A stretch of DNA of 64,000 nucleotides, from NCBI GenBank assembly GCA_964349125.1, contig CAYGFH010000001.1, positions 133,408 through 197,407 on the forward strand, written 5' to 3'. The DNA comes from an uncultured Gammaproteobacteria bacterium. Its GTDB lineage: Bacteria; Patescibacteriota; Microgenomatia; UBA10105; UBA927. The notes beneath the pieces were generated by a model. It did no database searches. It saw only the letters and a list, made by a program, of their open reading frames with translations, and had not been told where the DNA came from. Made by a program: the position numbers and the translations under genes. Within the stretch, counting starts at the first letter, position 1; every line of letters begins with the position of its first letter. This document shows positions 1 through 64,000 of this stretch, one piece after another.

Positions 1-36
1 CGAAACTTACATATGATGCCAAAAGTCTATACATGG

Positions 37-2322
37 TCATATTTTCTTTTTTGTACCTGAATTTTTTACTATAGTGATGAGAAAAAGGAGTAACCCGATA
101 CCTGTTACGATATACCCAGCCATCGTAAATTTGTGGGATTTGAGACGGATCGTGAAATGGTGTTTGGCAGTTCCCTCAAGTTGTGGTTTAATGAGCCACC
201 CGTTCGCGTATCCGTTTATCATGAAATGAGATTCTATAGGGGCTCCCTCATGTGATGTGAGCTCCCAGGATTCGTTATACGCGTCCTGAAAAGCAATAAT
301 AAACGGTTTACTGGGATTTTCTGGAACTACCGTGACTGCATACTCTACGGGTGATTTTCTGTCACTCGATACGGATGTACGGGTGACCTCGAATTTGCCC
401 GTGCAAAACACAGATGTCCTGCCATCCTCACACTGCTCTTCCCGTATAAATGCGACCTCTTTGTCAGCAACACTCTGAAACTGAGCACTTCCGGAGGCAA
501 TACTGGTCGGGGTGTATACCTGTCCATTTATGCGATCAGACGAAATTTTATACACGCTATGGTGCCCCTTTTCAAATACTTTTGTGACTGGTAATTTTTG
601 GATAAGTGCTTCATATGCAGCAATAGAGTTTGGCATTTGCGTCGATGCGTTTCTATATATTGGGTAATCGGGAAACAATTCCATTACTCTGGTGTCACTA
701 TTTATGTATATGTACTGAATATTGGTAACAGCAAACAATTGAAGAAGTAATTGCGTATCACCACTGTCAAAAGTGTTCTTGGCAATATCCTGTATACCTT
801 CAAAATTCCATAATCCTGCAAAATCACTGTGACCTGTAACCAGAGGTATCATGGAAGGCCCAAAATATGCGGACTTGTTATTATCCAACAGTACCTGCAT
901 ATAGTTTCCTGACAGTGGGAATGATACGGTTTTCGCATCTTGCGGAAGTGTTGAGATGAATCGTAATGAATCCACATAGTCAGGGTCCATATAGAATGCT
1001 TTTTTAATACCTGTAGAGTGTTCATGTACAGAATTTACCAGTACGCCACTGTACAGAGACATGCTCCTATATCCGATCAGTAAGAACAATGTAACGCAGA
1101 TACTTCCGTACAGATATTTTCGAACGGATTGAGATAGTACAAGGAGTGCTGTGTATAATGCCGCGCTATAAAAAAACGCGTACACGTACAGCCATTTTTC
1201 ATAAAAGGTCCTAAACATGAGAAATCCCGGTATAGTAAATAATTGTTCGTAGAATCTGACTCCAAACGGTGTAACGTGCGCAGTAACCAGATAGTAGGTC
1301 ACAAAGAAGAACGTTCCCGTTAGGAAAAATAGCATATTACTGGTTCTGATTCCGGCGAATAGTATGCAAAGAAATGCAAACAAAGCGGGAATATTCTCCC
1401 CTCTGAATCCTGCAGGAATAAGTATATTTGCGCTCGATGAGATATGTGAAAGATTATCCCTGTATGAACGGATGGCTAATGAATATGCAAACTCTGCATC
1501 AAACACCCTCGCGTTGCTGTAGCTCCCCTTTTGTAAAAGGTTTGCCAGTTGTGGAACTATATGGAATGAATGCACCAGCATTGCCAGAGCCACTAGGAGC
1601 AATATTTTTTTCATGGGGAAAGTTTTTTTCCCAGTCAGGAGCAAAATAGCGAGGATAAAGAGTACTGCTAATGGATAAAAACTGAAAAATTGCGGTGAGC
1701 TAGTAAAGGCGAAACTGGGTGCGAATATGACAGTGATAGCGACTGCGAGCAAACCGAAAAAAAGTTTCTCCGTATCCAGAAAACGATAGATACAGTACAA
1801 CACCATGGGATTTAAGAAAATCTGGTTGTGGGAAACCAGAGATTTATCCCATCCGAATTTTGATGTGGCAAGCAAATAGAATAGCCCACTGATTACTGAT
1901 GCAAACAGTGAACTGCGTTCTGTGCTCTTCGGAAAAAACTTTTTACTTATAAGATCAAACAGGAGTGATGTGAACAAAAACCCCAGTGACAGTTTTATGC
2001 CGTTAAAGAAACCCAGCACCAGAGTATCGGATCGAAAAAGTTGTTGGACAGCCCAAATAAACGCTGTATAGGGTATATAGTAGTGGCTTGGCTCTACCTG
2101 TCTGAATCCTTCAGGCCTGACAGGATACAGTGCATAGTTTTGCAGAAATTCTATGGGTTTAAAATAATACAGTCTTGTATCATCCCCACCATATGTCACC
2201 TGTCCGGGCAATAACCAGAAAAATGGAATCAAAAATAGTGCAAGTGAAATCATCAGGCGCAATGAACCCAACCGAATATCAGAAAGTGCTGACCATAGAG
2301 AATGTAGTATCCGGGAAATCAT
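37..2322 (-). CDS. Large polytopic membrane protein (about 760 aa). It has an N-terminal multi-TM region and a C-terminal roughly 330-aa soluble domain. Possible GT-C glycosyltransferase, distantly YfhO/DUF-like.
   Basis: ORF track 37..2427 (796 aa). I prefer the internal ATG at 2322 (MISRILHS...), which avoids a 100-bp overlap with the upstream gene ending at 2328. The N-terminus has many hydrophobic segments, and the C-terminal half is hydrophilic. No motif was recognised firmly. Confidence 0.55.
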   Translation of the reverse strand: MISRILHSLWSALSDIRLGSLRLMISLALFLIPFFWLLPGQVTYGGDDTRLYYFKPIEFLQNYALYPVRPEGFRQVEPSHYYIPYTAFIWAVQQLFRSDTLVLGFFNGIKLSLGFLFTSLLFDLISKKFFPKSTERSSLFASVISGLFYLLATSKFGWDKSLVSHNQIFLNPMVLYCIYRFLDTEKLFFGLLAVAITVIFAPSFAFTSSPQFFSFYPLAVLFILAILLLTGKKTFPMKKILLLVALAMLVHSFHIVPQLANLLQKGSYSNARVFDAEFAYSLAIRSYRDNLSHISSSANILIPAGFRGENIPALFAFLCILFAGIRTSNMLFFLTGTFFFVTYYLVTAHVTPFGVRFYEQLFTIPGFLMFRTFYEKWLYVYAFFYSAALYTALLVLSQSVRKYLYGSICVTLFLLIGYRSMSLYSGVLVNSVHEHSTGIKKAFYMDPDYVDSLRFISTLPQDAKTVSFPLSGNYMQVLLDNNKSAYFGPSMIPLVTGHSDFAGLWNFEGIQDIAKNTFDSGDTQLLLQLFAVTNIQYIYINSDTRVMELFPDYPIYRNASTQMPNSIAAYEALIQKLPVTKVFEKGHHSVYKISSDRINGQVYTPTSIASGSAQFQSVADKEVAFIREEQCEDGRTSVFCTGKFEVTRTSVSSDRKSPVEYAVTVVPENPSKPFIIAFQDAYNESWELTSHEGAPIESHFMINGYANGWLIKPQLEGTAKHHFTIRLKSHKFTMAGYIVTGIGLLLFLITIVKNSGTKKKI

Positions 2323-2327
2323 ATTTC

Positions 2328-3359
2328 TTATTTCAACCATGCGCCATATCCGCTTAAAATACGCCGGGCTTCGGAATATCCGTACGCGAATACCCCGAGT
2401 ATACAAACAAGTGGATGTAAAAACCATGCCATATCATGAACCTGCATATACCCGCGTACGCTCAGCAAAAAAGGTTGTATCATCGTGATCGAATACAATA
2501 TATATGCGAATAGATTTTTTTTATCTTCCGAGGAATTGGCATCATAAACCAGATACTGCCGTTTATCCGCTTTTCCGTCAAAATATCGCCTTTTATACTC
2601 AATTCTTCTACTGAAGTAATCCCAGAGACTTGATCCGGTGAAATGGATCACAGAATTTCGGACAACTGCATATCTGTTTTTATTCTTTCGCAACAATCGT
2701 ACAAATGCGTCTGTGTGTATATATTCATGAGGATTCTTATACGTGTGCTGAATCGCTGTTCTTCGAACCATATGCCCGTTGTCACCAAGAGTCGGTAAAT
2801 TTGCTCTGTTAAATTCCACAACACTGTAGCCGGCTGTATGTCTGATGATGTTTCCACGTGTGATTGTGGCGGTAAATTGTGGGAGCTTTTCAGATTTCTG
2901 CAGGTAGTATACTAACGGATCATTAATTCCAAAGAGTGCGCAATATCTGGTAAACATGGGCATATCAGGCTCAGCGTAATTGTGCATACTGTATGCAGCC
3001 ACTATTTTTTGATCATCGCAAAACGGTTGCACCATCTGCTTCAACCAAGAGTTTCCCACGATGATATTATCCGGCTCAAGAAGTAATACAAGATCATTTT
3101 TTGCGTACGAAATGCCTAAACCCATTCTGGAGAGAGGTTTGTCTAACAAATCCCGGCGTACATATACCCGTTTATGTTCCTTGCGAAGAATTTCATGTAT
3201 ACCATTGGTTGAACCGCCATCCATAATGATGTGCTCTATCTTTTGTTTGGGGTACTCCTGTACCCTGATTGCTGTCAACATTTTTTTCCATAGAGAAAGC
3301 GGCGTATTGTATGAGGTTGTAATTATGGAAACGGATGGAAGATTCATTTTTTTCGCCAC
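2328..3359 (-). CDS. Family 2 glycosyltransferase (GT-A fold).
   Basis: The N-terminus reads SVSIITTSYNTP...IIMDGGSTNG, a typical GT2 signature. Intact 343-aa ORF. Confidence 0.8.
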   Translation of the reverse strand: MAKKMNLPSVSIITTSYNTPLSLWKKMLTAIRVQEYPKQKIEHIIMDGGSTNGIHEILRKEHKRVYVRRDLLDKPLSRMGLGISYAKNDLVLLLEPDNIIVGNSWLKQMVQPFCDDQKIVAAYSMHNYAEPDMPMFTRYCALFGINDPLVYYLQKSEKLPQFTATITRGNIIRHTAGYSVVEFNRANLPTLGDNGHMVRRTAIQHTYKNPHEYIHTDAFVRLLRKNKNRYAVVRNSVIHFTGSSLWDYFSRRIEYKRRYFDGKADKRQYLVYDANSSEDKKNLFAYILYSITMIQPFLLSVRGYMQVHDMAWFLHPLVCILGVFAYGYSEARRILSGYGAWLK

Positions 3360-3371
3360 TATTCACACGCT

Positions 3372-3399
3372 TTGCTATTCGGCTGACGTTGCGTATAAT
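3372..3399 (+). promoter_or_regulatory. Putative sigma70-like promoter for the plus-strand GT4-epimerase pair. TTGCTA sits at 3372-3377 and TATAAT at 3394-3399, with 16 bp between them.
   Basis: Hexamers read directly in the 71-bp divergent intergenic region between 3359 and 3431. Confidence 0.3.
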
Positions 3400-3430
3400 A
3401 CCATCTTATATACGCTCGGGTAAATGAGTC

Positions 3431-4597
3431 ATGAAAATCGCAAGATCAGTACTATATGTCAATTTTTCTCCATACGAAAACGCGGGGAATATTCTCGATT
3501 TTTTGAAAAAAAATTTTTCCACAGTGATATTATTTTCGTTTCAGTTTCATAAATTACACGATTCAAAGCATACAGATGTCTGTGTGGTCTATCAAAAAGG
3601 AGCTGAAATTGAGCGTATAAATCTATTTCGACCGCCTATCGCGACTTCGCTGACATTTTTTCTTCTCCCTGTTCGATCATGCATCATCATTTCACAGATT
3701 TTTATTCAGACATTGAGACTTCGGTCGCGGTATGGGCCATATGACATATTTTTTACGGTAAATGCGTTTACATCATGGACAGGAAATCTGCTAAAGAAGC
3801 TTGGAATAGTTAAGAAAACGCTCTTTTGGGTTTGGGATTACTATCCCCCTATACATACAGACATAGTCGCATCCGTAATGCGGAGAATATACTGGCAATT
3901 CGATAAGGTAGCAAGCAGCACTTCCACAAAAACGGTATTTCTCAATAAGCGTTTGGTTACACTTCGCAAAGAGATGGGGATAGTTCCTCCAAAAGCCGTC
4001 TATGAAATAATTCCCATAGGGACCAACCCGATAAAACTTTCGAAAAAGAAAAGAGATAAAACGCTTCGGTTAGCATTTTTCGGCGTGGTAAAAAAATCAC
4101 AAGGTCTGCAGTTATTCTTTTCATCCGTTGAAACGCTATTAACAATGTATCCTGATATCGAACTGCATGTCATTGGAGGCGGACCCGATAAGAAATACTT
4201 TGAGGATTTATCGAAAAAATACCCGATTAAAGCAAAATTTTACGGATACGTCACGGATGAGGTATATATGAAAAAAATAATCGGCGCATGTGATATTGGT
4301 CTTGCACCCTATGTGCCGGAAAAAAGCAATGTTTCCTATTATAGTGATCCTTCAAAGATTAAAGCATATATAAGTCTGGGAGTTCCGGTCATTACCACAA
4401 ATGTATTTACATTTTCACATGAGATAGAGAAAGCAAAGGCGGGCATAATAGTGAGCTATTTCAAACCGGCTGAGTTCATTGCTGGAGTGCGCACAATTAT
4501 GAAACATCTTACTTCATATCAGAATGCGGCATACACACTAAGCAAAAAATATAGGTATAATACCCTCTACAAACAATTATTTGCCGGTTTAGATTAA
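3431..4597 (+). CDS. Family 4-like glycosyltransferase (GT-B fold).
   Basis: The C-terminal half has a GT-B pattern (…HVIGGGPDKKYFEDL…GYVTDE…CDIGLAPYVP…), 388 aa. Confidence 0.75.
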   Translation: MKIARSVLYVNFSPYENAGNILDFLKKNFSTVILFSFQFHKLHDSKHTDVCVVYQKGAEIERINLFRPPIATSLTFFLLPVRSCIIISQIFIQTLRLRSRYGPYDIFFTVNAFTSWTGNLLKKLGIVKKTLFWVWDYYPPIHTDIVASVMRRIYWQFDKVASSTSTKTVFLNKRLVTLRKEMGIVPPKAVYEIIPIGTNPIKLSKKKRDKTLRLAFFGVVKKSQGLQLFFSSVETLLTMYPDIELHVIGGGPDKKYFEDLSKKYPIKAKFYGYVTDEVYMKKIIGACDIGLAPYVPEKSNVSYYSDPSKIKAYISLGVPVITTNVFTFSHEIEKAKAGIIVSYFKPAEFIAGVRTIMKHLTSYQNAAYTLSKKYRYNTLYKQLFAGLD

Positions 4598-4598
4598 T

Positions 4599-5582
4599 AT
4601 GAGAGCATCAACAGTGAAAAAAGTTGCAATCACAGGAGCATCGGGTTTCCTCGGAAGTCACATGGTGCGGTTTTTGAAACAAAAAAAACTGTACGTTCGT
4701 GCGATACTGCGAAGCGCAAACGCGGACACAAAAAAACTGTATTCTCTGGCAGATGAGGTAAGAAGCTGCGACCTATCTGATGCAAAAAAGTGCGATCTCG
4801 TGTTTAAGGATATCGATCATGTGTATCATTTTGCTGCGGACATGGGTGGTGTAGGATATTTTTCGAAAGAACAGTATATTCCGTTTGTCAGTAATATGCA
4901 GATGGATCTCAACGTGATGGAGTCATGCAGGAAAAATGGCGTACGGCGATTATTTTATCCCTCCAGTGCCTGCGCATATCCGATTGATGCCGTGACTCGG
5001 TTCAAAAAGCGCGAGAAGTTGAGCGAGACTATGTTCGTGCCAGCCAACCCGGATCAGATGTACGGATGGGAAAAACTGGTTATGCTCATTGCATCGGAGT
5101 ACACACCGTTTGAAACGCGCGTAGGCGTACTCCATACTATTTTTGGCCCGGGACAACAGTGGGAAGGTAAACGAGCGAAATTCCCCCCGGCTATTGTGTA
5201 CAAGGTAATACAGTCGAAAATCAACAATACCCCTATACATATTTGGGGGAACGGCAAACAGGTACGGACATTTTTATATATCACCGATGCACTGGAAAAA
5301 ATATACAGAGTGATGAACAAAAAAGGATATTGGGGCCCGGTTAATATTTCAAGTGACGAACAGGTCACAATAAAACAGTGTGTAGAATGGCTATGCCAAT
5401 ACGCCGGAATTAAACCAAGGTATATCTATGAAACAGATAAACCGACTGGAGTGCTACTGAGGGGTGTTGATAATAAGAAATTCAATTCACACTATTCCTA
5501 TAGGAATAAGGTCACGACAAAAAAAGGGTTCACATTACTGTATGACACAATATATTCACAGGTAACAGACCGGGTAGTCTGA
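4599..5582 (+). CDS. NAD-dependent sugar-nucleotide epimerase of the extended SDR family, GDP-mannose 3,5-epimerase-like.
   Basis: Rossmann motif ITGASGFLGSH. The SSACAYP and YGWEK motifs resemble the GME/GalE family catalytic region. Confidence 0.75.
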   Translation: MRASTVKKVAITGASGFLGSHMVRFLKQKKLYVRAILRSANADTKKLYSLADEVRSCDLSDAKKCDLVFKDIDHVYHFAADMGGVGYFSKEQYIPFVSNMQMDLNVMESCRKNGVRRLFYPSSACAYPIDAVTRFKKREKLSETMFVPANPDQMYGWEKLVMLIASEYTPFETRVGVLHTIFGPGQQWEGKRAKFPPAIVYKVIQSKINNTPIHIWGNGKQVRTFLYITDALEKIYRVMNKKGYWGPVNISSDEQVTIKQCVEWLCQYAGIKPRYIYETDKPTGVLLRGVDNKKFNSHYSYRNKVTTKKGFTLLYDTIYSQVTDRVV

Positions 5583-5583
5583 T

Positions 5584-6606
5584 TTAGGTTTCTTCCGAAA
5601 TTTCGCCCCGTGATAATGACACATAGTACCTGATTGATGGCCGCTTCATCACACGCAAAAAATACTGTGAATCCGGAATTTTCCGTACCGCTTTCTGAAT
5701 ATATGCGCGCATCCTCAAGCTATCGCCTATATGGGTCATATTCCAAAATAAAGACTTCTGTATTGCTGCAGCAAGCGCAAATTTCCCTTTTACAAGTGAC
5801 GCGAGAGAAAACGCTTCACAGAGAAGCAAGTGCACAGGCAATATAAAAAGTGCGGAAAGTAAACTTAAATTTTTTATATATGACCGTATTCTATTTTTAA
5901 AGGAATGGTATTGTATGAAATCATTGTTCATAGAACTGCTTGTTGCCCCCATTTTGTGATAAATCACAGAATCATGAACGTAGACAATGCGGTACCCAGC
6001 AAGCAATATTCTGTGACACATGTCGCTTTCCTCAAAATATGCAAAGTAGTCAGGGTCCAGTATCCATCCATCCACCTCTACTTTTTTTAACACGCTTCTT
6101 TTAAAGATCATGCACGCGCCTTTTGCCGTGTACAGATCAATTTGGGCATCATACTTTGGTATATTCTTTTTACCGAATCCGTAATGATATAAAAATCCTG
6201 TTGGAGTCAAAAACGCTCCTACACTGTCATGTGTATCCGGCTTATCCATCAGTAATATTTTGCTTTGTGCTCCTCCAATTGCCTGATCGCGTTCCAGTAC
6301 CCGAACCAGACGTGCTATGAATGTCCTTGTGGTTTTAGTATCGTTGTTTAGGAATAATACATACGACCCGGTCGCCTTTTTATACCCTATGTTATTTGCA
6401 TGGGAAAACCCAAGATTCTCTGCATTTACGATAACTTTTGCTTTCGGATAGTGTTTTCTGACCCACGATACAGACCCGTCGGTCGAACCATTATCAACAA
6501 CTATAATTTCCAATGCGGTGTGAGTCTGTTTGGAAAGCGTTGGGAGACAACCCTGTAACCAATGCAGACCATTCCAATTCACGATAATGACAGATACTGT
6601 TTTCAT
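5584..6606 (-). CDS. Family 2 glycosyltransferase.
   Basis: VSVIIVNWNG...VVDNGSTDGS...FLNNDT, a classic GT2 (rhamnosyl/GalNAc-transferase-like) N-terminus. Confidence 0.85.
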   Translation of the reverse strand: MKTVSVIIVNWNGLHWLQGCLPTLSKQTHTALEIIVVDNGSTDGSVSWVRKHYPKAKVIVNAENLGFSHANNIGYKKATGSYVLFLNNDTKTTRTFIARLVRVLERDQAIGGAQSKILLMDKPDTHDSVGAFLTPTGFLYHYGFGKKNIPKYDAQIDLYTAKGACMIFKRSVLKKVEVDGWILDPDYFAYFEESDMCHRILLAGYRIVYVHDSVIYHKMGATSSSMNNDFIQYHSFKNRIRSYIKNLSLLSALFILPVHLLLCEAFSLASLVKGKFALAAAIQKSLFWNMTHIGDSLRMRAYIQKAVRKIPDSQYFLRVMKRPSIRYYVSLSRGEISEET

Positions 6607-6609
6607 AGC

Positions 6610-7701
6610 TTATATGTATGATAGTAGTCGGATTATCCGCTTCACATCTTTTGCGGCCAGAGTGGAATACAAAGGCAGACACAGTACCCGATCTGCAACA
6701 GTTTGGGCGTTGGGAAATACATCGGTTTTTTTCAGATTCTTGCTGATAAATTCAAAATCGGTGACAAGGGGATAAAAATACTTTCGTGGTTTTATTCCGA
6801 CCTGTGAAAGTGCCCCATACGCGGTATCACGGATTTTTTTTGACGGAAAAAGTACCGGCATATATGCATAATTGTATTTTGACGCGATAAGTTTCTGAAA
6901 TGTGAACGACTTGTTATCTGACAGGGCAGCGACATATGTGTTGTATATCTGTTTCCTCCGATTGATGCTTCGCTCAACATTTTGCAGATTGCACAGCCCC
7001 ATTGCGGCCTGAAATTCGTTCATTTTCGCATTCACACCGGCCAGAATCGATTTTTCCTCTGAGAGGATACCGAAATTTCGAAGCAGGTTGATATAGTCGA
7101 TAGTTGCTTTTTTTGTTGAAACAACAGCTCCACCCTCTATAGTGTTAAATACCTTCGTCGCATGAAAACTGAGGGTGCTCATATCTCCATATGCCAATAC
7201 TGATTTCCCGGCATATTCCACACCAAATGCATGTGCGGCATCATAAATAAGCGCGATTCCATATTGTTTTGCTAACCGGGAAAGAGCAGTGACATCGCAC
7301 GGGTTTCCATATACATGGACAGCAAGAATAGCTTTTGTTTTTTTCGTGATTTTCTTCTCAACTTCAGATGGAGATATGGTAAATGTTTCCGGATCGATAT
7401 CAGCAAACACAGGGGTGAGACCTTCATACAATATTGCATTTGTCGTTGCTACAAATGTAAATGGAGTTGTAATAATCTCACTGCCCTGTTTTGCATGTAA
7501 GGCTCGAATCGCAAACTGTAAGGCTAGGGTACCATTTGAAAGCATCGAGATATGAGGGATCCCAAGGAATTGGAGGAGTTTTGATTCCAGCTCCTGAAGC
7601 AGGGCGCCATTATTGGTAAGCCATGCTGTTTTCCATATTTTTTTTAAATACGAATTATATCGTGATAATGACGGCAACTCGCTTTTTGTTACGTTAATCA
7701 T
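6610..7701 (-). CDS. DegT/DnrJ/EryC1/StrS-family PLP-dependent sugar aminotransferase (ArnB/PglE/WecE-like).
   Basis: Motifs LSNGTLALQFAIRAL, AVHVYGNPCD and SFHATKVFNTIEGGAVV (the Lys region). I prefer the ATG at 7701 (MINVTK...) over the TTG at 7725. Confidence 0.85.
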   Translation of the reverse strand: MINVTKSELPSLSRYNSYLKKIWKTAWLTNNGALLQELESKLLQFLGIPHISMLSNGTLALQFAIRALHAKQGSEIITTPFTFVATTNAILYEGLTPVFADIDPETFTISPSEVEKKITKKTKAILAVHVYGNPCDVTALSRLAKQYGIALIYDAAHAFGVEYAGKSVLAYGDMSTLSFHATKVFNTIEGGAVVSTKKATIDYINLLRNFGILSEEKSILAGVNAKMNEFQAAMGLCNLQNVERSINRRKQIYNTYVAALSDNKSFTFQKLIASKYNYAYMPVLFPSKKIRDTAYGALSQVGIKPRKYFYPLVTDFEFISKNLKKTDVFPNAQTVADRVLCLPLYSTLAAKDVKRIIRLLSYI

Positions 7702-7706
7702 ATGTA

Positions 7707-8372
7707 CTACAGTAATGTCTCCCAATCCGCATCAGCCAGCTTTCGTACCGGTTTTGCCGGAACCCCCATGTAGAGGTATCCTGAATCGAGATTATCCACC
7801 ACAACCGCACCTGCTGCAATATAGCATCCGTCTCCTATACGGATATTATGGATAATCGAAGCTCCTATGCCCACCCAGGTGCCTTCACCGATTGTGACAT
7901 TTCCGGCTATGTGCACTCCCGGACCGATATGTGAAAAATCTCCAATATGCACGTCATGATTAAGGCTTGCGGAAACATTGATAATCACGTGCTCCCCGAT
8001 ATTGACTGCATCAGTCAGTATGGCGCCCGGGGCAATTATGGATCCGGTGCCTATGGTAATCGTGTCATTTTTTTGAGGAGAATTGGCTATGAGGTTCACA
8101 AACGATGCACCCCGTTTTACCAGCGCTTGTATCCACTCCCTTTTATTTGGCAGTCCAATCGCGGATAAAAAGACAGATCCGGCAATAACATCAGGTGTGA
8201 TACTCTCATCCGAGAGTACCGGAATTCCATACTGCGATTGTGGAGATTTCCAGAATTTCTTTTGTATAATAAATCCTTTTACGGAAGATGCCCCGTGAAG
8301 CTGGGTGTAATACCTGTATGCTTCCCTTGCCATCCCGCCTGCTCCAAGAATATATACGTCTCTGCTGTTCAT
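7707..8372 (-). CDS. Hexapeptide-repeat sugar N/O-acetyltransferase (PglD/NeuD-like).
   Basis: N-terminal Rossmann-like YILGAGGMAREA followed by left-handed beta-helix hexapeptide repeats (IGxGxxI...). It lies immediately downstream of the DegT gene. Confidence 0.75.
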   Translation of the reverse strand: MNSRDVYILGAGGMAREAYRYYTQLHGASSVKGFIIQKKFWKSPQSQYGIPVLSDESITPDVIAGSVFLSAIGLPNKREWIQALVKRGASFVNLIANSPQKNDTITIGTGSIIAPGAILTDAVNIGEHVIINVSASLNHDVHIGDFSHIGPGVHIAGNVTIGEGTWVGIGASIIHNIRIGDGCYIAAGAVVVDNLDSGYLYMGVPAKPVRKLADADWETLL

Positions 8373-9232
8373 ATTGATGTGCGCAAATACCCGACCCCGA
8401 TGGCGAATTTATACAATAGAAGGAGTAGGTATAAACCAAAATGCGCAAATGTTTCGGCAATTTGCTGACTCCTGAAAAACACGCCAAACAATCGATACCA
8501 CGGATTTAATTGCTTCCCCAGTATTATGGCATTATATACCGTTTTATTCCGTTTTTTCCATTTTTGTGAATATATGGCTACCCCTTCTTTAAATCCTGTC
8601 CGTTTTTTAACCGAGGCCAAAATACTCATATTCGCCTCATTGTGAAACACATAATGGGGTAAAACCCCGAAACTGCATCCCTTTTCGAGTAGCTGCAGTT
8701 CCATGTCCCAGTCGGCTGGCCCCCCGGATAATTGTTCGTCGTAAACTAAGCCAAGCTTTCGGATGGTCGATCTATGTATAATTCTAGCGGCGGCTATTGC
8801 CGTCCCTTCATATGCGCGCTTTTCAAACGTTTTTAGTCGGCTCATCAGCACTGAATTCCCTACCACATTTTCAGGAACCTGGATGGCGACAACGTTGGGA
8901 TTTTTCTGAATATAGTGTTTTAGCTGTTGTAGGAAATCGGGAGGAAGTGTCATATCATGATCCAGAAAATATACATAGGTATTCTTCGATTTTTTAAGCC
9001 CTATGTTTCTCTGCGTGCAGACTCTTGGAGGCACACCGTTGATTTTGTATATTGTCGCGTTATATGCCTTGGCGATCTTCAGGGTATCATCCGTACTTTG
9101 ATTATCAGCGATGCATATGTCGTACCGAACTGGTGACGCTTTCTGATTTTTTATACTTTCAAGGCATGACCCAAGATGAGCGGATGAATTATGTGTCGGA
9201 ATAATAAATGTGACCGAAATTCGTGATTTCAT
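8369..9232 (-). CDS. Family 2 glycosyltransferase.
   Basis: SVTFIIPTHNSSAHL...CIADNQSTDDT...FLDHDM (DxD-like). Confidence 0.8.
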   Translation of the reverse strand: MKSRISVTFIIPTHNSSAHLGSCLESIKNQKASPVRYDICIADNQSTDDTLKIAKAYNATIYKINGVPPRVCTQRNIGLKKSKNTYVYFLDHDMTLPPDFLQQLKHYIQKNPNVVAIQVPENVVGNSVLMSRLKTFEKRAYEGTAIAAARIIHRSTIRKLGLVYDEQLSGGPADWDMELQLLEKGCSFGVLPHYVFHNEANMSILASVKKRTGFKEGVAIYSQKWKKRNKTVYNAIILGKQLNPWYRLFGVFFRSQQIAETFAHFGLYLLLLLYKFAIGVGYLRTSI

Positions 9233-9237
9233 ATACG

Positions 9238-10560
9238 TTACTGCTCAGTGTAACTGATTGTGGCAACACAAGTAACACATATGACCAGCAGTATAAGTAT
9301 ACACTGTGCGTACAACCGGATTTTTTCTGGAGCAAGCCGGGGAAAAAAAACGGGCAATGTACTGGAAAGGATCGCGAGAATGTACACCCTGTGAATTGTG
9401 TAGGAAAATCCATACTGTACTCCCCAACTTTGTTGAATCATGGACAATCCGGTCAAAAGGTAGAAGACTGCCATAGAAATCGCATTGTGAATACCTTGCT
9501 CTTTGATAAATACCGCAGTTGATATGGCGAGGAACGGATAAAACGGATAGCGATACCATCCATGCAGTGATTCAGAGGGAATTGCCATAGTATAAATCAG
9601 AGCATATGCCAAAAGGCCAAATACGATGGGATACTGTTTTTTGTAATTGGAAATGAGAAACAAACTGGCAGCCCAACCGAAATATATCCATCCGTCCACA
9701 AATGACCGATCTGCGATAAGCGGATCTGTGAATAGCTTGAACATACTATCAAACGCCATATCGTACCTGGCGAGCTGTAATTTCCATAAATTCAAAAAAA
9801 CATTTCCATCAAGCTGAAATCCCCACAGTAAAAACAATGAAAATGCCAGAACGGTTACATATGCGACCGCAACTGCTTCTTTCCATTTTTTTGTGTATAT
9901 AAACATAGCCGTGACAGCGATGGGCGATGCTATCCATGGTACTTTCGCAAGCGGCAACAGTGCACATAGGAGAAATAAAGCGTATAAGAATACCCGGTTT
10001 GGACGGGTAATGTGCGAGTACGCGAGAAACAGCGAAAGTATGAAAAGCGGGATGAAAAAGTTTTCGTTTTGTACCAGACGTGACCCGATGACGACGGTCG
10101 GCGTGATTGCATAGATACCGGTCGCAAGAAGAGCAATGCTATTGCCATACACCGCCTGAGCTAGCAGAAATACAGCTATCATCGAAGCTGCACCCAACGC
10201 AAGCGCGAGCGGCCTAATTTTTTGTATCGTCACCTGATCAAACGACCTCACCCCTCGCAGCCTGGCAAATCCCCCCGCAAGCAGTCCGAAAAGCGGTGGG
10301 TGCTCCAGATACGGAGTCACCAGTGTAAAATGTGTTTCTTTAGGATTGTAGTACTCTTGGCGTTTTTCATACGCGCCATGAGGCGACCACGACGTTGGCC
10401 TACCATCTTGCCACAGACTTATTCCCAAAAACGTCCATGCAAATTCATCAAATGTTGCTCCTTCTCTGGGCCATGTTTGGTAATTATGATATCGAAGGGA
10501 CATTCCGACACACAATATGATGCCCAATAGGAGAAGTACATATTTCTGTTGCAGTTTCAT
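9238..10560 (-). CDS. Polytopic membrane protein, candidate GT-C glycosyltransferase or ligase-like.
   Basis: 440 aa with about 10 or more predicted hydrophobic helices. An N-terminal loop carries a DEF motif (ATFDEFAWTFLG) as in PMT/ArnT-type enzymes. Confidence 0.6.
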   Translation of the reverse strand: MKLQQKYVLLLLGIILCVGMSLRYHNYQTWPREGATFDEFAWTFLGISLWQDGRPTSWSPHGAYEKRQEYYNPKETHFTLVTPYLEHPPLFGLLAGGFARLRGVRSFDQVTIQKIRPLALALGAASMIAVFLLAQAVYGNSIALLATGIYAITPTVVIGSRLVQNENFFIPLFILSLFLAYSHITRPNRVFLYALFLLCALLPLAKVPWIASPIAVTAMFIYTKKWKEAVAVAYVTVLAFSLFLLWGFQLDGNVFLNLWKLQLARYDMAFDSMFKLFTDPLIADRSFVDGWIYFGWAASLFLISNYKKQYPIVFGLLAYALIYTMAIPSESLHGWYRYPFYPFLAISTAVFIKEQGIHNAISMAVFYLLTGLSMIQQSWGVQYGFSYTIHRVYILAILSSTLPVFFPRLAPEKIRLYAQCILILLVICVTCVATISYTEQ

Positions 10561-10567
10561 GGAAAAA

Positions 10568-11698
10568 CTATTGTGTATGTGTTCGGGCGGCTTTTGTAAG
10601 TATATCCAGACTTTGTCTGGTGACAGTATCCCATTTCAGTGACTGCACCCAAACTTTTCCGTTTTTTGCATACTGGGCATACCGGCGTGTATCGGAATAT
10701 AAATTAATAGCTTCCTCCGCCAGTTTCTGCGGAGAATTATCAGATATGACAACTCCTGTTTTATTGTGTTTCACCACATCACGAAGTCCCGCCACATTGT
10801 ACACCACAGACGGTGTGCCAACTTTTGCACTCTCCAACACCACCAATCCCCACCCCTCTTTCACTGAAGCGTGCAGTAGTACGTGGGATTTCGCCATAAG
10901 TTCGTATTTCTTCGCTTCGGATACTCTACCCCAAAATGTCGTTCGCTTTACAACTCCGTATTCATGCATCATCGCTGACAGCTGTGAGAGATATGTTTCT
11001 TCGCCCCCGCCAACAATCCAAAGGTTCGCGTTTTTTTGCTCTTTGAGAATAAATGAAAATGCCTTTATAACTTCTTCTATCCCTTTCATTCTGACAACCC
11101 GCGACACAAACACATAGGTAGGTTCTGATTCCTTCACCACATTCAGTTGGCCAACCTCACGGGTATGTTCAGAATTTTCCGGAATCGGACACGGGATTGC
11201 ATAGCACTGCGATCTATTTATTCCGCGCTCCACCAGTTCGCCGACAGTTGATTCCGCATCCGTCCAAAAAATGCACGTTTTGTATAAATTGAAATACCAC
11301 CGTTCAAGAAATTTACCGATAACATTTTTTGGGAACGAAAACATGTAGTCCCAAATATCGCCGGCAATTTCATGTATAAATACAATAACAGGAGTTTTTG
11401 TGAATAGCGGGGAAAAATACGGTATACCGTGTACCTCATCCACGATGACGTCATATGACCTGCGATGAAGCAGCAAATAGAACGGCACATAAATATGCAG
11501 AAGTGCACCGCTCCATTTCCGTAGTATTGTAACTCCGTCTATATTTTCAGTAGTTCGCGCTCCTGAATATGACCCGGTAAGCCACGTCACTGTATGTCCC
11601 TTTTTCACCCAGTACACCGCATGCTTCATGGTGACGAGCTCCGCACCACCGGACAAAGGATTGGATATATCTCTCCAGTTGAGTATGAGTATTCGCAT
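10568..11698 (-). CDS. Family 4 glycosyltransferase (GT-B).
   Basis: MRILILNWRDISNPLSGGAE N-terminus and a C-terminal LHASVKEGWGLVVLESAKVGTPSVV motif (the EX7E region). Confidence 0.8.
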   Translation of the reverse strand: MRILILNWRDISNPLSGGAELVTMKHAVYWVKKGHTVTWLTGSYSGARTTENIDGVTILRKWSGALLHIYVPFYLLLHRRSYDVIVDEVHGIPYFSPLFTKTPVIVFIHEIAGDIWDYMFSFPKNVIGKFLERWYFNLYKTCIFWTDAESTVGELVERGINRSQCYAIPCPIPENSEHTREVGQLNVVKESEPTYVFVSRVVRMKGIEEVIKAFSFILKEQKNANLWIVGGGEETYLSQLSAMMHEYGVVKRTTFWGRVSEAKKYELMAKSHVLLHASVKEGWGLVVLESAKVGTPSVVYNVAGLRDVVKHNKTGVVISDNSPQKLAEEAINLYSDTRRYAQYAKNGKVWVQSLKWDTVTRQSLDILTKAARTHTQ

Positions 11699-11701
11699 AG
11701 A

Positions 11702-12493
11702 TTAGCCTATGTTAATTCGGAAATTTAACTCAGGATCATACCGCCACTTACGTTTACTTGCGGTGTCATAATAGTGTCTGATTCGGAGCCGGTAAAATAC
11801 CGCGAGTGTATCTTTCACCATGTTAAAAATTACGAGAAGTAATTTTCTAAACACTATACTGGATTTGGCTGAAAAGAAATCTATCTGAACAGGAGCCTCG
11901 TAAATTCGCCTGTACCCTAATCTGTATGCCACTGCGAGAATTTCTATGTCGAATGCAAATTGTTTCACCAGTAATCGTGGCAGCACATCTTCCAGTAGCT
12001 TTCGGCTGTATATTTTCATACCGACCTGGGTATCGCGCACGTCCAGACCGAACAACAGTTTTGTGAATTTTTGGTAGCCAAACGATAGTATTTTGCGAAT
12101 AAGCGGGTACTCTACTTTTGAATCGGGATGCCGTTTACTTCCGATAACGACATCTGCATGTGAAAAAACAAATTGTTCAAGCATAAGAGGAAGGGATGAG
12201 GGTTTCAAATCACCGCCTGCGTCCATAAAACCGATTACATCGCCCATTGCGTTGGAAAATCCAAAGCGCACGGCGTACCCTTTTCCATGATTTGTTTTAT
12301 ACCCCACCACTCTCACCCGTTTATCTTTTATTTTTTTGGCTTCAGCAAAGCTGTTATCCAATTCCCCATCGATAACCGGGATTATCTCGAAATCGTACGT
12401 TCTATGTGACAGGATTTCGATAACCGACTGGATATCGCGTTGTATGGTTTTCTCCTGTTTGTATACCGGAATTATAAGGCTAAATTTTTTCAT
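11702..12493 (-). CDS. Family 2 glycosyltransferase, DPM1/GtrB-like.
   Basis: FSLIIPVYKQEKTI...DAGGD. It sits upstream of a Wzx flippase gene and overlaps it by 14 bp. Confidence 0.7.
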   Translation of the reverse strand: MKKFSLIIPVYKQEKTIQRDIQSVIEILSHRTYDFEIIPVIDGELDNSFAEAKKIKDKRVRVVGYKTNHGKGYAVRFGFSNAMGDVIGFMDAGGDLKPSSLPLMLEQFVFSHADVVIGSKRHPDSKVEYPLIRKILSFGYQKFTKLLFGLDVRDTQVGMKIYSRKLLEDVLPRLLVKQFAFDIEILAVAYRLGYRRIYEAPVQIDFFSAKSSIVFRKLLLVIFNMVKDTLAVFYRLRIRHYYDTASKRKWRYDPELNFRINIG

Positions 12494-13739
12494 GAGACTG
12501 GACCATATAATACCCTATGGTTCCTATGGCAAGCAATACGCTCACTATAATATTTATAACTATTACCGACAGTATACTCGTATGCATGGTTGTAATCGCC
12601 AAAATCTGAAGGATCGCCGCAATAATCGGAATAACCCAGACTCCCGTGTGACCCAATGCAAGACAAGCCAAGGACATAATATTTCCTATGGAAAACATGG
12701 CAATAAACACACCAAAATATCCCAGTAACGCTGATGCGTCTACATACGCGTTACCAAAGAGCATCCGAACGATAATATCCGGAATCAAAAAATATACGCC
12801 GCTTAACAGGGTGGATATGGCAGTCACGCCCGCAAGGGATGTCAGTATAATTTTTTTGGTCGCGGCACCCTGGGCGGTTTTTTCAGATATAACGGGAAAC
12901 ATGACCTGTGAGACGGCGGAAGACGCGTAAAAAATAATCTTACCGAGAATCGCAATCGCAGCATATGTTCCCGCCTGGGCCGGAGAAAAGTAATGCCTGA
13001 CAAGGATGATATCCGTAGAGTAGAGTGATGTAACTCCAAGAAGCGCGAGCAGTGTCGGGACGCCGAATTTTATCGCGTCGCTTTTTGGTATTCCCGCCGG
13101 TTTGGCTTCCGATTTCAATATTTTTTTCATCGGAATAAAATACACACCGTACACACTGACCGATGCAATAATTGCTGCAAGAAGAACCCCCATTACGCCC
13201 CACACGACAAACGGGATGCTAAGTGACAGTTTAATAACAAGCATAGCCAGGGACAGTGCGCTAAACCAGGCAAATTGCTGATATCCCTGCAGTACACTCG
13301 CTGTCACGATAGATAACAGCGTCACAACAAACAAAACATAGACAAGCACAAATAAGACGGGAGATGATAAGTGCAGAAAGTGTGTGATCATTGGTGATAC
13401 GAACACGATGACCGGCAAAAAGACCAGACACGACAACGCACATAATTTCGATACTTTGATAAACAGTGATTTGGTCTGATTAATGGTACCGGTGGCCTTT
13501 ATCTGCGAAATAAATTTCACAAGTATTGTCTGCCCGACAACCAGAGGAACCGTAAAAATGTACAGTATTGAAAATAACGAGGATAATTCACCGTATCCGG
13601 AAGGCCCCAGCATCCGCCCCATGAGCAGGTGGTATACATATGAAATTATATTCGTACCCATGGATCCGGCAAACACGATGAGGCTATTTTTTGCCAGGCT
13701 GTTTTGTGATGTTTCCGCAGTGTTTTTCGTTTGTACCAT
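12480..13739 (-). CDS. Wzx-like oligosaccharide flippase (MOP/PST superfamily).
   Basis: 419 aa with about 12 TM helices and a polysaccharide biosynthesis protein family N-terminus (SLIVFAGSMGTNIISYVYHLLMGRMLGPSGYGE). Confidence 0.75.
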   Translation of the reverse strand: MVQTKNTAETSQNSLAKNSLIVFAGSMGTNIISYVYHLLMGRMLGPSGYGELSSLFSILYIFTVPLVVGQTILVKFISQIKATGTINQTKSLFIKVSKLCALSCLVFLPVIVFVSPMITHFLHLSSPVLFVLVYVLFVVTLLSIVTASVLQGYQQFAWFSALSLAMLVIKLSLSIPFVVWGVMGVLLAAIIASVSVYGVYFIPMKKILKSEAKPAGIPKSDAIKFGVPTLLALLGVTSLYSTDIILVRHYFSPAQAGTYAAIAILGKIIFYASSAVSQVMFPVISEKTAQGAATKKIILTSLAGVTAISTLLSGVYFLIPDIIVRMLFGNAYVDASALLGYFGVFIAMFSIGNIMSLACLALGHTGVWVIPIIAAILQILAITTMHTSILSVIVINIIVSVLLAIGTIGYYMVQSHEKI

Positions 13740-13741
13740 AC

Positions 13742-14428
13742 TCAGTCAAGTATTCTGAATTTCACTAATGTCCAAAATGCCATAACTCCATCTCTCCACG
13801 TCAGTTTTTTACCTTCCGCAAATGTTCTGCCAAAATAAGAGATTGGCACCTCATAGATCTGATATCCCTTCTTTAGAACTTTAGCGGTAATCTCCGGTTC
13901 AACATCAAATTGTTTTGAACAAATATCGATACCCTTAATCACTTCTTTTCGAAACACTTTGAACCCCGTCTCCATGTCGGTTATATTTGTGTTGTACAGG
14001 ATATTTGTTATCAGTGTCACGAATTTATTTCCCAGTTCATACACAAACATGGTAGATAAATGCGATCCCAAAAATCTGGAACCGTAGACGATATCAACAT
14101 GCGAATTTTCAAACGGAGACAGGAGTGTAGGGTAATCTTTGGGACTATACTCCAGATCCGCATCCTGCACGAGGATAATATCTCCTGTCGCCCTGGCAAA
14201 ACCAAGTTTCAATGCACTCCCCTTGCCTTCATTTTTTTGTTTACGTATCACACTGACTTTCTTTTCCCACTGTGTGAGGACGTTGCCGGTGCCATCTGAA
14301 GACCCATCATCGACGACGATTATTTCCACGTTCCACCCGGAAACTTTTGCTGCAAGTACACTTTCAAGCGCACTGCTTATTGTTGCTTCTTCGTTATACA
14401 CCGGAATTACAATTGAAAGTTTTTTCAT
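13742..14428 (-). CDS. Family 2 glycosyltransferase. Likely a polyprenol-phosphate sugar synthase (DPM1/GtrB-like), 228 aa.
   Basis: LSIVIPVYNEEATI...IIVVDDGSSDGT...VQDADLEY, with size and motifs typical of Dpm1/GtrB. Confidence 0.8.
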   Translation of the reverse strand: MKKLSIVIPVYNEEATISSALESVLAAKVSGWNVEIIVVDDGSSDGTGNVLTQWEKKVSVIRKQKNEGKGSALKLGFARATGDIILVQDADLEYSPKDYPTLLSPFENSHVDIVYGSRFLGSHLSTMFVYELGNKFVTLITNILYNTNITDMETGFKVFRKEVIKGIDICSKQFDVEPEITAKVLKKGYQIYEVPISYFGRTFAEGKKLTWRDGVMAFWTLVKFRILD

Positions 14429-15468
14429 ATGATAGCTTTTTTGTATGACTCCACCGTTTCATTCGCAACACGTTTCCAGTTGAACCGGGACACCCAATCC
14501 AGACCTTTTTCAATTACTTCTTTTCTTTTCGCATCGCTACGGGTAACTGCCTCTACAATGCCGCTCCGTATTGATCGGATATCCAATGGATCCACCTGTG
14601 TAGACGGACCGGAAATCTCAGATAGTGATGCGGCGTTCGAGCTTACCACAGGGCAACCAAGCGAAAGTGCATCAACAACAGGAAAACCAAATCCTTCATA
14701 AAATGACGGCTGAATAAGTGCAACTGCAGCCGAATACAACTCAGCCAATGCTGTGCTATCCACAAATCCGGGTGTATGCACAAACGATGATACACCTTCT
14801 GATTGTATGATCTCACGGATTTCTTTTGTCTCCCGGATGGTATCGTCACAAAATGCTTTACCCACCATGACAAGATGCAGTGACGGAAACTCTTTATGTA
14901 CGAGGGCAAACGACCGTATAAGCCCGGGGATGTTTTTATTCCAATTCACATCTCCGACATACATGACAAACTGATTTCCACTGGTATATTTGCTTCGAAT
15001 TTCTCTTGCTGACCTCTTTGAAGGTTGTCTCTGTATAGATGGAGCAAGATAAATCACATCAATGGTGGAGGGATTCTTCCCTACTATACGGCTTATATCC
15101 TTTTTGGAGGTTTCTGAATCGGTTATGACCCGCCGAACACTCCTAAGTGACACTTTCTGAAACTGCCATCTGATACCCCCTTTGATTCCTGAGGGGAATT
15201 TGTCGGGATACACAAGCGGAATCAGATCATGAACCGTCACAACACTTGGATATTTCCTAAAATGCGGCAATGTTAAAAAAAACGGATCGAAATATGGGTA
15301 GTGCACAAGCGAACAGGTATCAGGAATGTCGTGCTGATGGGTTATAAGGGAAAATACGTGGTCTTTTTCATACTGTTGCAGTGCCTCAATAAGCAGCTTG
15401 GTATACACGCCTACCCCACGCCCGCTGTGTCCGCTTTGAAGTGGTGAAATATCTATAGCAATATGCAT
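14425..15468 (-). CDS. Family 4 glycosyltransferase (GT-B).
   Basis: MHIAIDISPLQSGHSGRGVGVYTKLL N-terminus and C-terminal EGFGFPVVDALSLGCPVVSS. Confidence 0.8.
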   Translation of the reverse strand: MHIAIDISPLQSGHSGRGVGVYTKLLIEALQQYEKDHVFSLITHQHDIPDTCSLVHYPYFDPFFLTLPHFRKYPSVVTVHDLIPLVYPDKFPSGIKGGIRWQFQKVSLRSVRRVITDSETSKKDISRIVGKNPSTIDVIYLAPSIQRQPSKRSAREIRSKYTSGNQFVMYVGDVNWNKNIPGLIRSFALVHKEFPSLHLVMVGKAFCDDTIRETKEIREIIQSEGVSSFVHTPGFVDSTALAELYSAAVALIQPSFYEGFGFPVVDALSLGCPVVSSNAASLSEISGPSTQVDPLDIRSIRSGIVEAVTRSDAKRKEVIEKGLDWVSRFNWKRVANETVESYKKAII

Positions 15469-15471
15469 ACC

Positions 15472-17049
15472 TTAACTCCGTGCCTTTCGTACTGAAAGTA
15501 TACCCCATATGGTAAGTGTGATAAAACTGGCAATTGAAATCATATTGGCAACGCTCCTAATGGGTGTATCCTGAAATTTCAGATGTACACTGTGGCTTCC
15601 CTCGGGAACATGTAACCGAATTGTGCCTGTATCTGCATATGAAATATCCGTTCTATTTCCATCGATATATGCAGTCCAGCCTGGAAAATAGAGAGTATGG
15701 ACATCCATCTGACCTGATTGAATCATCTGAACCTGAAACTCTTTATTCATGTAGGAACTTCGAGTATTTTCCTTTACCGTACCGCTTGTAACGGTAGCCC
15801 GGCTTGTCGGCCTTTCTTTTTTCCATGCTGTCCATACAGTAGAAAAACTGTTTCCCATTGATGATGTACCATCTGAGAAATTTTTCCGAGACGTGTAATA
15901 CCGTTCGTCCCTGGGCTCATACATTACAGGACGCGAATACCGGTAGGTCAGTACCAACATAGAAAGTAGCAATGCGTATCCCCAGTACTTTGAACGCACA
16001 TGCCCAAACACGTAGGAGGCGGAAAATGCGGTGATAGGCACAGCAAACGCCAATAATCTCCAAGGATACTGGATAAATTGTATAGGAGTAAGTATTTCCC
16101 ATACGGGAGCACTCTGCGAAAACAGTAATAGTATGACAAGTAGCATCCATGTCAGGAAAAACCGTAATGGCGCTGTGGCTTCTGTACGCGTATATTTACG
16201 TGAGACAACGACAGATGACATAAGAATACCAATGGGAATCAGACCCAATTGAAATGACATTTTGTTTCCGATACCGCCTGTAGCCGAAAACTCCGATCCC
16301 CACGACGGGATAAGGAGCTCATATAACTGCACAAAATGATCTCGGAAATTCACAGTATTTAAACCGACCACATATTTTTGTTCAAGTACCGCCGGCATCC
16401 AAAAAAAAGCTGACAGAAGCACACCGGCAAAAAGGTACACAACAGAGCGTTTGCGGTACAGCGAATACACGCCAAGGAAGAATCCGAACAGCATGCCCAA
16501 AATGTTATGGCTCAGTACTACTGCTGCAAAACAGACCGCCGCTTGTATATATTTTTTGCGCTCCATACACCCCAGTGCAAATGCGAAAAATCCCATGGCC
16601 CAGATCTCACCGATTGATCCGCGTATATACAGATCCAAAAATACATACGGGGTATAGACTCCCACGATAGCACCGAGAGCTGCAAATCTCTGTGAGAAAA
16701 AATATAAAAGCCAATATGTGAGCCCTGCAAATAAAAACACATATGCTGCCGCAGACGACAATTGGAATGCATAGACAGCATCATGTGTAATAATCCGAAC
16801 CAGGGATCCTACGTAATTTGGTAACGGGTAATGGAATTGAAATATGGGGACGCCGTATCCGCTGTTCAAATCTGGCGCCCATCTGGGGAAGATAGTTCCT
16901 GAGTGCAACATTTTTGAAAATTCCACTATCCGGATAATATGGTACTCCCCATCATGCGTGGGTATATAGCGTGCTCCAAGAAGTGGGAAAATAGCACTCA
17001 ACAGTAATGCCGTTATACATACTCCCAGTAAAACAGCAGATACTTTCAT
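15472..17049 (-). CDS. PTPS-related (PF10131-like) polytopic membrane protein, putative GT-C glycosyltransferase. Paralog 1 of 5.
   Basis: N-terminal loop THDGEYHIIRIVEF...FPRWAPDLNSGYGVPIFQFHYPLPNY and a C-terminal TLYFPGWTAYIDG motif, both shared with four other genes in the window. Confidence 0.75.
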   Translation of the reverse strand: MKVSAVLLGVCITALLLSAIFPLLGARYIPTHDGEYHIIRIVEFSKMLHSGTIFPRWAPDLNSGYGVPIFQFHYPLPNYVGSLVRIITHDAVYAFQLSSAAAYVFLFAGLTYWLLYFFSQRFAALGAIVGVYTPYVFLDLYIRGSIGEIWAMGFFAFALGCMERKKYIQAAVCFAAVVLSHNILGMLFGFFLGVYSLYRKRSVVYLFAGVLLSAFFWMPAVLEQKYVVGLNTVNFRDHFVQLYELLIPSWGSEFSATGGIGNKMSFQLGLIPIGILMSSVVVSRKYTRTEATAPLRFFLTWMLLVILLLFSQSAPVWEILTPIQFIQYPWRLLAFAVPITAFSASYVFGHVRSKYWGYALLLSMLVLTYRYSRPVMYEPRDERYYTSRKNFSDGTSSMGNSFSTVWTAWKKERPTSRATVTSGTVKENTRSSYMNKEFQVQMIQSGQMDVHTLYFPGWTAYIDGNRTDISYADTGTIRLHVPEGSHSVHLKFQDTPIRSVANMISIASFITLTIWGILSVRKARS

Positions 17050-18194
17050 ACTGATTGTACTGAATTGTGCCTATGCGTGCGGTAGGAATATACGCATAGG
17101 AAAATTATTACCGGCAGTATTGTCACAGTAAGCCGAAGCAACGGTCCCGGTCCTTCATAGTATCCCATCCACATGTACGGCAAATGGCGAAGTTCCAATG
17201 AGAATGACAGTACGACAGTGAGCCAATAAATAAATGTATTTTTTCCGGCAGGAAGAAATGCCGCAACAGATATAATCCAGACAGCATACCACGGGTATAA
17301 TTCCTCACGTACGGGTCCCAGAATCATAAACACTCCCAAAAGCAGTGAGTACGAAATGACGAGCACTTTCTCCCACGATATGCCCCGCAAAAACAGGACT
17401 GGCAAAAGCACAACAGTCGCACCTTTCACGAACCATGAGGAAACAAACGCCAAAAGACCCAGCGCTTTTGCCATACTGGTGTGACGCCGCAGATACCAAA
17501 GCCCGAATAACGCGGGCAACATCATGTATATATCATTGTGTCCGGACAGCAGTACTTCCAGAACTATCAGTGGATTACTTGCAAAAAAAAGCACATTTTT
17601 TACAGATTTAGTCGCCACATAGATAAACCATGCAAACAGCATGTAGACAACTGCGTTCATAAGCTTAAACAGTACGATAGTAAACCAGATCTGCCCAAGC
17701 CCTGCGTGATGTGGGATCGCGCTCATCAATATCCACACAGGTCCATAGAGAGCTGTTCTATTTGCTGCTCTGGTAAACGCCAAGAACGGTTCACCCAGTA
17801 TTTCCGTGGGCATAACAATATAGGGGTTTTCTCCGTATAAATACGTAACCTTTGCAGTCGTAATGTAGTTAAAAATATCATGGGAATTGGCAGGATATGA
17901 AACGACAAATATACATGCGATGCCAATAATGAACGACCAAATAAACCTGTGAGAATTCTGTTTCACCTGCTCCGAATCCCGAAGGATCATGACATAACAG
18001 GCAGTCAGTATGGCAATGGCAACGCCCCATACCACCGTCACAACGTGGCGACTGCCGAGGGTGATATCCCGCAGAGCGGTGAGTGCTCCGTTCACTGCGG
18101 GTATATCGGAAAGTATGAGATTGAGATCACGAAACCCATACGAGCAGATAGCCAGGATACAGGAAACGATGGCGTATATCAGGTAATAGTGCAT
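17046..18194 (-). CDS. Polytopic membrane protein, DUF2029/GT87-like candidate GT-C. Paralog of 53787..54956.
   Basis: 382 aa. Motif NSHDIFNYITTAKVTYLYGENPY aligns with FSYDFFNYLFTAKTVLIYHKNPY in the other copy. Confidence 0.6.
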   Translation of the reverse strand: MHYYLIYAIVSCILAICSYGFRDLNLILSDIPAVNGALTALRDITLGSRHVVTVVWGVAIAILTACYVMILRDSEQVKQNSHRFIWSFIIGIACIFVVSYPANSHDIFNYITTAKVTYLYGENPYIVMPTEILGEPFLAFTRAANRTALYGPVWILMSAIPHHAGLGQIWFTIVLFKLMNAVVYMLFAWFIYVATKSVKNVLFFASNPLIVLEVLLSGHNDIYMMLPALFGLWYLRRHTSMAKALGLLAFVSSWFVKGATVVLLPVLFLRGISWEKVLVISYSLLLGVFMILGPVREELYPWYAVWIISVAAFLPAGKNTFIYWLTVVLSFSLELRHLPYMWMGYYEGPGPLLRLTVTILPVIIFLCVYSYRTHRHNSVQSV

Positions 18195-18317
18195 ACGTAA
18201 ATTATATATCCATCTTACTCAGGTTTGCAGTCCCGATGAACATCGGGGCGAATAAGCTGATTAGATGGATGTATACTCAAAAAATATATTGCGAATCTAA
18301 GTTTTTTGGGTATATTG

Positions 18318-18857
18318 TTACTGCGATATTGCGCGACTTACATCTTTTCTACTATTCTTTGATCCGGATATTAGTTCATGAATAGGTATATAAGATGCAT
18401 TCCCAACTTCAGGTTTCCATGTAAATTCTTTCGGAGTAACGAGTTGCATGGTGTTAAGTAGTGCGATATGAGTGTCAGCGGCACCCTGTATCAGCTGCAC
18501 CAGATCGTTTGGGTTCTTGCCGTTTGCCGAAACCGACCTGACAGAGTCTTTTAACCGGACAAAGTGGGCATCGCTTCTGGTGAGCGCATCCATGGCAAGC
18601 AGATATTGCTGGTATTCAAACAGGGTTTTTGCCTCAACAAGATATTTATCCGAAAGCTCCAGATGATACTTCGTCTGGGCGATATCACCTAAGTACCAAT
18701 ACTTCTTTAACGAATCCAATACTCGGGTCACAGCGTATACTTTGTTTCCCGGCATGGCTGATGGGTATGGAAGCATGTATGAGGCATACACACTCACTGG
18801 TCGAAAGAATACCCAATACAAAGCAATGACTATGTATACTGCCAGGTATTTCTTCAT
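18318..18857 (-). CDS. Small exported or membrane-anchored hypothetical protein, about 179 aa.
   Basis: Start at MKKYLAVYIVIALYWVFF (an N-terminal hydrophobic signal or anchor). The rest is hydrophilic and helical-looking. No recognisable family. Confidence 0.5.
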   Translation of the reverse strand: MKKYLAVYIVIALYWVFFRPVSVYASYMLPYPSAMPGNKVYAVTRVLDSLKKYWYLGDIAQTKYHLELSDKYLVEAKTLFEYQQYLLAMDALTRSDAHFVRLKDSVRSVSANGKNPNDLVQLIQGAADTHIALLNTMQLVTPKEFTWKPEVGNASYIPIHELISGSKNSRKDVSRAISQ

Positions 18858-19636
18858 ATAGATCGTAGATATTTCACAAATGCCCATGGAAAATGGAGAG
18901 CACTATACAGTGAAAATTCAAATCCCGTCAGGCCGTCCACAAATCCTTTATGACGAATGTAGATTATTAAAAAAGTTAGTGCGGGCTTAACAACTCCGTA
19001 GAGAGCCAGAAGTTTTATCCTCGCCCCAAGTGTTGTGCCGTATGTTTTTGTGAGTTCCGCGGCTGTCAGCGTCGTATAGGTATCCGCCTTTTTCCAATAC
19101 TCCGACCGTGATCTGTAACTGTAATGTTTCATTGGGCGAAGCAATGTGTCTACTTTCCCGTCCACCTCAATCTGCTCATGCACACTTTTACAGGGAAACA
19201 TTGCCCTACCGCGTCTAACCAGCCTGATAACGCTATCCGGGTATTGCCCGCCCTTTTTCATAAAATGTCCCCAAAAATAATTACTCCGTGGGATAAAATA
19301 GCCATGTATTGCAGACTGTGTATCCGCTATAGCCAAAACAATCTCTTTTTTGAGCTCGTCAGTGATAAGCTCATCCGCATCCAACTGTAATATCCACTCC
19401 CCCGTACACGCATCCAGCGCTTTCTGCTTATTGATATGAAATATCTTCGGGTTATCTGTTTGTATGACGTGCGAAGTAAACTCGGAAGCGATAGAAACAG
19501 TTGCATCCGTTGATCCACCGTCAACCACCACTATTTCATCTGCTATGTCTGTGATAGCAGAAAGGCATGCCCGGAGATTTCGTTCTTCGTTATATACCGC
19601 GATAGCCACTGAGAGTCTTACTTTTTTCTTTTCCAT
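18854..19636 (-). CDS. Family 2 glycosyltransferase.
   Basis: VRLSVAIAVYNEERNL...VVVDGGSTDAT...LQLDADE. Same subfamily as 44201 and 45872. Confidence 0.8.
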   Translation of the reverse strand: MEKKKVRLSVAIAVYNEERNLRACLSAITDIADEIVVVDGGSTDATVSIASEFTSHVIQTDNPKIFHINKQKALDACTGEWILQLDADELITDELKKEIVLAIADTQSAIHGYFIPRSNYFWGHFMKKGGQYPDSVIRLVRRGRAMFPCKSVHEQIEVDGKVDTLLRPMKHYSYRSRSEYWKKADTYTTLTAAELTKTYGTTLGARIKLLALYGVVKPALTFLIIYIRHKGFVDGLTGFEFSLYSALHFPWAFVKYLRSI

Positions 19637-21282
19637 ATTAGTGCGCACCCTAGTGCGATAGCGAGCGCCAGCGCGCTTATGAGTGAGATATATTGGGCGA
19701 CTTTTCTTATTTTAGTATCTTCAAACCGTATGAGTACAGTGTGTTGACCCTGCGGAACCATGAAGGTCATGAGTCCTCTATACTGCGGATCCTGAAACTG
19801 TATATCTGTCTTACTTCCGTCAACATATACGGTCCATCCGGGAAAGTATAATGTGTTTTCCAGAATCCGGGATTCTGTTGCAGCCGACACCGCATACTCA
19901 CGGGTCGTTGTGGTACGTACGCCCTGAGACACAGTCGCTTCCCCCTGAATAATTTCCACTGCGGCTGATGGAGTATGTTCCATAAACCGTACAGACCATA
20001 TGGGACTGCTCTCTCCTGTATCCGTGGTGCTTCTGTATACTTCTTTAAATATTGATTCACTTCGAACCTCATACGCGCGGGGGTGCCACATGCCGACAGT
20101 CGGGAGAATAATCAATACGAAAATCCCAATACTCAAAATACGAAACGTATGTTTAGATACCTGCTTCTCTGCGACATCTGTGACAATTGACCCGATTACA
20201 GCCACAAGAAATGTAGTGACGGATAAAAATCTCCAGGGGAATTGGAATTTCTGCAGAAGTGTTATGGCACTCCATACAGGTTTTGAAAGTTCTGTCATAA
20301 GGACAAGTGTTACCACAAGCAGGAATACGCTTCCGTACAACAGGATGCGTTCTTTTTTCATATGCAGCTTCCCAATACCGAATAGGGATACCATCACCGT
20401 AAGAATTCCCGCGAGTCCCAATGATTTTGATAACAGATCAGTGCCGCCAAAACTCCAAGGGGAGTACACAAAGTGGTTCCAGGGAACAAACCGGGTAAGC
20501 ACTTCACCCGCAGTCACGATATCACGAAGCGTATACTTCCCTTCAAAAAAAGCCGGTATCCAGAAAAATGCGGAAAGCCCAAATCCAAAGAGGATTGCTA
20601 TGTTTGACAGGAAAAAAAACAAAATCCGTTGGATAGCCTCGTACCGGAGTATGTATATTGCGTAGAGGGCAAAGATAGGTATGAACATAAGTGCTATCGC
20701 GTTATGCGCTAAAATTAATCCCGCCATACTGCCTGACAATCCCGCTGCAAAGAGTACATTATTCATATTGGATTTTTCCAGAGATAGCCGGTGCAGGAAG
20801 TAACACACAAGCGGCGGGAAAATAAACGCAACATGTTCCCCAATTGCACCCCGCACATACAGATCCACAAAGCGGTATGGTGCAAAAGAGTACAACAATG
20901 AACCCACTACCGCGCCTGCCGGATGGAATATACGCCGGAGCCACAGATACATGGCAAGCGTACTTGCGATAAACGATACTGCGAAAACCAGTTTAGTGCT
21001 GTCTACAAACGAAAATCCAAGGGCATGGAAGAACGAGCCCGCGTACGATGGGAAAGGATATAAGAACATCAGAATCGGATGCCCATATCCCCAATTCAGA
21101 TTTGCCGCCCATCTGGGAATGAGTATGCCTTCCTTGAGCGACGCATAAAAATTCGCGATTCTGGCGACATGATCGGGCCCGTCATGGGTGATCGGAAGGC
21201 CGGGAGTGAACAGTGACAGAAGCGGAACAAATGAAATAATACAAAGCCACACCCAAACCGGCATTTTCTGCAGTTGTCTCAT
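19618..21282 (-). CDS. PTPS-related (PF10131-like) membrane protein, putative GT-C. Paralog 2 of 5.
   Basis: ITHDGPDHVARIANF...IPRWAANLNWGYGHPILMFLYPFPSY and C-terminal TLYFPGWTVYVDG. Confidence 0.75.
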   Translation of the reverse strand: MRQLQKMPVWVWLCIISFVPLLSLFTPGLPITHDGPDHVARIANFYASLKEGILIPRWAANLNWGYGHPILMFLYPFPSYAGSFFHALGFSFVDSTKLVFAVSFIASTLAMYLWLRRIFHPAGAVVGSLLYSFAPYRFVDLYVRGAIGEHVAFIFPPLVCYFLHRLSLEKSNMNNVLFAAGLSGSMAGLILAHNAIALMFIPIFALYAIYILRYEAIQRILFFFLSNIAILFGFGLSAFFWIPAFFEGKYTLRDIVTAGEVLTRFVPWNHFVYSPWSFGGTDLLSKSLGLAGILTVMVSLFGIGKLHMKKERILLYGSVFLLVVTLVLMTELSKPVWSAITLLQKFQFPWRFLSVTTFLVAVIGSIVTDVAEKQVSKHTFRILSIGIFVLIILPTVGMWHPRAYEVRSESIFKEVYRSTTDTGESSPIWSVRFMEHTPSAAVEIIQGEATVSQGVRTTTTREYAVSAATESRILENTLYFPGWTVYVDGSKTDIQFQDPQYRGLMTFMVPQGQHTVLIRFEDTKIRKVAQYISLISALALAIALGCALIWKRKK

Positions 21283-22868
21283 GGATATACCCTCTTTTCC
21301 AGTATCACTCCGTTATACAGAGTTTTTTTCCATGCGGTTTCACCGCCCTGCACCACCGTCTCAAGCCATCCTTTTTGCCGCCAGGGCTGGCCGTTATCCG
21401 GTTCTATCAGCAAGTACGCCACGCCGTGTTTTTGTGTGCCGGGAACATATCCGTACGTTTTCTTGCCATAGGTTAGAAACAAATAGTCATATGCATATGT
21501 ATAAATAGGAGGAACAAATATAAATACCGAAAACGGTTTGCCGTCCGCATCTTTGTACATACTGTCTATAATTGCTTTTTTTGCCTGTACTTTATCTATA
21601 ACATTGGTGTCCTGTATATCTATGGTATAGGAAACGTACTGCCTGAAAACCGAGCCCACCGCTACTGTAGAGAGAAATACCAGACATATACCAAATGCGG
21701 CTTTCAGATATATCGTTCTTTTCATTTGTCGGTACAGGGATACAATGGCTATCGTAAAAAACAGTATATATCCGAGTCTGGTATGCGTCAGATAATAATC
21801 CCATACCGTATTATTCAAAAACAAAAATCCGACCCAGGTGGTCACTGTCATAAGGAGTATAAAGTATAAAAACCTGCGGGTTGGTACATCTTTCACCAAA
21901 AGTGCGCCCAGCGCGATAACAGGCATGACAAGCTTGAGCACCAACAGTTGTGTCGCCCACGATATCCAGCCAAACTCATAGGTAAATGTGTTATAAAAAT
22001 TATTCCAGTAATCAAACTTGTGATTGGAAAGTCGAATCGGATCAAACATGGGAGTATTCACACCGGAGGAACTTCCGACTGTTACATACGATATGGCACT
22101 TCGTACCGCCATGAAATTATGTCGCATCTCAAACATGGCCATTGGGAAATATGCGGCAGCCACTGCAAAGAACCCGTACACATACACCCTCCAATCAGTG
22201 ATTCTATATACCAGCGGGATCGCCAACATCACGGATACTGTGAGAGGCACCGCCACTCCCAGTTGGGAGTGATAGGTGAAGCCGGACAGAAACAAGGCAA
22301 TCGGTGCAAACACTCTGGGATTAGATGGAATTTTATAGACGAAATACAGTGCGAGGAATACAAATATTGTTATCGGGTGGCTGCTCCAAATAAACCGGGA
22401 TTGCGACACAATAAGGGGTGATACCACAACAAAAAACGTGGCTACCAACGATCCGGTTTTCCCCCCTATATCATATCCAAACTTCACGGCAAGCAGCACA
22501 GCAAGCATCCCGAATACCACCATAAATACTTCCGCGCCCATCGGATTCCCGCCAAAAAGTACATACGCGATGGATATGAGATAGAAGTATCCGGGTCCAT
22601 GGAAAATTCCGTTAATGCCCGCTACTCCTGATCCTGCTTCCGCACCTATTAACGTGAGCTTTCTGTTTTCCACGATGTTGTACGCAGCCAGATAATCGCG
22701 TCCGTGATCTAGTCCGAACAGAAAATTACCGTTTATAAGTTCTACACTGCGAAGTGCCAATCCCCATACAATGAGACATGACAGTAGTACCAAGTAGATC
22801 ATTGTCATACGGGAATTGGCGGGCTTGTTTGTGACCGCCTCAGTTTTATGTTGTTTAATTTTTTTCAT
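21279..22868 (-). CDS. ArnT/PMT_2-like polytopic membrane glycosyltransferase candidate (DxGRD subfamily).
   Basis: 529 aa. Loop motif GLDHGRDYLAAYNIVENRKLTLIGAEAG...GPGYFYLISIAYVLFG is shared with 36632..37966 and 55703..57247. Confidence 0.7.
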   Translation of the reverse strand: MKKIKQHKTEAVTNKPANSRMTMIYLVLLSCLIVWGLALRSVELINGNFLFGLDHGRDYLAAYNIVENRKLTLIGAEAGSGVAGINGIFHGPGYFYLISIAYVLFGGNPMGAEVFMVVFGMLAVLLAVKFGYDIGGKTGSLVATFFVVVSPLIVSQSRFIWSSHPITIFVFLALYFVYKIPSNPRVFAPIALFLSGFTYHSQLGVAVPLTVSVMLAIPLVYRITDWRVYVYGFFAVAAAYFPMAMFEMRHNFMAVRSAISYVTVGSSSGVNTPMFDPIRLSNHKFDYWNNFYNTFTYEFGWISWATQLLVLKLVMPVIALGALLVKDVPTRRFLYFILLMTVTTWVGFLFLNNTVWDYYLTHTRLGYILFFTIAIVSLYRQMKRTIYLKAAFGICLVFLSTVAVGSVFRQYVSYTIDIQDTNVIDKVQAKKAIIDSMYKDADGKPFSVFIFVPPIYTYAYDYLFLTYGKKTYGYVPGTQKHGVAYLLIEPDNGQPWRQKGWLETVVQGGETAWKKTLYNGVILEKRVYP

Positions 22869-22877
22869 AATACGTCC

Positions 22878-24542
22878 CTACCGGTCAGCCAATTCAAACG
22901 ACGGTTTTCCGTTCAAAAATGTATAGCGCGCTACATTCCCTTTAGGGATATCGCTTGGGCTTCCGACATAGAGTATGGTTCCGTTTCGTATTTCGTTTTC
23001 CCAATCGATGGGTCTGAATTCGTACGAATCAAACGCTACACGGATATCACCGCCGTACTGGCCGCCGGACCCACCTCGGGCGAGATAATCATTCGGATTA
23101 TACGCTGTGTAAAAGAGGAAAAAAATATACGACTGGTCAAGTGCTGTGGACACCACGACTTTTTTGTACGCACTCTTATGCTTCTGTGTGTACTCTACCA
23201 CCTGCTTATATCCATACTGCCAATCCTCCGATACCTCTGCATCCATATGCACGTAGTACATCGTGTGGTAATACAAAAATCCGTAACAGATTGAAACAAA
23301 AAGCACTGCAAAACTCGCCCGCTGCACGAGAAGAGAGTATGACTTCATACTCCGTATAAAGTGGAGTAACCCGATGGCGGTAACTATCTGAAACGTTGGC
23401 AAAAACGTGAGCGTTCTGACTCCATGAGGAAGCCCAGTGGTCACAGATGCCGCAACCGGCGCAACCAGTATCCAGCCGATTATGAGGATGGCGGATTTTT
23501 TATCGAAATACCGAAACAGCACATATAATCCCAGCAGGAGAAACGGCAGCTCCCAGAGGTACAACAGTCCTGTACTTGGTGCATGATGCCTCGGATTATC
23601 CCCGGATAAAAACAGCCACTGCAAAGAAAAATGTGACAGGTACCCGGAGATAAATGTTTTCGCCCAAACCAGTCGCCGATTATCAAAAAATGCCCCAAGC
23701 TTATTTCCGTTTGCCTGATCATCCTGAAGCTTCTGTATCGAGCGGTTCAGCATTTTACCCTGATCTGAGAAGGAGCTCGTTCCCTTGAGTCTGGCCACGG
23801 TGGACGAGTCTGTGAAAGTCAACACGAGTGGAATTAACAGCAAAGTCCCAAGTAGTGCGGAGGCTATGGTATAGTTGCGCATATTTTTTGCAAACAGTTC
23901 ACTTCTGAACAGTGCGATGAGCAGTACGGCAATCAATGGCAAAAATACACGTTCACTATGATACGCATACATACCAATCGCGAAACACGCCGCTGACAAA
24001 GGCAGCACCCAATTCTTCCGTAATCCCAGTAGAAATAATGTAACAGCCCAGATATGAATGGTTACTCCAATATTTGCTTCAAACGCTATGCGAGAAAACT
24101 GCAAATGCCATGGAGAGATAGCCAGAATGGCCATAGCAAACAGCGGGACATACCGAACAAAAAAATCATCGCTCTTCCAGTCACGATTCCTGGTTGCGCC
24201 GGAAGTGACAAGCAGCCTCGCGAGGAAATAGACGCCAATAACTGCCAGTATGCCCATAATTGCCGAAGGCAAACGCACGGCAAACACAGATAATCCGAAA
24301 GCAGCCACGGAGGGAACAGTCAAGTAGGCATATACCGGAGGTTTATAGTCACCAAACGACCGTATAGAGGTGGGAAGCCATGTGCCGTATTCATCACGTC
24401 CTGTATGAAGTAAGGTATAGGCATTATACCCAAGCGCCGCTTCATCCCAGTCAGGACTCGCAGGCACAGCTCCTAATTTATAGAGCCTGAGCACAGAAGC
24501 AAGAATGACGATCAGACAAAAAAATACAGATAGTTTTTTCAT
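22878..24542 (-). CDS. GT39/GT83-like (PMT/ArnT family) GT-C glycosyltransferase. Paralog A.
   Basis: PDWDEAALGYNAYTLLHTGRDEYGTWLP...VRLPSAIMG, and C-terminal EWQYGYKQ...FLFYTAYNPNDY. Confidence 0.8.
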   Translation of the reverse strand: MKKLSVFFCLIVILASVLRLYKLGAVPASPDWDEAALGYNAYTLLHTGRDEYGTWLPTSIRSFGDYKPPVYAYLTVPSVAAFGLSVFAVRLPSAIMGILAVIGVYFLARLLVTSGATRNRDWKSDDFFVRYVPLFAMAILAISPWHLQFSRIAFEANIGVTIHIWAVTLFLLGLRKNWVLPLSAACFAIGMYAYHSERVFLPLIAVLLIALFRSELFAKNMRNYTIASALLGTLLLIPLVLTFTDSSTVARLKGTSSFSDQGKMLNRSIQKLQDDQANGNKLGAFFDNRRLVWAKTFISGYLSHFSLQWLFLSGDNPRHHAPSTGLLYLWELPFLLLGLYVLFRYFDKKSAILIIGWILVAPVAASVTTGLPHGVRTLTFLPTFQIVTAIGLLHFIRSMKSYSLLVQRASFAVLFVSICYGFLYYHTMYYVHMDAEVSEDWQYGYKQVVEYTQKHKSAYKKVVVSTALDQSYIFFLFYTAYNPNDYLARGGSGGQYGGDIRVAFDSYEFRPIDWENEIRNGTILYVGSPSDIPKGNVARYTFLNGKPSFELADR

Positions 24543-26203
24543 TTTTCCACCTCTCCTGTGTCAAAAAGTACCAGTCGAGGCTCCCCATTTAACAGTTTGA
24601 CTGTGTGAAGCACTCTTGCGCCATCAGGCGCTTCCGTGGCATCCCAAATGTACAGCGTGTTTTTGCCAAGTGAAAGCGGCAATGTGTCTGCAAACGAATA
24701 CTTCCCAAATCCATCTACATGGTAAAACCCAGCATCGTCAAAGTAAGATCTTTTTGAACTGACAAATTTTCCCGGATCAGACTGTGTGTAAAATGCGGTA
24801 TACATGTACGGTCTGCCGATCGAATCCGTCACCACAACACTGTCATAATTCTTTTCAATAGATCGACTCAGTAAAATGGCCTCTCTGTATCCGTACTGCC
24901 ACTCCCCTGAAAATTCTTTCGGGAAATGCGCATAGTACTGGTGCAGATAATACCCGACCTGAAGTACATACACGGCCAGAAATATTCCGATACCTATCCG
25001 GAAGAAGAAACGTGGCCGTACCGATCGTTTCCACCAATCATATACAACCAGGCAACCAAACGCGACAGCGATATACCACACAGGCAGCGAATTGAGTATT
25101 CGAAGTGCATGTGGAGTTTCCCGTGCAGTTGCGGCGGGAACTATCGCAGCCAAAAGCCAAAACAACAGGATACCCGCCTGGATCGGGAAGAAAGCAAACA
25201 GTGCAAAAAATCCGATTACCAGAAGGGGAGCTTCTATTATATAGAGCTGTCCCGTATCCTGAATAGAAAATTTCGGATTGCCATCCCCCCGTATAAATAA
25301 AAATTCCGGCTGGAGGTTATCCGTGAAATGCATGAGATAGCTGCGGATAAACCCTATTCTTCTGTTGTTTACGATGGGCGCGAAGATGGAATTCCCCGCA
25401 CGCTTTGTTCTCTCGTTTGCCTGTTCTATCACAGCGGTGTCAGAAAAAATATTCACTTCCTTAAACCGCAGTCGCGCCTCTTTGGACACCAGATGCGGCA
25501 GAATGGGCACCAACGCAAGTATGGCGACGATGACTCCCAAAATAAACCTCCCTCTATTCTTCCGTACATGCTCAAGAGAGAACCACATAAGTGGCACAGA
25601 CAATAACGGCACAAAATACCTGGCGCTGTTAAATGTGTAAATAGCTGCAACAAACGGCAACCACATGTACACATATCTCGACGCAACCTGTCGTGCGGAA
25701 AGGATACACCACACCCCAAGAAGCACAAAAAATAATGCGATATTGGCTTCGAATCCTCCCCGGGAGATATTCACATGCCACGGTGAGACAGCCATGACGA
25801 GGGTGGTTATGAGAGCCAGGGTGGACACTCTGTCTTCGTCAAATGGGGTAGTGCGGGTGGTGCGGATTCGAAATAACTCTATAACTATCAGGTAGGTAAT
25901 AAGGAGTGATACTGTTCCAAACACAGCTGCCGGAAGTCTCACCCCAAGATCAGTAAGTCCGAAGAGATACACAAACGGGACGGCACTATAAATGGCCAGC
26001 GGTGGTTTGTAATCACCATACGAGATGAACGAATCAAAGGGTAAAAATCGGCCGTGCTCATCCCTGCCGGTTTTCAGGATGCTGTACGCGTTATACCCGA
26101 TGGATACTTCATCCCAAGATAAGGAAGGCGGATTGAACGATACGGTATAGGTCCTGAAAAAAAATCCGAGTATCAGTACCGCTAAAAGAAGAAATTTCTT
26201 CAT
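24539..26203 (-). CDS. GT39/GT83-like GT-C glycosyltransferase. Paralog B, tandem to A.
   Basis: SWDEVSIGYNAYSILKTGRDEHGRFLP...VRLPAAVFG, and C-terminal EWQYGYRE...AFYTQSDPGKF. Confidence 0.8.
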   Translation of the reverse strand: MKKFLLLAVLILGFFFRTYTVSFNPPSLSWDEVSIGYNAYSILKTGRDEHGRFLPFDSFISYGDYKPPLAIYSAVPFVYLFGLTDLGVRLPAAVFGTVSLLITYLIVIELFRIRTTRTTPFDEDRVSTLALITTLVMAVSPWHVNISRGGFEANIALFFVLLGVWCILSARQVASRYVYMWLPFVAAIYTFNSARYFVPLLSVPLMWFSLEHVRKNRGRFILGVIVAILALVPILPHLVSKEARLRFKEVNIFSDTAVIEQANERTKRAGNSIFAPIVNNRRIGFIRSYLMHFTDNLQPEFLFIRGDGNPKFSIQDTGQLYIIEAPLLVIGFFALFAFFPIQAGILLFWLLAAIVPAATARETPHALRILNSLPVWYIAVAFGCLVVYDWWKRSVRPRFFFRIGIGIFLAVYVLQVGYYLHQYYAHFPKEFSGEWQYGYREAILLSRSIEKNYDSVVVTDSIGRPYMYTAFYTQSDPGKFVSSKRSYFDDAGFYHVDGFGKYSFADTLPLSLGKNTLYIWDATEAPDGARVLHTVKLLNGEPRLVLFDTGEVEK

Positions 26204-26349
26204 ATTCTTACATCACGCTTCTCGCTTGGAATTAGTCCTCCTACGCCGCTTTGAATAGAATAGTACCGCGGCATAAAGAGCCATACGCTCAACGCACAGC
26301 ATTGCCGTTTACGCACGAGCTCTTAAATAGTATCATATTACTATTACTC
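26204..26349. promoter_or_regulatory. Divergent intergenic region between the minus-strand gene block and the plus-strand island. It presumably carries promoters in both directions.
   Basis: A 146-bp non-coding gap if the YfhO-like gene starts at ATG 26350. AT-rich -10-like hexamers are present (TAGTAT, TTAAAT) but there is no clean consensus. Confidence 0.3.
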
Positions 26350-28779
26350 ATGAGTACTAATTCTTCGAAATTACGCGCTATTCTCCCCCTCATTGTTCTT
26401 ATCGTCATAATTCTTGGGTTTTTTTATAAAACGCTCTTGTTTTCAAAGTATCCGTTTCCGGGAGACCTCCTTCTCACACAATATGGGCCATGGCGTCACC
26501 AATCATATGACGGATATGTCGCAGGAGCCATTCCGACAAAAAACCAGTACTTTGATGTGATCCGGGAATTGTATCCGTGGAAAACGGTCGTTGTGGAACA
26601 GCTGAAAAAAGGGGAAATTCCATTTTGGAATCCATATAATTTTTCCGGTAGTCCCCTTTTGGCAAATTTTCAGTCCCAGGTTTTTTATCCGCTCACCGTC
26701 TTCTATTTCATCTTTTCCCAGCTTACAGCGTGGACAATCATGGTCATCCTGCAACCTGTACTGGGAGCAGTATTCATGTATCTGTTTGCCCGCCAACTTG
26801 GGCTTACCACAATAGCATCAATGCTCTCGGCCATATTATTTAACTTTTCGGGATTTGCTTCCGCCTGGATGGAGTTTACGACGGTGTGGCACACTATCCT
26901 TTGGCTTCCGTTGTTGTTATACATTGTCGAGAAAGGGATTGAGCAAAAATCGCTTTCGTTTTTGCAAAAAGGCGTATTTGTGTTCGGACTTACAAGCGCG
27001 ATTACGGGAGGACACCCTCAGGATTTTATAAACACTTTCCTGTTTTTCTGTGTCTATACGGGAGCCCGTATCGTGAAACACACAGAGTGGGAGATCACAG
27101 AAAAACTGTCATTTGCAAAAAATTCCCTACTGCCGGTACTCGTGATTCCGTTTCTTTTGACTCTCCCTCAACTGTTGCCTACCATCGAACTGTTTACATC
27201 TTCGGCACGCGTTTTTCACGACTACACAAACATAGTGACGAATATGCTTGTGCAGTGGTGGCAACTGCCACTTATTGCCATCGCCGATTTTTTTGGAAAT
27301 CCAGCTACAGGGTCTAATTTTACGGGCGACTTTGTCGGTAAGACGCTGTCCATCGGTGTTGCGGGATTCGTCCTCACAATCGCATCTCTCATGAGCGGAA
27401 AGAAATCATGGCACCATAGATTTTTTATCGGCACTGTCATTGCCATTCTCATTATTACTGTCAGAACACCTGTGAGCGAATTGTTGTACCGTTTCCCGTT
27501 ACCTGTTCTATCCACGGGAACACCGACGCGCATACTCTTTCTGCTGGCATTCGCGCTCTCTCTCATCGCAGGGTATGGATATGACTATCTCAAACGCCAG
27601 AAACATGTACGTGAACTCGCTCCAATCGCCGGTGTATGGGGCATATTCATCGTGCTGTTGATCATAGTTTTTGTGCATCCGTTTATATCACCTTCACCTG
27701 TCGCCATACATGTTATGAAACGCTCCCTTATGTTTGCTTCGGCTATACTGTTTGGGTTTACCGTTATCTCGGTACTGTCTCAACGAATACGGTGGATGTA
27801 TGTGTTGGTACTCCCCCTTTGCATCGCAGAGCTTTCGTATGGATTTTTAAAATTCAACCCGTTTGTCCCCCGCTCGTTTGTGTACCCCGAGAATACCCTG
27901 ATCCAATTTGTCAGGAAAAATGCAGGGCTTGACCGTGTGTGGGGATACGGCACTGCGGAAATGGAAGCAAATTTTGCCACACAGGAGAAAATCTTTTCGG
28001 CAGACGGAACCGACCCTCTCAATTTGAGTTGGTACAATCAGTTTCTGCAGTCATCCAAGGACGGCACACTGCCTGCCGTGTTTACCCGCACGACCAGGTC
28101 GGATGCAAAAATCGCTCCGGGGTACGGGCAGCGTGACCTACCCAGCAATACATTCCGCCTAAAGGTAATGGATACTCTCGCCGTCCGGTATGTGATTGAC
28201 CGCGTTGATAACCCCAAGGATGATACGACCTTTGATACAAAACGGTTTAGGCCTGTCTGGCAAGAAGATGCCTGGACGGTATTTGAAAATACGGCAGCAT
28301 CCCCGCGGGCAATCCTCACCGGTGATGTGCAGTTTTATACTACACCCGCCGATTTCCAGACCAGGTTTTTCGCAGACGGTTTTATGAGTGGACAGTCAGT
28401 GCTCGTGGAGGAGAAATACAAGGCTGATTTTTCCGCAATCACCCCCGGCACGGCTTCAGCTCTTATCCGCACGTATTCTCCTAACACGGTTACAATAGAT
28501 ACGAAATCAGATGCTCCAAAGGTACTGTTTCTGAGCGATACCTACGATCCCAATTGGACAGCATCAATCGATGGAACAAAAACCACCGTGTATAAAATGA
28601 CGTACGCGTTTCGCGGAGTCATAGTGCCGGCAGGGGAACATACGGTCACGTTCTCATACAATTCAAAGAAGTTTTTGTGGGGTGTCTATATAAGTGCTGT
28701 TACCGCATGTCTCTGTGTGCTTGTTTGTATAAAATATGTAGTATCAAAAAAATTCCCCCGACATGGCAAAACCCGGTAA
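26350..28779 (+). CDS. YfhO-family polytopic membrane glycosyltransferase (GT-C). Homolog 1.
   Basis: YPFPGDLLLTQYGPWRH...YPWKTVVVEQLKKGEIPFWNPYNFSGSPLLANFQSQVFYPL is the YfhO hallmark. The ORF track starts at TTG 26251, but I prefer ATG 26350 (MSTNSSKLRAIL...). Confidence 0.75.
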   Translation: MSTNSSKLRAILPLIVLIVIILGFFYKTLLFSKYPFPGDLLLTQYGPWRHQSYDGYVAGAIPTKNQYFDVIRELYPWKTVVVEQLKKGEIPFWNPYNFSGSPLLANFQSQVFYPLTVFYFIFSQLTAWTIMVILQPVLGAVFMYLFARQLGLTTIASMLSAILFNFSGFASAWMEFTTVWHTILWLPLLLYIVEKGIEQKSLSFLQKGVFVFGLTSAITGGHPQDFINTFLFFCVYTGARIVKHTEWEITEKLSFAKNSLLPVLVIPFLLTLPQLLPTIELFTSSARVFHDYTNIVTNMLVQWWQLPLIAIADFFGNPATGSNFTGDFVGKTLSIGVAGFVLTIASLMSGKKSWHHRFFIGTVIAILIITVRTPVSELLYRFPLPVLSTGTPTRILFLLAFALSLIAGYGYDYLKRQKHVRELAPIAGVWGIFIVLLIIVFVHPFISPSPVAIHVMKRSLMFASAILFGFTVISVLSQRIRWMYVLVLPLCIAELSYGFLKFNPFVPRSFVYPENTLIQFVRKNAGLDRVWGYGTAEMEANFATQEKIFSADGTDPLNLSWYNQFLQSSKDGTLPAVFTRTTRSDAKIAPGYGQRDLPSNTFRLKVMDTLAVRYVIDRVDNPKDDTTFDTKRFRPVWQEDAWTVFENTAASPRAILTGDVQFYTTPADFQTRFFADGFMSGQSVLVEEKYKADFSAITPGTASALIRTYSPNTVTIDTKSDAPKVLFLSDTYDPNWTASIDGTKTTVYKMTYAFRGVIVPAGEHTVTFSYNSKKFLWGVYISAVTACLCVLVCIKYVVSKKFPRHGKTR

Positions 28780-30391
28780 GACTTTCTATCTCATCCTTAT
28801 TGCTGTTCCCGTTATTGCTGTCGCCGCAGTGGTATTTCAAAACGGTCTGTTTATATCCCATGACGGTGTGAACCATGTGGCCAGATTCTGGGCATATATT
28901 CGCGCGTTTACCGAATTCCATATCCCGCCCCGGTGGGCAGGATACCTAAACTATTCATACGGATCACCTGTCTTTAACTTTTTTTACCCCCTCCCCGGAT
29001 ATCTCGCTTCCCTCCTCTCCCTCGTAGTGCAAAGTCCGGTACTGATTTTTAAACTCATTTCGTTCACGGCATTTCTTGCGGCACCTGTTACGTTTTTTTT
29101 ATGGACATCCTCGTACATTTCAAAACGATACGCCGTGGCGGTAAGCGCCCTCTATGGATTTTCTCTGTACCATATTGCAAACCTGCTTGTTCGCGGTGAC
29201 GTAGCGGAACTTTTGGGTATTACCTTCATACCGTTGGTATTTCTCGCGATTGATAGAAAATCCTCGGTAATGACCATGGTAACCGGCGGAGTCTGGTATG
29301 CGCTATCGATACTGTCGCACAATGGGATAAGCCTTCTGTTCACTCCCGTTATTGTGGTATACATGGCGATACGGTGCTTTGAGCTTGGCTCCGTCAGATC
29401 GATTGCCCACTATAGTGGCATGCTGTTCACAGGGCTTACACTGTCCGCATTCTTCTGGGTCCCCGCACTTATTGAGAAAAAGTATACAAACATCACGCTG
29501 TTTACCGGAGATTTTTACCGGGAAAATTTTCTGTCGGGACTCCGGGTTATATCTGCACCCTGGGGATTTGGTTCGGAAGTTAACATACCCGGAGGCATCG
29601 CCCCTCAACTCGGAGTTATCCCTGTCATACTGTGTGTCGCACTTTTGATTGTTACCATTGTGAGGAAAAACACCACAACGAAGCATATTTTTTGGTTACT
29701 GGTAGTTTTCTCGAGCTCACTGATGACATACAAAGCATCAGACATTTTCTGGAACGCAGTACCATTTCTAAAAGTTATACAGTTCCCGTGGCGTTTCGTG
29801 GCAGTGGCAAATTTTGCGCTGTTTGCGGCAATAGCTGCGTTACTCACAGGAGTACGGCCGAAGTCCCACGGCATACCGCTACTGTTACTTGCGGCAGGCG
29901 TCCTGTCAGTATTGCCGTATATCCGTGTTGCCGGGTATGAGAACAAGCCCGAGAATTATTATACGGAGTTTCCGGGTACAACGTATTATCATGGCGAGGC
30001 CACAACCGTATGGTCGACGGGAGATTTCGCAGACTTTCCCAAATCGCCGGTTGAAGTGGTATCCGGTTCCGCGACGGTATCGGCATATAGAAAATCAAAT
30101 GCACAACATTCCTATATAGTGTCCGCAGAAACTGCCGCGGACATTGTGGATAATACATTGTATTATCCGGGATGGCAGGTTCATGTGGACGGCAAAAAAA
30201 TCCTGGTAGAGTTTCAAAACCAGAAGCATCGAGGGCTCATTACCTATACTGTTACTCCGGGAGAGTACGCTGTGAGTGTGAAGTTCAGAGAAACTCCGAT
30301 ACGTCTGGCGTCTGACATAATAAGCGGTATAATGCTTACAGTAGTGATCGCGTTTATATTAAAGAATTCATTCCGGTATGCGCATTCATAA
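28763..30391 (+). CDS. PTPS-related (PF10131-like) membrane protein, putative GT-C. Paralog 3 of 5.
   Basis: ISHDGVNHVARFWAY...PPRWAGYLNYSYGSPVFNFFYPLPGY and C-terminal TLYYPGWQVHVDG. Confidence 0.75.
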   Translation: MAKPGKTFYLILIAVPVIAVAAVVFQNGLFISHDGVNHVARFWAYIRAFTEFHIPPRWAGYLNYSYGSPVFNFFYPLPGYLASLLSLVVQSPVLIFKLISFTAFLAAPVTFFLWTSSYISKRYAVAVSALYGFSLYHIANLLVRGDVAELLGITFIPLVFLAIDRKSSVMTMVTGGVWYALSILSHNGISLLFTPVIVVYMAIRCFELGSVRSIAHYSGMLFTGLTLSAFFWVPALIEKKYTNITLFTGDFYRENFLSGLRVISAPWGFGSEVNIPGGIAPQLGVIPVILCVALLIVTIVRKNTTTKHIFWLLVVFSSSLMTYKASDIFWNAVPFLKVIQFPWRFVAVANFALFAAIAALLTGVRPKSHGIPLLLLAAGVLSVLPYIRVAGYENKPENYYTEFPGTTYYHGEATTVWSTGDFADFPKSPVEVVSGSATVSAYRKSNAQHSYIVSAETAADIVDNTLYYPGWQVHVDGKKILVEFQNQKHRGLITYTVTPGEYAVSVKFRETPIRLASDIISGIMLTVVIAFILKNSFRYAHS

Positions 30392-32117
30392 GCCCGTATC
30401 CATTTATCTTTTGTGCGTTGTCATTCTCGCATTTGTATTGAGGTTTTGGCACCTGGGCACAAATCCCGTAGGATTTCACCGTGATGAGGCATTTCTAGGA
30501 TACAACGCATACTCCATACTGAAAACAGGTCGTGACATGAGCGGAAATGCATTCCCCGTCCATTTGCAGTCATTTTTCTGGAGTCCTGCCGGATACTCAT
30601 ATGCCAGCATTCCGTTTATTGCAGTATTTGGGCTTAATGAATTTTCCTCGCGGTTCGCGTCGGCGCTATTTGGATCGCTCAGTGTCATTGCCACATTTTT
30701 CCTCGTATCGTTCTTACTTCGTACTGAGATACATCCACGTGATCCCACACAAAAAATCGCCAAGGGTATAGCCTATTCAGACAGCGTTTCTCTCATTGCT
30801 TCATTTGTCATTGCGGTGTCCCCGTGGCACGTAAACGCATCACGTATCGGAATCGAAATTACGCTTGTGGTATTTCTGATAACAGTCGCTTGTGTTTTAT
30901 TTTTCCTGTACATCAGATCAAAGCATATCGCTCTTTTTATCGGCACATTTATCCTGTTTGCACTGTCGTTCACTGTGTATCAGGCGCCGCGGGCTTTTGT
31001 TCCCCTGCTGATACCGCTGCTCTTTTTCCTGTACAGACAGTATGTATCCCGTAAACACCTGCTGTTCGCGGGGCTGTTATATGTCGCGGTAATACTCCTG
31101 CCAATCGGGTATGTCATGACCTCCCCCGTGCTGTCTTTGCGGTTACAATCACTCAGTGTATTTAACTCTCCACAGGCACAACTAAAAATTGATGAAGCGA
31201 TACGGGAAGACGGAATGAACAGGAGGCCGGCAATCGCAGCAAGAGTGCTGCACAATAAAGCCGTCGGATATGCGAATGAAATTCTCAATAATTACGTGTC
31301 GCATTTTTCGTTTGATTTCCTGTTTCGTGACAAAGGATTTCCCACCCGGATGACCATATTCGGATCAGGCAACATGCATATGGTTGAATTACTGTTCCTG
31401 TTGTTGGGTCTCTACATCATCGTTTCACGCAGATCCCGCTATCACATACTTGTCGGACTGTGGATTCTGGCAGCTCCGGTCGGCAGTTCACTGACCTATG
31501 ACGATGTACCCAATATGCAACGTACACTCCTGATCCAGCCGGCTCTCTCCATCGCTGTTTCTTTTGGTATCTGGGAACTAGTCTCCCGCATGCGGGAGAA
31601 AAAATATCTGGCAGTGCCAGTTATGATTTTTGCGTTCATATATGTATTCAATATGGCGCAGTATTTGGATGCCTATTACGTGCATCAGCCTACTCAGGGC
31701 GCGCAGTTTAGAAACGCGGGGTATAAAGAACTGGTCAGTGAAGTGGAGAAAATCAGGAATCAGCATACCCGAGTCGTGGTGACAAATGCGGAGTCAGCTC
31801 CCACGGTATTCTTCCTGTTTTATACTGCATACGATCCATCGCGGTACCAACTTGAGTCAAAGCATACCGACAAAGAAAAGTCCGACAGTATCAACTTCGC
31901 GAACTTTTCGTTTGAAAGTGATGATTGTCCGCTAAACACACGGCTGGGAATGAAAAAAGGTATGCCGTATGAACCACGTCAGCTTTCCGGTACTGATTCT
32001 GCCTCTCTCTATGTACAATTCCGCGACTGTGAAGTAGCATCACGATCATCAGAACTCATCGGCTCTGTACGTCTGCCAAACGGACAGGAAGTATTCCAGA
32101 TTCTAAAAACAAAATGA
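30378..32117 (+). CDS. GT39/GT83-like GT-C glycosyltransferase. Paralog C.
   Basis: FHRDEAFLGYNAYSILKTGRDMSGNAFP and a C-terminal FFLFYTAYDPSRY motif. Confidence 0.75.
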   Translation: MRIHKPVSIYLLCVVILAFVLRFWHLGTNPVGFHRDEAFLGYNAYSILKTGRDMSGNAFPVHLQSFFWSPAGYSYASIPFIAVFGLNEFSSRFASALFGSLSVIATFFLVSFLLRTEIHPRDPTQKIAKGIAYSDSVSLIASFVIAVSPWHVNASRIGIEITLVVFLITVACVLFFLYIRSKHIALFIGTFILFALSFTVYQAPRAFVPLLIPLLFFLYRQYVSRKHLLFAGLLYVAVILLPIGYVMTSPVLSLRLQSLSVFNSPQAQLKIDEAIREDGMNRRPAIAARVLHNKAVGYANEILNNYVSHFSFDFLFRDKGFPTRMTIFGSGNMHMVELLFLLLGLYIIVSRRSRYHILVGLWILAAPVGSSLTYDDVPNMQRTLLIQPALSIAVSFGIWELVSRMREKKYLAVPVMIFAFIYVFNMAQYLDAYYVHQPTQGAQFRNAGYKELVSEVEKIRNQHTRVVVTNAESAPTVFFLFYTAYDPSRYQLESKHTDKEKSDSINFANFSFESDDCPLNTRLGMKKGMPYEPRQLSGTDSASLYVQFRDCEVASRSSELIGSVRLPNGQEVFQILKTK

Positions 32118-33832
32118 AACTTTTTTTCCTAAAACATATGCGGATTATTGGGATACTGCTTCTGGCTATCGTGCTCCGGTTTGCGCTGCTGGGAGGCATA
32201 CCGACTGCCATAACGGGAGATGAACTTATTTATCCCACAACTGCAAAAGCAATATTTCTAACCGGTAGGGATATAACGGGAACATGGAATCCTCTTTCCA
32301 TACTGGCGTTCCGATATCCTCCGGGAGAACTGCAGGCAGAACTCCCGTATGCCATCCATCTACTGTTTAATTCATTTTTACCATTCACTCTTCTCTCCTA
32401 CAGACTGCCGTTTGCACTTATGAGTGTCGGAGTCGTATGGGTGCTATATCTGATTGCCAAAAAACTGTTTAATGAAAAAGCGGCGGTTGTGACCGGGTTT
32501 CTGGCAGCGATAAATCCCTGGTTTATCGTGATGGGCAGAACAGGATATGAAACCACACCTGCCACACTCTTTTATTTGCTGGGGCTCTATACTGTGCTGG
32601 TGGCCAAAGGCAAACAACTGCTCTTTGCTATCCCCCTGTTTATGCTGGGATTTTATTCGTACATCGGGACAAAAATTCTCTTTATTCCGTTTATAGCTCT
32701 TTCACTTGTCCTTGCCCGCCTGATGAACAAAAAAACAGAAACGAAATACGTATGGTATATAGCGATAGCATCGGTTGCATTTGTTGTGTTTTTTGTGAGC
32801 CAAATGATTACATCAGGGCAGTCACGAATATCTGACATCGTGTTACCGACATCTCCTGCGTTTGCTCAGAAAGTAGACAGTATCAGAAAAATTTCCATAC
32901 CGACTCCCCTGTTACCTCTCATGGTAAACAAGTACACCATGTTTGCTGAGCATAGCGTGCAGAAATTGTTCCGGGTGTTTTCCGCATCTTACCTGTTTTC
33001 TGATGGTGATAATTTTTTCCTGCAGGCCAGACACAGTTTCTTCTATCCGGTGGACAGTGTGGTTGTGATACTGGGATTGGCCGCATTATTTTCGTACAGT
33101 CACAGCCTGTTTTTACTTATCAGTATGTTCATACTGCTGGGAGCAGTACCTCATGTGATACACCGGACACAAACTGATTTTTCCGCACATGTCGCACTCA
33201 TGTTTCCGTTTATTATTCTCACTCTCGGATTTGGCATTTCGCACCTGGGGGATTCACTCTCACACTCGGCAAAGAAACTGTTCACACTGTGCTTCCTGTC
33301 AATATACGCGGTAAGCCTCGGAAATTTTGTCCTCGTCTATTTCTATCAGCTCCCGATGCAGGGCGCGGGAGATTTCCAGATGCGGACACTGTCAAAATAC
33401 CTGAAAATTGCAGCGGGGGAAAAACCCGTTATTGTGTATTCCACACAGGGCGCCGACATATTTAAAAAGTATCTCCTGTACACTAATAGCATTACTACTG
33501 AGAGCCTTGCCGAACTTAAAAAACCTGTGAAACCCAATGCCCCCATAACGTTTAACGGTATTACGTTTACCTCATGTGATAACTCTGTGGATGTAACGGC
33601 TCCGGGTGCTGTACATATAGTCAGTAACTTATGCGGGTTCCCTACGAGAAATACAGATACACATACTAAACTCTCAAGACTCTCTGACGGCGGAACGATA
33701 TTTGATATTTACAACAATGAAGTCTGTAAAAGAGATACCCTATTCACGTACCCGCAGGGAATTACGCTGTCTGATTTTGCGATCGAATCGATGACCCCGG
33801 ATGAATTTTGTACCACCTTCGTGAGTAAGTAA
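32114..33832 (+). CDS. GT39/GT83-like GT-C glycosyltransferase. Divergent paralog D.
   Basis: ITGDELIYPTTAKAIFLTGRDITGTWNP. 572 aa with many TM segments. Confidence 0.7.
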   Translation: MKLFFLKHMRIIGILLLAIVLRFALLGGIPTAITGDELIYPTTAKAIFLTGRDITGTWNPLSILAFRYPPGELQAELPYAIHLLFNSFLPFTLLSYRLPFALMSVGVVWVLYLIAKKLFNEKAAVVTGFLAAINPWFIVMGRTGYETTPATLFYLLGLYTVLVAKGKQLLFAIPLFMLGFYSYIGTKILFIPFIALSLVLARLMNKKTETKYVWYIAIASVAFVVFFVSQMITSGQSRISDIVLPTSPAFAQKVDSIRKISIPTPLLPLMVNKYTMFAEHSVQKLFRVFSASYLFSDGDNFFLQARHSFFYPVDSVVVILGLAALFSYSHSLFLLISMFILLGAVPHVIHRTQTDFSAHVALMFPFIILTLGFGISHLGDSLSHSAKKLFTLCFLSIYAVSLGNFVLVYFYQLPMQGAGDFQMRTLSKYLKIAAGEKPVIVYSTQGADIFKKYLLYTNSITTESLAELKKPVKPNAPITFNGITFTSCDNSVDVTAPGAVHIVSNLCGFPTRNTDTHTKLSRLSDGGTIFDIYNNEVCKRDTLFTYPQGITLSDFAIESMTPDEFCTTFVSK

Positions 33833-33855
33833 TCTATCCGTATAGATTTAAGAAT

Positions 33856-33925
33856 TTAGGTTTGTAATTTGAGTTTTGGAACTTGGGATTTGTGATTTGG
33901 GATTTGTGATTTGGGATTTGTGATT
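33856..33925. repeat. Tandem 14-bp repeat (TGGGATTTGTGATT). There are three perfect copies at 33884-33925, preceded by two degenerate copies.
   Basis: Read directly from the sequence. It lies in the 102-bp gap between convergent genes ending at 33832 and 33935. Confidence 0.7.
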
Positions 33926-33934
33926 TGCTCTCTG

Positions 33935-35605
33935 TTACTTCCTCGGGGATTCAAATACAAAAATTGATGGCTTTCCGCTTAGGAAATGGAATGATCTGAT
34001 AAAGTCCTTCCGGTTGGAAAAATCATCAGCATTCCCAACCAATAGCTGGTTAGGAACAGCGAAGTCCCTTGCCTGATCTATCTGGCGAAATTCGTACGTA
34101 TCATACCGGTTATCCTCCGATTCCCAACTGCCGGACTTAGTCCCGCCCTGGGAGAGGTACGCTGCGGGATCATATTTGGTATAGTACAGCATGAATGCGT
34201 GCGGCCACTGCAGTCTGGTGGACACGATAATTTTGTCGTAGTTCCCTTTCACCCGCTCCAGATACTCTGCCATTTCGCTGTAGGAATACTGCCAGTGTTG
34301 TGACCTCTCAGCAGGAATATGAACTGTATACTGGTGGAAAAACAAAAACCCCTCCGCACATATCCATATACCCATTGCCGTAAGTAGGAGGAATCTCCCT
34401 ATCGTCATGGCGTTCTTTTTAATCTGATCGATAAAACCGAAAAGTCCGAGTGCCCCAAGCAGTGATAATCCGATAGAAAGACCTACTGTCCTGATGGCGT
34501 GCGGGGAATCCCATGTGACGGATGCCGGAATTGGCGGAATCAGAATCCAGGCGAGTACCGCCGCAATCACGGCTTTTCTCTGGGATACAAACAGCAGGTA
34601 GAATCCAAATATCAGACAGGGGATGAGCCAGAAATACGCCAACCCGCTGTAAATGGAGCTCTCCTGTTTGTGTCCGATCCCGAACAGCAAAAAGTCTGTG
34701 GAAAAGTGAGACAGGTATGCACGCGTGATAATCCGTGATGCGGGATGCACTATCCAGTCATGGATTACGCGTCTGGGTTTATCTATGCCAAGCGTTCCGT
34801 CATACGCCATTTCCCTTTCATTAATCTCCAACAGTTCACTTTTGTGTGAAAAGAAATTTGTCCCCGTAAACCGGATCTGGGCAGTGGGAGACGTGAGATC
34901 ACGAACCAAAAATACAGCAACGAATATCCCGGGCAGCAGGACATACCAAAGTTTTTTCTCACTCCACAGCTGTTTGGCATAGACGATAAACAGAGTCAGT
35001 CCGACGAGCGGCGCGATCGCGCGGAAGCTTAAATAGGTATATGACGCAACGCCGAAAAGTAATACAGAGAGAGCCAGCTTTCCTCCCTTTCCTGATACGC
35101 CCTTGAGAAACAGAAGCATAGCAAGGACGGTTATACTCATGGCGACATTTGCCTCTGATGCCATGCGGGAGAACATAATGTTCCAAGGCAGTACTGCAGT
35201 AATACCGGCCGCTAACAGACCTAACTCTTTACGCCTGAACAGTTCTGTGGCGAGTGCATACATGAGATAGATGAGAAGAACTCCAAAGAACACGGAAGGC
35301 AGACGGACGGCTGTGTCCGTATACCCGAACAGTTTTATGGATGCCACGGTCATGTACACATAGACCGGCATTTTATAATCATCCAGCGACCGGAAGTAGA
35401 GCGGGAACCGTTCCCCGAATTCATCTTTACCGGTTTTCAGAATCGAGTACGCGTTGTACCCAATGGAGACCTCATCCCAGTTAAGTGATGGCGGGTTTGA
35501 CGAAAACTGATAGACACGAAAAAAAATGCCGACTAACAGGATAAAAACTAGGAGAAAATTTGCCTTAAACAGGCGCATCAGCGATTGTCTGACCAGACGC
35601 TTCAT
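33935..35605 (-). CDS. GT39/GT83-like GT-C glycosyltransferase. Paralog E.
   Basis: NWDEVSIGYNAYSILKTGKDEFGERFP...VRLPSVFFG, and C-terminal HWQYSYSE...MLYYTKYDPAAY. Confidence 0.8.
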   Translation of the reverse strand: MKRLVRQSLMRLFKANFLLVFILLVGIFFRVYQFSSNPPSLNWDEVSIGYNAYSILKTGKDEFGERFPLYFRSLDDYKMPVYVYMTVASIKLFGYTDTAVRLPSVFFGVLLIYLMYALATELFRRKELGLLAAGITAVLPWNIMFSRMASEANVAMSITVLAMLLFLKGVSGKGGKLALSVLLFGVASYTYLSFRAIAPLVGLTLFIVYAKQLWSEKKLWYVLLPGIFVAVFLVRDLTSPTAQIRFTGTNFFSHKSELLEINEREMAYDGTLGIDKPRRVIHDWIVHPASRIITRAYLSHFSTDFLLFGIGHKQESSIYSGLAYFWLIPCLIFGFYLLFVSQRKAVIAAVLAWILIPPIPASVTWDSPHAIRTVGLSIGLSLLGALGLFGFIDQIKKNAMTIGRFLLLTAMGIWICAEGFLFFHQYTVHIPAERSQHWQYSYSEMAEYLERVKGNYDKIIVSTRLQWPHAFMLYYTKYDPAAYLSQGGTKSGSWESEDNRYDTYEFRQIDQARDFAVPNQLLVGNADDFSNRKDFIRSFHFLSGKPSIFVFESPRK

Positions 35606-35612
35606 ATAAAAA

Positions 35613-36539
35613 TTAGTTCTGTATATCTAACTCTGCATCATGCCGCTTCCACATACTCGACTGTACCATTCTCTTTGAGAGAACGGAAGGGAGTCTTGTA
35701 AGGGCGGCTATGTATCCCTGAACCATAAGGGTATCTCCGTGCAAAGCAGCTTGGAGAAGCCGTATCGGTGCCCAGAAACTGTGCGCCACAAGTATGGATA
35801 CATCGGAAACATTTTTCCAGATAAAAATAAACTGGTTGCGGTACACGATCCGCTTCACATCTGTCGGGGTAAATTCCCGCTTAATCTTTCCCTCCTCGTG
35901 GTAGTGGTTCACGATACTCTTGGGCTCAAATACGATGTCCCAGCCGGCTTTCCGTGCACGGTAGGAGAGGTCAATGTCCTCCCAGTAAAACGGATTGTAC
36001 AGCACATCCATCCCGCCAAGCTTGTTCCACATATCCCGTCTGAATGCACCGCTGCCGCCGGACACCCATGCGGTGGTCGTGCCGTCCACTTCCCCTTTGC
36101 TGTGGACAAAAAATCCTTTGGTCCAACGGGCAAGTCCCCGTCCGCGAAGTACCACCCCTGTGGCTTCCGGGCTTTTCTCCAGACAGCCGACTGCAAATAT
36201 ATTTGGGTTATCAAAATGGGTAAGCAGAGGCTTTAAAAATCCTTTTTCAGGCTCGACATCGGTGTTTAAAAGTATCACGACATCCCCTGTTGCAGAGCGT
36301 ACCCCTGCATTTACATTTGCCGCAAATCCTTCGCGCTTGGAGCGCTCAACCACCACAACTTTGGGGAAGTTTTTGTGCAGGTAATCGACAGACCCGTCCG
36401 TGGACATATCATCGGCAACGACTATTTCGGCACCGGTTGCATTATCTATGACCTTTTGCAGGTGCTTTTCCATGAGGTACACACCGTTCCAGTTGGGAAT
36501 TACTATAGAGACGGAGTGGGATGCTTTTGCCTTCTTCAT
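35613..36539 (-). CDS. Family 2 glycosyltransferase.
   Basis: VSIVIPNWNGVYL...VVADDMSTDGS...LLNTDV. I prefer the ATG at 36539 (MKKAKASHS...). The ORF track extends to 36638. Confidence 0.8.
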   Translation of the reverse strand: MKKAKASHSVSIVIPNWNGVYLMEKHLQKVIDNATGAEIVVADDMSTDGSVDYLHKNFPKVVVVERSKREGFAANVNAGVRSATGDVVILLNTDVEPEKGFLKPLLTHFDNPNIFAVGCLEKSPEATGVVLRGRGLARWTKGFFVHSKGEVDGTTTAWVSGGSGAFRRDMWNKLGGMDVLYNPFYWEDIDLSYRARKAGWDIVFEPKSIVNHYHEEGKIKREFTPTDVKRIVYRNQFIFIWKNVSDVSILVAHSFWAPIRLLQAALHGDTLMVQGYIAALTRLPSVLSKRMVQSSMWKRHDAELDIQN

Positions 36540-36631
36540 ATCCACATTATACCCCACATATATGCGTATGAGGCAAGAGAGGCAAAAGGGACCCGCACAC
36601 CGCAAACGAAAATACGGTAAAATACGGGAGT
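36540..36631. promoter_or_regulatory. Divergent intergenic region. It contains TAAAAT followed by GGGAG immediately before the ATG at 36632.
   Basis: The sequence is ggtaaaatacgggagtATG. The SD-to-start spacing is very short, at 1 nt. Confidence 0.3.
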
Positions 36632-37966
36632 ATGGCAAAGAAAAAAATCATAAAGACCACCGATGAAGCCGAGAGTACACCCTCAAAACCTGTGAACGTT
36701 TGGCCAATAGTCACCCTTGCCCTGATATTTCTCGCACACCTGTTTTTCCGTTTCTACAACCTCGAGAACTGGGCATCGTTTAACTGGGATCAGGTGGACA
36801 ACGCGTGGGCAGCTGCAAAAATTCTGATCGCTCATAAATATCCGCTTGTCGGCATGGTCGCCAAACAAAACAGCGGCATGTACATAGGCCCACTGTACTA
36901 TTATCTCGTGGCATTTGTGTACAAACTTACCGATATGCACCCGATTGCGGCACCGATTCTTGCCGCGATGACATCTCTGTTTAGTTTCGCAGTAGTATAT
37001 TCAGTCACAAGAAAGCTTTTTTCCCCATGGGTCGGTGTGTGGGCAACGTTTATCTATACATTTTCCGCATATATTACAGGGGCCGAGAGGTCGCAGTGGC
37101 CTGTGAATTTCCTTCCCGCTTTTTCCCTGCTCATCTTATACAACCTGTATAAACTTTTGACCGATCATCCGAAATACAGTATCTACCTTGCAATTGTCAT
37201 GGGATTATTTTTCCATATCCACTTTACCGCAATTTTTTATCCGATGATTGTTCTTTGTACGCTGCCGTTTTTGAAATGGGATCGCGTACATCTGAAGTAT
37301 TACGCATTTTCCGTTGTAATATTTCTCCTCTTTTTTATCCCCCAGATTGTGTACTATACGCAGGCATCACATGCAAAAAGTATTAATAACTATTCCGGGT
37401 ATTTCAATACGTACTATCACGGATTCCACGCCCGACGGGTTCTACAACTCGCTCCGGATGCATTTATAAAATTCCAATCGATCATGCAAGTGCCGTATGA
37501 AAGATTAAAGCTTTTAATGTTTTTATATGTGCCAATGTTTTTTCTCGCACTCTTATGGAAGGATAAATCAAAAAAAACTTTGCTTCTGTGCTTTGTGACG
37601 GCACTCTGGTTTGTGATACCGTGGTTTGTATTTTCGACTTACAAAGGTGAACTCACTGATTATTACTTTTCATCTACCCTTTATGTGGCAATTATGATCC
37701 TTGCATGGCTAAGCCATGCACTTTGGATGAGAAAAATGATCGTTTTGCGTGTAGCACTACTGGCATTTTGGGGGTACTTTGCAGTGGCAAACTATTATCA
37801 GTTTATGGGAAGCGATAACAAACAGGAATTCCGTAAAAATTTCATCAGCGCTCTGGAAGCTGCCGACGGCGATCGCTACTATAACTATGCTGACGGCGAT
37901 CCGAAGTCATACATGTACTACTACCACATGTATGAACTCAAAAAAGAATTGCCGTATAAGCTTTAA
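36632..37966 (+). CDS. ArnT/PMT_2-like polytopic membrane glycosyltransferase candidate (DxGRD subfamily).
   Basis: NWDQVDNAWAAAKILIAHKYPLVGMVAKQNSGMYIGPLYYYLVAFVYKL. Paralogous to 21279 and 55703. Confidence 0.7.
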   Translation: MAKKKIIKTTDEAESTPSKPVNVWPIVTLALIFLAHLFFRFYNLENWASFNWDQVDNAWAAAKILIAHKYPLVGMVAKQNSGMYIGPLYYYLVAFVYKLTDMHPIAAPILAAMTSLFSFAVVYSVTRKLFSPWVGVWATFIYTFSAYITGAERSQWPVNFLPAFSLLILYNLYKLLTDHPKYSIYLAIVMGLFFHIHFTAIFYPMIVLCTLPFLKWDRVHLKYYAFSVVIFLLFFIPQIVYYTQASHAKSINNYSGYFNTYYHGFHARRVLQLAPDAFIKFQSIMQVPYERLKLLMFLYVPMFFLALLWKDKSKKTLLLCFVTALWFVIPWFVFSTYKGELTDYYFSSTLYVAIMILAWLSHALWMRKMIVLRVALLAFWGYFAVANYYQFMGSDNKQEFRKNFISALEAADGDRYYNYADGDPKSYMYYYHMYELKKELPYKL

Positions 37967-38442
37967 AATCGTTCAATTCCTTTATGCCCCACAGGCGTTA
38001 ATACTTTTTCTCCACGCAGCTCAATATCATTTTGACTAACATACCCCAATTTCATTTGCTCTACTATCCATTCTTTATCATATCGAATATCATTTGTTGA
38101 AAAGTAAAAATCAACACCCAAAGCTAATACATGTTTAGTTCCATGTGGATATTCGCCACTTCCAATGCCTATACGAATTAATGGATTGATTTCATGCAAT
38201 TTTGCGACAATTATATCCGATAGGCCATCCCCTTCTCCTGAGTATTGTCCAAGATCCTTATGAAGGATCACAGATTCGATTTGTCTAATAGCAGGAGAAT
38301 CAATAAATCTCATCGCTGTCGAAAACAACGTAAAATATTTTGTTGCAATTCCCATATGAGTGAAGGATTCTGAGAATGCTTCTGCGAAACCTCCACCAAC
38401 GTCATGAATAAATAATGCTTTTGGATTTTTAACGTTGCCCAT
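37963..38442 (-). CDS. Hypothetical soluble protein, 159 aa.
   Basis: Intact ORF of a size typical of a small enzyme. Motifs HDVGGGFAEAF and IGIGSGEYPHGTKH are not assignable by eye. Its stop overlaps the stop of the convergent gene (TTAA). Confidence 0.5.
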   Translation of the reverse strand: MGNVKNPKALFIHDVGGGFAEAFSESFTHMGIATKYFTLFSTAMRFIDSPAIRQIESVILHKDLGQYSGEGDGLSDIIVAKLHEINPLIRIGIGSGEYPHGTKHVLALGVDFYFSTNDIRYDKEWIVEQMKLGYVSQNDIELRGEKVLTPVGHKGIERF

Positions 38443-38585
38443 ACTTAAATTTGCAAACGAAGCGCAACATATTCAGAGTATAATCTCTATGTTACACAAA
38501 TTATACCTTCACCATCAATACAAAAATAATGTCAAACAAGCATTGCCTTAAGCTATAAATTACAGTGTCATCCCAACATGAGTGA

Positions 38586-40814
38586 TTACTTATAGGCGAT
38601 TGAAACCTTATTATCTCCCAATTTAAGATAAATTCCCATAAACAAATAATTCACCCTGATTATTGGCGCCTGTTTTCCATCAACAGTTGCTTTCCAGTTT
38701 GGGTTATACATATTCCCAATTACCAAGAGTCTTGGTTGGGTGGTCTTTACGTTGATCGTCATTTTGCCCTGTTCGTAGTGAGTGATTGTTGCTGACTCGC
38801 CTGCCTGCAATCCTGTATTAAGTACATTCACCGGCGTTTCCACGACCGCATCGAATGCATAGTAGAAATCAGGACTGTACAGCGCGTTTATAACTTCCTG
38901 TTCCGTTTTCTTGTATATCACGCGGGAGACCAGATACGCGCGTGGCATCAGAGACATATTCTCGTACACGTGTGTCTGTCCTTCAGTAAGCACTTTTCTA
39001 AACCGCGGATTTGGTATTTCATTAAACGTCAGAATATACTTAACATTCAGTAAATCAAATAATGGCGAAGATGTATTTTTCGGCACTATGATGCGTTCGT
39101 ATCCGTACGGTGGATTTATATTCGGCTCTCCCCGTTCCATGGCTGCAATAAATTTGTCATACCGCAGTGAGTGTATCGGATCATAGCCGTTTATTGATTC
39201 TAGGCCGTAATAGGTATTCGTATCTGGGGGCAGAATCCTGTCATCCAGTGTCATGGTGCGAAACGGTTTTGGCGCACTTTCCATGTATGAGATTACCTTC
39301 GTCCTCGGGAAAAAGAGAGACTGTTCAGTGAACGGCGTAAACTTCCACCCGAACCTGAAAAGATCAAATACAGATAGTGCCATAAACAGTATGACAATAC
39401 CCATATGCAATTGTCTTTTTTTGAAGTACCTATATGCTGCAAACAGCAACGCGGTGCTCACGAAGACCACGGATGGCACGTATAAATTGCGTTTGAGTAC
39501 CTGGGCCTGTTCGATGGTTATACGTATAGCACTATGATCAACAAATGCTACCCAGCACGCCGCCAACAGTGCCCCCACGAGTATAACGGGTGTGTAGTTT
39601 TTTTTGTGTGAAGTCAGTACCGAGGAAACACCATAAGTGGCCAATACACTGAGCGCCAGATTTACTATCACCAAAAGTCTCGTCGGCTGCAGACTGGATA
39701 GAAACGGCAGGTGCAAAACATACGGCAACGCGCTTATCGGTGACTGCACGGCAAATACGAGTGATGCCACAGCAAGCATCCCCCAGAATTTGGTCTGTTT
39801 ACCGATGCCAAGCAGTGCAAATACGAGACCCGCTATCCCCATATACCCCACCATTTCACCGTAGTTCCATGTCCCCCAGTAATTAAGGGTCGCGGGATTT
39901 CCGAAAAAGTCAGGGGCGACAAACTGCACCAGATGCACGAAGGGGATAAAAAATCCCTCTGCATGCCACGCACTCCCTGATGACAGCCTGGCAGTCTGCG
40001 GCAACCACTGCAGTATTGCGAGAAGTTGGTACGAAACGATAGCAACCGCCCCCAAGACAACGGCGGTGAGCCATGTAAGTGCATGCGGTTTTCTGTGGGC
40101 ATTCAAAAGCCACAGGGCATACAACACCACCGTGACTGCACTGTAGAAAAACATCTGGAGATGTCCCGCAAAAAATGAGAATGACAACGCGATTATCCCG
40201 AGACAAAACCACTTCACAGATTTTTTAGTATCATGCAGTATCAGTTCATGTACGGAGGCCAGGGCAAGAGGCGTCCACATCCAAGAGGACAGTAGTGTCC
40301 CCCATGTCAGCCATGCGATGGATGATCCCGAAAACGCGAAAATGATTGATCCAAAGAGAGATGGGATTGCCCCCATGGAGATGATCCGCATAAAGATATA
40401 GAAAAATATTCCTGCAAGAAGCGTTTGGGAAATAATAAGAGCACTCCACGCGAGAGGAAACGGCAAAACAAAAAATAAAATATTCAGCGGGTACAACGCA
40501 CCCGATTGGATGTTAGCAAGAAGAGGCGTCCCCGAAAAGGACGTAGCGTCCCATGTGGGAAGTGTGCCGTTTTTCATGGCATCAATCGTCTGTTTGCGCC
40601 ATGGAATCTGCTGACGGATGGGATCGGTAATCAGAAAATTTTTATACGGTATGCCGTTGGGATACTCGGCTGCCTTCAAATCACGGTAGGGATGATAGAG
40701 CCCCACTAGTGTATCGGAAGGTACGGGAAGCAGTCCCGACACAAGCGTTTTATGGAAAAAAATTCCAACCAGAAGGACAAATACGACTATAGCCAGAACA
40801 TCTGATCGTTTCAT
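38586..40814 (-). CDS. YfhO-family polytopic membrane glycosyltransferase (GT-C). Homolog 2.
   Basis: LYHPYRDLKAAE...IPWRKQTIDAMKNGTLPTWDATSFSGTPLLANIQSGALYPL. Confidence 0.8.
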   Translation of the reverse strand: MKRSDVLAIVVFVLLVGIFFHKTLVSGLLPVPSDTLVGLYHPYRDLKAAEYPNGIPYKNFLITDPIRQQIPWRKQTIDAMKNGTLPTWDATSFSGTPLLANIQSGALYPLNILFFVLPFPLAWSALIISQTLLAGIFFYIFMRIISMGAIPSLFGSIIFAFSGSSIAWLTWGTLLSSWMWTPLALASVHELILHDTKKSVKWFCLGIIALSFSFFAGHLQMFFYSAVTVVLYALWLLNAHRKPHALTWLTAVVLGAVAIVSYQLLAILQWLPQTARLSSGSAWHAEGFFIPFVHLVQFVAPDFFGNPATLNYWGTWNYGEMVGYMGIAGLVFALLGIGKQTKFWGMLAVASLVFAVQSPISALPYVLHLPFLSSLQPTRLLVIVNLALSVLATYGVSSVLTSHKKNYTPVILVGALLAACWVAFVDHSAIRITIEQAQVLKRNLYVPSVVFVSTALLFAAYRYFKKRQLHMGIVILFMALSVFDLFRFGWKFTPFTEQSLFFPRTKVISYMESAPKPFRTMTLDDRILPPDTNTYYGLESINGYDPIHSLRYDKFIAAMERGEPNINPPYGYERIIVPKNTSSPLFDLLNVKYILTFNEIPNPRFRKVLTEGQTHVYENMSLMPRAYLVSRVIYKKTEQEVINALYSPDFYYAFDAVVETPVNVLNTGLQAGESATITHYEQGKMTINVKTTQPRLLVIGNMYNPNWKATVDGKQAPIIRVNYLFMGIYLKLGDNKVSIAYK

Positions 40815-41875
40815 ATACGAGGTTCTCCCGTGACTGTTGTAATCAGTGTATCAATTTTTCCGTTAAACACCGGCATGGAAAACCTGACAGCAGAGGATAT
40901 CGCGCTGCCGGAAAGTTTGGTGGACAGTTGCGGATCTGCCAATACATCGGCGGTCTTTGACACCAATTCATCAATATTTTTCCACAGATAACCGTTTTGG
41001 CCTTCCGTGACGATCTCCGGCAATCCGCCGCCGTCAAATACCACCGGCACGGCTCCTGCGCTCATAGCCTCCACGGGGGCGATGCCAAAATGCTCCATAT
41101 TCTCCGGCCTGGTTTCACCGTATCCGGCGGCATGCCAGTACACTGATGCCTGCTCATAGAGCGGTATAAGTGTTTCGTACGGACAATTTGGATAAAACGT
41201 GACAGGCAGTCCCGTGGCTCTCTGGCGGAGTTTGACAAGCGCATCATCATCACTGTGTAACACCCCACCTGCGAGTGCAAGCTGGTATCCGCTGTACCGC
41301 TTGATACGAAGCAGCCGCTCAAATGCGGATATCAGTACATCAAATTTCTTCGCATTATAGAGGCCGCCAAACCGGCCGACAGAAAGAATCAGTTTTAATT
41401 TCCCGACGACCGATCCCTGTATCGGATTTACAGGTGGATACACCACCTGTCCCGGTATACTATGGAGCACGGGATCTACATTTGCCTTGGTGAATTCTGA
41501 ATTATATACCACGGCGTTAATGCGCCATTTTTTCCAGAATGGCAATTCCATATGCGAAAATGGAACCTGCATATGGAGTATGTTGTGTTTTGCGAAGCTT
41601 ACAGGGATACTCCCGTCCGTTAAAAAAAATATCAGATCATACTGGCGACTCACCTGCAGTTTTTGAAATATAGATCCCCGCGCAAATACGTTGGGAACAA
41701 CAGAAACCGCAGGTAATTCCAGCTTGAACCGCTCCTGGGCTTTGTGCACTATATCCGGGTTATCCCAAAACACGTCCACAGAGTGGAGAACAGACAGATG
41801 AGAAGCGATCGCCAACATGTAGCGCTCTCCCCCGCCAAGCGAATCCAGATACGGACTAACGATGCCGATTTTCAT
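40811..41875 (-). CDS. Family 4 glycosyltransferase (GT-B).
   Basis: Start at MKIGIVSPYLDSLGGGERYML. C-terminal ENMEHFGIAPVEAMSAGAVPVVFDGGG. The first 20 nt overlap the end of the upstream YfhO gene. Confidence 0.8.
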   Translation of the reverse strand: MKIGIVSPYLDSLGGGERYMLAIASHLSVLHSVDVFWDNPDIVHKAQERFKLELPAVSVVPNVFARGSIFQKLQVSRQYDLIFFLTDGSIPVSFAKHNILHMQVPFSHMELPFWKKWRINAVVYNSEFTKANVDPVLHSIPGQVVYPPVNPIQGSVVGKLKLILSVGRFGGLYNAKKFDVLISAFERLLRIKRYSGYQLALAGGVLHSDDDALVKLRQRATGLPVTFYPNCPYETLIPLYEQASVYWHAAGYGETRPENMEHFGIAPVEAMSAGAVPVVFDGGGLPEIVTEGQNGYLWKNIDELVSKTADVLADPQLSTKLSGSAISSAVRFSMPVFNGKIDTLITTVTGEPRI

Positions 41876-44189
41876 AGAAAAATTTTGAGACTGTAACCAG
41901 TATAAGCGAAACCACCGCTCCCATGGCAATCCAAATTCCGAGTAAATACCCACCCGGTTTATAGGAAAATACCACTGTATGATCGCCTGCCGGGACTGCC
42001 ACAGCCCGGAAATCATAGTTTGCCCGCATCACAGGAAGCGGTTTTTTCCCATCGAGCATTGCTATCCATCCTGTATCATACACATCCGACAAAAACAGCA
42101 GTTTCGGGGTCTGAGAGCTGGTCTGTATTTCCACTCGGTTGGGTTTGTATGAACTGATTGTTGCTGAGCCGCTGCCCTCTTGTGGCATTTCTGAGGGTTC
42201 GCTCTCCAAAATAACAGTGTTTCGTAGATCCACAGCGCCTGAGTACAGTGTTTGTAGTATCTCTGCATCCGAAGATTTCACCACGTAGTTTCCCGCCAAA
42301 AAAGCCCGAGGGTAACTATCCGTATACTCATAGATCCAGTAGTCATCATCCGCGTACACCTGTTTCATCGTTCCGGCCTCTTCATACTCCCAGTACGGAA
42401 ATGCCCAAATCGCACGCATGTCACTTTTCCTGTGGTAGATATACCGCACACCCAAGAGCTTCAATAGTGTATCGCGGTGTACCCCGTGCTTATCAAATTG
42501 CACGACAGAGCGTTCAGGAGGGTTGGGATTCCCTTTAGATGCAGCCTGAATTAGCTCTCCATACCGCTTCTGATACATGGCATCATACCCCTCTACCAGC
42601 TGCAGTCCAAATGTGGTTGCCACTTCATTACCGATGTTTCCGAATACCCTGTTTTCCCCCGCATATTTTTGTAGAAACCCGAGCGAGGATACGGAGGGAT
42701 ACATAAATTTCCTGTCCTCAAACGGCATCCATTTAGAGGCAAATCTGTGCAAATCAAACAGAGAAAGAAGTAAAAGTATACATATGGCAAAGCCTCTGAT
42801 GAGATCGGATTTAACCAGTCCCACAAAAAGTAGAACAACTGTGACTCCTGCTATTCCCGTGGGCAGATACATATTCCGTTTTGCTATAGCAATCTTTTCG
42901 GCATCAAATGGCCTAATGAGGAACAACACAGCCCAAACAGCAGCAATCAAAACGAGTACCCCAGCGGAAAACGAAACCAATGATTTACTGTCAGCTTTTT
43001 TCCATACGTGGAGCAATTTGGAAAATCCGACAGCAGACAGGTACGCCAGTGAAAAACTGGTAAGTATCAGTATCCGTGACGCCGCACTTGTGGAAATTGC
43101 CGGAAGCCTGAGGAAAAACAGCAAATCACTCAGCGGAGACTGATACGCAAGCAGTAGTGTTGAGACTGCCACTCCCGCGAAAAACAGTTGCCGTTTCGTT
43201 TTTTTGCAGACAAAAGAAAATATCGCAAGAAGAAGTGGGATCACACCAATATATGATGCCCATTCGGCATAGTGTCCGAACCAGTCATTTCGTGTCACTG
43301 GATTTCCGTAAAAATCAGGGGAAAGGATAGTAATTATGTATTGCCACGGAATCACCTCACCTTTTATAAAGCTTGCGCTTCTCACGGATTCTGTGTACGC
43401 ATGAAATGTTAACAACAGCTGGGGTGCAGCAAAACCCAGAGCAAATGCTGTGTGAAACAGCAGAAATATTCCGCGAGCTATCCTTTTATGCCAATACGAG
43501 AGTGCAATGATATACAGGACACTTATCGACAATACGTACAGGCTTATCTGAAAATGTCCCGACATAAACGAAAACGCGAGCATAATCGCATAGAGCGAAG
43601 GGGCAAATTGCAGTTTCTTCGTAATATACGATGATATGAAAAATAACGACCATGGCAGCATTGCTGATGCCCATGAGAGCGTACCGTACGCCATCCAACC
43701 GACCATAAACCCGCAAAACATAAACGCCACGGATCCTATGAATGCGCCTATCCGTCCTGAGATTTTCTGCTCACTCAAAAACAGGTACATACCGATTCCT
43801 GCAACAAGAGGCTGGAGCAAAATCAGGAGGCTCCACGCATCGATAAACGGAAATATGAAAAATAGAAAAGTAAGCGGGGAAAAAATCGCTGTCTGGTAAT
43901 TGGCGGCATGGCCTGTGCCTGCAAAACTGTATGGATTCCAAAGCGGAGCTTCGGCGGATTTCCATGTATCCACCGTCAGCTTCTTCCACGGGTAGATCTG
44001 CGAAATAGTATCGGGCATTGCATTATTTTTTACCGCAGTGCCATACGTCGCATTCCACGGAGGAAATGAGGTCACCAGATACGTGGAGGGAAACGGTACC
44101 AGACCCTTTATAAAATACGGCGAAGAAAAAACAAACCAGAGTAACAGAATTCCCACAATCGGCCAAAATTTTAGAAGCTCCCTTTTCAT
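41856..44189 (-). CDS. YfhO-family polytopic membrane glycosyltransferase (GT-C). Homolog 3.
   Basis: ISQIYPWKKLTVDTWKSAEAPLWNPYSFAGTGHAANYQTAIFSPL. Confidence 0.8.
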   Translation of the reverse strand: MKRELLKFWPIVGILLLWFVFSSPYFIKGLVPFPSTYLVTSFPPWNATYGTAVKNNAMPDTISQIYPWKKLTVDTWKSAEAPLWNPYSFAGTGHAANYQTAIFSPLTFLFFIFPFIDAWSLLILLQPLVAGIGMYLFLSEQKISGRIGAFIGSVAFMFCGFMVGWMAYGTLSWASAMLPWSLFFISSYITKKLQFAPSLYAIMLAFSFMSGHFQISLYVLSISVLYIIALSYWHKRIARGIFLLFHTAFALGFAAPQLLLTFHAYTESVRSASFIKGEVIPWQYIITILSPDFYGNPVTRNDWFGHYAEWASYIGVIPLLLAIFSFVCKKTKRQLFFAGVAVSTLLLAYQSPLSDLLFFLRLPAISTSAASRILILTSFSLAYLSAVGFSKLLHVWKKADSKSLVSFSAGVLVLIAAVWAVLFLIRPFDAEKIAIAKRNMYLPTGIAGVTVVLLFVGLVKSDLIRGFAICILLLLSLFDLHRFASKWMPFEDRKFMYPSVSSLGFLQKYAGENRVFGNIGNEVATTFGLQLVEGYDAMYQKRYGELIQAASKGNPNPPERSVVQFDKHGVHRDTLLKLLGVRYIYHRKSDMRAIWAFPYWEYEEAGTMKQVYADDDYWIYEYTDSYPRAFLAGNYVVKSSDAEILQTLYSGAVDLRNTVILESEPSEMPQEGSGSATISSYKPNRVEIQTSSQTPKLLFLSDVYDTGWIAMLDGKKPLPVMRANYDFRAVAVPAGDHTVVFSYKPGGYLLGIWIAMGAVVSLILVTVSKFFYENRHR

Positions 44190-44200
44190 AATTCGTAAAT

Positions 44201-44968
44201 CTATATTTGCTTATTACTACTCTCCCCCTGCTGTAATTCCCAAAGCTTGGCATAGGTGGTAAACATGCTAAATGACTGGAAGATGCTTTCAATCAGACCG
44301 ACCGTTCCCATTTTCCAACCGCCTTCCCGTACATACGAGGAAAAAAATCCGGTGGCCATGACCCGCAACAATCTCCACTCCACAATCCTCGGGTGGTGAG
44401 CGTCAAAACGTAATTTTGCTTCAATTTCTGACCATTCGTTCGTTTTCTCCGTCATCTCATGGAGAGATCGGTGAGTATCGTGCACGAGATGATTGTACAG
44501 CACTCCGGTTTCTCCTTCTATGTGGGCATGCTCGTGTATATCTCCGGTCCAGCGAATCAGCGATTCCCGGTGGATCAGACGGACCATCCCGTCGTGTGTC
44601 GGCCAGAGATATCCCAAATAATAATTGTCACGAAGTATCCGGTAGCCTTTTACGGACGATTCTCCCGCTGTCACTTCGGAAATTTCAGACGCCAATTTTG
44701 TGCTGACAAATTCATCGGCATCTATATACAGCAGCCAGTCTGCATTTGAAGATTTGGCACCGAGGTTTCGCAGTTCTGCAAATTTTTTTGTATCGGATTT
44801 GAGCACACGTGCGCCCGCTTTTCTGGCGACTTGGGCTGTCCTGTCCGTTGAACCGTTATCTACCACGAATATTTTTCGGGCAAATGAAAGCCGATTTATG
44901 CAGGTCGCCAGCCGAGGAGACTCGTTTTTGGCAATAATGATGGCATCAATTGATTTTTTTTGGTTCAT
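44201..44968 (-). CDS. Family 2 glycosyltransferase.
   Basis: IDAIIIAKNESPRL...VVDNGSTDRT...LYIDADE. Start uncertain (44968 or 45010). Confidence 0.75.
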   Translation of the reverse strand: MNQKKSIDAIIIAKNESPRLATCINRLSFARKIFVVDNGSTDRTAQVARKAGARVLKSDTKKFAELRNLGAKSSNADWLLYIDADEFVSTKLASEISEVTAGESSVKGYRILRDNYYLGYLWPTHDGMVRLIHRESLIRWTGDIHEHAHIEGETGVLYNHLVHDTHRSLHEMTEKTNEWSEIEAKLRFDAHHPRIVEWRLLRVMATGFFSSYVREGGWKMGTVGLIESIFQSFSMFTTYAKLWELQQGESSNKQI

Positions 44969-45866
44969 ACTGCTTACCGAATTTACCGAAAAGTGCGTCC
45001 GCGACCGCACGTCTTCTCACCGGCGATTGTCCAAAGAAAAATCTGACTGCCTCCCTGACAAGGGCAAATTTTGTCCGCAACGAGGCATACCTGAATCCCA
45101 ACAGCAGCCGGTTTCTGGTGAAGTAGTACTCATGAAGTGGATTTCCCGGTTTACCGGAAGATCCCGCATTCACATGCCACACTATTGAACTTGGCACATA
45201 CATGGTTTTATATCCGGCACGCTGAATACGGAGGCTCCAATCCAGATCTTCCAGATATAAATAGTACGCATCATCAAGTTTTCCGACTGATCTGACTAAG
45301 TCAGATCTGACGATAAACGAGCAGCCGGTTATAAACGGTGTCTCACAGGACTCATCAAACTGACCGTGGTCCACCTCATCGACGCCTCGGTGAGATGCAT
45401 AAATATTGTCCCAATCCATAAGCCCGCCTGCGTACCATATGACCTTGCCGCGTTCACTGTGCGTATACCGATCGGCATGGTATTCATGACCCGGGGCAAA
45501 GTAAATTTTACTTCCGCAGGCCCCGACTGCCGTATCCTTAAACGCTCCCACAAATGAGAGGACATTTTTGTCCACGAGCGTATCGTTATTGAGCATCCAG
45601 ATATAATCCGCGTTCTGTCTGAGGGCATAGTCCATCCCTACATTATTGCCGCCGGTGAATCCCAGATTTTTCCCTGTTTCAATCACATGAACACCGGGGA
45701 ATTTCTTTTTGATCTGAATAACGGAATCATTTGTGGAACCGTTATCCACTACCACGACTGTTAATTTTGCGAACGATTCATTCACCTGTTTGAGCGACTC
45801 CAGACAGACAAGCGTATCGGCGACTCCGTTCCAATTGACGATGATTGCGTAGACAGATTGTTTCAT
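44946..45866 (-). CDS. Family 2 glycosyltransferase.
   Basis: VYAIIVNWNGVADT...VVVDNGSTNDS...MLNNDT. Confidence 0.8.
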   Translation of the reverse strand: MKQSVYAIIVNWNGVADTLVCLESLKQVNESFAKLTVVVVDNGSTNDSVIQIKKKFPGVHVIETGKNLGFTGGNNVGMDYALRQNADYIWMLNNDTLVDKNVLSFVGAFKDTAVGACGSKIYFAPGHEYHADRYTHSERGKVIWYAGGLMDWDNIYASHRGVDEVDHGQFDESCETPFITGCSFIVRSDLVRSVGKLDDAYYLYLEDLDWSLRIQRAGYKTMYVPSSIVWHVNAGSSGKPGNPLHEYYFTRNRLLLGFRYASLRTKFALVREAVRFFFGQSPVRRRAVADALFGKFGKQYEPKKIN

Positions 45867-45871
45867 ACCTG

Positions 45872-46774
45872 TTATCTGATAAGCTTACGAAGAACACGCT
45901 TATTTAGTTTCCCGACGACGCTCTTTGATTCATCGATTCCCATAGACAGCTGCCAATAGCGCATTTCTTTTGCATTATGTTTTAATTCGGCTGCAATCTC
46001 ATCAGCCGATATGTCACGGTGTGTAAACCCGTTCATTTCCCAATATTTAGCAAATACTGCAAATGAATAAAATGCCTGAAAAAGAGCAAGGACCAGTCCG
46101 TGCAGTCCGTCTCTGTACCCGTGCTGTGCAAAATATATTTTCAAAAAATCAGAGACAGGAAACCTGATGGCATCAAACCAGGACAGTACGTACTGCGCCT
46201 CTTTCAGAGCTATCGCTTCGCTCGTCGATGCCCGGTCAATTTTTGTCAGATACTGGTGTATCGACTCATAATTATAGTGATCATACGGGGTCTTCAGGGT
46301 AGATACTCCGCCATCCACCGCTATGTATTCATGTATGTGTGCGCAGGGAAATGCCCCTTTGCCCGTTCGGAACAGGCGCAGTTGCTTATCAGGCCACCAT
46401 AACCCGTGCTGTATCCATTTGCCGAATGAAAAGTTTTTCCGTGCTATCCAGTACCCGTTTTCTGTTGGGTTCGATTCGATTGTGGTGACTATTTCCTTGG
46501 CAAGTTCAGGTGGAACAACCTCATCGGCATCCAGATTTAGAATCCAATCCCCCGTCGCCTTGGAAAACCCGAAGTTCTTGTTGGTGTTTAACATCAGCAG
46601 GTTTTTCCGCCTGTATACATTTTTGGTAAATTTCCTCGCAACATTCGCCGTATCGTCCAGTGATTCATTGTCAACCACAATCACTTCATCGGCAAACTCC
46701 ACAGACTCCAGGCATCTGCCGATTGTTCCCTCTTCGTTGTACGCGGATATAACCACAGACAGTTTCTGTTTCAT
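45872..46774 (-). CDS. Family 2 glycosyltransferase.
   Basis: LSVVISAYNEEGTI...VVDNESLDDT...LNLDADE. Confidence 0.8.
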   Translation of the reverse strand: MKQKLSVVISAYNEEGTIGRCLESVEFADEVIVVDNESLDDTANVARKFTKNVYRRKNLLMLNTNKNFGFSKATGDWILNLDADEVVPPELAKEIVTTIESNPTENGYWIARKNFSFGKWIQHGLWWPDKQLRLFRTGKGAFPCAHIHEYIAVDGGVSTLKTPYDHYNYESIHQYLTKIDRASTSEAIALKEAQYVLSWFDAIRFPVSDFLKIYFAQHGYRDGLHGLVLALFQAFYSFAVFAKYWEMNGFTHRDISADEIAAELKHNAKEMRYWQLSMGIDESKSVVGKLNKRVLRKLIR

Positions 46775-46776
46775 AA

Positions 46777-48240
46777 TCAGTGCCTCGCGACATTAACAAT
46801 TCCGGCTATTCTTTTCTTCTCAAAGTACCATACTATCGCTCCATATAGTATAACACCGAATATGGCCACCGAGGCCAGTTGGGTCGTATTATACGGCGCG
46901 GAACCCCTTGCCAGCTGATACCATGCTATCTGGACAAACGCAGCGACAAACGGCCATTTTACCTGGGACAAAAACGAGAAGTGGGCAATTTCCTTTGCCA
47001 TGCGAATCACAACAACGATGGCGAGGGACAACACGAGAAGCGTAATGGCAAACCCGTTAAACCCAAAAAGCGGGATAAATATCAGAGTCAGTATCCAAGT
47101 GCCCGCGGTCCAAAAGATCATGAGGAACATTGTTAATTTTATTTTCCCAACTGCATTGAGCGCATTGGTAAGGGGCGTAGAGAAGCCCGCAATAAGCGCG
47201 GAAATAACGAATATGTAAAATGACAACAGAGCGGGCTCCCATTTACCGTACTTTGGAATCAGTCTGACAGCAGGCTCCACAAAATACAGAAGTCCTACCG
47301 AAATCGGCAACATAGCCACTGACAGGCCGAATATCGTTTTTTCTATCGCATTACCCAGATGCTCCTTGGAATGCTGCAATCTGGAAAATGCAGGGAACGT
47401 GACGCGGATCACACTATCCATGATGAGGCGGATAGGCACCTCCGCCCATTTTTTTGCCCAGCCGATATATCCGATCTGTTCAAATGTCAGAATTTTCCCG
47501 AGAAACACTGTCATTAAATCATCCTTCACGAGAGCCAGCAGCGAATTCATCTGAAACGGTATGCCAAATTTCAATAACTTTTGGGCGACGGGTTTGGAAA
47601 TTCCAAACCTGATTTTCCAGGGGGAAATGATGTACATGAGGACAAACCCGACAACTGCCCGCGTCATGACAGCCCATGTGAAACTCGTTAACCCGTACCC
47701 TTTCCATGCCATAATGACGGCGACCGCATAAAACCCTATTGTTTCGGCAATTTGCGGTATGACCAGTTTGTTAAATTGCAGTTCCCGCTCAAGCAGTACG
47801 GATGGAATGGTCTTGAGCGAGGATATAAAAAATGAAAACACTAACGCCTGAAACAGCGCCACACCTGACTGATCGAGCGAGTAAAAAGCGGCGATGTATG
47901 TGGAAGATAAAAACGCTATAAGACTGACCGGGAATACCAATGCCTGTTGTATGGTAAATGTGGTTACCAAATCCTCGTCGGTAAGTTTTTCCTTCTTTTG
48001 AATCAGTGCGGCGGCCAGTCCGACGTCAGAGAAGTATGATAGAAACGATATTATTGCGGATACCACATAAAACACGCCAAACACCGAAGGGCTTAAAAAG
48101 ATGGTCAGCAGGAATGTGGATCCAAATGCGACGAGTTGCAGTAAAAATGTTCTGGAAGTCAGTGCTATAATTCCGATCAGTGATCGTTTTTTTATGGACT
48201 GTATATCTGTTTCTTCCATAGATACCTCAGAGTGTCGCAC
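46777..48240 (-). CDS. Wzx-like oligosaccharide flippase (MOP/PST superfamily). Second copy.
   Basis: 487 aa with about 12 or more TM helices. The N-terminus (SLIGIIALTSRTFLLQLVAFGSTFLLTIFLSPSVFGVFYV...AALIQ) is typical of the polysaccharide biosynthesis protein family. The start may be 48219. Confidence 0.75.
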   Translation of the reverse strand: MRHSEVSMEETDIQSIKKRSLIGIIALTSRTFLLQLVAFGSTFLLTIFLSPSVFGVFYVVSAIISFLSYFSDVGLAAALIQKKEKLTDEDLVTTFTIQQALVFPVSLIAFLSSTYIAAFYSLDQSGVALFQALVFSFFISSLKTIPSVLLERELQFNKLVIPQIAETIGFYAVAVIMAWKGYGLTSFTWAVMTRAVVGFVLMYIISPWKIRFGISKPVAQKLLKFGIPFQMNSLLALVKDDLMTVFLGKILTFEQIGYIGWAKKWAEVPIRLIMDSVIRVTFPAFSRLQHSKEHLGNAIEKTIFGLSVAMLPISVGLLYFVEPAVRLIPKYGKWEPALLSFYIFVISALIAGFSTPLTNALNAVGKIKLTMFLMIFWTAGTWILTLIFIPLFGFNGFAITLLVLSLAIVVVIRMAKEIAHFSFLSQVKWPFVAAFVQIAWYQLARGSAPYNTTQLASVAIFGVILYGAIVWYFEKKRIAGIVNVARH

Positions 48241-48961
48241 GCTTCCATGGCCGCTGCCAGAATAACCTCAGTAATCCCTCAATATCCCCCTGTGCAGTTT
48301 TTACAACCCGCACAGTTGAACCGGGATTATCTATCCATGTGACGTGTTCCTCGTATATCCGGAACCCCAGTTTTTCAGCAATGATTAACAGTTCACTGTC
48401 AAAGAACCATTCATCATCCTTCACAAGCGGCAGTATTTTTTTTGCGGCATCATCGCGAATCGCTTTAAATCCGCACTGGGCATCGGAAAACTGTACCCAA
48501 AAAATACTCTTGATCATCAGTATGTACGCTTTTGACGTTATGGTGCGAAGTAAGCTTCTCCCGTAGACTCGGGATCCCTGGGAATTTCGTGAACCGATCG
48601 CGATGTCATATCCGCGGATAAGGGAACGTACAAGTCCGGGAAGGTGTTTCAAGTCCGTGGACAAATCTATATCCATATAGCAGTGGATATCCGCCGGTGT
48701 TTGTAACCATGCCGCCTTTACCGCACGTCCGCGTCCTTTTTGTTTCAGGTGTAGTACGGATACTTCCTTATATTTTTTTGAAAGCTTTTGCGCAGCTTTC
48801 AATGTGCCATCCGTCGATGCGTTATCAGCGATGGTGATGCCCCAGGAAAAATCCGTAAGATCACTCTTGAGAAAACGGATCAGCGTTTCTGTATGATCTG
48901 CCAATTCTTCCTCTTCGTTATACACCGGAAGAACGATATTAAGTTTTGTTTTTTTGTCCAT
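48227..48961 (-). CDS. Family 2 glycosyltransferase. Likely a polyprenol-phosphate sugar synthase (DPM1/GtrB-like).
   Basis: LNIVLPVYNEEEEL...ITIADNASTDGT...MDIDLSTD. 244 aa. Confidence 0.8.
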   Translation of the reverse strand: MDKKTKLNIVLPVYNEEEELADHTETLIRFLKSDLTDFSWGITIADNASTDGTLKAAQKLSKKYKEVSVLHLKQKGRGRAVKAAWLQTPADIHCYMDIDLSTDLKHLPGLVRSLIRGYDIAIGSRNSQGSRVYGRSLLRTITSKAYILMIKSIFWVQFSDAQCGFKAIRDDAAKKILPLVKDDEWFFDSELLIIAEKLGFRIYEEHVTWIDNPGSTVRVVKTAQGDIEGLLRLFWQRPWKRATL

Positions 48962-50621
48962 AGAACAATAACCCTCCTAATAATAATATCGTCATTATAC
49001 TAATTATTTCACCTTGAGATTTAGCGGCAGTATTCTTATACTCCATGACCACCGTGTGGCTGCCTTCTTTCAGAGATATAGCCGGCAATCCACGTATAAT
49101 AGCAGGTTTTTCCTCCACGTCATCAACCCAGAATTTCCATCCCGGTATGTAGGCTTTCTGTATTAACATCGTGTGCTCTGTGTCATGTGACACAGAGATA
49201 CTGGCGTAGGTTGCGGTCCGTTTTTGTATGCTGATACTGGCTCCCGCTGTGGCTGATACCAGTGTGGTCGGGACTTCAGCCAGGCTTTTTGGTTTCAAAA
49301 TGGTGGATGGCAGGTATTCATCTGAGATCTTCGAGACACGAAACAGCAGATCTTCCGATGTATTGAGCATTTTCCTGTCAGGTTCATAGATATAGTTCGG
49401 CACAAAATTTTTTGCATTTACATAGATAGTCAGCCCTATCAATACCGCTAACACAGCGTACCTCGCCGGTTTCGAACGAAAACCCGTCATCACATACGCA
49501 CCTAATCCTCCCAGGGCAAACATTGCGACGGTTAACAGTCGCCATGGGTACTGGATAAATGATGTAAACGGAAGCAGTTTCCAAAACGGCTCCGACACGG
49601 GAAGCATACCTAGGATAGTCAGAATCAAAACAGCCAGTGATACCAGATAGAGCACCCCGCTTGTGCGAGTTCGTCGGTATCTCTGGTACAAAAACAGGAG
49701 GACAGACACAAGAGCAAACAGAATATGCAGCTTGCCAAGTTTAAATGACATCCCATCCTGAATACATCCTGCTGATGATCCCCCAAATCCCCATGGGGAA
49801 TTCCATAACTGGGTAGCACACAGGAAATGATCATAAAACCCTGTTTGCGCCGACTGTATCATCGCGGTAACTGATGTGGTATTCATTTCCAAAAACGCCG
49901 GGAGCCAGAAAAATGCACTAAGCCCCATTCCAAACATAACCACTGCAAAACAGTGTACGAATACGTGTATATGCACGTTACGTGCGATCAACTGCCTAAT
50001 ACACTCGGCCACAATGCACAGGAAAAAAATGAGTAGCGTTAATACACCGAGTATGGTATGGGAAAGAAATATTGCCGCCAGTCCTATGCTTCCCAGAAAT
50101 ATACCCGCATACGTGTTTTTCGCTCTGATACTGATAATTCCCAGTACGAATAATGGCAAAAAAGCAGCTGCCCAGAATTCTCCCACGGAGCCGCGAATGT
50201 AGAGCTGTACTGCGTGGTATGGAGCATATGAAAAAATGACAGAACCGACTACTGCCGACAATACACCGTACTGTGATGCAAAAAGTATAAAACTCAGTGC
50301 AGCGGCAAGCACAAATCCGAGCATAAACATGATTTTTGTGGCTACATAGGCATCGACACCCAGCGCGTACAGTGTGCCGCCCGCATAATACGGCAACGGA
50401 GAATAATATGCGAAGATCGGGTATCCCAATCCATATCCGAGGTGGTCAACCACACGAACCGGGAATTGCAGATCACGGATTGCGTCACCCATAGCGATCA
50501 CACGGGCAACCTGTGTGTCATCATGCATCGGGAAATAGCCGGTGCCAAACAGTGGGGACACTGCAAAGTACAGCAGGAGGACAGAAAGGATGAGTCCGAC
50601 AGTAAACTTCAGTGTGTTCAT
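48939..50621 (-). CDS. PTPS-related (PF10131-like) membrane protein, putative GT-C. Paralog 4 of 5.
   Basis: PMHDDTQVARVIAM...FPVRVVDHLGYGLGYPIFAYYSPLPYY and C-terminal KAYIPGWKFWVDD. Confidence 0.75.
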   Translation of the reverse strand: MNTLKFTVGLILSVLLLYFAVSPLFGTGYFPMHDDTQVARVIAMGDAIRDLQFPVRVVDHLGYGLGYPIFAYYSPLPYYAGGTLYALGVDAYVATKIMFMLGFVLAAALSFILFASQYGVLSAVVGSVIFSYAPYHAVQLYIRGSVGEFWAAAFLPLFVLGIISIRAKNTYAGIFLGSIGLAAIFLSHTILGVLTLLIFFLCIVAECIRQLIARNVHIHVFVHCFAVVMFGMGLSAFFWLPAFLEMNTTSVTAMIQSAQTGFYDHFLCATQLWNSPWGFGGSSAGCIQDGMSFKLGKLHILFALVSVLLFLYQRYRRTRTSGVLYLVSLAVLILTILGMLPVSEPFWKLLPFTSFIQYPWRLLTVAMFALGGLGAYVMTGFRSKPARYAVLAVLIGLTIYVNAKNFVPNYIYEPDRKMLNTSEDLLFRVSKISDEYLPSTILKPKSLAEVPTTLVSATAGASISIQKRTATYASISVSHDTEHTMLIQKAYIPGWKFWVDDVEEKPAIIRGLPAISLKEGSHTVVMEYKNTAAKSQGEIISIMTILLLGGLLFYGQKNKT

Positions 50622-52174
50622 GGTCTGTGTGTAGATGATGTTTTATGAAACAGCGCATGGAAGACCACAGGTGCACAGTAGTATACGAGGAAAAACAGTA
50701 TAGAAAACAGACTGATCATATCTGCCAGAAATCTGCTTTTTGTTTCCCTGAATTCCATAAAGAGTGTGTGAGTGCCTTCGAGTATCGGAATCTGCATAAC
50801 ACCAAGGTCATTGTTATATGCTATCGTTACCGGCTTATCATCCACCATTGCACCCCACCCCGGATAAAACAGACTGTTTATCTGCAGCAAACTGTTTTCA
50901 CTGGCGTCAATCGATACATGAACTCTATTTGTGTTTACTTCGATCGGCGTAATTTCGGCATTTCCCGTGAGAATTTCGATCCGCTTGTCAGCCCGGCGTG
51001 ACGGTATCACCGATACCCATCTGGGCATGTACTCATTGGCCACCGTTGTCGTTGCTTCGTTTGTACTGAAATACCCTTCCGGGTGTTCTATACTTTCCAC
51101 GTGTGCATACCCTGTGGCGTTATACCCAAACCATAGTATGGAAATAACTGCAATAAAAACCCCCAGTTTCTTGTATGAATCGGCTATATAGGAAATAAGC
51201 CAGGAACCGGCTACTAACCAAAACAAAAACAGGCGGTACGGAAATTGTATAAATAACTGCAGCGGTTTTAGGCTCCACAAAAAAGCACTGAGCTCACTGA
51301 TAAAAAATGCCCCGCCCACTACCAGTGCCGTAAACAATACCCTCTCCTTGTTATATTTTTTGGGTATCACAAACAGTAGTCCTATGCCTATAATGGCAAC
51401 GGGCGCGTTTTTAACCAGAAGATCAAAGCTTGCCGGGAAATAATGTAACGGGTTTGAAACACCCACCGAGTCAAATAGTACGAACCGCTTTTCAAGAAGC
51501 GCCGGTATCCAAAAAAATGCGGCAATTCCAATTGCTGAAAGTGTCGGCAACACAAACGATCGATCTTTCCGTATGTGCATGAGAGACACGAGGATCATGA
51601 GGAAAAACATCGCTGCGGTATTGTGACTCACGAGCATAAACGCGAGCATTGGGACGAACAGAAGTACATTTGCCGATTCGTACGCATGCAGTACACCGAA
51701 AAATGCAGATACCGCGACAACCTCACCGATTGATCCCCTCGTAAACACATCATACAGAAGATATGGATTGAGTATAAACGCAAGACTTCCCAGGAAACTG
51801 CCGAGCGAAGAAAAGTATTTCTTGAGCCATAAAAACAGAAAAACCACAGAACTTGTGACAGATCCGATCAGGATAATTTCTATAGAGGACCTGAATGAAA
51901 ATCCAATCAGATGCAGAACCGATCCGACGTACAAAAATCCCGGATACAAAAAATTTGCGACAGGGTATCCGTAGCTGTGATTCAGCCTGCCGAGTAACCG
52001 TACGGGAAATTGCCCATCACGTAAGCTCTGGTAAAACGCGGAAAGCCTGATAATCATCCAGTTTGCGTCGTCCGTTACGATGAATCCCGCACGGAAAATC
52101 GGAGCCAGCACGAAACTAAGCACGGCAAGAAGGAGCACCAGCCAAACACCGTACTGAATAAATGCACGTTTCAT
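50618..52174 (-). CDS. PTPS-related (PF10131-like) membrane protein, putative GT-C. Paralog 5 of 5, tandem to paralog 4.
   Basis: IVTDDANWMIIRLSAF...FPVRLLGRLNHSYGYPVANFLYPGFLY and C-terminal SLFYPGWGAMVDD. Confidence 0.7.
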   Translation of the reverse strand: MKRAFIQYGVWLVLLLAVLSFVLAPIFRAGFIVTDDANWMIIRLSAFYQSLRDGQFPVRLLGRLNHSYGYPVANFLYPGFLYVGSVLHLIGFSFRSSIEIILIGSVTSSVVFLFLWLKKYFSSLGSFLGSLAFILNPYLLYDVFTRGSIGEVVAVSAFFGVLHAYESANVLLFVPMLAFMLVSHNTAAMFFLMILVSLMHIRKDRSFVLPTLSAIGIAAFFWIPALLEKRFVLFDSVGVSNPLHYFPASFDLLVKNAPVAIIGIGLLFVIPKKYNKERVLFTALVVGGAFFISELSAFLWSLKPLQLFIQFPYRLFLFWLVAGSWLISYIADSYKKLGVFIAVISILWFGYNATGYAHVESIEHPEGYFSTNEATTTVANEYMPRWVSVIPSRRADKRIEILTGNAEITPIEVNTNRVHVSIDASENSLLQINSLFYPGWGAMVDDKPVTIAYNNDLGVMQIPILEGTHTLFMEFRETKSRFLADMISLFSILFFLVYYCAPVVFHALFHKTSSTHRP

Positions 52175-52214
52175 ACCCTCTGTTAGATGACTCCTCGAAA
52201 TTCAATGTGTATCA

Positions 52215-53729
52215 TTATTTTTTCTCAGACTGAGCAGGACGGATTTTATACAAGCGGATGTGAGATTTTTCGTTGTGGGCCTTTCGTATTTCCATCACCA
52301 TATCCATCGGCCAATCAGGTTTTTCCTGTGTGAGGTTGGTTATATAGTACGTCGATTTGCTCTTGGATTTTTCGGCGATGTAGTCTGGTATGGTTTTGGA
52401 TGGCGGCCATACGCCGTGAATTTCAATCTTTTTATTCTGGTGGAGATATATCTCAAGCGCATACGGTAGCAGTCCGAATGTGCCTTCGGTATATACAGCA
52501 ATTTCTTCGCCGGTGGATTTTTCACTAAGCAGACTCACTATTTCTTTCACTCCCCATCCTGACGGCCAGTCATTTATAAGCTGTCCGATGTCAGATTTGG
52601 GAATAAAGGCGCGGGACACATCTGTGAGAATCGTGCCGGACATATACAGTGCCTGGAGACAACAGAGTATGACTATGGCGAATTTCTGATACTGCTTCGA
52701 CGCGTAGGCGGTGAGCCGTTCAACAGTTACTGCAGTAAGGATAAGGATAGGCATGGCCATCGGTAGGAGGTATCGCGCGTAGAGCACTTTTCCAAACAGG
52801 GCAAGCGCAACAAACGGCAATATCCACCAGATAATAAGCACTATTTTTTCTTTCAGTTTCCCCCGCACGAGTACGAAAGATAATATAGCCAATACGCACC
52901 AGGAAATTGTCACATAATTGATAAACCAATCTGACATGCCATATAAATTTCCGACAAAAAATGTAAACGGATGCGTGATCCACTCTTTAAATGGATACAC
53001 AAATATAGTATTTTTCTGGGCGATAATATAGAAATACGGAGAGAGCCGGAGGATACTGTACAGCACCTGGGACAACACTGTCGCCACTACAGAAAGCCCT
53101 ACCCACGACCACAGGCGTTTTTTCAGATTTTGCTTCCTCCAATCAAACAGTACAAGCGTGAAAGGCTGTAAATACAAGCTCAAAAATCCCGAACTTTTAT
53201 TCAGCATTCCAAGAGCCAGTGACATTCCGAAAATCAGTGCGATATCCAGCCGTACATACCGCACAAGAAGTATCGCTATATATATATTCCATACGTACAG
53301 TGCGCTCGTCAGGGAATCATAAATCGCGAGCCTATCATACATGAGTGCAAACGGAGATACGAGATACAGGAAGCTGGATATAAGACCTAACCGTTTACTC
53401 TTAAATAGCTCATATCCGACGGCAAACATGCCCCACATCCCCAGTAAACCTGAAAATACCGATACCGTGCGCCCGGCAACGAGCGGATCTGATATGACAC
53501 GCAGTGCCGCCATCATAAACCATGTAAATAACGGCTGTTTCCCATCGGTTAACGATATGTACCGCCATGACGCATCAGTGGCGCCAATTTGCGACCAGCG
53601 AATGTAGATGGCCTCGTCCGTAAAAATCGGTAATGAGGTCAAATTATACAGTCTAACGCACACATAAAATACTGATAATACGAAGAGCCAAACAAATGCA
53701 TTTTTGAATACTTTTTTCATAGTGGACAT
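52215..53729 (-). CDS. ArnT/PMT-like (GT39/83-like) GT-C glycosyltransferase.
   Basis: A DE motif in the first loop (PIFTDEAIYIRWSQIG). 504 aa, polytopic. Confidence 0.7.
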   Translation of the reverse strand: MSTMKKVFKNAFVWLFVLSVFYVCVRLYNLTSLPIFTDEAIYIRWSQIGATDASWRYISLTDGKQPLFTWFMMAALRVISDPLVAGRTVSVFSGLLGMWGMFAVGYELFKSKRLGLISSFLYLVSPFALMYDRLAIYDSLTSALYVWNIYIAILLVRYVRLDIALIFGMSLALGMLNKSSGFLSLYLQPFTLVLFDWRKQNLKKRLWSWVGLSVVATVLSQVLYSILRLSPYFYIIAQKNTIFVYPFKEWITHPFTFFVGNLYGMSDWFINYVTISWCVLAILSFVLVRGKLKEKIVLIIWWILPFVALALFGKVLYARYLLPMAMPILILTAVTVERLTAYASKQYQKFAIVILCCLQALYMSGTILTDVSRAFIPKSDIGQLINDWPSGWGVKEIVSLLSEKSTGEEIAVYTEGTFGLLPYALEIYLHQNKKIEIHGVWPPSKTIPDYIAEKSKSKSTYYITNLTQEKPDWPMDMVMEIRKAHNEKSHIRLYKIRPAQSEKK

Positions 53730-53786
53730 ACCTAGAATTATACCTTAGTTATGATCGTGAAAACAAACAGGGGCAGGGCTTTGCGG

Positions 53787-54956
53787 TCAATGCGTACGCC
53801 GTCTTCTATATCCCATATACAGGACACTCAACACTGAGACCGCAATCGGTATAGCGGTAACCCAGAGTTTGACAGCGGGAGCAGGATCATTCCAGTGACC
53901 CAGATACAGGTACGGCACATATCGCAGCAGTAAGCCCATGGATACACCGAACGATAACACAGCCACTCTCGGGTACTCAGGTACGAGTGCAACGAACGGA
54001 ACTATCCAGACCCAATACCAGCTCAAGACTTCCCGTTGAAATAGCACGGCTATAAACCCGAGAATCATCCCTCCCAGGGCAATTTTTCTGTTCCATTTGA
54101 AGAAAAACGCAGGGATAAGGAAAATCGTCATAAGTTTCATGGCGATGGAAACAGACAGGACAAACCAAGACGCCCATTTCTGTGAATTTCGGTATAGCAC
54201 AAGTGACCATACGGCTATCGCCATCATGACGATATCGTTATGGGGACTTATAAGGCACTCAACTAAAACAAGTGGGTTGAGTGAAAATATCACAGTTCCC
54301 GCCCGGACTAGTGACGCGTTTTTACCCTGTAGTGCCCTCTCAATCCCTAGGATGGTGAGAAGGTAAAACAGCCCGATATACAGCTTGAAGTTAACAATAA
54401 GAAGTAGTAGTTTCCCGAATCCAAAAAGATACGGCACCAGTGTGGACACTATCCATAGGGGTGTGTAGGCGCTCGGCAAGTGAGTCCAATGCATGAACGA
54501 CAGCCATGGATCCACACCCGTAAACTGCAGCGGTATAACCTCGTAAGGATTTTTATGATATATGAGTACCGTTTTTGCCGTAAACAGATAATTGAAAAAG
54601 TCGTAGGAAAATGCGGGAAATGCGGCAAGTGAAACACCCCAGATGAGAATCACAATACTCCAAAACTGTTTCCGGGAAACCTTTCCCTGGTAGGCCAGTC
54701 GAATCATGCTCCCGTATAACACAAACAGCGGCAATAGTATCCCGATATAAAGAGATGCGGAAAGTGGCCTGTTAAAGAATCCGATTGACTGAAACTGTCT
54801 TTGGATCGCTCCGACAACACTTGACTGAGAGAGCGTTAACCCCAGGTCAATCTGAGTATACGAGTACAATACAAACAGGAGAAGCACCAGAGCGTATAGT
54901 GCTGCGAGAGTACCCGATTGCAGATAACTCAATCCTGCTTTATTTTTCTGTACCAT
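53787..54956 (-). CDS. Polytopic membrane protein, DUF2029/GT87-like candidate GT-C. Paralog of 17046..18194.
   Basis: FSYDFFNYLFTAKTVLIYHKNPYEVIP. Start uncertain (54956 or 54974). Confidence 0.6.
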   Translation of the reverse strand: MVQKNKAGLSYLQSGTLAALYALVLLLFVLYSYTQIDLGLTLSQSSVVGAIQRQFQSIGFFNRPLSASLYIGILLPLFVLYGSMIRLAYQGKVSRKQFWSIVILIWGVSLAAFPAFSYDFFNYLFTAKTVLIYHKNPYEVIPLQFTGVDPWLSFMHWTHLPSAYTPLWIVSTLVPYLFGFGKLLLLIVNFKLYIGLFYLLTILGIERALQGKNASLVRAGTVIFSLNPLVLVECLISPHNDIVMMAIAVWSLVLYRNSQKWASWFVLSVSIAMKLMTIFLIPAFFFKWNRKIALGGMILGFIAVLFQREVLSWYWVWIVPFVALVPEYPRVAVLSFGVSMGLLLRYVPYLYLGHWNDPAPAVKLWVTAIPIAVSVLSVLYMGYRRRRTH

Positions 54957-55701
54957 AGCGACCCCTCCACGCATACATGCGTATGGTGAGAATATCCGAA
55001 ATACCCTGGATGGTGTCTTTAATCGGGTTTACTCTGCGGGTCTCCACATAATGCCACTCAACAGGAACTTCACGAATGACAAACCCAAGAATTTTGGCGA
55101 CAAAGAGTAATTCTATATCAAATCCAGCAGTCACCATAGCGCCGCTCACATGTTTAGACTGTCCGTATATAGACAGGTGCGCTATGATTCGATGCGCTGC
55201 TTTTTTCTTAAATGCCTTAAATCCGCACTGAGTGTCGGAAATACCATGTAAGCCCAAAATTACAGTACGCAGAAACATAAATCCCCGTGCCATAATTTTT
55301 CGAAGTAGCGGCGCACCTTCCCGTTTCCCCTGCCTTGAGCCTATTACCACATCCACACCTTTTTCAAACCACGGAAGCACCTGTTCCAATTCCTTAAGCG
55401 GCGTGGCCTGGTCTAGGTCAGAGAACAGTATGATCGATCCGTTTGCCTGCTTGAGCCCTGTCACCACTGTTGCCGCTTTTCCCTGATGCGGATTTTTGAC
55501 TATCGTGAATCCTTTATTTTCGTGAGCGAAATCCTCGATTAACGTGACGCTGGCATCAGAAGAGCCGTCATCAATTATGAGAACCTCCCAGGTATAGGAC
55601 TGCTTATTGAGGTAGCGTGCAACTTTTTCAAGGGCGCCCAACCTGATATTTGTTTCTTCATTGTACGATGGAATGATTACAGATAAATATGGTTCTTTCA
55701 T
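54940..55701 (-). CDS. Family 2 glycosyltransferase. Likely a polyprenol-phosphate sugar synthase (DPM1/GtrB-like).
   Basis: LSVIIPSYNEETNI...LIIDDGSSDAS...SDLDQ. 253 aa. Confidence 0.85.
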   Translation of the reverse strand: MKEPYLSVIIPSYNEETNIRLGALEKVARYLNKQSYTWEVLIIDDGSSDASVTLIEDFAHENKGFTIVKNPHQGKAATVVTGLKQANGSIILFSDLDQATPLKELEQVLPWFEKGVDVVIGSRQGKREGAPLLRKIMARGFMFLRTVILGLHGISDTQCGFKAFKKKAAHRIIAHLSIYGQSKHVSGAMVTAGFDIELLFVAKILGFVIREVPVEWHYVETRRVNPIKDTIQGISDILTIRMYAWRGRYGTEK

Positions 55702-55702
55702 A

Positions 55703-57247
55703 TTACTTTTCTTCGGTGTACTTCACTAATTTATAAATTTTTACCACAGATACGTCCCACTTTCCTGCAATTTCCGCTCTACCGAATCCGGAAATTTCCC
55801 ACAGTGAATGCCCAAGCGGTTCGCAGTTGGTATCCTCACACACAACCAGCAACTGGTCAGTCACTGTTTTGCGCTCCGAATCATTTGCTGCATTTTCTAT
55901 GACCACGGGCGGGCGTCCCCAAATTTCAAAAAAATATCTGTACGCATGATCTGAGTTTCCTCCGGTGACGAGGGCAAAGTTAAATGGTTTTCCATCAGTT
56001 TTATCCAGTACGGCACGTGCTATAGTTTTTGCCTGATTTAACTGACGGTTTGGTTCATGTAAAAATGGCCTGCCCTGCCAGTTAAAAATAATGATGAGAG
56101 TGAAGGCTAGAGCTGCAACACATTTCCCGATTTTACCCCGAGTCCATACTGCCCAAAACAACAGTGCGGTAAATAGAAATGGAACGATAAAAAATATGCC
56201 GAAATAATAATCGTAAATCGACTTCTTATAGATTCCAAATAGACACAGGCCGGAAGCGACCCACAGGTATAACAGGAGTAACATATCCCGCTGACGCTTT
56301 GTAAACTGACCTTTGTACCAAAAAATCATAGGCACCAGCGTTGCAGTAATGGCAGTTGCCCATGTACCGATCGTCCACACCTGTTTTTGGTACGCAGTCA
56401 GTTTATCAAACATTCCCCCATCAGGTATCCGAAGGATCAATCGCCCAAAGAGGCGGAAAAATACATCACGTATGTTCCACACAAAATGGCTTGCTGAAAA
56501 TCCGGTGTCCTTCCCTGCAAGTACAAACTCCATAATGCCTTTTGTGTTTGTAAACTCATGTCTGAATTCGAATGCTACAAATGGAGAAAAGCCGGCCAGA
56601 AATCCAATGATACTGTACCCGATACCTTTGAGAGACTCCATCTTCAGGCGCAGTATCATCCAGATATATACGACGGGAAACAGAAACAAAAATGTGTAGT
56701 GCAGTTGTATACCTATACCCATAATCACCCCTATCCAAAATGCCAGAGATAATTTTTTGCTTTCGGTAAACCTGAAGCAGAGATAGATTAGTGCTGTGGA
56801 GAAAAATGGTACTAGGTTAGGATTCCACGAGGACCGCGAATATGCGATTACCAGAGGTGACAACGCGTAGATAGCCGCCGCGGTAATAGCCACAAACCTG
56901 CCGAAAAAATCCAGTCCCATTTTATAGAGCAGATAGATGGTAGCCACTCCTACGAGAGCAACCATAATCGCGGGGCCAACAGGGTCCAGTTTGGCTGCCC
57001 AGAGAAACGGCAGCATGAAATAGTAGTAGATCGGGCCCATATAAAATCCGCCTACTGACGCGGTCGGGCCAAGGAGAGTGAATTTACCGTCAACTATCAT
57101 GCGTTTCACAACCAAGACATCGCGCCCTTCGTCTCCGAGAAACGTCAGATAATCGCCAATTCGATATAACCGCAAATAAGCACCGATCAGTAATATCGAA
57201 ATAAGAGGAATAGCACTTGTGTATATTCGACGAAGGAACGCTACCAT
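55703..57247 (-). CDS. ArnT/PMT_2-like polytopic membrane glycosyltransferase candidate (DxGRD subfamily).
   Basis: FLGDEGRDVLVVKRMIVDGKFTLLGPTASVGGFYMGPIYYYFMLPFLW. I prefer the ATG at 57247. The ORF track extends to 57304. Confidence 0.7.
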   Translation of the reverse strand: MVAFLRRIYTSAIPLISILLIGAYLRLYRIGDYLTFLGDEGRDVLVVKRMIVDGKFTLLGPTASVGGFYMGPIYYYFMLPFLWAAKLDPVGPAIMVALVGVATIYLLYKMGLDFFGRFVAITAAAIYALSPLVIAYSRSSWNPNLVPFFSTALIYLCFRFTESKKLSLAFWIGVIMGIGIQLHYTFLFLFPVVYIWMILRLKMESLKGIGYSIIGFLAGFSPFVAFEFRHEFTNTKGIMEFVLAGKDTGFSASHFVWNIRDVFFRLFGRLILRIPDGGMFDKLTAYQKQVWTIGTWATAITATLVPMIFWYKGQFTKRQRDMLLLLYLWVASGLCLFGIYKKSIYDYYFGIFFIVPFLFTALLFWAVWTRGKIGKCVAALAFTLIIIFNWQGRPFLHEPNRQLNQAKTIARAVLDKTDGKPFNFALVTGGNSDHAYRYFFEIWGRPPVVIENAANDSERKTVTDQLLVVCEDTNCEPLGHSLWEISGFGRAEIAGKWDVSVVKIYKLVKYTEEK

Positions 57248-57255
57248 AAATCGTA

Positions 57256-58371
57256 TTAAATGCGCCGTTTCCAAATAACTCTGGAATACATTATATAGTT
57301 CCAAATGAGACCGCAGAATATTCCGAACAGATAAAATATTCTGTATTCTGAAACTCCATACAGATGGGTCCCTATATGGACGCTTATGGCCTGCAGAGAT
57401 AATGCGCCTAGGGAGGTCATATTAAACTGGAGAAATTTATTTACCCGTTGGTCGCGACCTATTTTCCGATCCCTGAACGTCCATGAATTATTCAGTTTAT
57501 AGTTAGAAAGTATAGCAGCTTCAGCTCCAAACATGCTACCGATTGTGGGATGTAACCCGAAATACACCAATAACTCAAGAATTACCGTGTTTATAAGAAA
57601 CCCTATGGACCCCACGACCAGAAATTTTGAGAAACTATGTGCCAACACGTCATTCATCCGTGCCTTCCAGACGTATAGCATGACTTTTCGAATATATTCA
57701 GAAGGAACAATTTTCGATTTCCCAAAACGCCTGTCAGTGAAATGTATCGGAACCTCGGCAACCTTCGCACCTGCAAGAACCGATTTATGAAGAAATGCAA
57801 TTTGAAAGACATATCCGCTGTACTCTTCCACCTGAGTGTGAAGCTTTTCAAAATATACCTTATGAAACGCACGAAACCCACCTGTCCAATCATGAATTGA
57901 CGGTACACCTAGTCCAAACCTGACTATGGAGTTTGCGACGATGCTGAATATTTTCCGGTGTATCCCCCAGTTATCCGGTATAGATCCGCCTTTTATGTAC
58001 CGACATCCCACCACAAAATCTGACCCTTTGCTTAACGCCTGCAAAAATTTTGGAATTACTTTGGGGTCGTGTGACAAATCCGCATCCATTTGGAGTATAT
58101 ACTCGGCTTCCATCTTCTCAACCGCGTACGTCATACCACGAAGTAATGCTTTGCCTAATCCTTCTTTGGAACCGCTCAGCAGAAACACATCTTTGTATTT
58201 TTTCTGATACTCGCCCACTACGTCACGGGTTCCGTCCGGTGAGGTATCATCAACGACCAGATAGCGTATGGAATATTCCTTGATATCACCAAGGATCTCA
58301 CGCAGCATATCCAACAGTCGTATGATATTGTCCCTCTCGTTGTATGTAGGGAGAATGATGACCAGTTTCAT
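57256..58371 (-). CDS. Polyprenol-phosphate sugar synthase (GT2, DPM1-like) fused to a C-terminal GtrA-like membrane domain.
   Basis: N-terminus MKLVIILPTYNERDNI...LVVDDTSPDGT...MDADLSHDP. C-terminus with about 4 TM segments (KFLVVGSIGFLINTVILELLVYF...LSNYKLNNSWTF), typical of the GtrA family. Confidence 0.8.
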   Translation of the reverse strand: MKLVIILPTYNERDNIIRLLDMLREILGDIKEYSIRYLVVDDTSPDGTRDVVGEYQKKYKDVFLLSGSKEGLGKALLRGMTYAVEKMEAEYILQMDADLSHDPKVIPKFLQALSKGSDFVVGCRYIKGGSIPDNWGIHRKIFSIVANSIVRFGLGVPSIHDWTGGFRAFHKVYFEKLHTQVEEYSGYVFQIAFLHKSVLAGAKVAEVPIHFTDRRFGKSKIVPSEYIRKVMLYVWKARMNDVLAHSFSKFLVVGSIGFLINTVILELLVYFGLHPTIGSMFGAEAAILSNYKLNNSWTFRDRKIGRDQRVNKFLQFNMTSLGALSLQAISVHIGTHLYGVSEYRIFYLFGIFCGLIWNYIMYSRVIWKRRI

Positions 58372-58385
58372 ATGAGCCACGTGTC

Positions 58386-59342
58386 CTATACTCTCTCGCG
58401 CCAATAGTTGAGGAGATCTTCCATTGTTTGTTTGAATGGCACGTTTGGCTTCCATCCTGTTTTGGTGACAAATTTACTGTTATCACCCAGAAGCACTGGT
58501 ACATCGCTTGGTCTCATGCGCGCTGGATCCGGCTTTATCTCGACTTTCACTTTGGACATGGAGAGCAACATATCAAGCATATCTCCTATTTTGATTGTTG
58601 TTCCTGTGCATATATTGTACACGTCACCCGGATCACACTTCTCTACAGCCAACAAGTATGCTGCTACCATATCTCGTACGTCTGTGTAGTCCCGTGTCGC
58701 ATCGAGGTTTCCCACATGGATGATAGGTTCCTGCTTTCCCTTTTCGATCATGGCGATTTGCTTCGCAAAATTTGATTCTGCAAACGTATCTCCACGCCGT
58801 GGACCTGTGTGGTTGAATCCCCGTGTTCTGATAATTCGTTCTTTATAGGATTGGTAATACTGGTACCCCAGATAGTCCATCGCGACTTTTGATACCGCAT
58901 ATGGGCTCAAAGGTCGAAGTGGGTTTGTCTCTTTTATTGGCACTTCATTTTCATATACCATTCCATATTCTTCTGAAGAACAGGCAATTTGGATTACAGG
59001 ATCAATCCCGGCCATTCGCACTGCTTCAAACAAATTGGCGGATCCGACGATGTTTACCTCAAGGGTTACAGAAGGTGATACCCAGGATGTAGGCACAAAT
59101 GATTGTGCGGCCAAATGGAACACGTAATCCGGCTTTATGCGGGACATAGTTGAATACATACTGTGCGTATCCATAAGATCCGCATCTTCCAGGTGTAATT
59201 TGTTTATGATTGATTCAATATGATCAGTCTTACTGCGGGGACGAACAAATCCGTACACTTCATACCCTTTGGACAGCAAAAGCTCCGCGAGATGACTTCC
59301 AACAAATCCGGCTATACCACTGATAAATGCTTTTTTTTGCAT
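58386..59342 (-). CDS. NAD(P)-dependent sugar-nucleotide 4,6-dehydratase/reductase of the Gmd/Rmd family.
   Basis: ISGIAGFVGSHLAELLLSKGYEVYGFVR, HLAAQSFV and GNLDATRDYTDVRD motifs. A GGAGG SD lies 4 nt upstream of the ATG. Confidence 0.8.
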   Translation of the reverse strand: MQKKAFISGIAGFVGSHLAELLLSKGYEVYGFVRPRSKTDHIESIINKLHLEDADLMDTHSMYSTMSRIKPDYVFHLAAQSFVPTSWVSPSVTLEVNIVGSANLFEAVRMAGIDPVIQIACSSEEYGMVYENEVPIKETNPLRPLSPYAVSKVAMDYLGYQYYQSYKERIIRTRGFNHTGPRRGDTFAESNFAKQIAMIEKGKQEPIIHVGNLDATRDYTDVRDMVAAYLLAVEKCDPGDVYNICTGTTIKIGDMLDMLLSMSKVKVEIKPDPARMRPSDVPVLLGDNSKFVTKTGWKPNVPFKQTMEDLLNYWRERV

Positions 59343-59366
59343 AACACCTCCAAAAAATCAATACGT

Positions 59367-60665
59367 TTACATCCGTCCTACACCATAATACACAAATCCG
59401 TGTTGTTTTACACGCGTAGGATCATACACATTTCTCCCGTCAAATAATACGGGATTCTTGCATTTCTTTGCAAGGGAAGATAAATCAAGCTGTCTGAATT
59501 CATTCCATTCTGTCACTACCGCGACCGCATCCGCGCCATCTGCAGCTTCATATGGATTAGTGGCAAATACCACTGATTCAGGTAATACGCGTTTTGAATT
59601 ATCCATTGCCACAGGATCGTACGCTACAACCGTTGCTCCCGCTTTTATGAGTGAATCTATGATAATTACGGATGGTGCATCGCGCATGTCATCCGTATTA
59701 GGCTTAAATGACAATCCCAGCACCGCAATCCGCTTGCCCTTCAGATTATTGTCAAAATGTGTGACTATCTTTTGAATGAAGTGCTCTGACGCCTGTTTAT
59801 TTACCTCGTCTACGGCTTTTAACAGAGTGAAATCATACCCATGTTCCCCAGCAATTGCGATAAGTGCTTTCACATCCTTCGGAAAACAGCTTCCGCCATA
59901 CCCAACACCGGGATATAGGAAACTTCTGCCAAGCCGTTTATCTAGACCCACGCCCTCGAGTACGTGTTCCACATCTGCACCCACCTTCTCGGCAATAAAC
60001 GCGATGGCGTTAGCAAATGATATTTTGGTTGATAAGAGAGAATTACTTGAGTATTTTATAAGTTCAGCGGTTTCGACATTTGTCAGTACTAATTTCCCTC
60101 CAATGGGTTTATGCAATTCCGAAAGTAAGTCTTTCGCTTTTTCGGATGTGGAACCTATCACTACGCGTTCCGGGTGGAGCGTGTCAGATATAGCTGTACC
60201 TTCCCGAAGGAACTCAGGTACAGAGGCGATATCAAATGTCGAGTCTGGTCGTTTGTTCGCCCGAAGGATCTCAGAAACTTTCTGATTAGTTCCGGGAGGA
60301 ACGGTACTTTTCGTTACAACAACTTTATATCCTGACAGTTCGGCAGCGATACTTTTTGCAGCCTCAAATACATTTGTGAGATTGGCTTCTCCGGTTGGCA
60401 TCGGAGGAGTTCCAACGCAAATAAACACGATGGAGGATGGGGTAACAGCGTCTTTATATGAAAGGGTAAAAATAAGCCTGCCAGCATCTACGTTTCGCTT
60501 CACAAGTTCAGCGAGTCCCGGCTCGAAAAACGGTGCGATTCCCTGTTTTAATTTTTCTATTTTTTCTTTTGTGCGTCCGACAACCCATACCGTATTTCCC
60601 AGATCGGCAAATACTGCTGCTGTAACCAAACCTACATATCCATGACCAACAAATGTTATAACCAT
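59367..60665 (-). CDS. ugd: UDP-glucose 6-dehydrogenase family (nucleotide-sugar dehydrogenase).
   Basis: N-terminal FVGHGYVGLVTAAVFADLGN Rossmann fold, the catalytic GGSCFPKDV motif, 432 aa. Confidence 0.9.
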   Translation of the reverse strand: MVITFVGHGYVGLVTAAVFADLGNTVWVVGRTKEKIEKLKQGIAPFFEPGLAELVKRNVDAGRLIFTLSYKDAVTPSSIVFICVGTPPMPTGEANLTNVFEAAKSIAAELSGYKVVVTKSTVPPGTNQKVSEILRANKRPDSTFDIASVPEFLREGTAISDTLHPERVVIGSTSEKAKDLLSELHKPIGGKLVLTNVETAELIKYSSNSLLSTKISFANAIAFIAEKVGADVEHVLEGVGLDKRLGRSFLYPGVGYGGSCFPKDVKALIAIAGEHGYDFTLLKAVDEVNKQASEHFIQKIVTHFDNNLKGKRIAVLGLSFKPNTDDMRDAPSVIIIDSLIKAGATVVAYDPVAMDNSKRVLPESVVFATNPYEAADGADAVAVVTEWNEFRQLDLSSLAKKCKNPVLFDGRNVYDPTRVKQHGFVYYGVGRM

Positions 60666-60703
60666 AATAAAAATAGGGACGCATACCTACTCGCTCGGCG
60701 TCC
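60666..60703 (-). terminator. Terminator-like or attenuator hairpin plus U-tract between rfbD and ugd.
   Basis: On the minus strand, GGACGC-(15 nt loop)-GCGTCC is followed by CUAUUUUUAUU directly before the ugd ATG. The large loop lowers confidence. Confidence 0.25.
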
Positions 60704-60737
60704 AAGCATTATAGTATCATAATTTATATTTTTCTGC

Positions 60738-61604
60738 TTATGATTCCTGCGATTTCACTTCCTTGATTCCATCCAAAAACGAGCGTGGGGTGAATCCCAA
60801 TCGCTGAATTTTTTGCTGTGTCAAAACAGCATATTGTGGCGCGGGTGCCCGATCCTTAAACATTTGGGCAAATGTTGTCTTGTGAATCAAAGATTCGCTC
60901 AGTCCGAACACCTCTGCTATAGAGATAGCCGCTTCATACGGGGATATCGCAGTGGATGAAACCACGTGGTATATACCGCTGGCATTTTCCCTGACCAACA
61001 CATCCATAGCACGTGCCAAATCATCTATAAATGTCGGGACAAATTGCTGATCGTCAGGAGCGGTAATTTCCAACCCCTGCTGTAGCCTTTCAAGCATCTT
61101 ATGAACAAAGTCTTTTTTCCCTACCGGATGTGCTCTATAGGGATTCGATATTCTGATGATAAGTCCGTTTTCTCCAAGTGAACTGACGCGCTTGGCGCCC
61201 TCAGTCTTCGTAATTGCGTACCATCCGAGAGGATTTGTCGCTGCGTCTTCGTCATACGGTCCGTTTTTCCCATCAAACGCGTAATCAGTGTCTATATACA
61301 CGAGACGTTTGTTGAATTTTTTGCAATTTGCCACTATGTTTTCCGTTGCAAGGACATTCACTTTCCATGCTGCGCTGTTTTCTTGTAATTCACGTTCTTT
61401 TTCCGCTCCTTGTACATCGGTATAGGCTGCAAGGTGAAACACCCAAAGGGCATCGGATTTTTGGAAGTAAGAATCCACATCATCCTTCTTGGTAATGTCT
61501 ATACCGTTTTCCAGGCTCAGATTCTGAAACGTCATATGGTCACCCAACAGGGCGACAAGTCTGGTTCCTACGAGTCCCGAAAGGCCTGTTCCCAGTATAT
61601 TCAT
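60738..61604 (-). CDS. rfbD: dTDP-4-dehydrorhamnose reductase.
   Basis: 288 aa, N-terminal ILGTGLSGLVG, in the RmlD family. It is the last gene of an rml block and overlaps rfbB by 4 bp. Confidence 0.85.
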   Translation of the reverse strand: MNILGTGLSGLVGTRLVALLGDHMTFQNLSLENGIDITKKDDVDSYFQKSDALWVFHLAAYTDVQGAEKERELQENSAAWKVNVLATENIVANCKKFNKRLVYIDTDYAFDGKNGPYDEDAATNPLGWYAITKTEGAKRVSSLGENGLIIRISNPYRAHPVGKKDFVHKMLERLQQGLEITAPDDQQFVPTFIDDLARAMDVLVRENASGIYHVVSSTAISPYEAAISIAEVFGLSESLIHKTTFAQMFKDRAPAPQYAVLTQQKIQRLGFTPRSFLDGIKEVKSQES

Positions 61605-62617
61605 GTCGTACCTCCATACTGCTTTTTATAATATGACGCATATTCACCTGACTTAATCCTCTTCCACCATGATTCATGAGAGATAAACCAATCAATGGTG
61701 CGTGACAGATACGTATCAAAATCATGTTGTGGGGACCAGCCAAGCTCTGTGTGGATCTTCGTCCAATTCATGGCGTACCGCCTGTCATGTCCAGGTCTAT
61801 CCGTGACAAATTCAATACTGGACTCATCTTTTTTCATATAGGCAAGAATTTTGCGAACGAGGGTTATATTATCCACATCCTCTGTCATGCCGCCTATGCA
61901 ATATGTTTCTCCAATTGTGCCGTTTTGCAGTATGACATCTATTGCACGGCAATGATCCTCCACGTACAACCAATCACGGACATTTTTCCCGTCACCGTAT
62001 ACCGGAACTTTTTTTCCCTCTATGAGGTTTGTGATGGCAAGAGGGATTAATTTTTCTGGAAAATGAAACGGTCCGAAGTTGTTTGAGCAGTTCGTGATGG
62101 TAACAGGCAAACCGTAGGTGTGGTAATACGCCCGCACCAAATGATCCGACGCAGCCTTACTTGCCGAGTACGGACTTCTGGGATCATACGGAGTACTCTC
62201 TTGAAATTTATCCTGACTCTCAAGTGCAAGTGATCCGAATACCTCGTCTGTGGACACGTGGTGGAACCGTTTGACCTTGTGCCGCAAGGCCGCATCCAAG
62301 AGTACCTGTGTGCCTACCACATTGGTATGGATGAATGGAAACGGCTCCGCGATAGACCGGTCTACATGGCTTTCCGCAGCAAAATGCACGACTATATCCA
62401 CATCCTTCATTGCCAAATCCATAGCGGCGCTGTCTGTGATGTCAGCGTGCAGGAATCGATATTTTTCCAATGAAGATACAGTCTCCAAATTCTCCAGATT
62501 TCCGGCATAGGTGAGGGCATCCACATTTACTATTGAATCGTCAGGATGCGCTCCCATCCAGTAGAGAATGAAATTTGATCCGATAAACCCAGCGCCACCG
62601 GTAACAAGAAGCTTCAT
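61601..62617 (-). CDS. rfbB: dTDP-glucose 4,6-dehydratase.
   Basis: MKLLVTGGAGFIGSNF...VNVDALTYAGN...HVSTDEVFG...YSASKAASDHL is the RmlB signature. The ORF track start at 62662 is probably too early. Confidence 0.9.
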   Translation of the reverse strand: MKLLVTGGAGFIGSNFILYWMGAHPDDSIVNVDALTYAGNLENLETVSSLEKYRFLHADITDSAAMDLAMKDVDIVVHFAAESHVDRSIAEPFPFIHTNVVGTQVLLDAALRHKVKRFHHVSTDEVFGSLALESQDKFQESTPYDPRSPYSASKAASDHLVRAYYHTYGLPVTITNCSNNFGPFHFPEKLIPLAITNLIEGKKVPVYGDGKNVRDWLYVEDHCRAIDVILQNGTIGETYCIGGMTEDVDNITLVRKILAYMKKDESSIEFVTDRPGHDRRYAMNWTKIHTELGWSPQHDFDTYLSRTIDWFISHESWWKRIKSGEYASYYKKQYGGTT

Positions 62618-62619
62618 AG

Positions 62620-63096
62620 TTAGGTAATATTTGTATTGGTGATTGGCATACCATCCACCCAATCATACCCTATCTCAGCGTCATTGTAGGGAATTCTGCC
62701 TTCTTCATCTTTAGAATAAACGCCACTCGTTACGTACACTAAATCAGCAGGTCCTTTCATAACCTTCAGGCCATGTGCAACCCCAAACGGAATCTTGAGC
62801 ACCAAATTTGGTCCACTTTCGGTGTTTAACATGAACTCATTGGTTTCTTTATACGTTGGAGAATCCTTGCGTGCGTCATACACGACAGCCTTCACTACAC
62901 CCTGGGCGACATACCACCAGTCAATTTGAGTTTTGTGTATGTGCCATGCTTTCACCACACCCTGATGCATAAATGAGTGTGAAACCTGCGCGAACCCTTC
63001 GGCAAAAAATTCATCGGTTTTTCTGATCATTTCTTCGAAGTATCCCCGCTCGTCAGGATGGCGGACTAATTCTTTTATTTGGACACCGGCTATCAT
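62620..63096 (-). CDS. rfbC: dTDP-4-dehydrorhamnose 3,5-epimerase.
   Basis: 158 aa. HPDERGYFEE and WHIHK motifs in a cupin fold, as in RmlC. Confidence 0.85.
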   Translation of the reverse strand: MIAGVQIKELVRHPDERGYFEEMIRKTDEFFAEGFAQVSHSFMHQGVVKAWHIHKTQIDWWYVAQGVVKAVVYDARKDSPTYKETNEFMLNTESGPNLVLKIPFGVAHGLKVMKGPADLVYVTSGVYSKDEEGRIPYNDAEIGYDWVDGMPITNTNIT

Positions 63097-63830
63097 AGTT
63101 CCCCTTTCTTTACCTTTTGGGCGACATCATTATTGGCAAACAGCAATTCATCATATGATGTTCCAGCATCTACCCACCAATCGATTACCTGGCAAGACAG
63201 GGTTCCATCCTTGAGATAGCAGTTATTCAAATCTGTGACCTCAAGCTCCTGTCGGTCTGATGGTTTGAGTGTACGAATATACTCAAACACTTTACTGTCA
63301 TACATATATATACCCGTCTGGGCTATATCTGATTTTGGATTTTCCGGCTTCTCCTCGATGGAAAGCACTTTGCCGTCAGGACCCATTTCGATAACACCGT
63401 ACTGTTTGGAATCAGTATCACGATGTATGCCAAATATCATGGCGCCTTGTTTGGTCGAGTCCATTTTTTCAACAGCACTTCGAAGATCAAAATTAAAGAT
63501 ATTATCACCCAGAATCACCAGAATCGGCTCATCATGCGCGAATTCTTCGGCGAGAGCTATAGCCTGTGCTATTCCGCCTTTGGGATTTTTCTGGATCGCG
63601 TAATACAGCTTTAGGTTAAACGCTTCTCCAGCACCCAATAGGTTGGCAAAATGGCCAGCATGATCAGGCGCTGTGGATAACAGTACCTCTGTCACACCCG
63701 CTTTTTTCATAGCCTCGAGTGGATAGTAAATCATTGGCTTATGATATATAGGAAGTAAATGCTTGTTCGTAACGAGGGTAAGCGGCTGTAACCGCGTTGC
63801 CATACCTCCGGCTAAAATAACACCTTTCAT
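63093..63830 (-). CDS. rfbA: Glucose-1-phosphate thymidylyltransferase.
   Basis: MKGVILAGGMATRLQPLT...KHLLPIY, the RmlA N-terminus. A GGAGG SD lies 7 nt upstream of the ATG at 63830. The ORF track start at 63887 is too early. Confidence 0.9.
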   Translation of the reverse strand: MKGVILAGGMATRLQPLTLVTNKHLLPIYHKPMIYYPLEAMKKAGVTEVLLSTAPDHAGHFANLLGAGEAFNLKLYYAIQKNPKGGIAQAIALAEEFAHDEPILVILGDNIFNFDLRSAVEKMDSTKQGAMIFGIHRDTDSKQYGVIEMGPDGKVLSIEEKPENPKSDIAQTGIYMYDSKVFEYIRTLKPSDRQELEVTDLNNCYLKDGTLSCQVIDWWVDAGTSYDELLFANNDVAQKVKKGEL

Positions 63831-63849
63831 AACGTAACCTCCTCTTTCT

Positions 63850-64000
63850 TCATGACCGAATAATTGTAGCGAGTAGCACAATGGCAATTGCGCCTATGAG
63901 CAGATATTCTATCACAATTCGGCGGTGAATACTGCGCTCAAGGATATGATGGATAATCCCCCAAAAGACATAGGATATGGAGACAACTATTCCGATTGCC
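63850..64000 (-). CDS. 3' end of a membrane protein gene that continues beyond the window. Only the C-terminal 50 aa are visible.
   Basis: Open frame on the minus strand ending at the TGA (63850-63852). The translation AIGIVVSISYVFWGIIHHILERSIHRRIVIEYLLIGAIAIVLLATIIRS is hydrophobic. It sits directly upstream of rfbA. Confidence 0.35.
   Translation of the reverse strand, partial: AIGIVVSISYVFWGIIHHILERSIHRRIVIEYLLIGAIAIVLLATIIRS

Follow-up and report, generated by a model that had tools for sequence, protein, structure and literature searches.

The window analysed here, a stretch of 64,000 nucleotides on an 809-kb contig, lies within a locus of at least 64 kb that probably specifies a cell-envelope glycan. 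The host is a member of Candidatus Gottesmanbacteria (Microgenomates, Patescibacteria, CPR, as named by several sources; genome ~0.8–1 Mb), and its interval at 53.8–58.4 kb likely encodes two lipid-linked-monosaccharide glycosylation modules, each pairing a predicted polyprenyl-phosphate-sugar synthase of family GT2 with a predicted GT-C transferase. The mechanism, three-component glycosylation, is of an already known kind; the notable point is its scale in a CPR genome of ~0.8 Mb. The window holds 13 GT2 and 19–20 (hereafter about 20) GT-C genes among 51 genes, more of both than a preliminary description had counted, together with two Wzx genes, four GT4 genes and sugar-nucleotide genes, whereas a search of it for a priming phosphoglycosyltransferase, Wzy or Wzz found none (all by Pfam). 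Genes are cited below by their lower coordinate.

Two co-inherited gene pairs

The first pair begins with a predicted DPMS-type polyprenyl-phosphate glycosyltransferase of 371 aa (57256..58371, minus strand), in which a GT2 domain (PF00535) is fused to a GtrA/DPMS 4-TM domain (PF04138). This protein aligns end-to-end with the DPMS of Pyrococcus furiosus (PDB 5mlz; residues 1–367 vs. 23–372, E = 4.4e-42), 4-TM GtrA-like domain included, and its DAD motif lines up with the DAD motif of DPMS, as does the DLD motif of 54940. The partner, a predicted ArnT/PMT-like GT-C glycosyltransferase of 514 aa (55703..57247, minus strand; PMT_2, 36.7 bits), models as a GT-C fold nearest to ArnT by TM-score (AF2 pLDDT 87, pTM 0.88; 0.61/0.59 to 5f15): the top 37 PDB matches in Foldseek were all GT-C, and only GT-C enzymes with lipid-phosphate-linked donors were matched (ArnT, STT3/AglB/PglB, ALG9/12/3, Pmt4 and Emb). 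Directly after TM1, the family carries the first-loop motif FLGDEGRD, in which D39 never varies and E40 and D43 hardly do; here as in the other GT-C families, an inferred topology puts the acidic motif in the first loop on the extracytoplasmic side.

The second pair combines a predicted short DPM1/ALG5-like polyprenyl-phosphate glycosyltransferase without TM domain (54940..55701, minus strand, 253 aa; PF00535, 95 bits) with a predicted MptA/MptB (GT87)-like GT-C membrane protein (53787..54956, minus strand). For 54940, the best NCBIfam matches are PgfS, ArnC and Dol-P hexose transferase, the seven best matches in a PDB sequence search are all DPMS, ArnC or GtrB, and some sources label its homologs dolichyl-phosphate beta-glucosyltransferase. 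The assignment of 53787, which has ~11 hydrophobic segments, draws on a GT87 match below cut-off (E = 4e-4), a weak match to the MptA model (E = 7e-5) and a precomputed PF26314 (MptA_B_family) annotation. It overlaps 54940 by 17–35 nt (17 nt using the starts of the preliminary description) and has a paralog at 17046–18194; both Mpt-like proteins carry D37. Three further GT-C-like genes follow on the minus strand, assigned by Pfam and paralogy and collinear in Gottesmanbacteria loci: 52215–53729 (PMT_2), 50618–52174 (PTPS-like) and 48939–50621 (PTPS_related).

Both pairs are co-inherited across many Microgenomates species. In a synteny sample of 80 GTDB species loci, the 57256 ortholog lies directly upstream of the 55703 ortholog in 72/73 Microgenomates species loci, and the Mpt-like 53787 ortholog follows the 54940 ortholog in all 42 loci that have the latter, while an 8-gene block keeps its gene order in 30/55 loci; in the GTDB species-genome collection, relatives of 55703 turn up in no fewer than 491 candidate stretches. 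Of the dyads that had been proposed, these two are the ones for which inheritance as a specific unit is borne out. The operon head upstream of the first pair (58386..63887, minus strand, by Pfam) encodes rmlA, rmlC, rmlB, rmlD, a UDP-glucose 6-dehydrogenase (TuaD model, 527 bits) and a GMD/RMD-family SDR, genes that also precede the module, conserved, in Gottesman- and Levybacteria. In Levybacteria the module stops right after the 55703 ortholog, so the first pair travels as a unit with its sugar-nucleotide genes; the kept adjacency of the two pairs could nevertheless be merely a frozen operon order. A DegT/acetyltransferase pair is also present in the window.

Building on these family and fold assignments and on the co-inheritance, we infer enzymatic activities, sugars, acceptor (polysaccharide or protein), flippases and the pairing of GT-Cs with donors along the following lines. 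On the cytoplasmic side, 57256 would charge polyprenyl phosphate with the sugar of an NDP-sugar, and the ArnT-like 55703 would pass the polyprenyl-linked sugar to an extracytoplasmic acceptor. 54940 would make a second polyprenyl-P-sugar, to be used by the translationally coupled MptA/B-like 53787 and probably by the next three GT-Cs too. The eight other GT2s and the GT4s are probably conventional Leloir enzymes of the cytoplasm, assembling a lipid-linked glycan for export by Wzx.

Predicted synthases, transferases and flippases across the window

The preliminary description had proposed about six dyads of a DPM1/GtrB-like GT2 gene next to a large GT-C-like gene. Every gene it listed is an intact minus-strand ORF running from ATG to stop, its small genes are GT2s (6/6 match PF00535, Glycos_transf_2, above cut-off), and five of the six large partners are GT-C-like above cut-off in Pfam (PMT_2 for 55703, 33935 and 9238; PTPS_related for 48939 and 19618), with 53787 having a sub-threshold GT87 match, the precomputed MptA_B annotation and a weak MptA match. 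The likeness to DPM1/GtrB/ArnC holds for 54940, 57256 and 48227 but not for 18854 and 8369 (GmaR/SunS-like) or 35613 (chondroitin-synthase/ppGalNAcT-like), a classification that the preliminary description had itself named as counting against its proposal.

We set the GT2 subgroups by all-vs-all BLAST and best NCBIfam matches, all of which lie far below equivalog cut-offs and so indicate class only, not sugar specificity. The group A profile matches PfDPMS (3e-41), ArnC (1e-24) and GtrB (1e-22), with ~215–230 of its 242 positions aligned to DPMS and ArnC vs. only ~125 for the next matches; all GT2 structures besides DPMS, ArnC and GtrB match over the N-terminal half alone. By sequence, 54940, 57256, 48227, 13742 and 11702 belong to the DPMS/GtrB/ArnC clade of polyprenyl-phosphate-sugar synthases; the last two had been missed by the preliminary description. 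The group B profile (18854 and the similar 8369) instead matches GmaR best (7e-30), then SunS, while DPMS scores 2.6e-12 and aligns with no more than the N-terminal 100 aa, and the group C profile (35613) best matches chondroitin synthase, ppGalNAcT and GlfT2. NCBIfam rankings likewise place these three outside the clade, and we do not class them with the lipid-phosphate-sugar synthases, their likeness to which is confined to the generic N-terminal nucleotide-binding half; the AF2 model of 18854 was too poor to class its C-terminal half.

The three other predicted synthases adjoin Wzx-type genes. The first (48227..48961, minus strand, 244 aa), a group A member whose best NCBIfam matches are PgfS, ArnC and Dol-P hexose transferase, overlaps the PTPS_related gene upstream by 23 nt and, by 14 nt downstream, a predicted MOP/Wzx-family flippase (Wzx2; 46777..48240, minus strand; Polysacc_synt_3, 179.6 bits) that matches both MOP flippase and O-glycosylation flippase models. 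The others, 13742–14428 (minus strand; AglJ at 116 bits, Dol-P hexose transferase, ArnC, PpgS) and 11702–12493 (minus strand; PgfS, ArnC, PpgS), have no GT-C neighbour and flank a second Wzx-like gene (12480–13739, minus strand; Pfam Polysacc_synt). Adjacency of synthase-class GT2s to Wzx genes exceeds expectation (3 observed vs. 0.39 expected, P = 0.002). The only GtrA-type domain in the window is the one fused in 57256: there is no separate PF04138 gene in it and no intergenic room for one, and this lack of a standalone GtrA to account for flipping for the short synthases weighs against the proposed modules. None of the short forms (54940, 48227, 13742, 11702) has a clear TM helix by hydrophobic-segment count; synthases of this kind exist, among them human DPM1, Ppm1 and PpgS.

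The ~19 GT-C-like proteins other than 55703 match Pfam PMT_2, PTPS_related, YfhO or MptA_B and have 7–15 hydrophobic segments. No PDB sequence relatives were found for the PTPS-like, YfhO-like and Mpt-like proteins, whose GT-C status is predicted from Pfam and hhalign; hhalign gave 97.8% for the M1 family vs. the focal PMT_2 family and 77.8% for PTPS vs. PMT_2, and acidic residues are again invariant (D44 and E45 in the M1 family, D34 in the PTPS family). Eight GT-C-like genes (weak PMT_2, M1 family, YfhO and PTPS_related, by Pfam and paralogy) form an unbroken array at 21279..33832, on both strands, within which there is no GT2 gene. With five synthase-class GT2s for ~20 GT-Cs, one synthase per transferase cannot hold, and the supply of donors looks many-to-one.

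Alternative readings of the locus

The strongest alternative keeps the same chemistry and changes the acceptor: the substrates of the GT-Cs, or of many of them, would be Ser/Thr-rich proteins of the cell surface (S-layer, pili, adhesins) and not polysaccharide, much as with actinobacterial Pmt/Ppm1 and streptococcal PgfS/PgfM. PgfS being the best NCBIfam match of 54940, 48227 and 11702, the PMT_2/PMT matches of several GT-Cs and the O-glycosylation flippase match of Wzx2 all agree with it, and PMC11092751 gives a streptococcal precedent. However, the rml genes, the GT4s and the DegT/acetyltransferase pair suggest a complex heteropolysaccharide, the fold search of 55703 gives PMT no preference over ArnT or OST, and no acceptor protein was identified, so that we regard protein O-glycosylation as possible, though the less probable outcome.

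Much less probable is the original scheme taken literally, with every GT2|GT-C neighbour pair a dedicated synthase/transferase unit for one sugar. The six pairs are real, closely spaced and on the same strand, with junctions (using the starts of the preliminary description) of +8 nt (57256/57247), +1 nt (55703/55701), +7 nt (35605/35613) and +5 nt (9232/9238) and overlaps of 23 nt (48939/48961) and 19 nt (19618/19636). Such tight spacing is, however, general across the window, where same-strand junctions mostly range from -4 to +9 nt, and neighbour pairing is no special pattern: the 9 GT2|GT-C adjacencies compare with 9.7 expected from random gene order (51 genes, P ≥ 0.69), with no above-chance excess in any GT2 subgroup taken alone. 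Three of the six GT2s fall outside the synthase clade, ~20 GT-Cs face 13 GT2s, eight of them in the array without GT2, and 13742 and 11702, synthase-class by sequence, lack a GT-C neighbour. The known scheme of a lipid-sugar synthase working with an outside transferase thus fits the two pairs at 53.8–58.4 kb but not all six.

Three of the claimed dyads have GT2s outside the clade (all on the minus strand). For 18854..21282, a GmaR/SunS/LgtF-like GT2 (18854–19636; group B profile) and a PTPS_related GT-C (19618–21282; Pfam), adjacency favours a unit: a GT-C lies directly upstream of the 18854 ortholog in 18/23 related metagenome loci. This implies either that conserved adjacency is a weak indicator of pairing or that group B has an unrecognised lipid-linked role. 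For 33935..36539, a Glyco_tranf_2_3 GT2 (35613–36539; chondroitin-synthase/ppGalNAcT-like by Pfam, NCBIfam and the group C profile) and a PMT_2-type GT-C (33935–35605), a same-strand GT-C follows 35613 in 2/3 relatives examined; in relatives the conserved core closes with this GT2, and which GT-C genes come next varies. For 8369..10560, a group B-like GT2 (8369–9232) and a PMT_2 GT-C (9238–10560; Pfam, NCBIfam and paralogy), the 9238 ortholog in one locus (L112) instead directly follows the ortholog of the synthase-class GT2 11702.

It is equally improbable that adjacency merely reflects operon packing, with all GT2s, the focal ones included, being ordinary glycosyltransferases that act in the cytoplasm for a polysaccharide pathway dependent on Wzx and the large membrane proteins polymerases, ligases or other non-GT proteins: the two Wzx genes with the four GT4s and the sugar-nucleotide genes, the unenriched adjacency and the missing PDB relatives of the PTPS-, YfhO- and Mpt-like proteins would suit it, but the focal GT2s match lipid-phosphate-sugar synthases specifically (57256 with the DPMS membrane domain as well), 55703 combines a modelled ArnT-like GT-C fold with a conserved acidic loop motif, and the window yielded no priming enzyme, Wzy or Wzz.

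Relation to known glycosylation systems

The two proposed modules most resemble the three-component GtrA/GtrB/Gtr* systems (PMC11127046), such as CsbB/GtcA/YfhO of Bacillus and Listeria, and GacI/J/K/L of Streptococcus pyogenes with its Wzx-type flippase (10.1101/180810). Shared are the clustering of a GT2 synthase with a GT-C, a flippase element (here the GtrA-type domain of 57256, or the Wzx-type genes by 48227, 13742 and 11702, cf. GacK) and YfhO-family GT-Cs, and rhamnose-rich cell-wall polysaccharide loci likewise have an associated rml operon. Unlike these systems, which have one of each component, the window has five putative synthases and ~20 GT-Cs in one locus and no standalone GtrA, and it comes from a CPR bacterium whose genome measures ~0.8–1 Mb. 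57256 itself resembles P. furiosus DPMS in length, in its GT-A plus 4-TM GtrA-like architecture and in its aligned DAD metal motif, but that enzyme is archaeal, whereas 57256 is bacterial and has an ArnT/PMT_2-like GT-C as genomic partner, not N-glycosylation machinery. As 57256 lies downstream of rml, UDP-glucose dehydrogenase and GMD/RMD-type SDR genes, its sugar need not be mannose.

In the mycobacterial and corynebacterial system of Ppm1 with MptA, MptB, PimE, Emb, Aft and Pmt, one or a few polyprenyl-P-sugar donors similarly feed many GT-C paralogs that build glycan outside the membrane; 53787 and its paralog 17046 are MptA_B/GT87-like, and the short synthases without TM helices resemble Ppm1/PpgS. 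However, MptA is matched only weakly (E about 1e-4), the hosts belong to unrelated phyla, no decaprenyl-phospho-arabinose pathway accompanies the genes, and PTPS_related and YfhO proteins are prominent here. It is tempting to speculate, though we consider it rather unlikely, that Gottesmanbacteria-type CPR use >20 GT-C paralogs on only five polyprenyl-P-sugar donors to build, outside the membrane, the greater part of a complex surface glycan or else a heavily glycosylated surface layer, along an arabinogalactan/LAM-style line that evolved independently in a ~1 Mb genome and with Wzx/MOP proteins as polyprenyl-P-monosaccharide flippases. A bolder sub-reading would see in the GmaR/SunS-like group B GT2s, whose GT-C neighbour is kept across genomes, a second and so far unrecognised class of synthase for lipid-linked sugars.

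With the ArnC/ArnT pathway for lipid A aminoarabinose the site shares an ArnC-clade GT2 with an ArnT-like GT-C behind it and, ahead of both, UDP-glucose dehydrogenase and an SDR, and ArnT gives the best TM-score to the 55703 model. Unlike that pathway, this site has no ArnA-type decarboxylase or formyltransferase, ArnB, ArnD or ArnE/F, and no formyltransferase or deformylase lies alongside 57256/55703. To our knowledge, Microgenomates of the CPR are not known as makers of lipid A. The SDR 58386 is GMD/RMD-like rather than UXS/ArnA-like (the ArnA model scores only 34 bits), and its best PDB match is the GDP-6-deoxy-D-lyxo-4-hexulose reductase 2pk3 (E = 2.7e-84); the sole aminotransferase of the window lies 50 kb away.

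Two co-inherited GT2/GT-C modules

In the first of two modules that are kept together in related genomes (genes are named by their lower window coordinate), the GT2 protein 57256 (57256-58371) aligns end-to-end with the Pyrococcus Dol-P-Man synthase (DPMS; 1-367 vs. 23-372, E=4.4e-42), including the four-helix membrane domain (PF04138), and has the same architecture as archaeal DPMS (PMC5526996). Homologs of its partner, the GT-C protein 55703 (55703-57247), number in the thousands, and their identity levels off at 55-60%. An AF2 model of this GT-C built from 43 sequences (pLDDT 87, pTM 0.88) and compared with the PDB by Foldseek gave only GT-C enzymes among its top 37 matches (AglB/STT3/PglB, ALG12/9/3, ArnT, Pmt4, Emb), with the highest TM-scores for ArnT (0.61/0.59). 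Directly past TM1, the family carries FLGDEGRD (Asp invariant, Glu nearly invariant), an acidic pair that, judging from the alignment, is what one would expect in the first, catalytic loop of a GT-C enzyme.

With the 55703 alignment as query, a scan of the GTDB species, each represented by a single genome, gave at least 491 candidate stretches with relatives, of which the best 80 loci were examined. The GT2-GtrA gene lies directly upstream of the GT-C in 72 of the 73 loci with enough sequence, an order kept in Gottesmanbacteria, Levybacteria and one Woesebacteria genome, and the pair was always preceded in the loci examined by rml genes, UGDH (UDP-glucose dehydrogenase) and one to three SDRs. 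The module that can be recognised in Levybacteria stops directly after the GT-C. In loci of the Gottesmanbacteria type (43/76) the short GT2 54940 (54940-55701) comes next; wherever 54940 is present (42/42 loci), its ortholog is followed by the MptA/B-like GT-C 53787 (53787-54956), which forms the second module. The whole eight-gene block as far as Wzx2 (46777-48240) is collinear in 30 of 55 loci. Many GTDB representative MAGs with this Microgenomates-specific block (L006-L085) are titled "uncultured Gammaproteobacteria bacterium" (TPA_asm), a title that is almost certainly wrong; close homologs of the window proteins carry the source names Candidatus Gottesmanbacteria, Microgenomates group or Patescibacteria.

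GT2 classes and their pairing with GT-C genes

The preliminary description had proposed six dyads, each joining a DPM1/GtrB-like GT2 to a GT-C and each installing one sugar through a lipid-linked intermediate. The observation is partly confirmed and its interpretation partly supported. All genes concerned are intact ATG-to-stop ORFs, Pfam places all six small ones in GT2, and their neighbours match GT-C-type families (53787 by a precomputed MptA_B_family match and a weak MptA match). The tight or overlapping junctions are likewise accurate (+8, +1, -17, -23, -19, +7 and +5 nt), but not peculiar to the dyads, as most same-strand junctions in the window measure -4 to +9 nt. Adjacency of GT2 and GT-C genes is not enriched in the window either (9 observed vs. 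9.7 under random gene order, P>=0.69), nor is it for any of the three GT2 subgroups taken alone.

These subgroups were delineated from all-vs-all BLAST, NCBIfam rankings and profile searches against PDB sequences. Group A (57256, 54940, 48227, 13742, 11702) has PfDPMS (3e-41), ArnC (1e-24) and GtrB (1e-22) as best PDB matches; solved polyprenyl-phosphate glycosyltransferases align with it over the catalytic domain, and other GT2 structures only over the N-terminal nucleotide-binding half. For 54940 alone, the seven best PDB sequences are DPMS, ArnC and GtrB, and some sources label its homologs dolichyl-phosphate beta-glucosyltransferase. Group B (18854, 45872, 44201 and, more loosely, 8369) is closest to GmaR (7e-30), chondroitin synthase (3.4e-20) and SunS (8e-18), its alignment with DPMS being limited to ~100 N-terminal residues, and group C (35613, 5584, 44946) to chondroitin synthase, ppGalNAc-transferases and GlfT2. 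The AF2 model of 18854 (four paralogs) was poor (pLDDT 62.7, C-terminal half <50), and Foldseek with it placed SunS at the top with DPMS/ArnC/GtrB close behind, all at TM 0.40-0.45, a spread too narrow to tell these classes apart. Within group A, 11702 (11702-12493) shows MDAGGD where the other four have a D-x-D (DLD, DID, DAD, DAD), and its metal-binding motif may thus be altered or shifted.

The synthase-like character proposed for all six small GT2s therefore holds for 57256, 54940 and 48227, while 18854, 8369 and 35613 fall outside the synthase group in both PDB profile searches and NCBIfam rankings, the outcome that the preliminary description had itself named as refuting its proposal; two further synthase-class GT2s, 13742 and 11702, had not been listed. 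Five putative donor synthases stand against ~20 transferases, which implies that several GT-Cs would draw on one donor, as they do on that of mycobacterial Ppm1, and does not imply one dyad per sugar. As conserved units, the dyads 57256/55703 and 54940/53787 are supported. In one related locus (L112) the 9238 ortholog sits right after that of the synthase-class 11702, which argues against the pairing 8369/9238. The GmaR/SunS-like 18854 has a GT-C immediately upstream in 18 of 23 loci (11 of 12 among orthologs with >=55% identity).

Flippases, proposed pathway and precedents

Three of the five synthase-class GT2s adjoin the two Wzx genes (48227 next to Wzx2, the two together spanning 46777-48961; 13742 and 11702 on either side of Wzx1, the three together spanning 11702-14428), i.e., 3 adjacencies in the window vs. 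0.39 expected by random order (P ~0.002). A fourth (57256) has the GtrA-type domain fused, and a standalone gtrA or GacJ-like small gene was not found in the window, where the widest intergenic gap is 143 nt. This arrangement fits a synthase-plus-flippase unit by analogy with GacI/GacK/GacL, and the position of synthase-class GT2s beside both Wzx genes suggests that the flipping of polyprenyl-P-sugars may in this locus fall to Wzx proteins rather than to GtrA.

From the family assignments and co-inheritance of these genes, we infer the following pathway. Group A GT2s would move a sugar from NDP-sugar to polyprenyl phosphate at the cytoplasmic face; the lipid-P-sugar would then cross the membrane by way of the GtrA-like domain of 57256 or of Wzx-type flippases; and GT-Cs would pass the sugar to an extracytoplasmic acceptor, for which a cell-wall polysaccharide or Ser/Thr-rich surface proteins are candidates. 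A lipid-PP-linked glycan would probably be made in the cytoplasm by the GT4s and the group B and C GT2s.

The proposed mechanism is not new: the three-component scheme is that of the Gtr, Arn, CsbB/YfhO, Gac and mycobacterial Ppm1/GT-C systems (reviewed in PMC11127046 and PMC8035078). The focal modules thus belong to an already known kind of system, and what stands out is how widely the DPMS-like/ArnT-like pair is kept across the lineage, together with the density of the locus, which brings >20 GT-C paralogs onto 64 kb or more of a ~0.8-1-Mb genome. Our search of the literature on CPR/Patescibacteria glycosyltransferases found neither this GT-C density nor the DPMS-like/ArnT-like pair described, which does not prove that such a description is absent. 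CPR/Patescibacteria are mostly uncultured episymbionts, whose surface chemistry is, to our knowledge, essentially unknown. That module 1 is shared by Gottesman-, Levy- and Woesebacteria speaks for a conserved surface glycoconjugate of probable importance, which could serve host attachment or envelope integrity; its proteins are specific candidates for biochemical work in a heterologous host.

An Arn-like reading of module 1, in which the SDR at 58386-59342 would be a UDP-GlcA decarboxylase (Arn/UXS) and yield a polyprenyl-P-pentose, was rejected, as this SDR beside UGDH best matches GMD/RMD enzymes (GDP-6-deoxy-D-lyxo-4-hexulose reductase 2pk3, 2.7e-84; ArnA and UXS model matches weak). Wedged between UGDH and the DPMS-like GT2, this protein, which by its matches is not a UDP-GlcA epimerase either, is an odd partner for UGDH; in Levybacteria two or three SDRs occupy the same position.

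GT-C repertoire and variable parts of the locus

Mechanical ORF calling and Pfam resolved 51 genes in the window (41-48% GC) with hardly any intergenic DNA: 13 GT2 (PF00535), four GT4, two Wzx/MOP flippases and sugar-nucleotide genes (rmlACBD, UGDH, two further SDRs, a DegT aminotransferase and a NeuD-type acetyltransferase), besides ~20 polytopic GT-C-like proteins sorted by all-vs-all BLAST into paralog families (five PTPS_related, five PMT_2-like "M1", five other PMT_2, three YfhO and two MptA_B/GT87-like). This GT-C-dominated glycan locus takes up at least 8% of the ~0.8-Mb contig, the 809-kb metagenomic sequence k141_2193826 (ENA ERZ27247837), to which the window corresponds in reverse complement. 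PDB sequence searches with 55703 and with the PTPS-like, M1 and Mpt-like profiles returned nothing meaningful; the structural relatives of 55703 came from fold comparison, which worked for this GT-C gene only, and the GT-C status of the other three families thus rests on Pfam and profile links. By hhalign, the PMT_2 (55703) family is linked to M1 (97.8% probability) and PTPS-like proteins (77.8%), with no relationship to the Mpt-like pair (1.9%), and every GT-C-like family retains one invariant acidic residue near the protein start. YfhO-family (26251-28779, 38586-44189) and PTPS_related proteins have in common an extracytoplasmic domain at the C-terminus that ends in a TM helix and carries the motif Y-x-P-G/N-W...DG (hhalign 96%), so the GT-C families here appear modular at the C-terminus.

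Across further contexts, rmlA and the GT2 at 35.6 kb mark the two ends of the conserved core. Past the 35613 ortholog, GT-C number and type differ by genome, which suggests a hypervariable, possibly strain-specific glycan part (cf. 21279-33832). In the window, 21279-33832 holds eight consecutive GT-C-like genes on both strands, with GT2, GT4 and flippase genes absent from the array. The lower window half is syntenic in metagenomic relatives (M1-M1-PMT_2-PTPS-GT2B-unk189-Mpt-PTPS-GT4-GT2A-Wzx-GT2A-GT4). A small conserved protein (18318-18887; 189 aa, single N-terminal hydrophobic segment, no Pfam/NCBIfam match) comes after the 18854 ortholog in 17 of 29 related loci.

The same locus extends past the window start, where the contig (L133, 1-8910) encodes further large polytopic membrane proteins. 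Like 37-2427 in the window, these are without Pfam match, and such proteins may represent more GT-C-like enzymes of very divergent sequence. A 796/767-aa protein and its 722-aa paralog (37-2427 / L133) share a GGDDTRLYY motif after TM1, and the latter is weakly similar to PTPS_related 19618 (5e-7).
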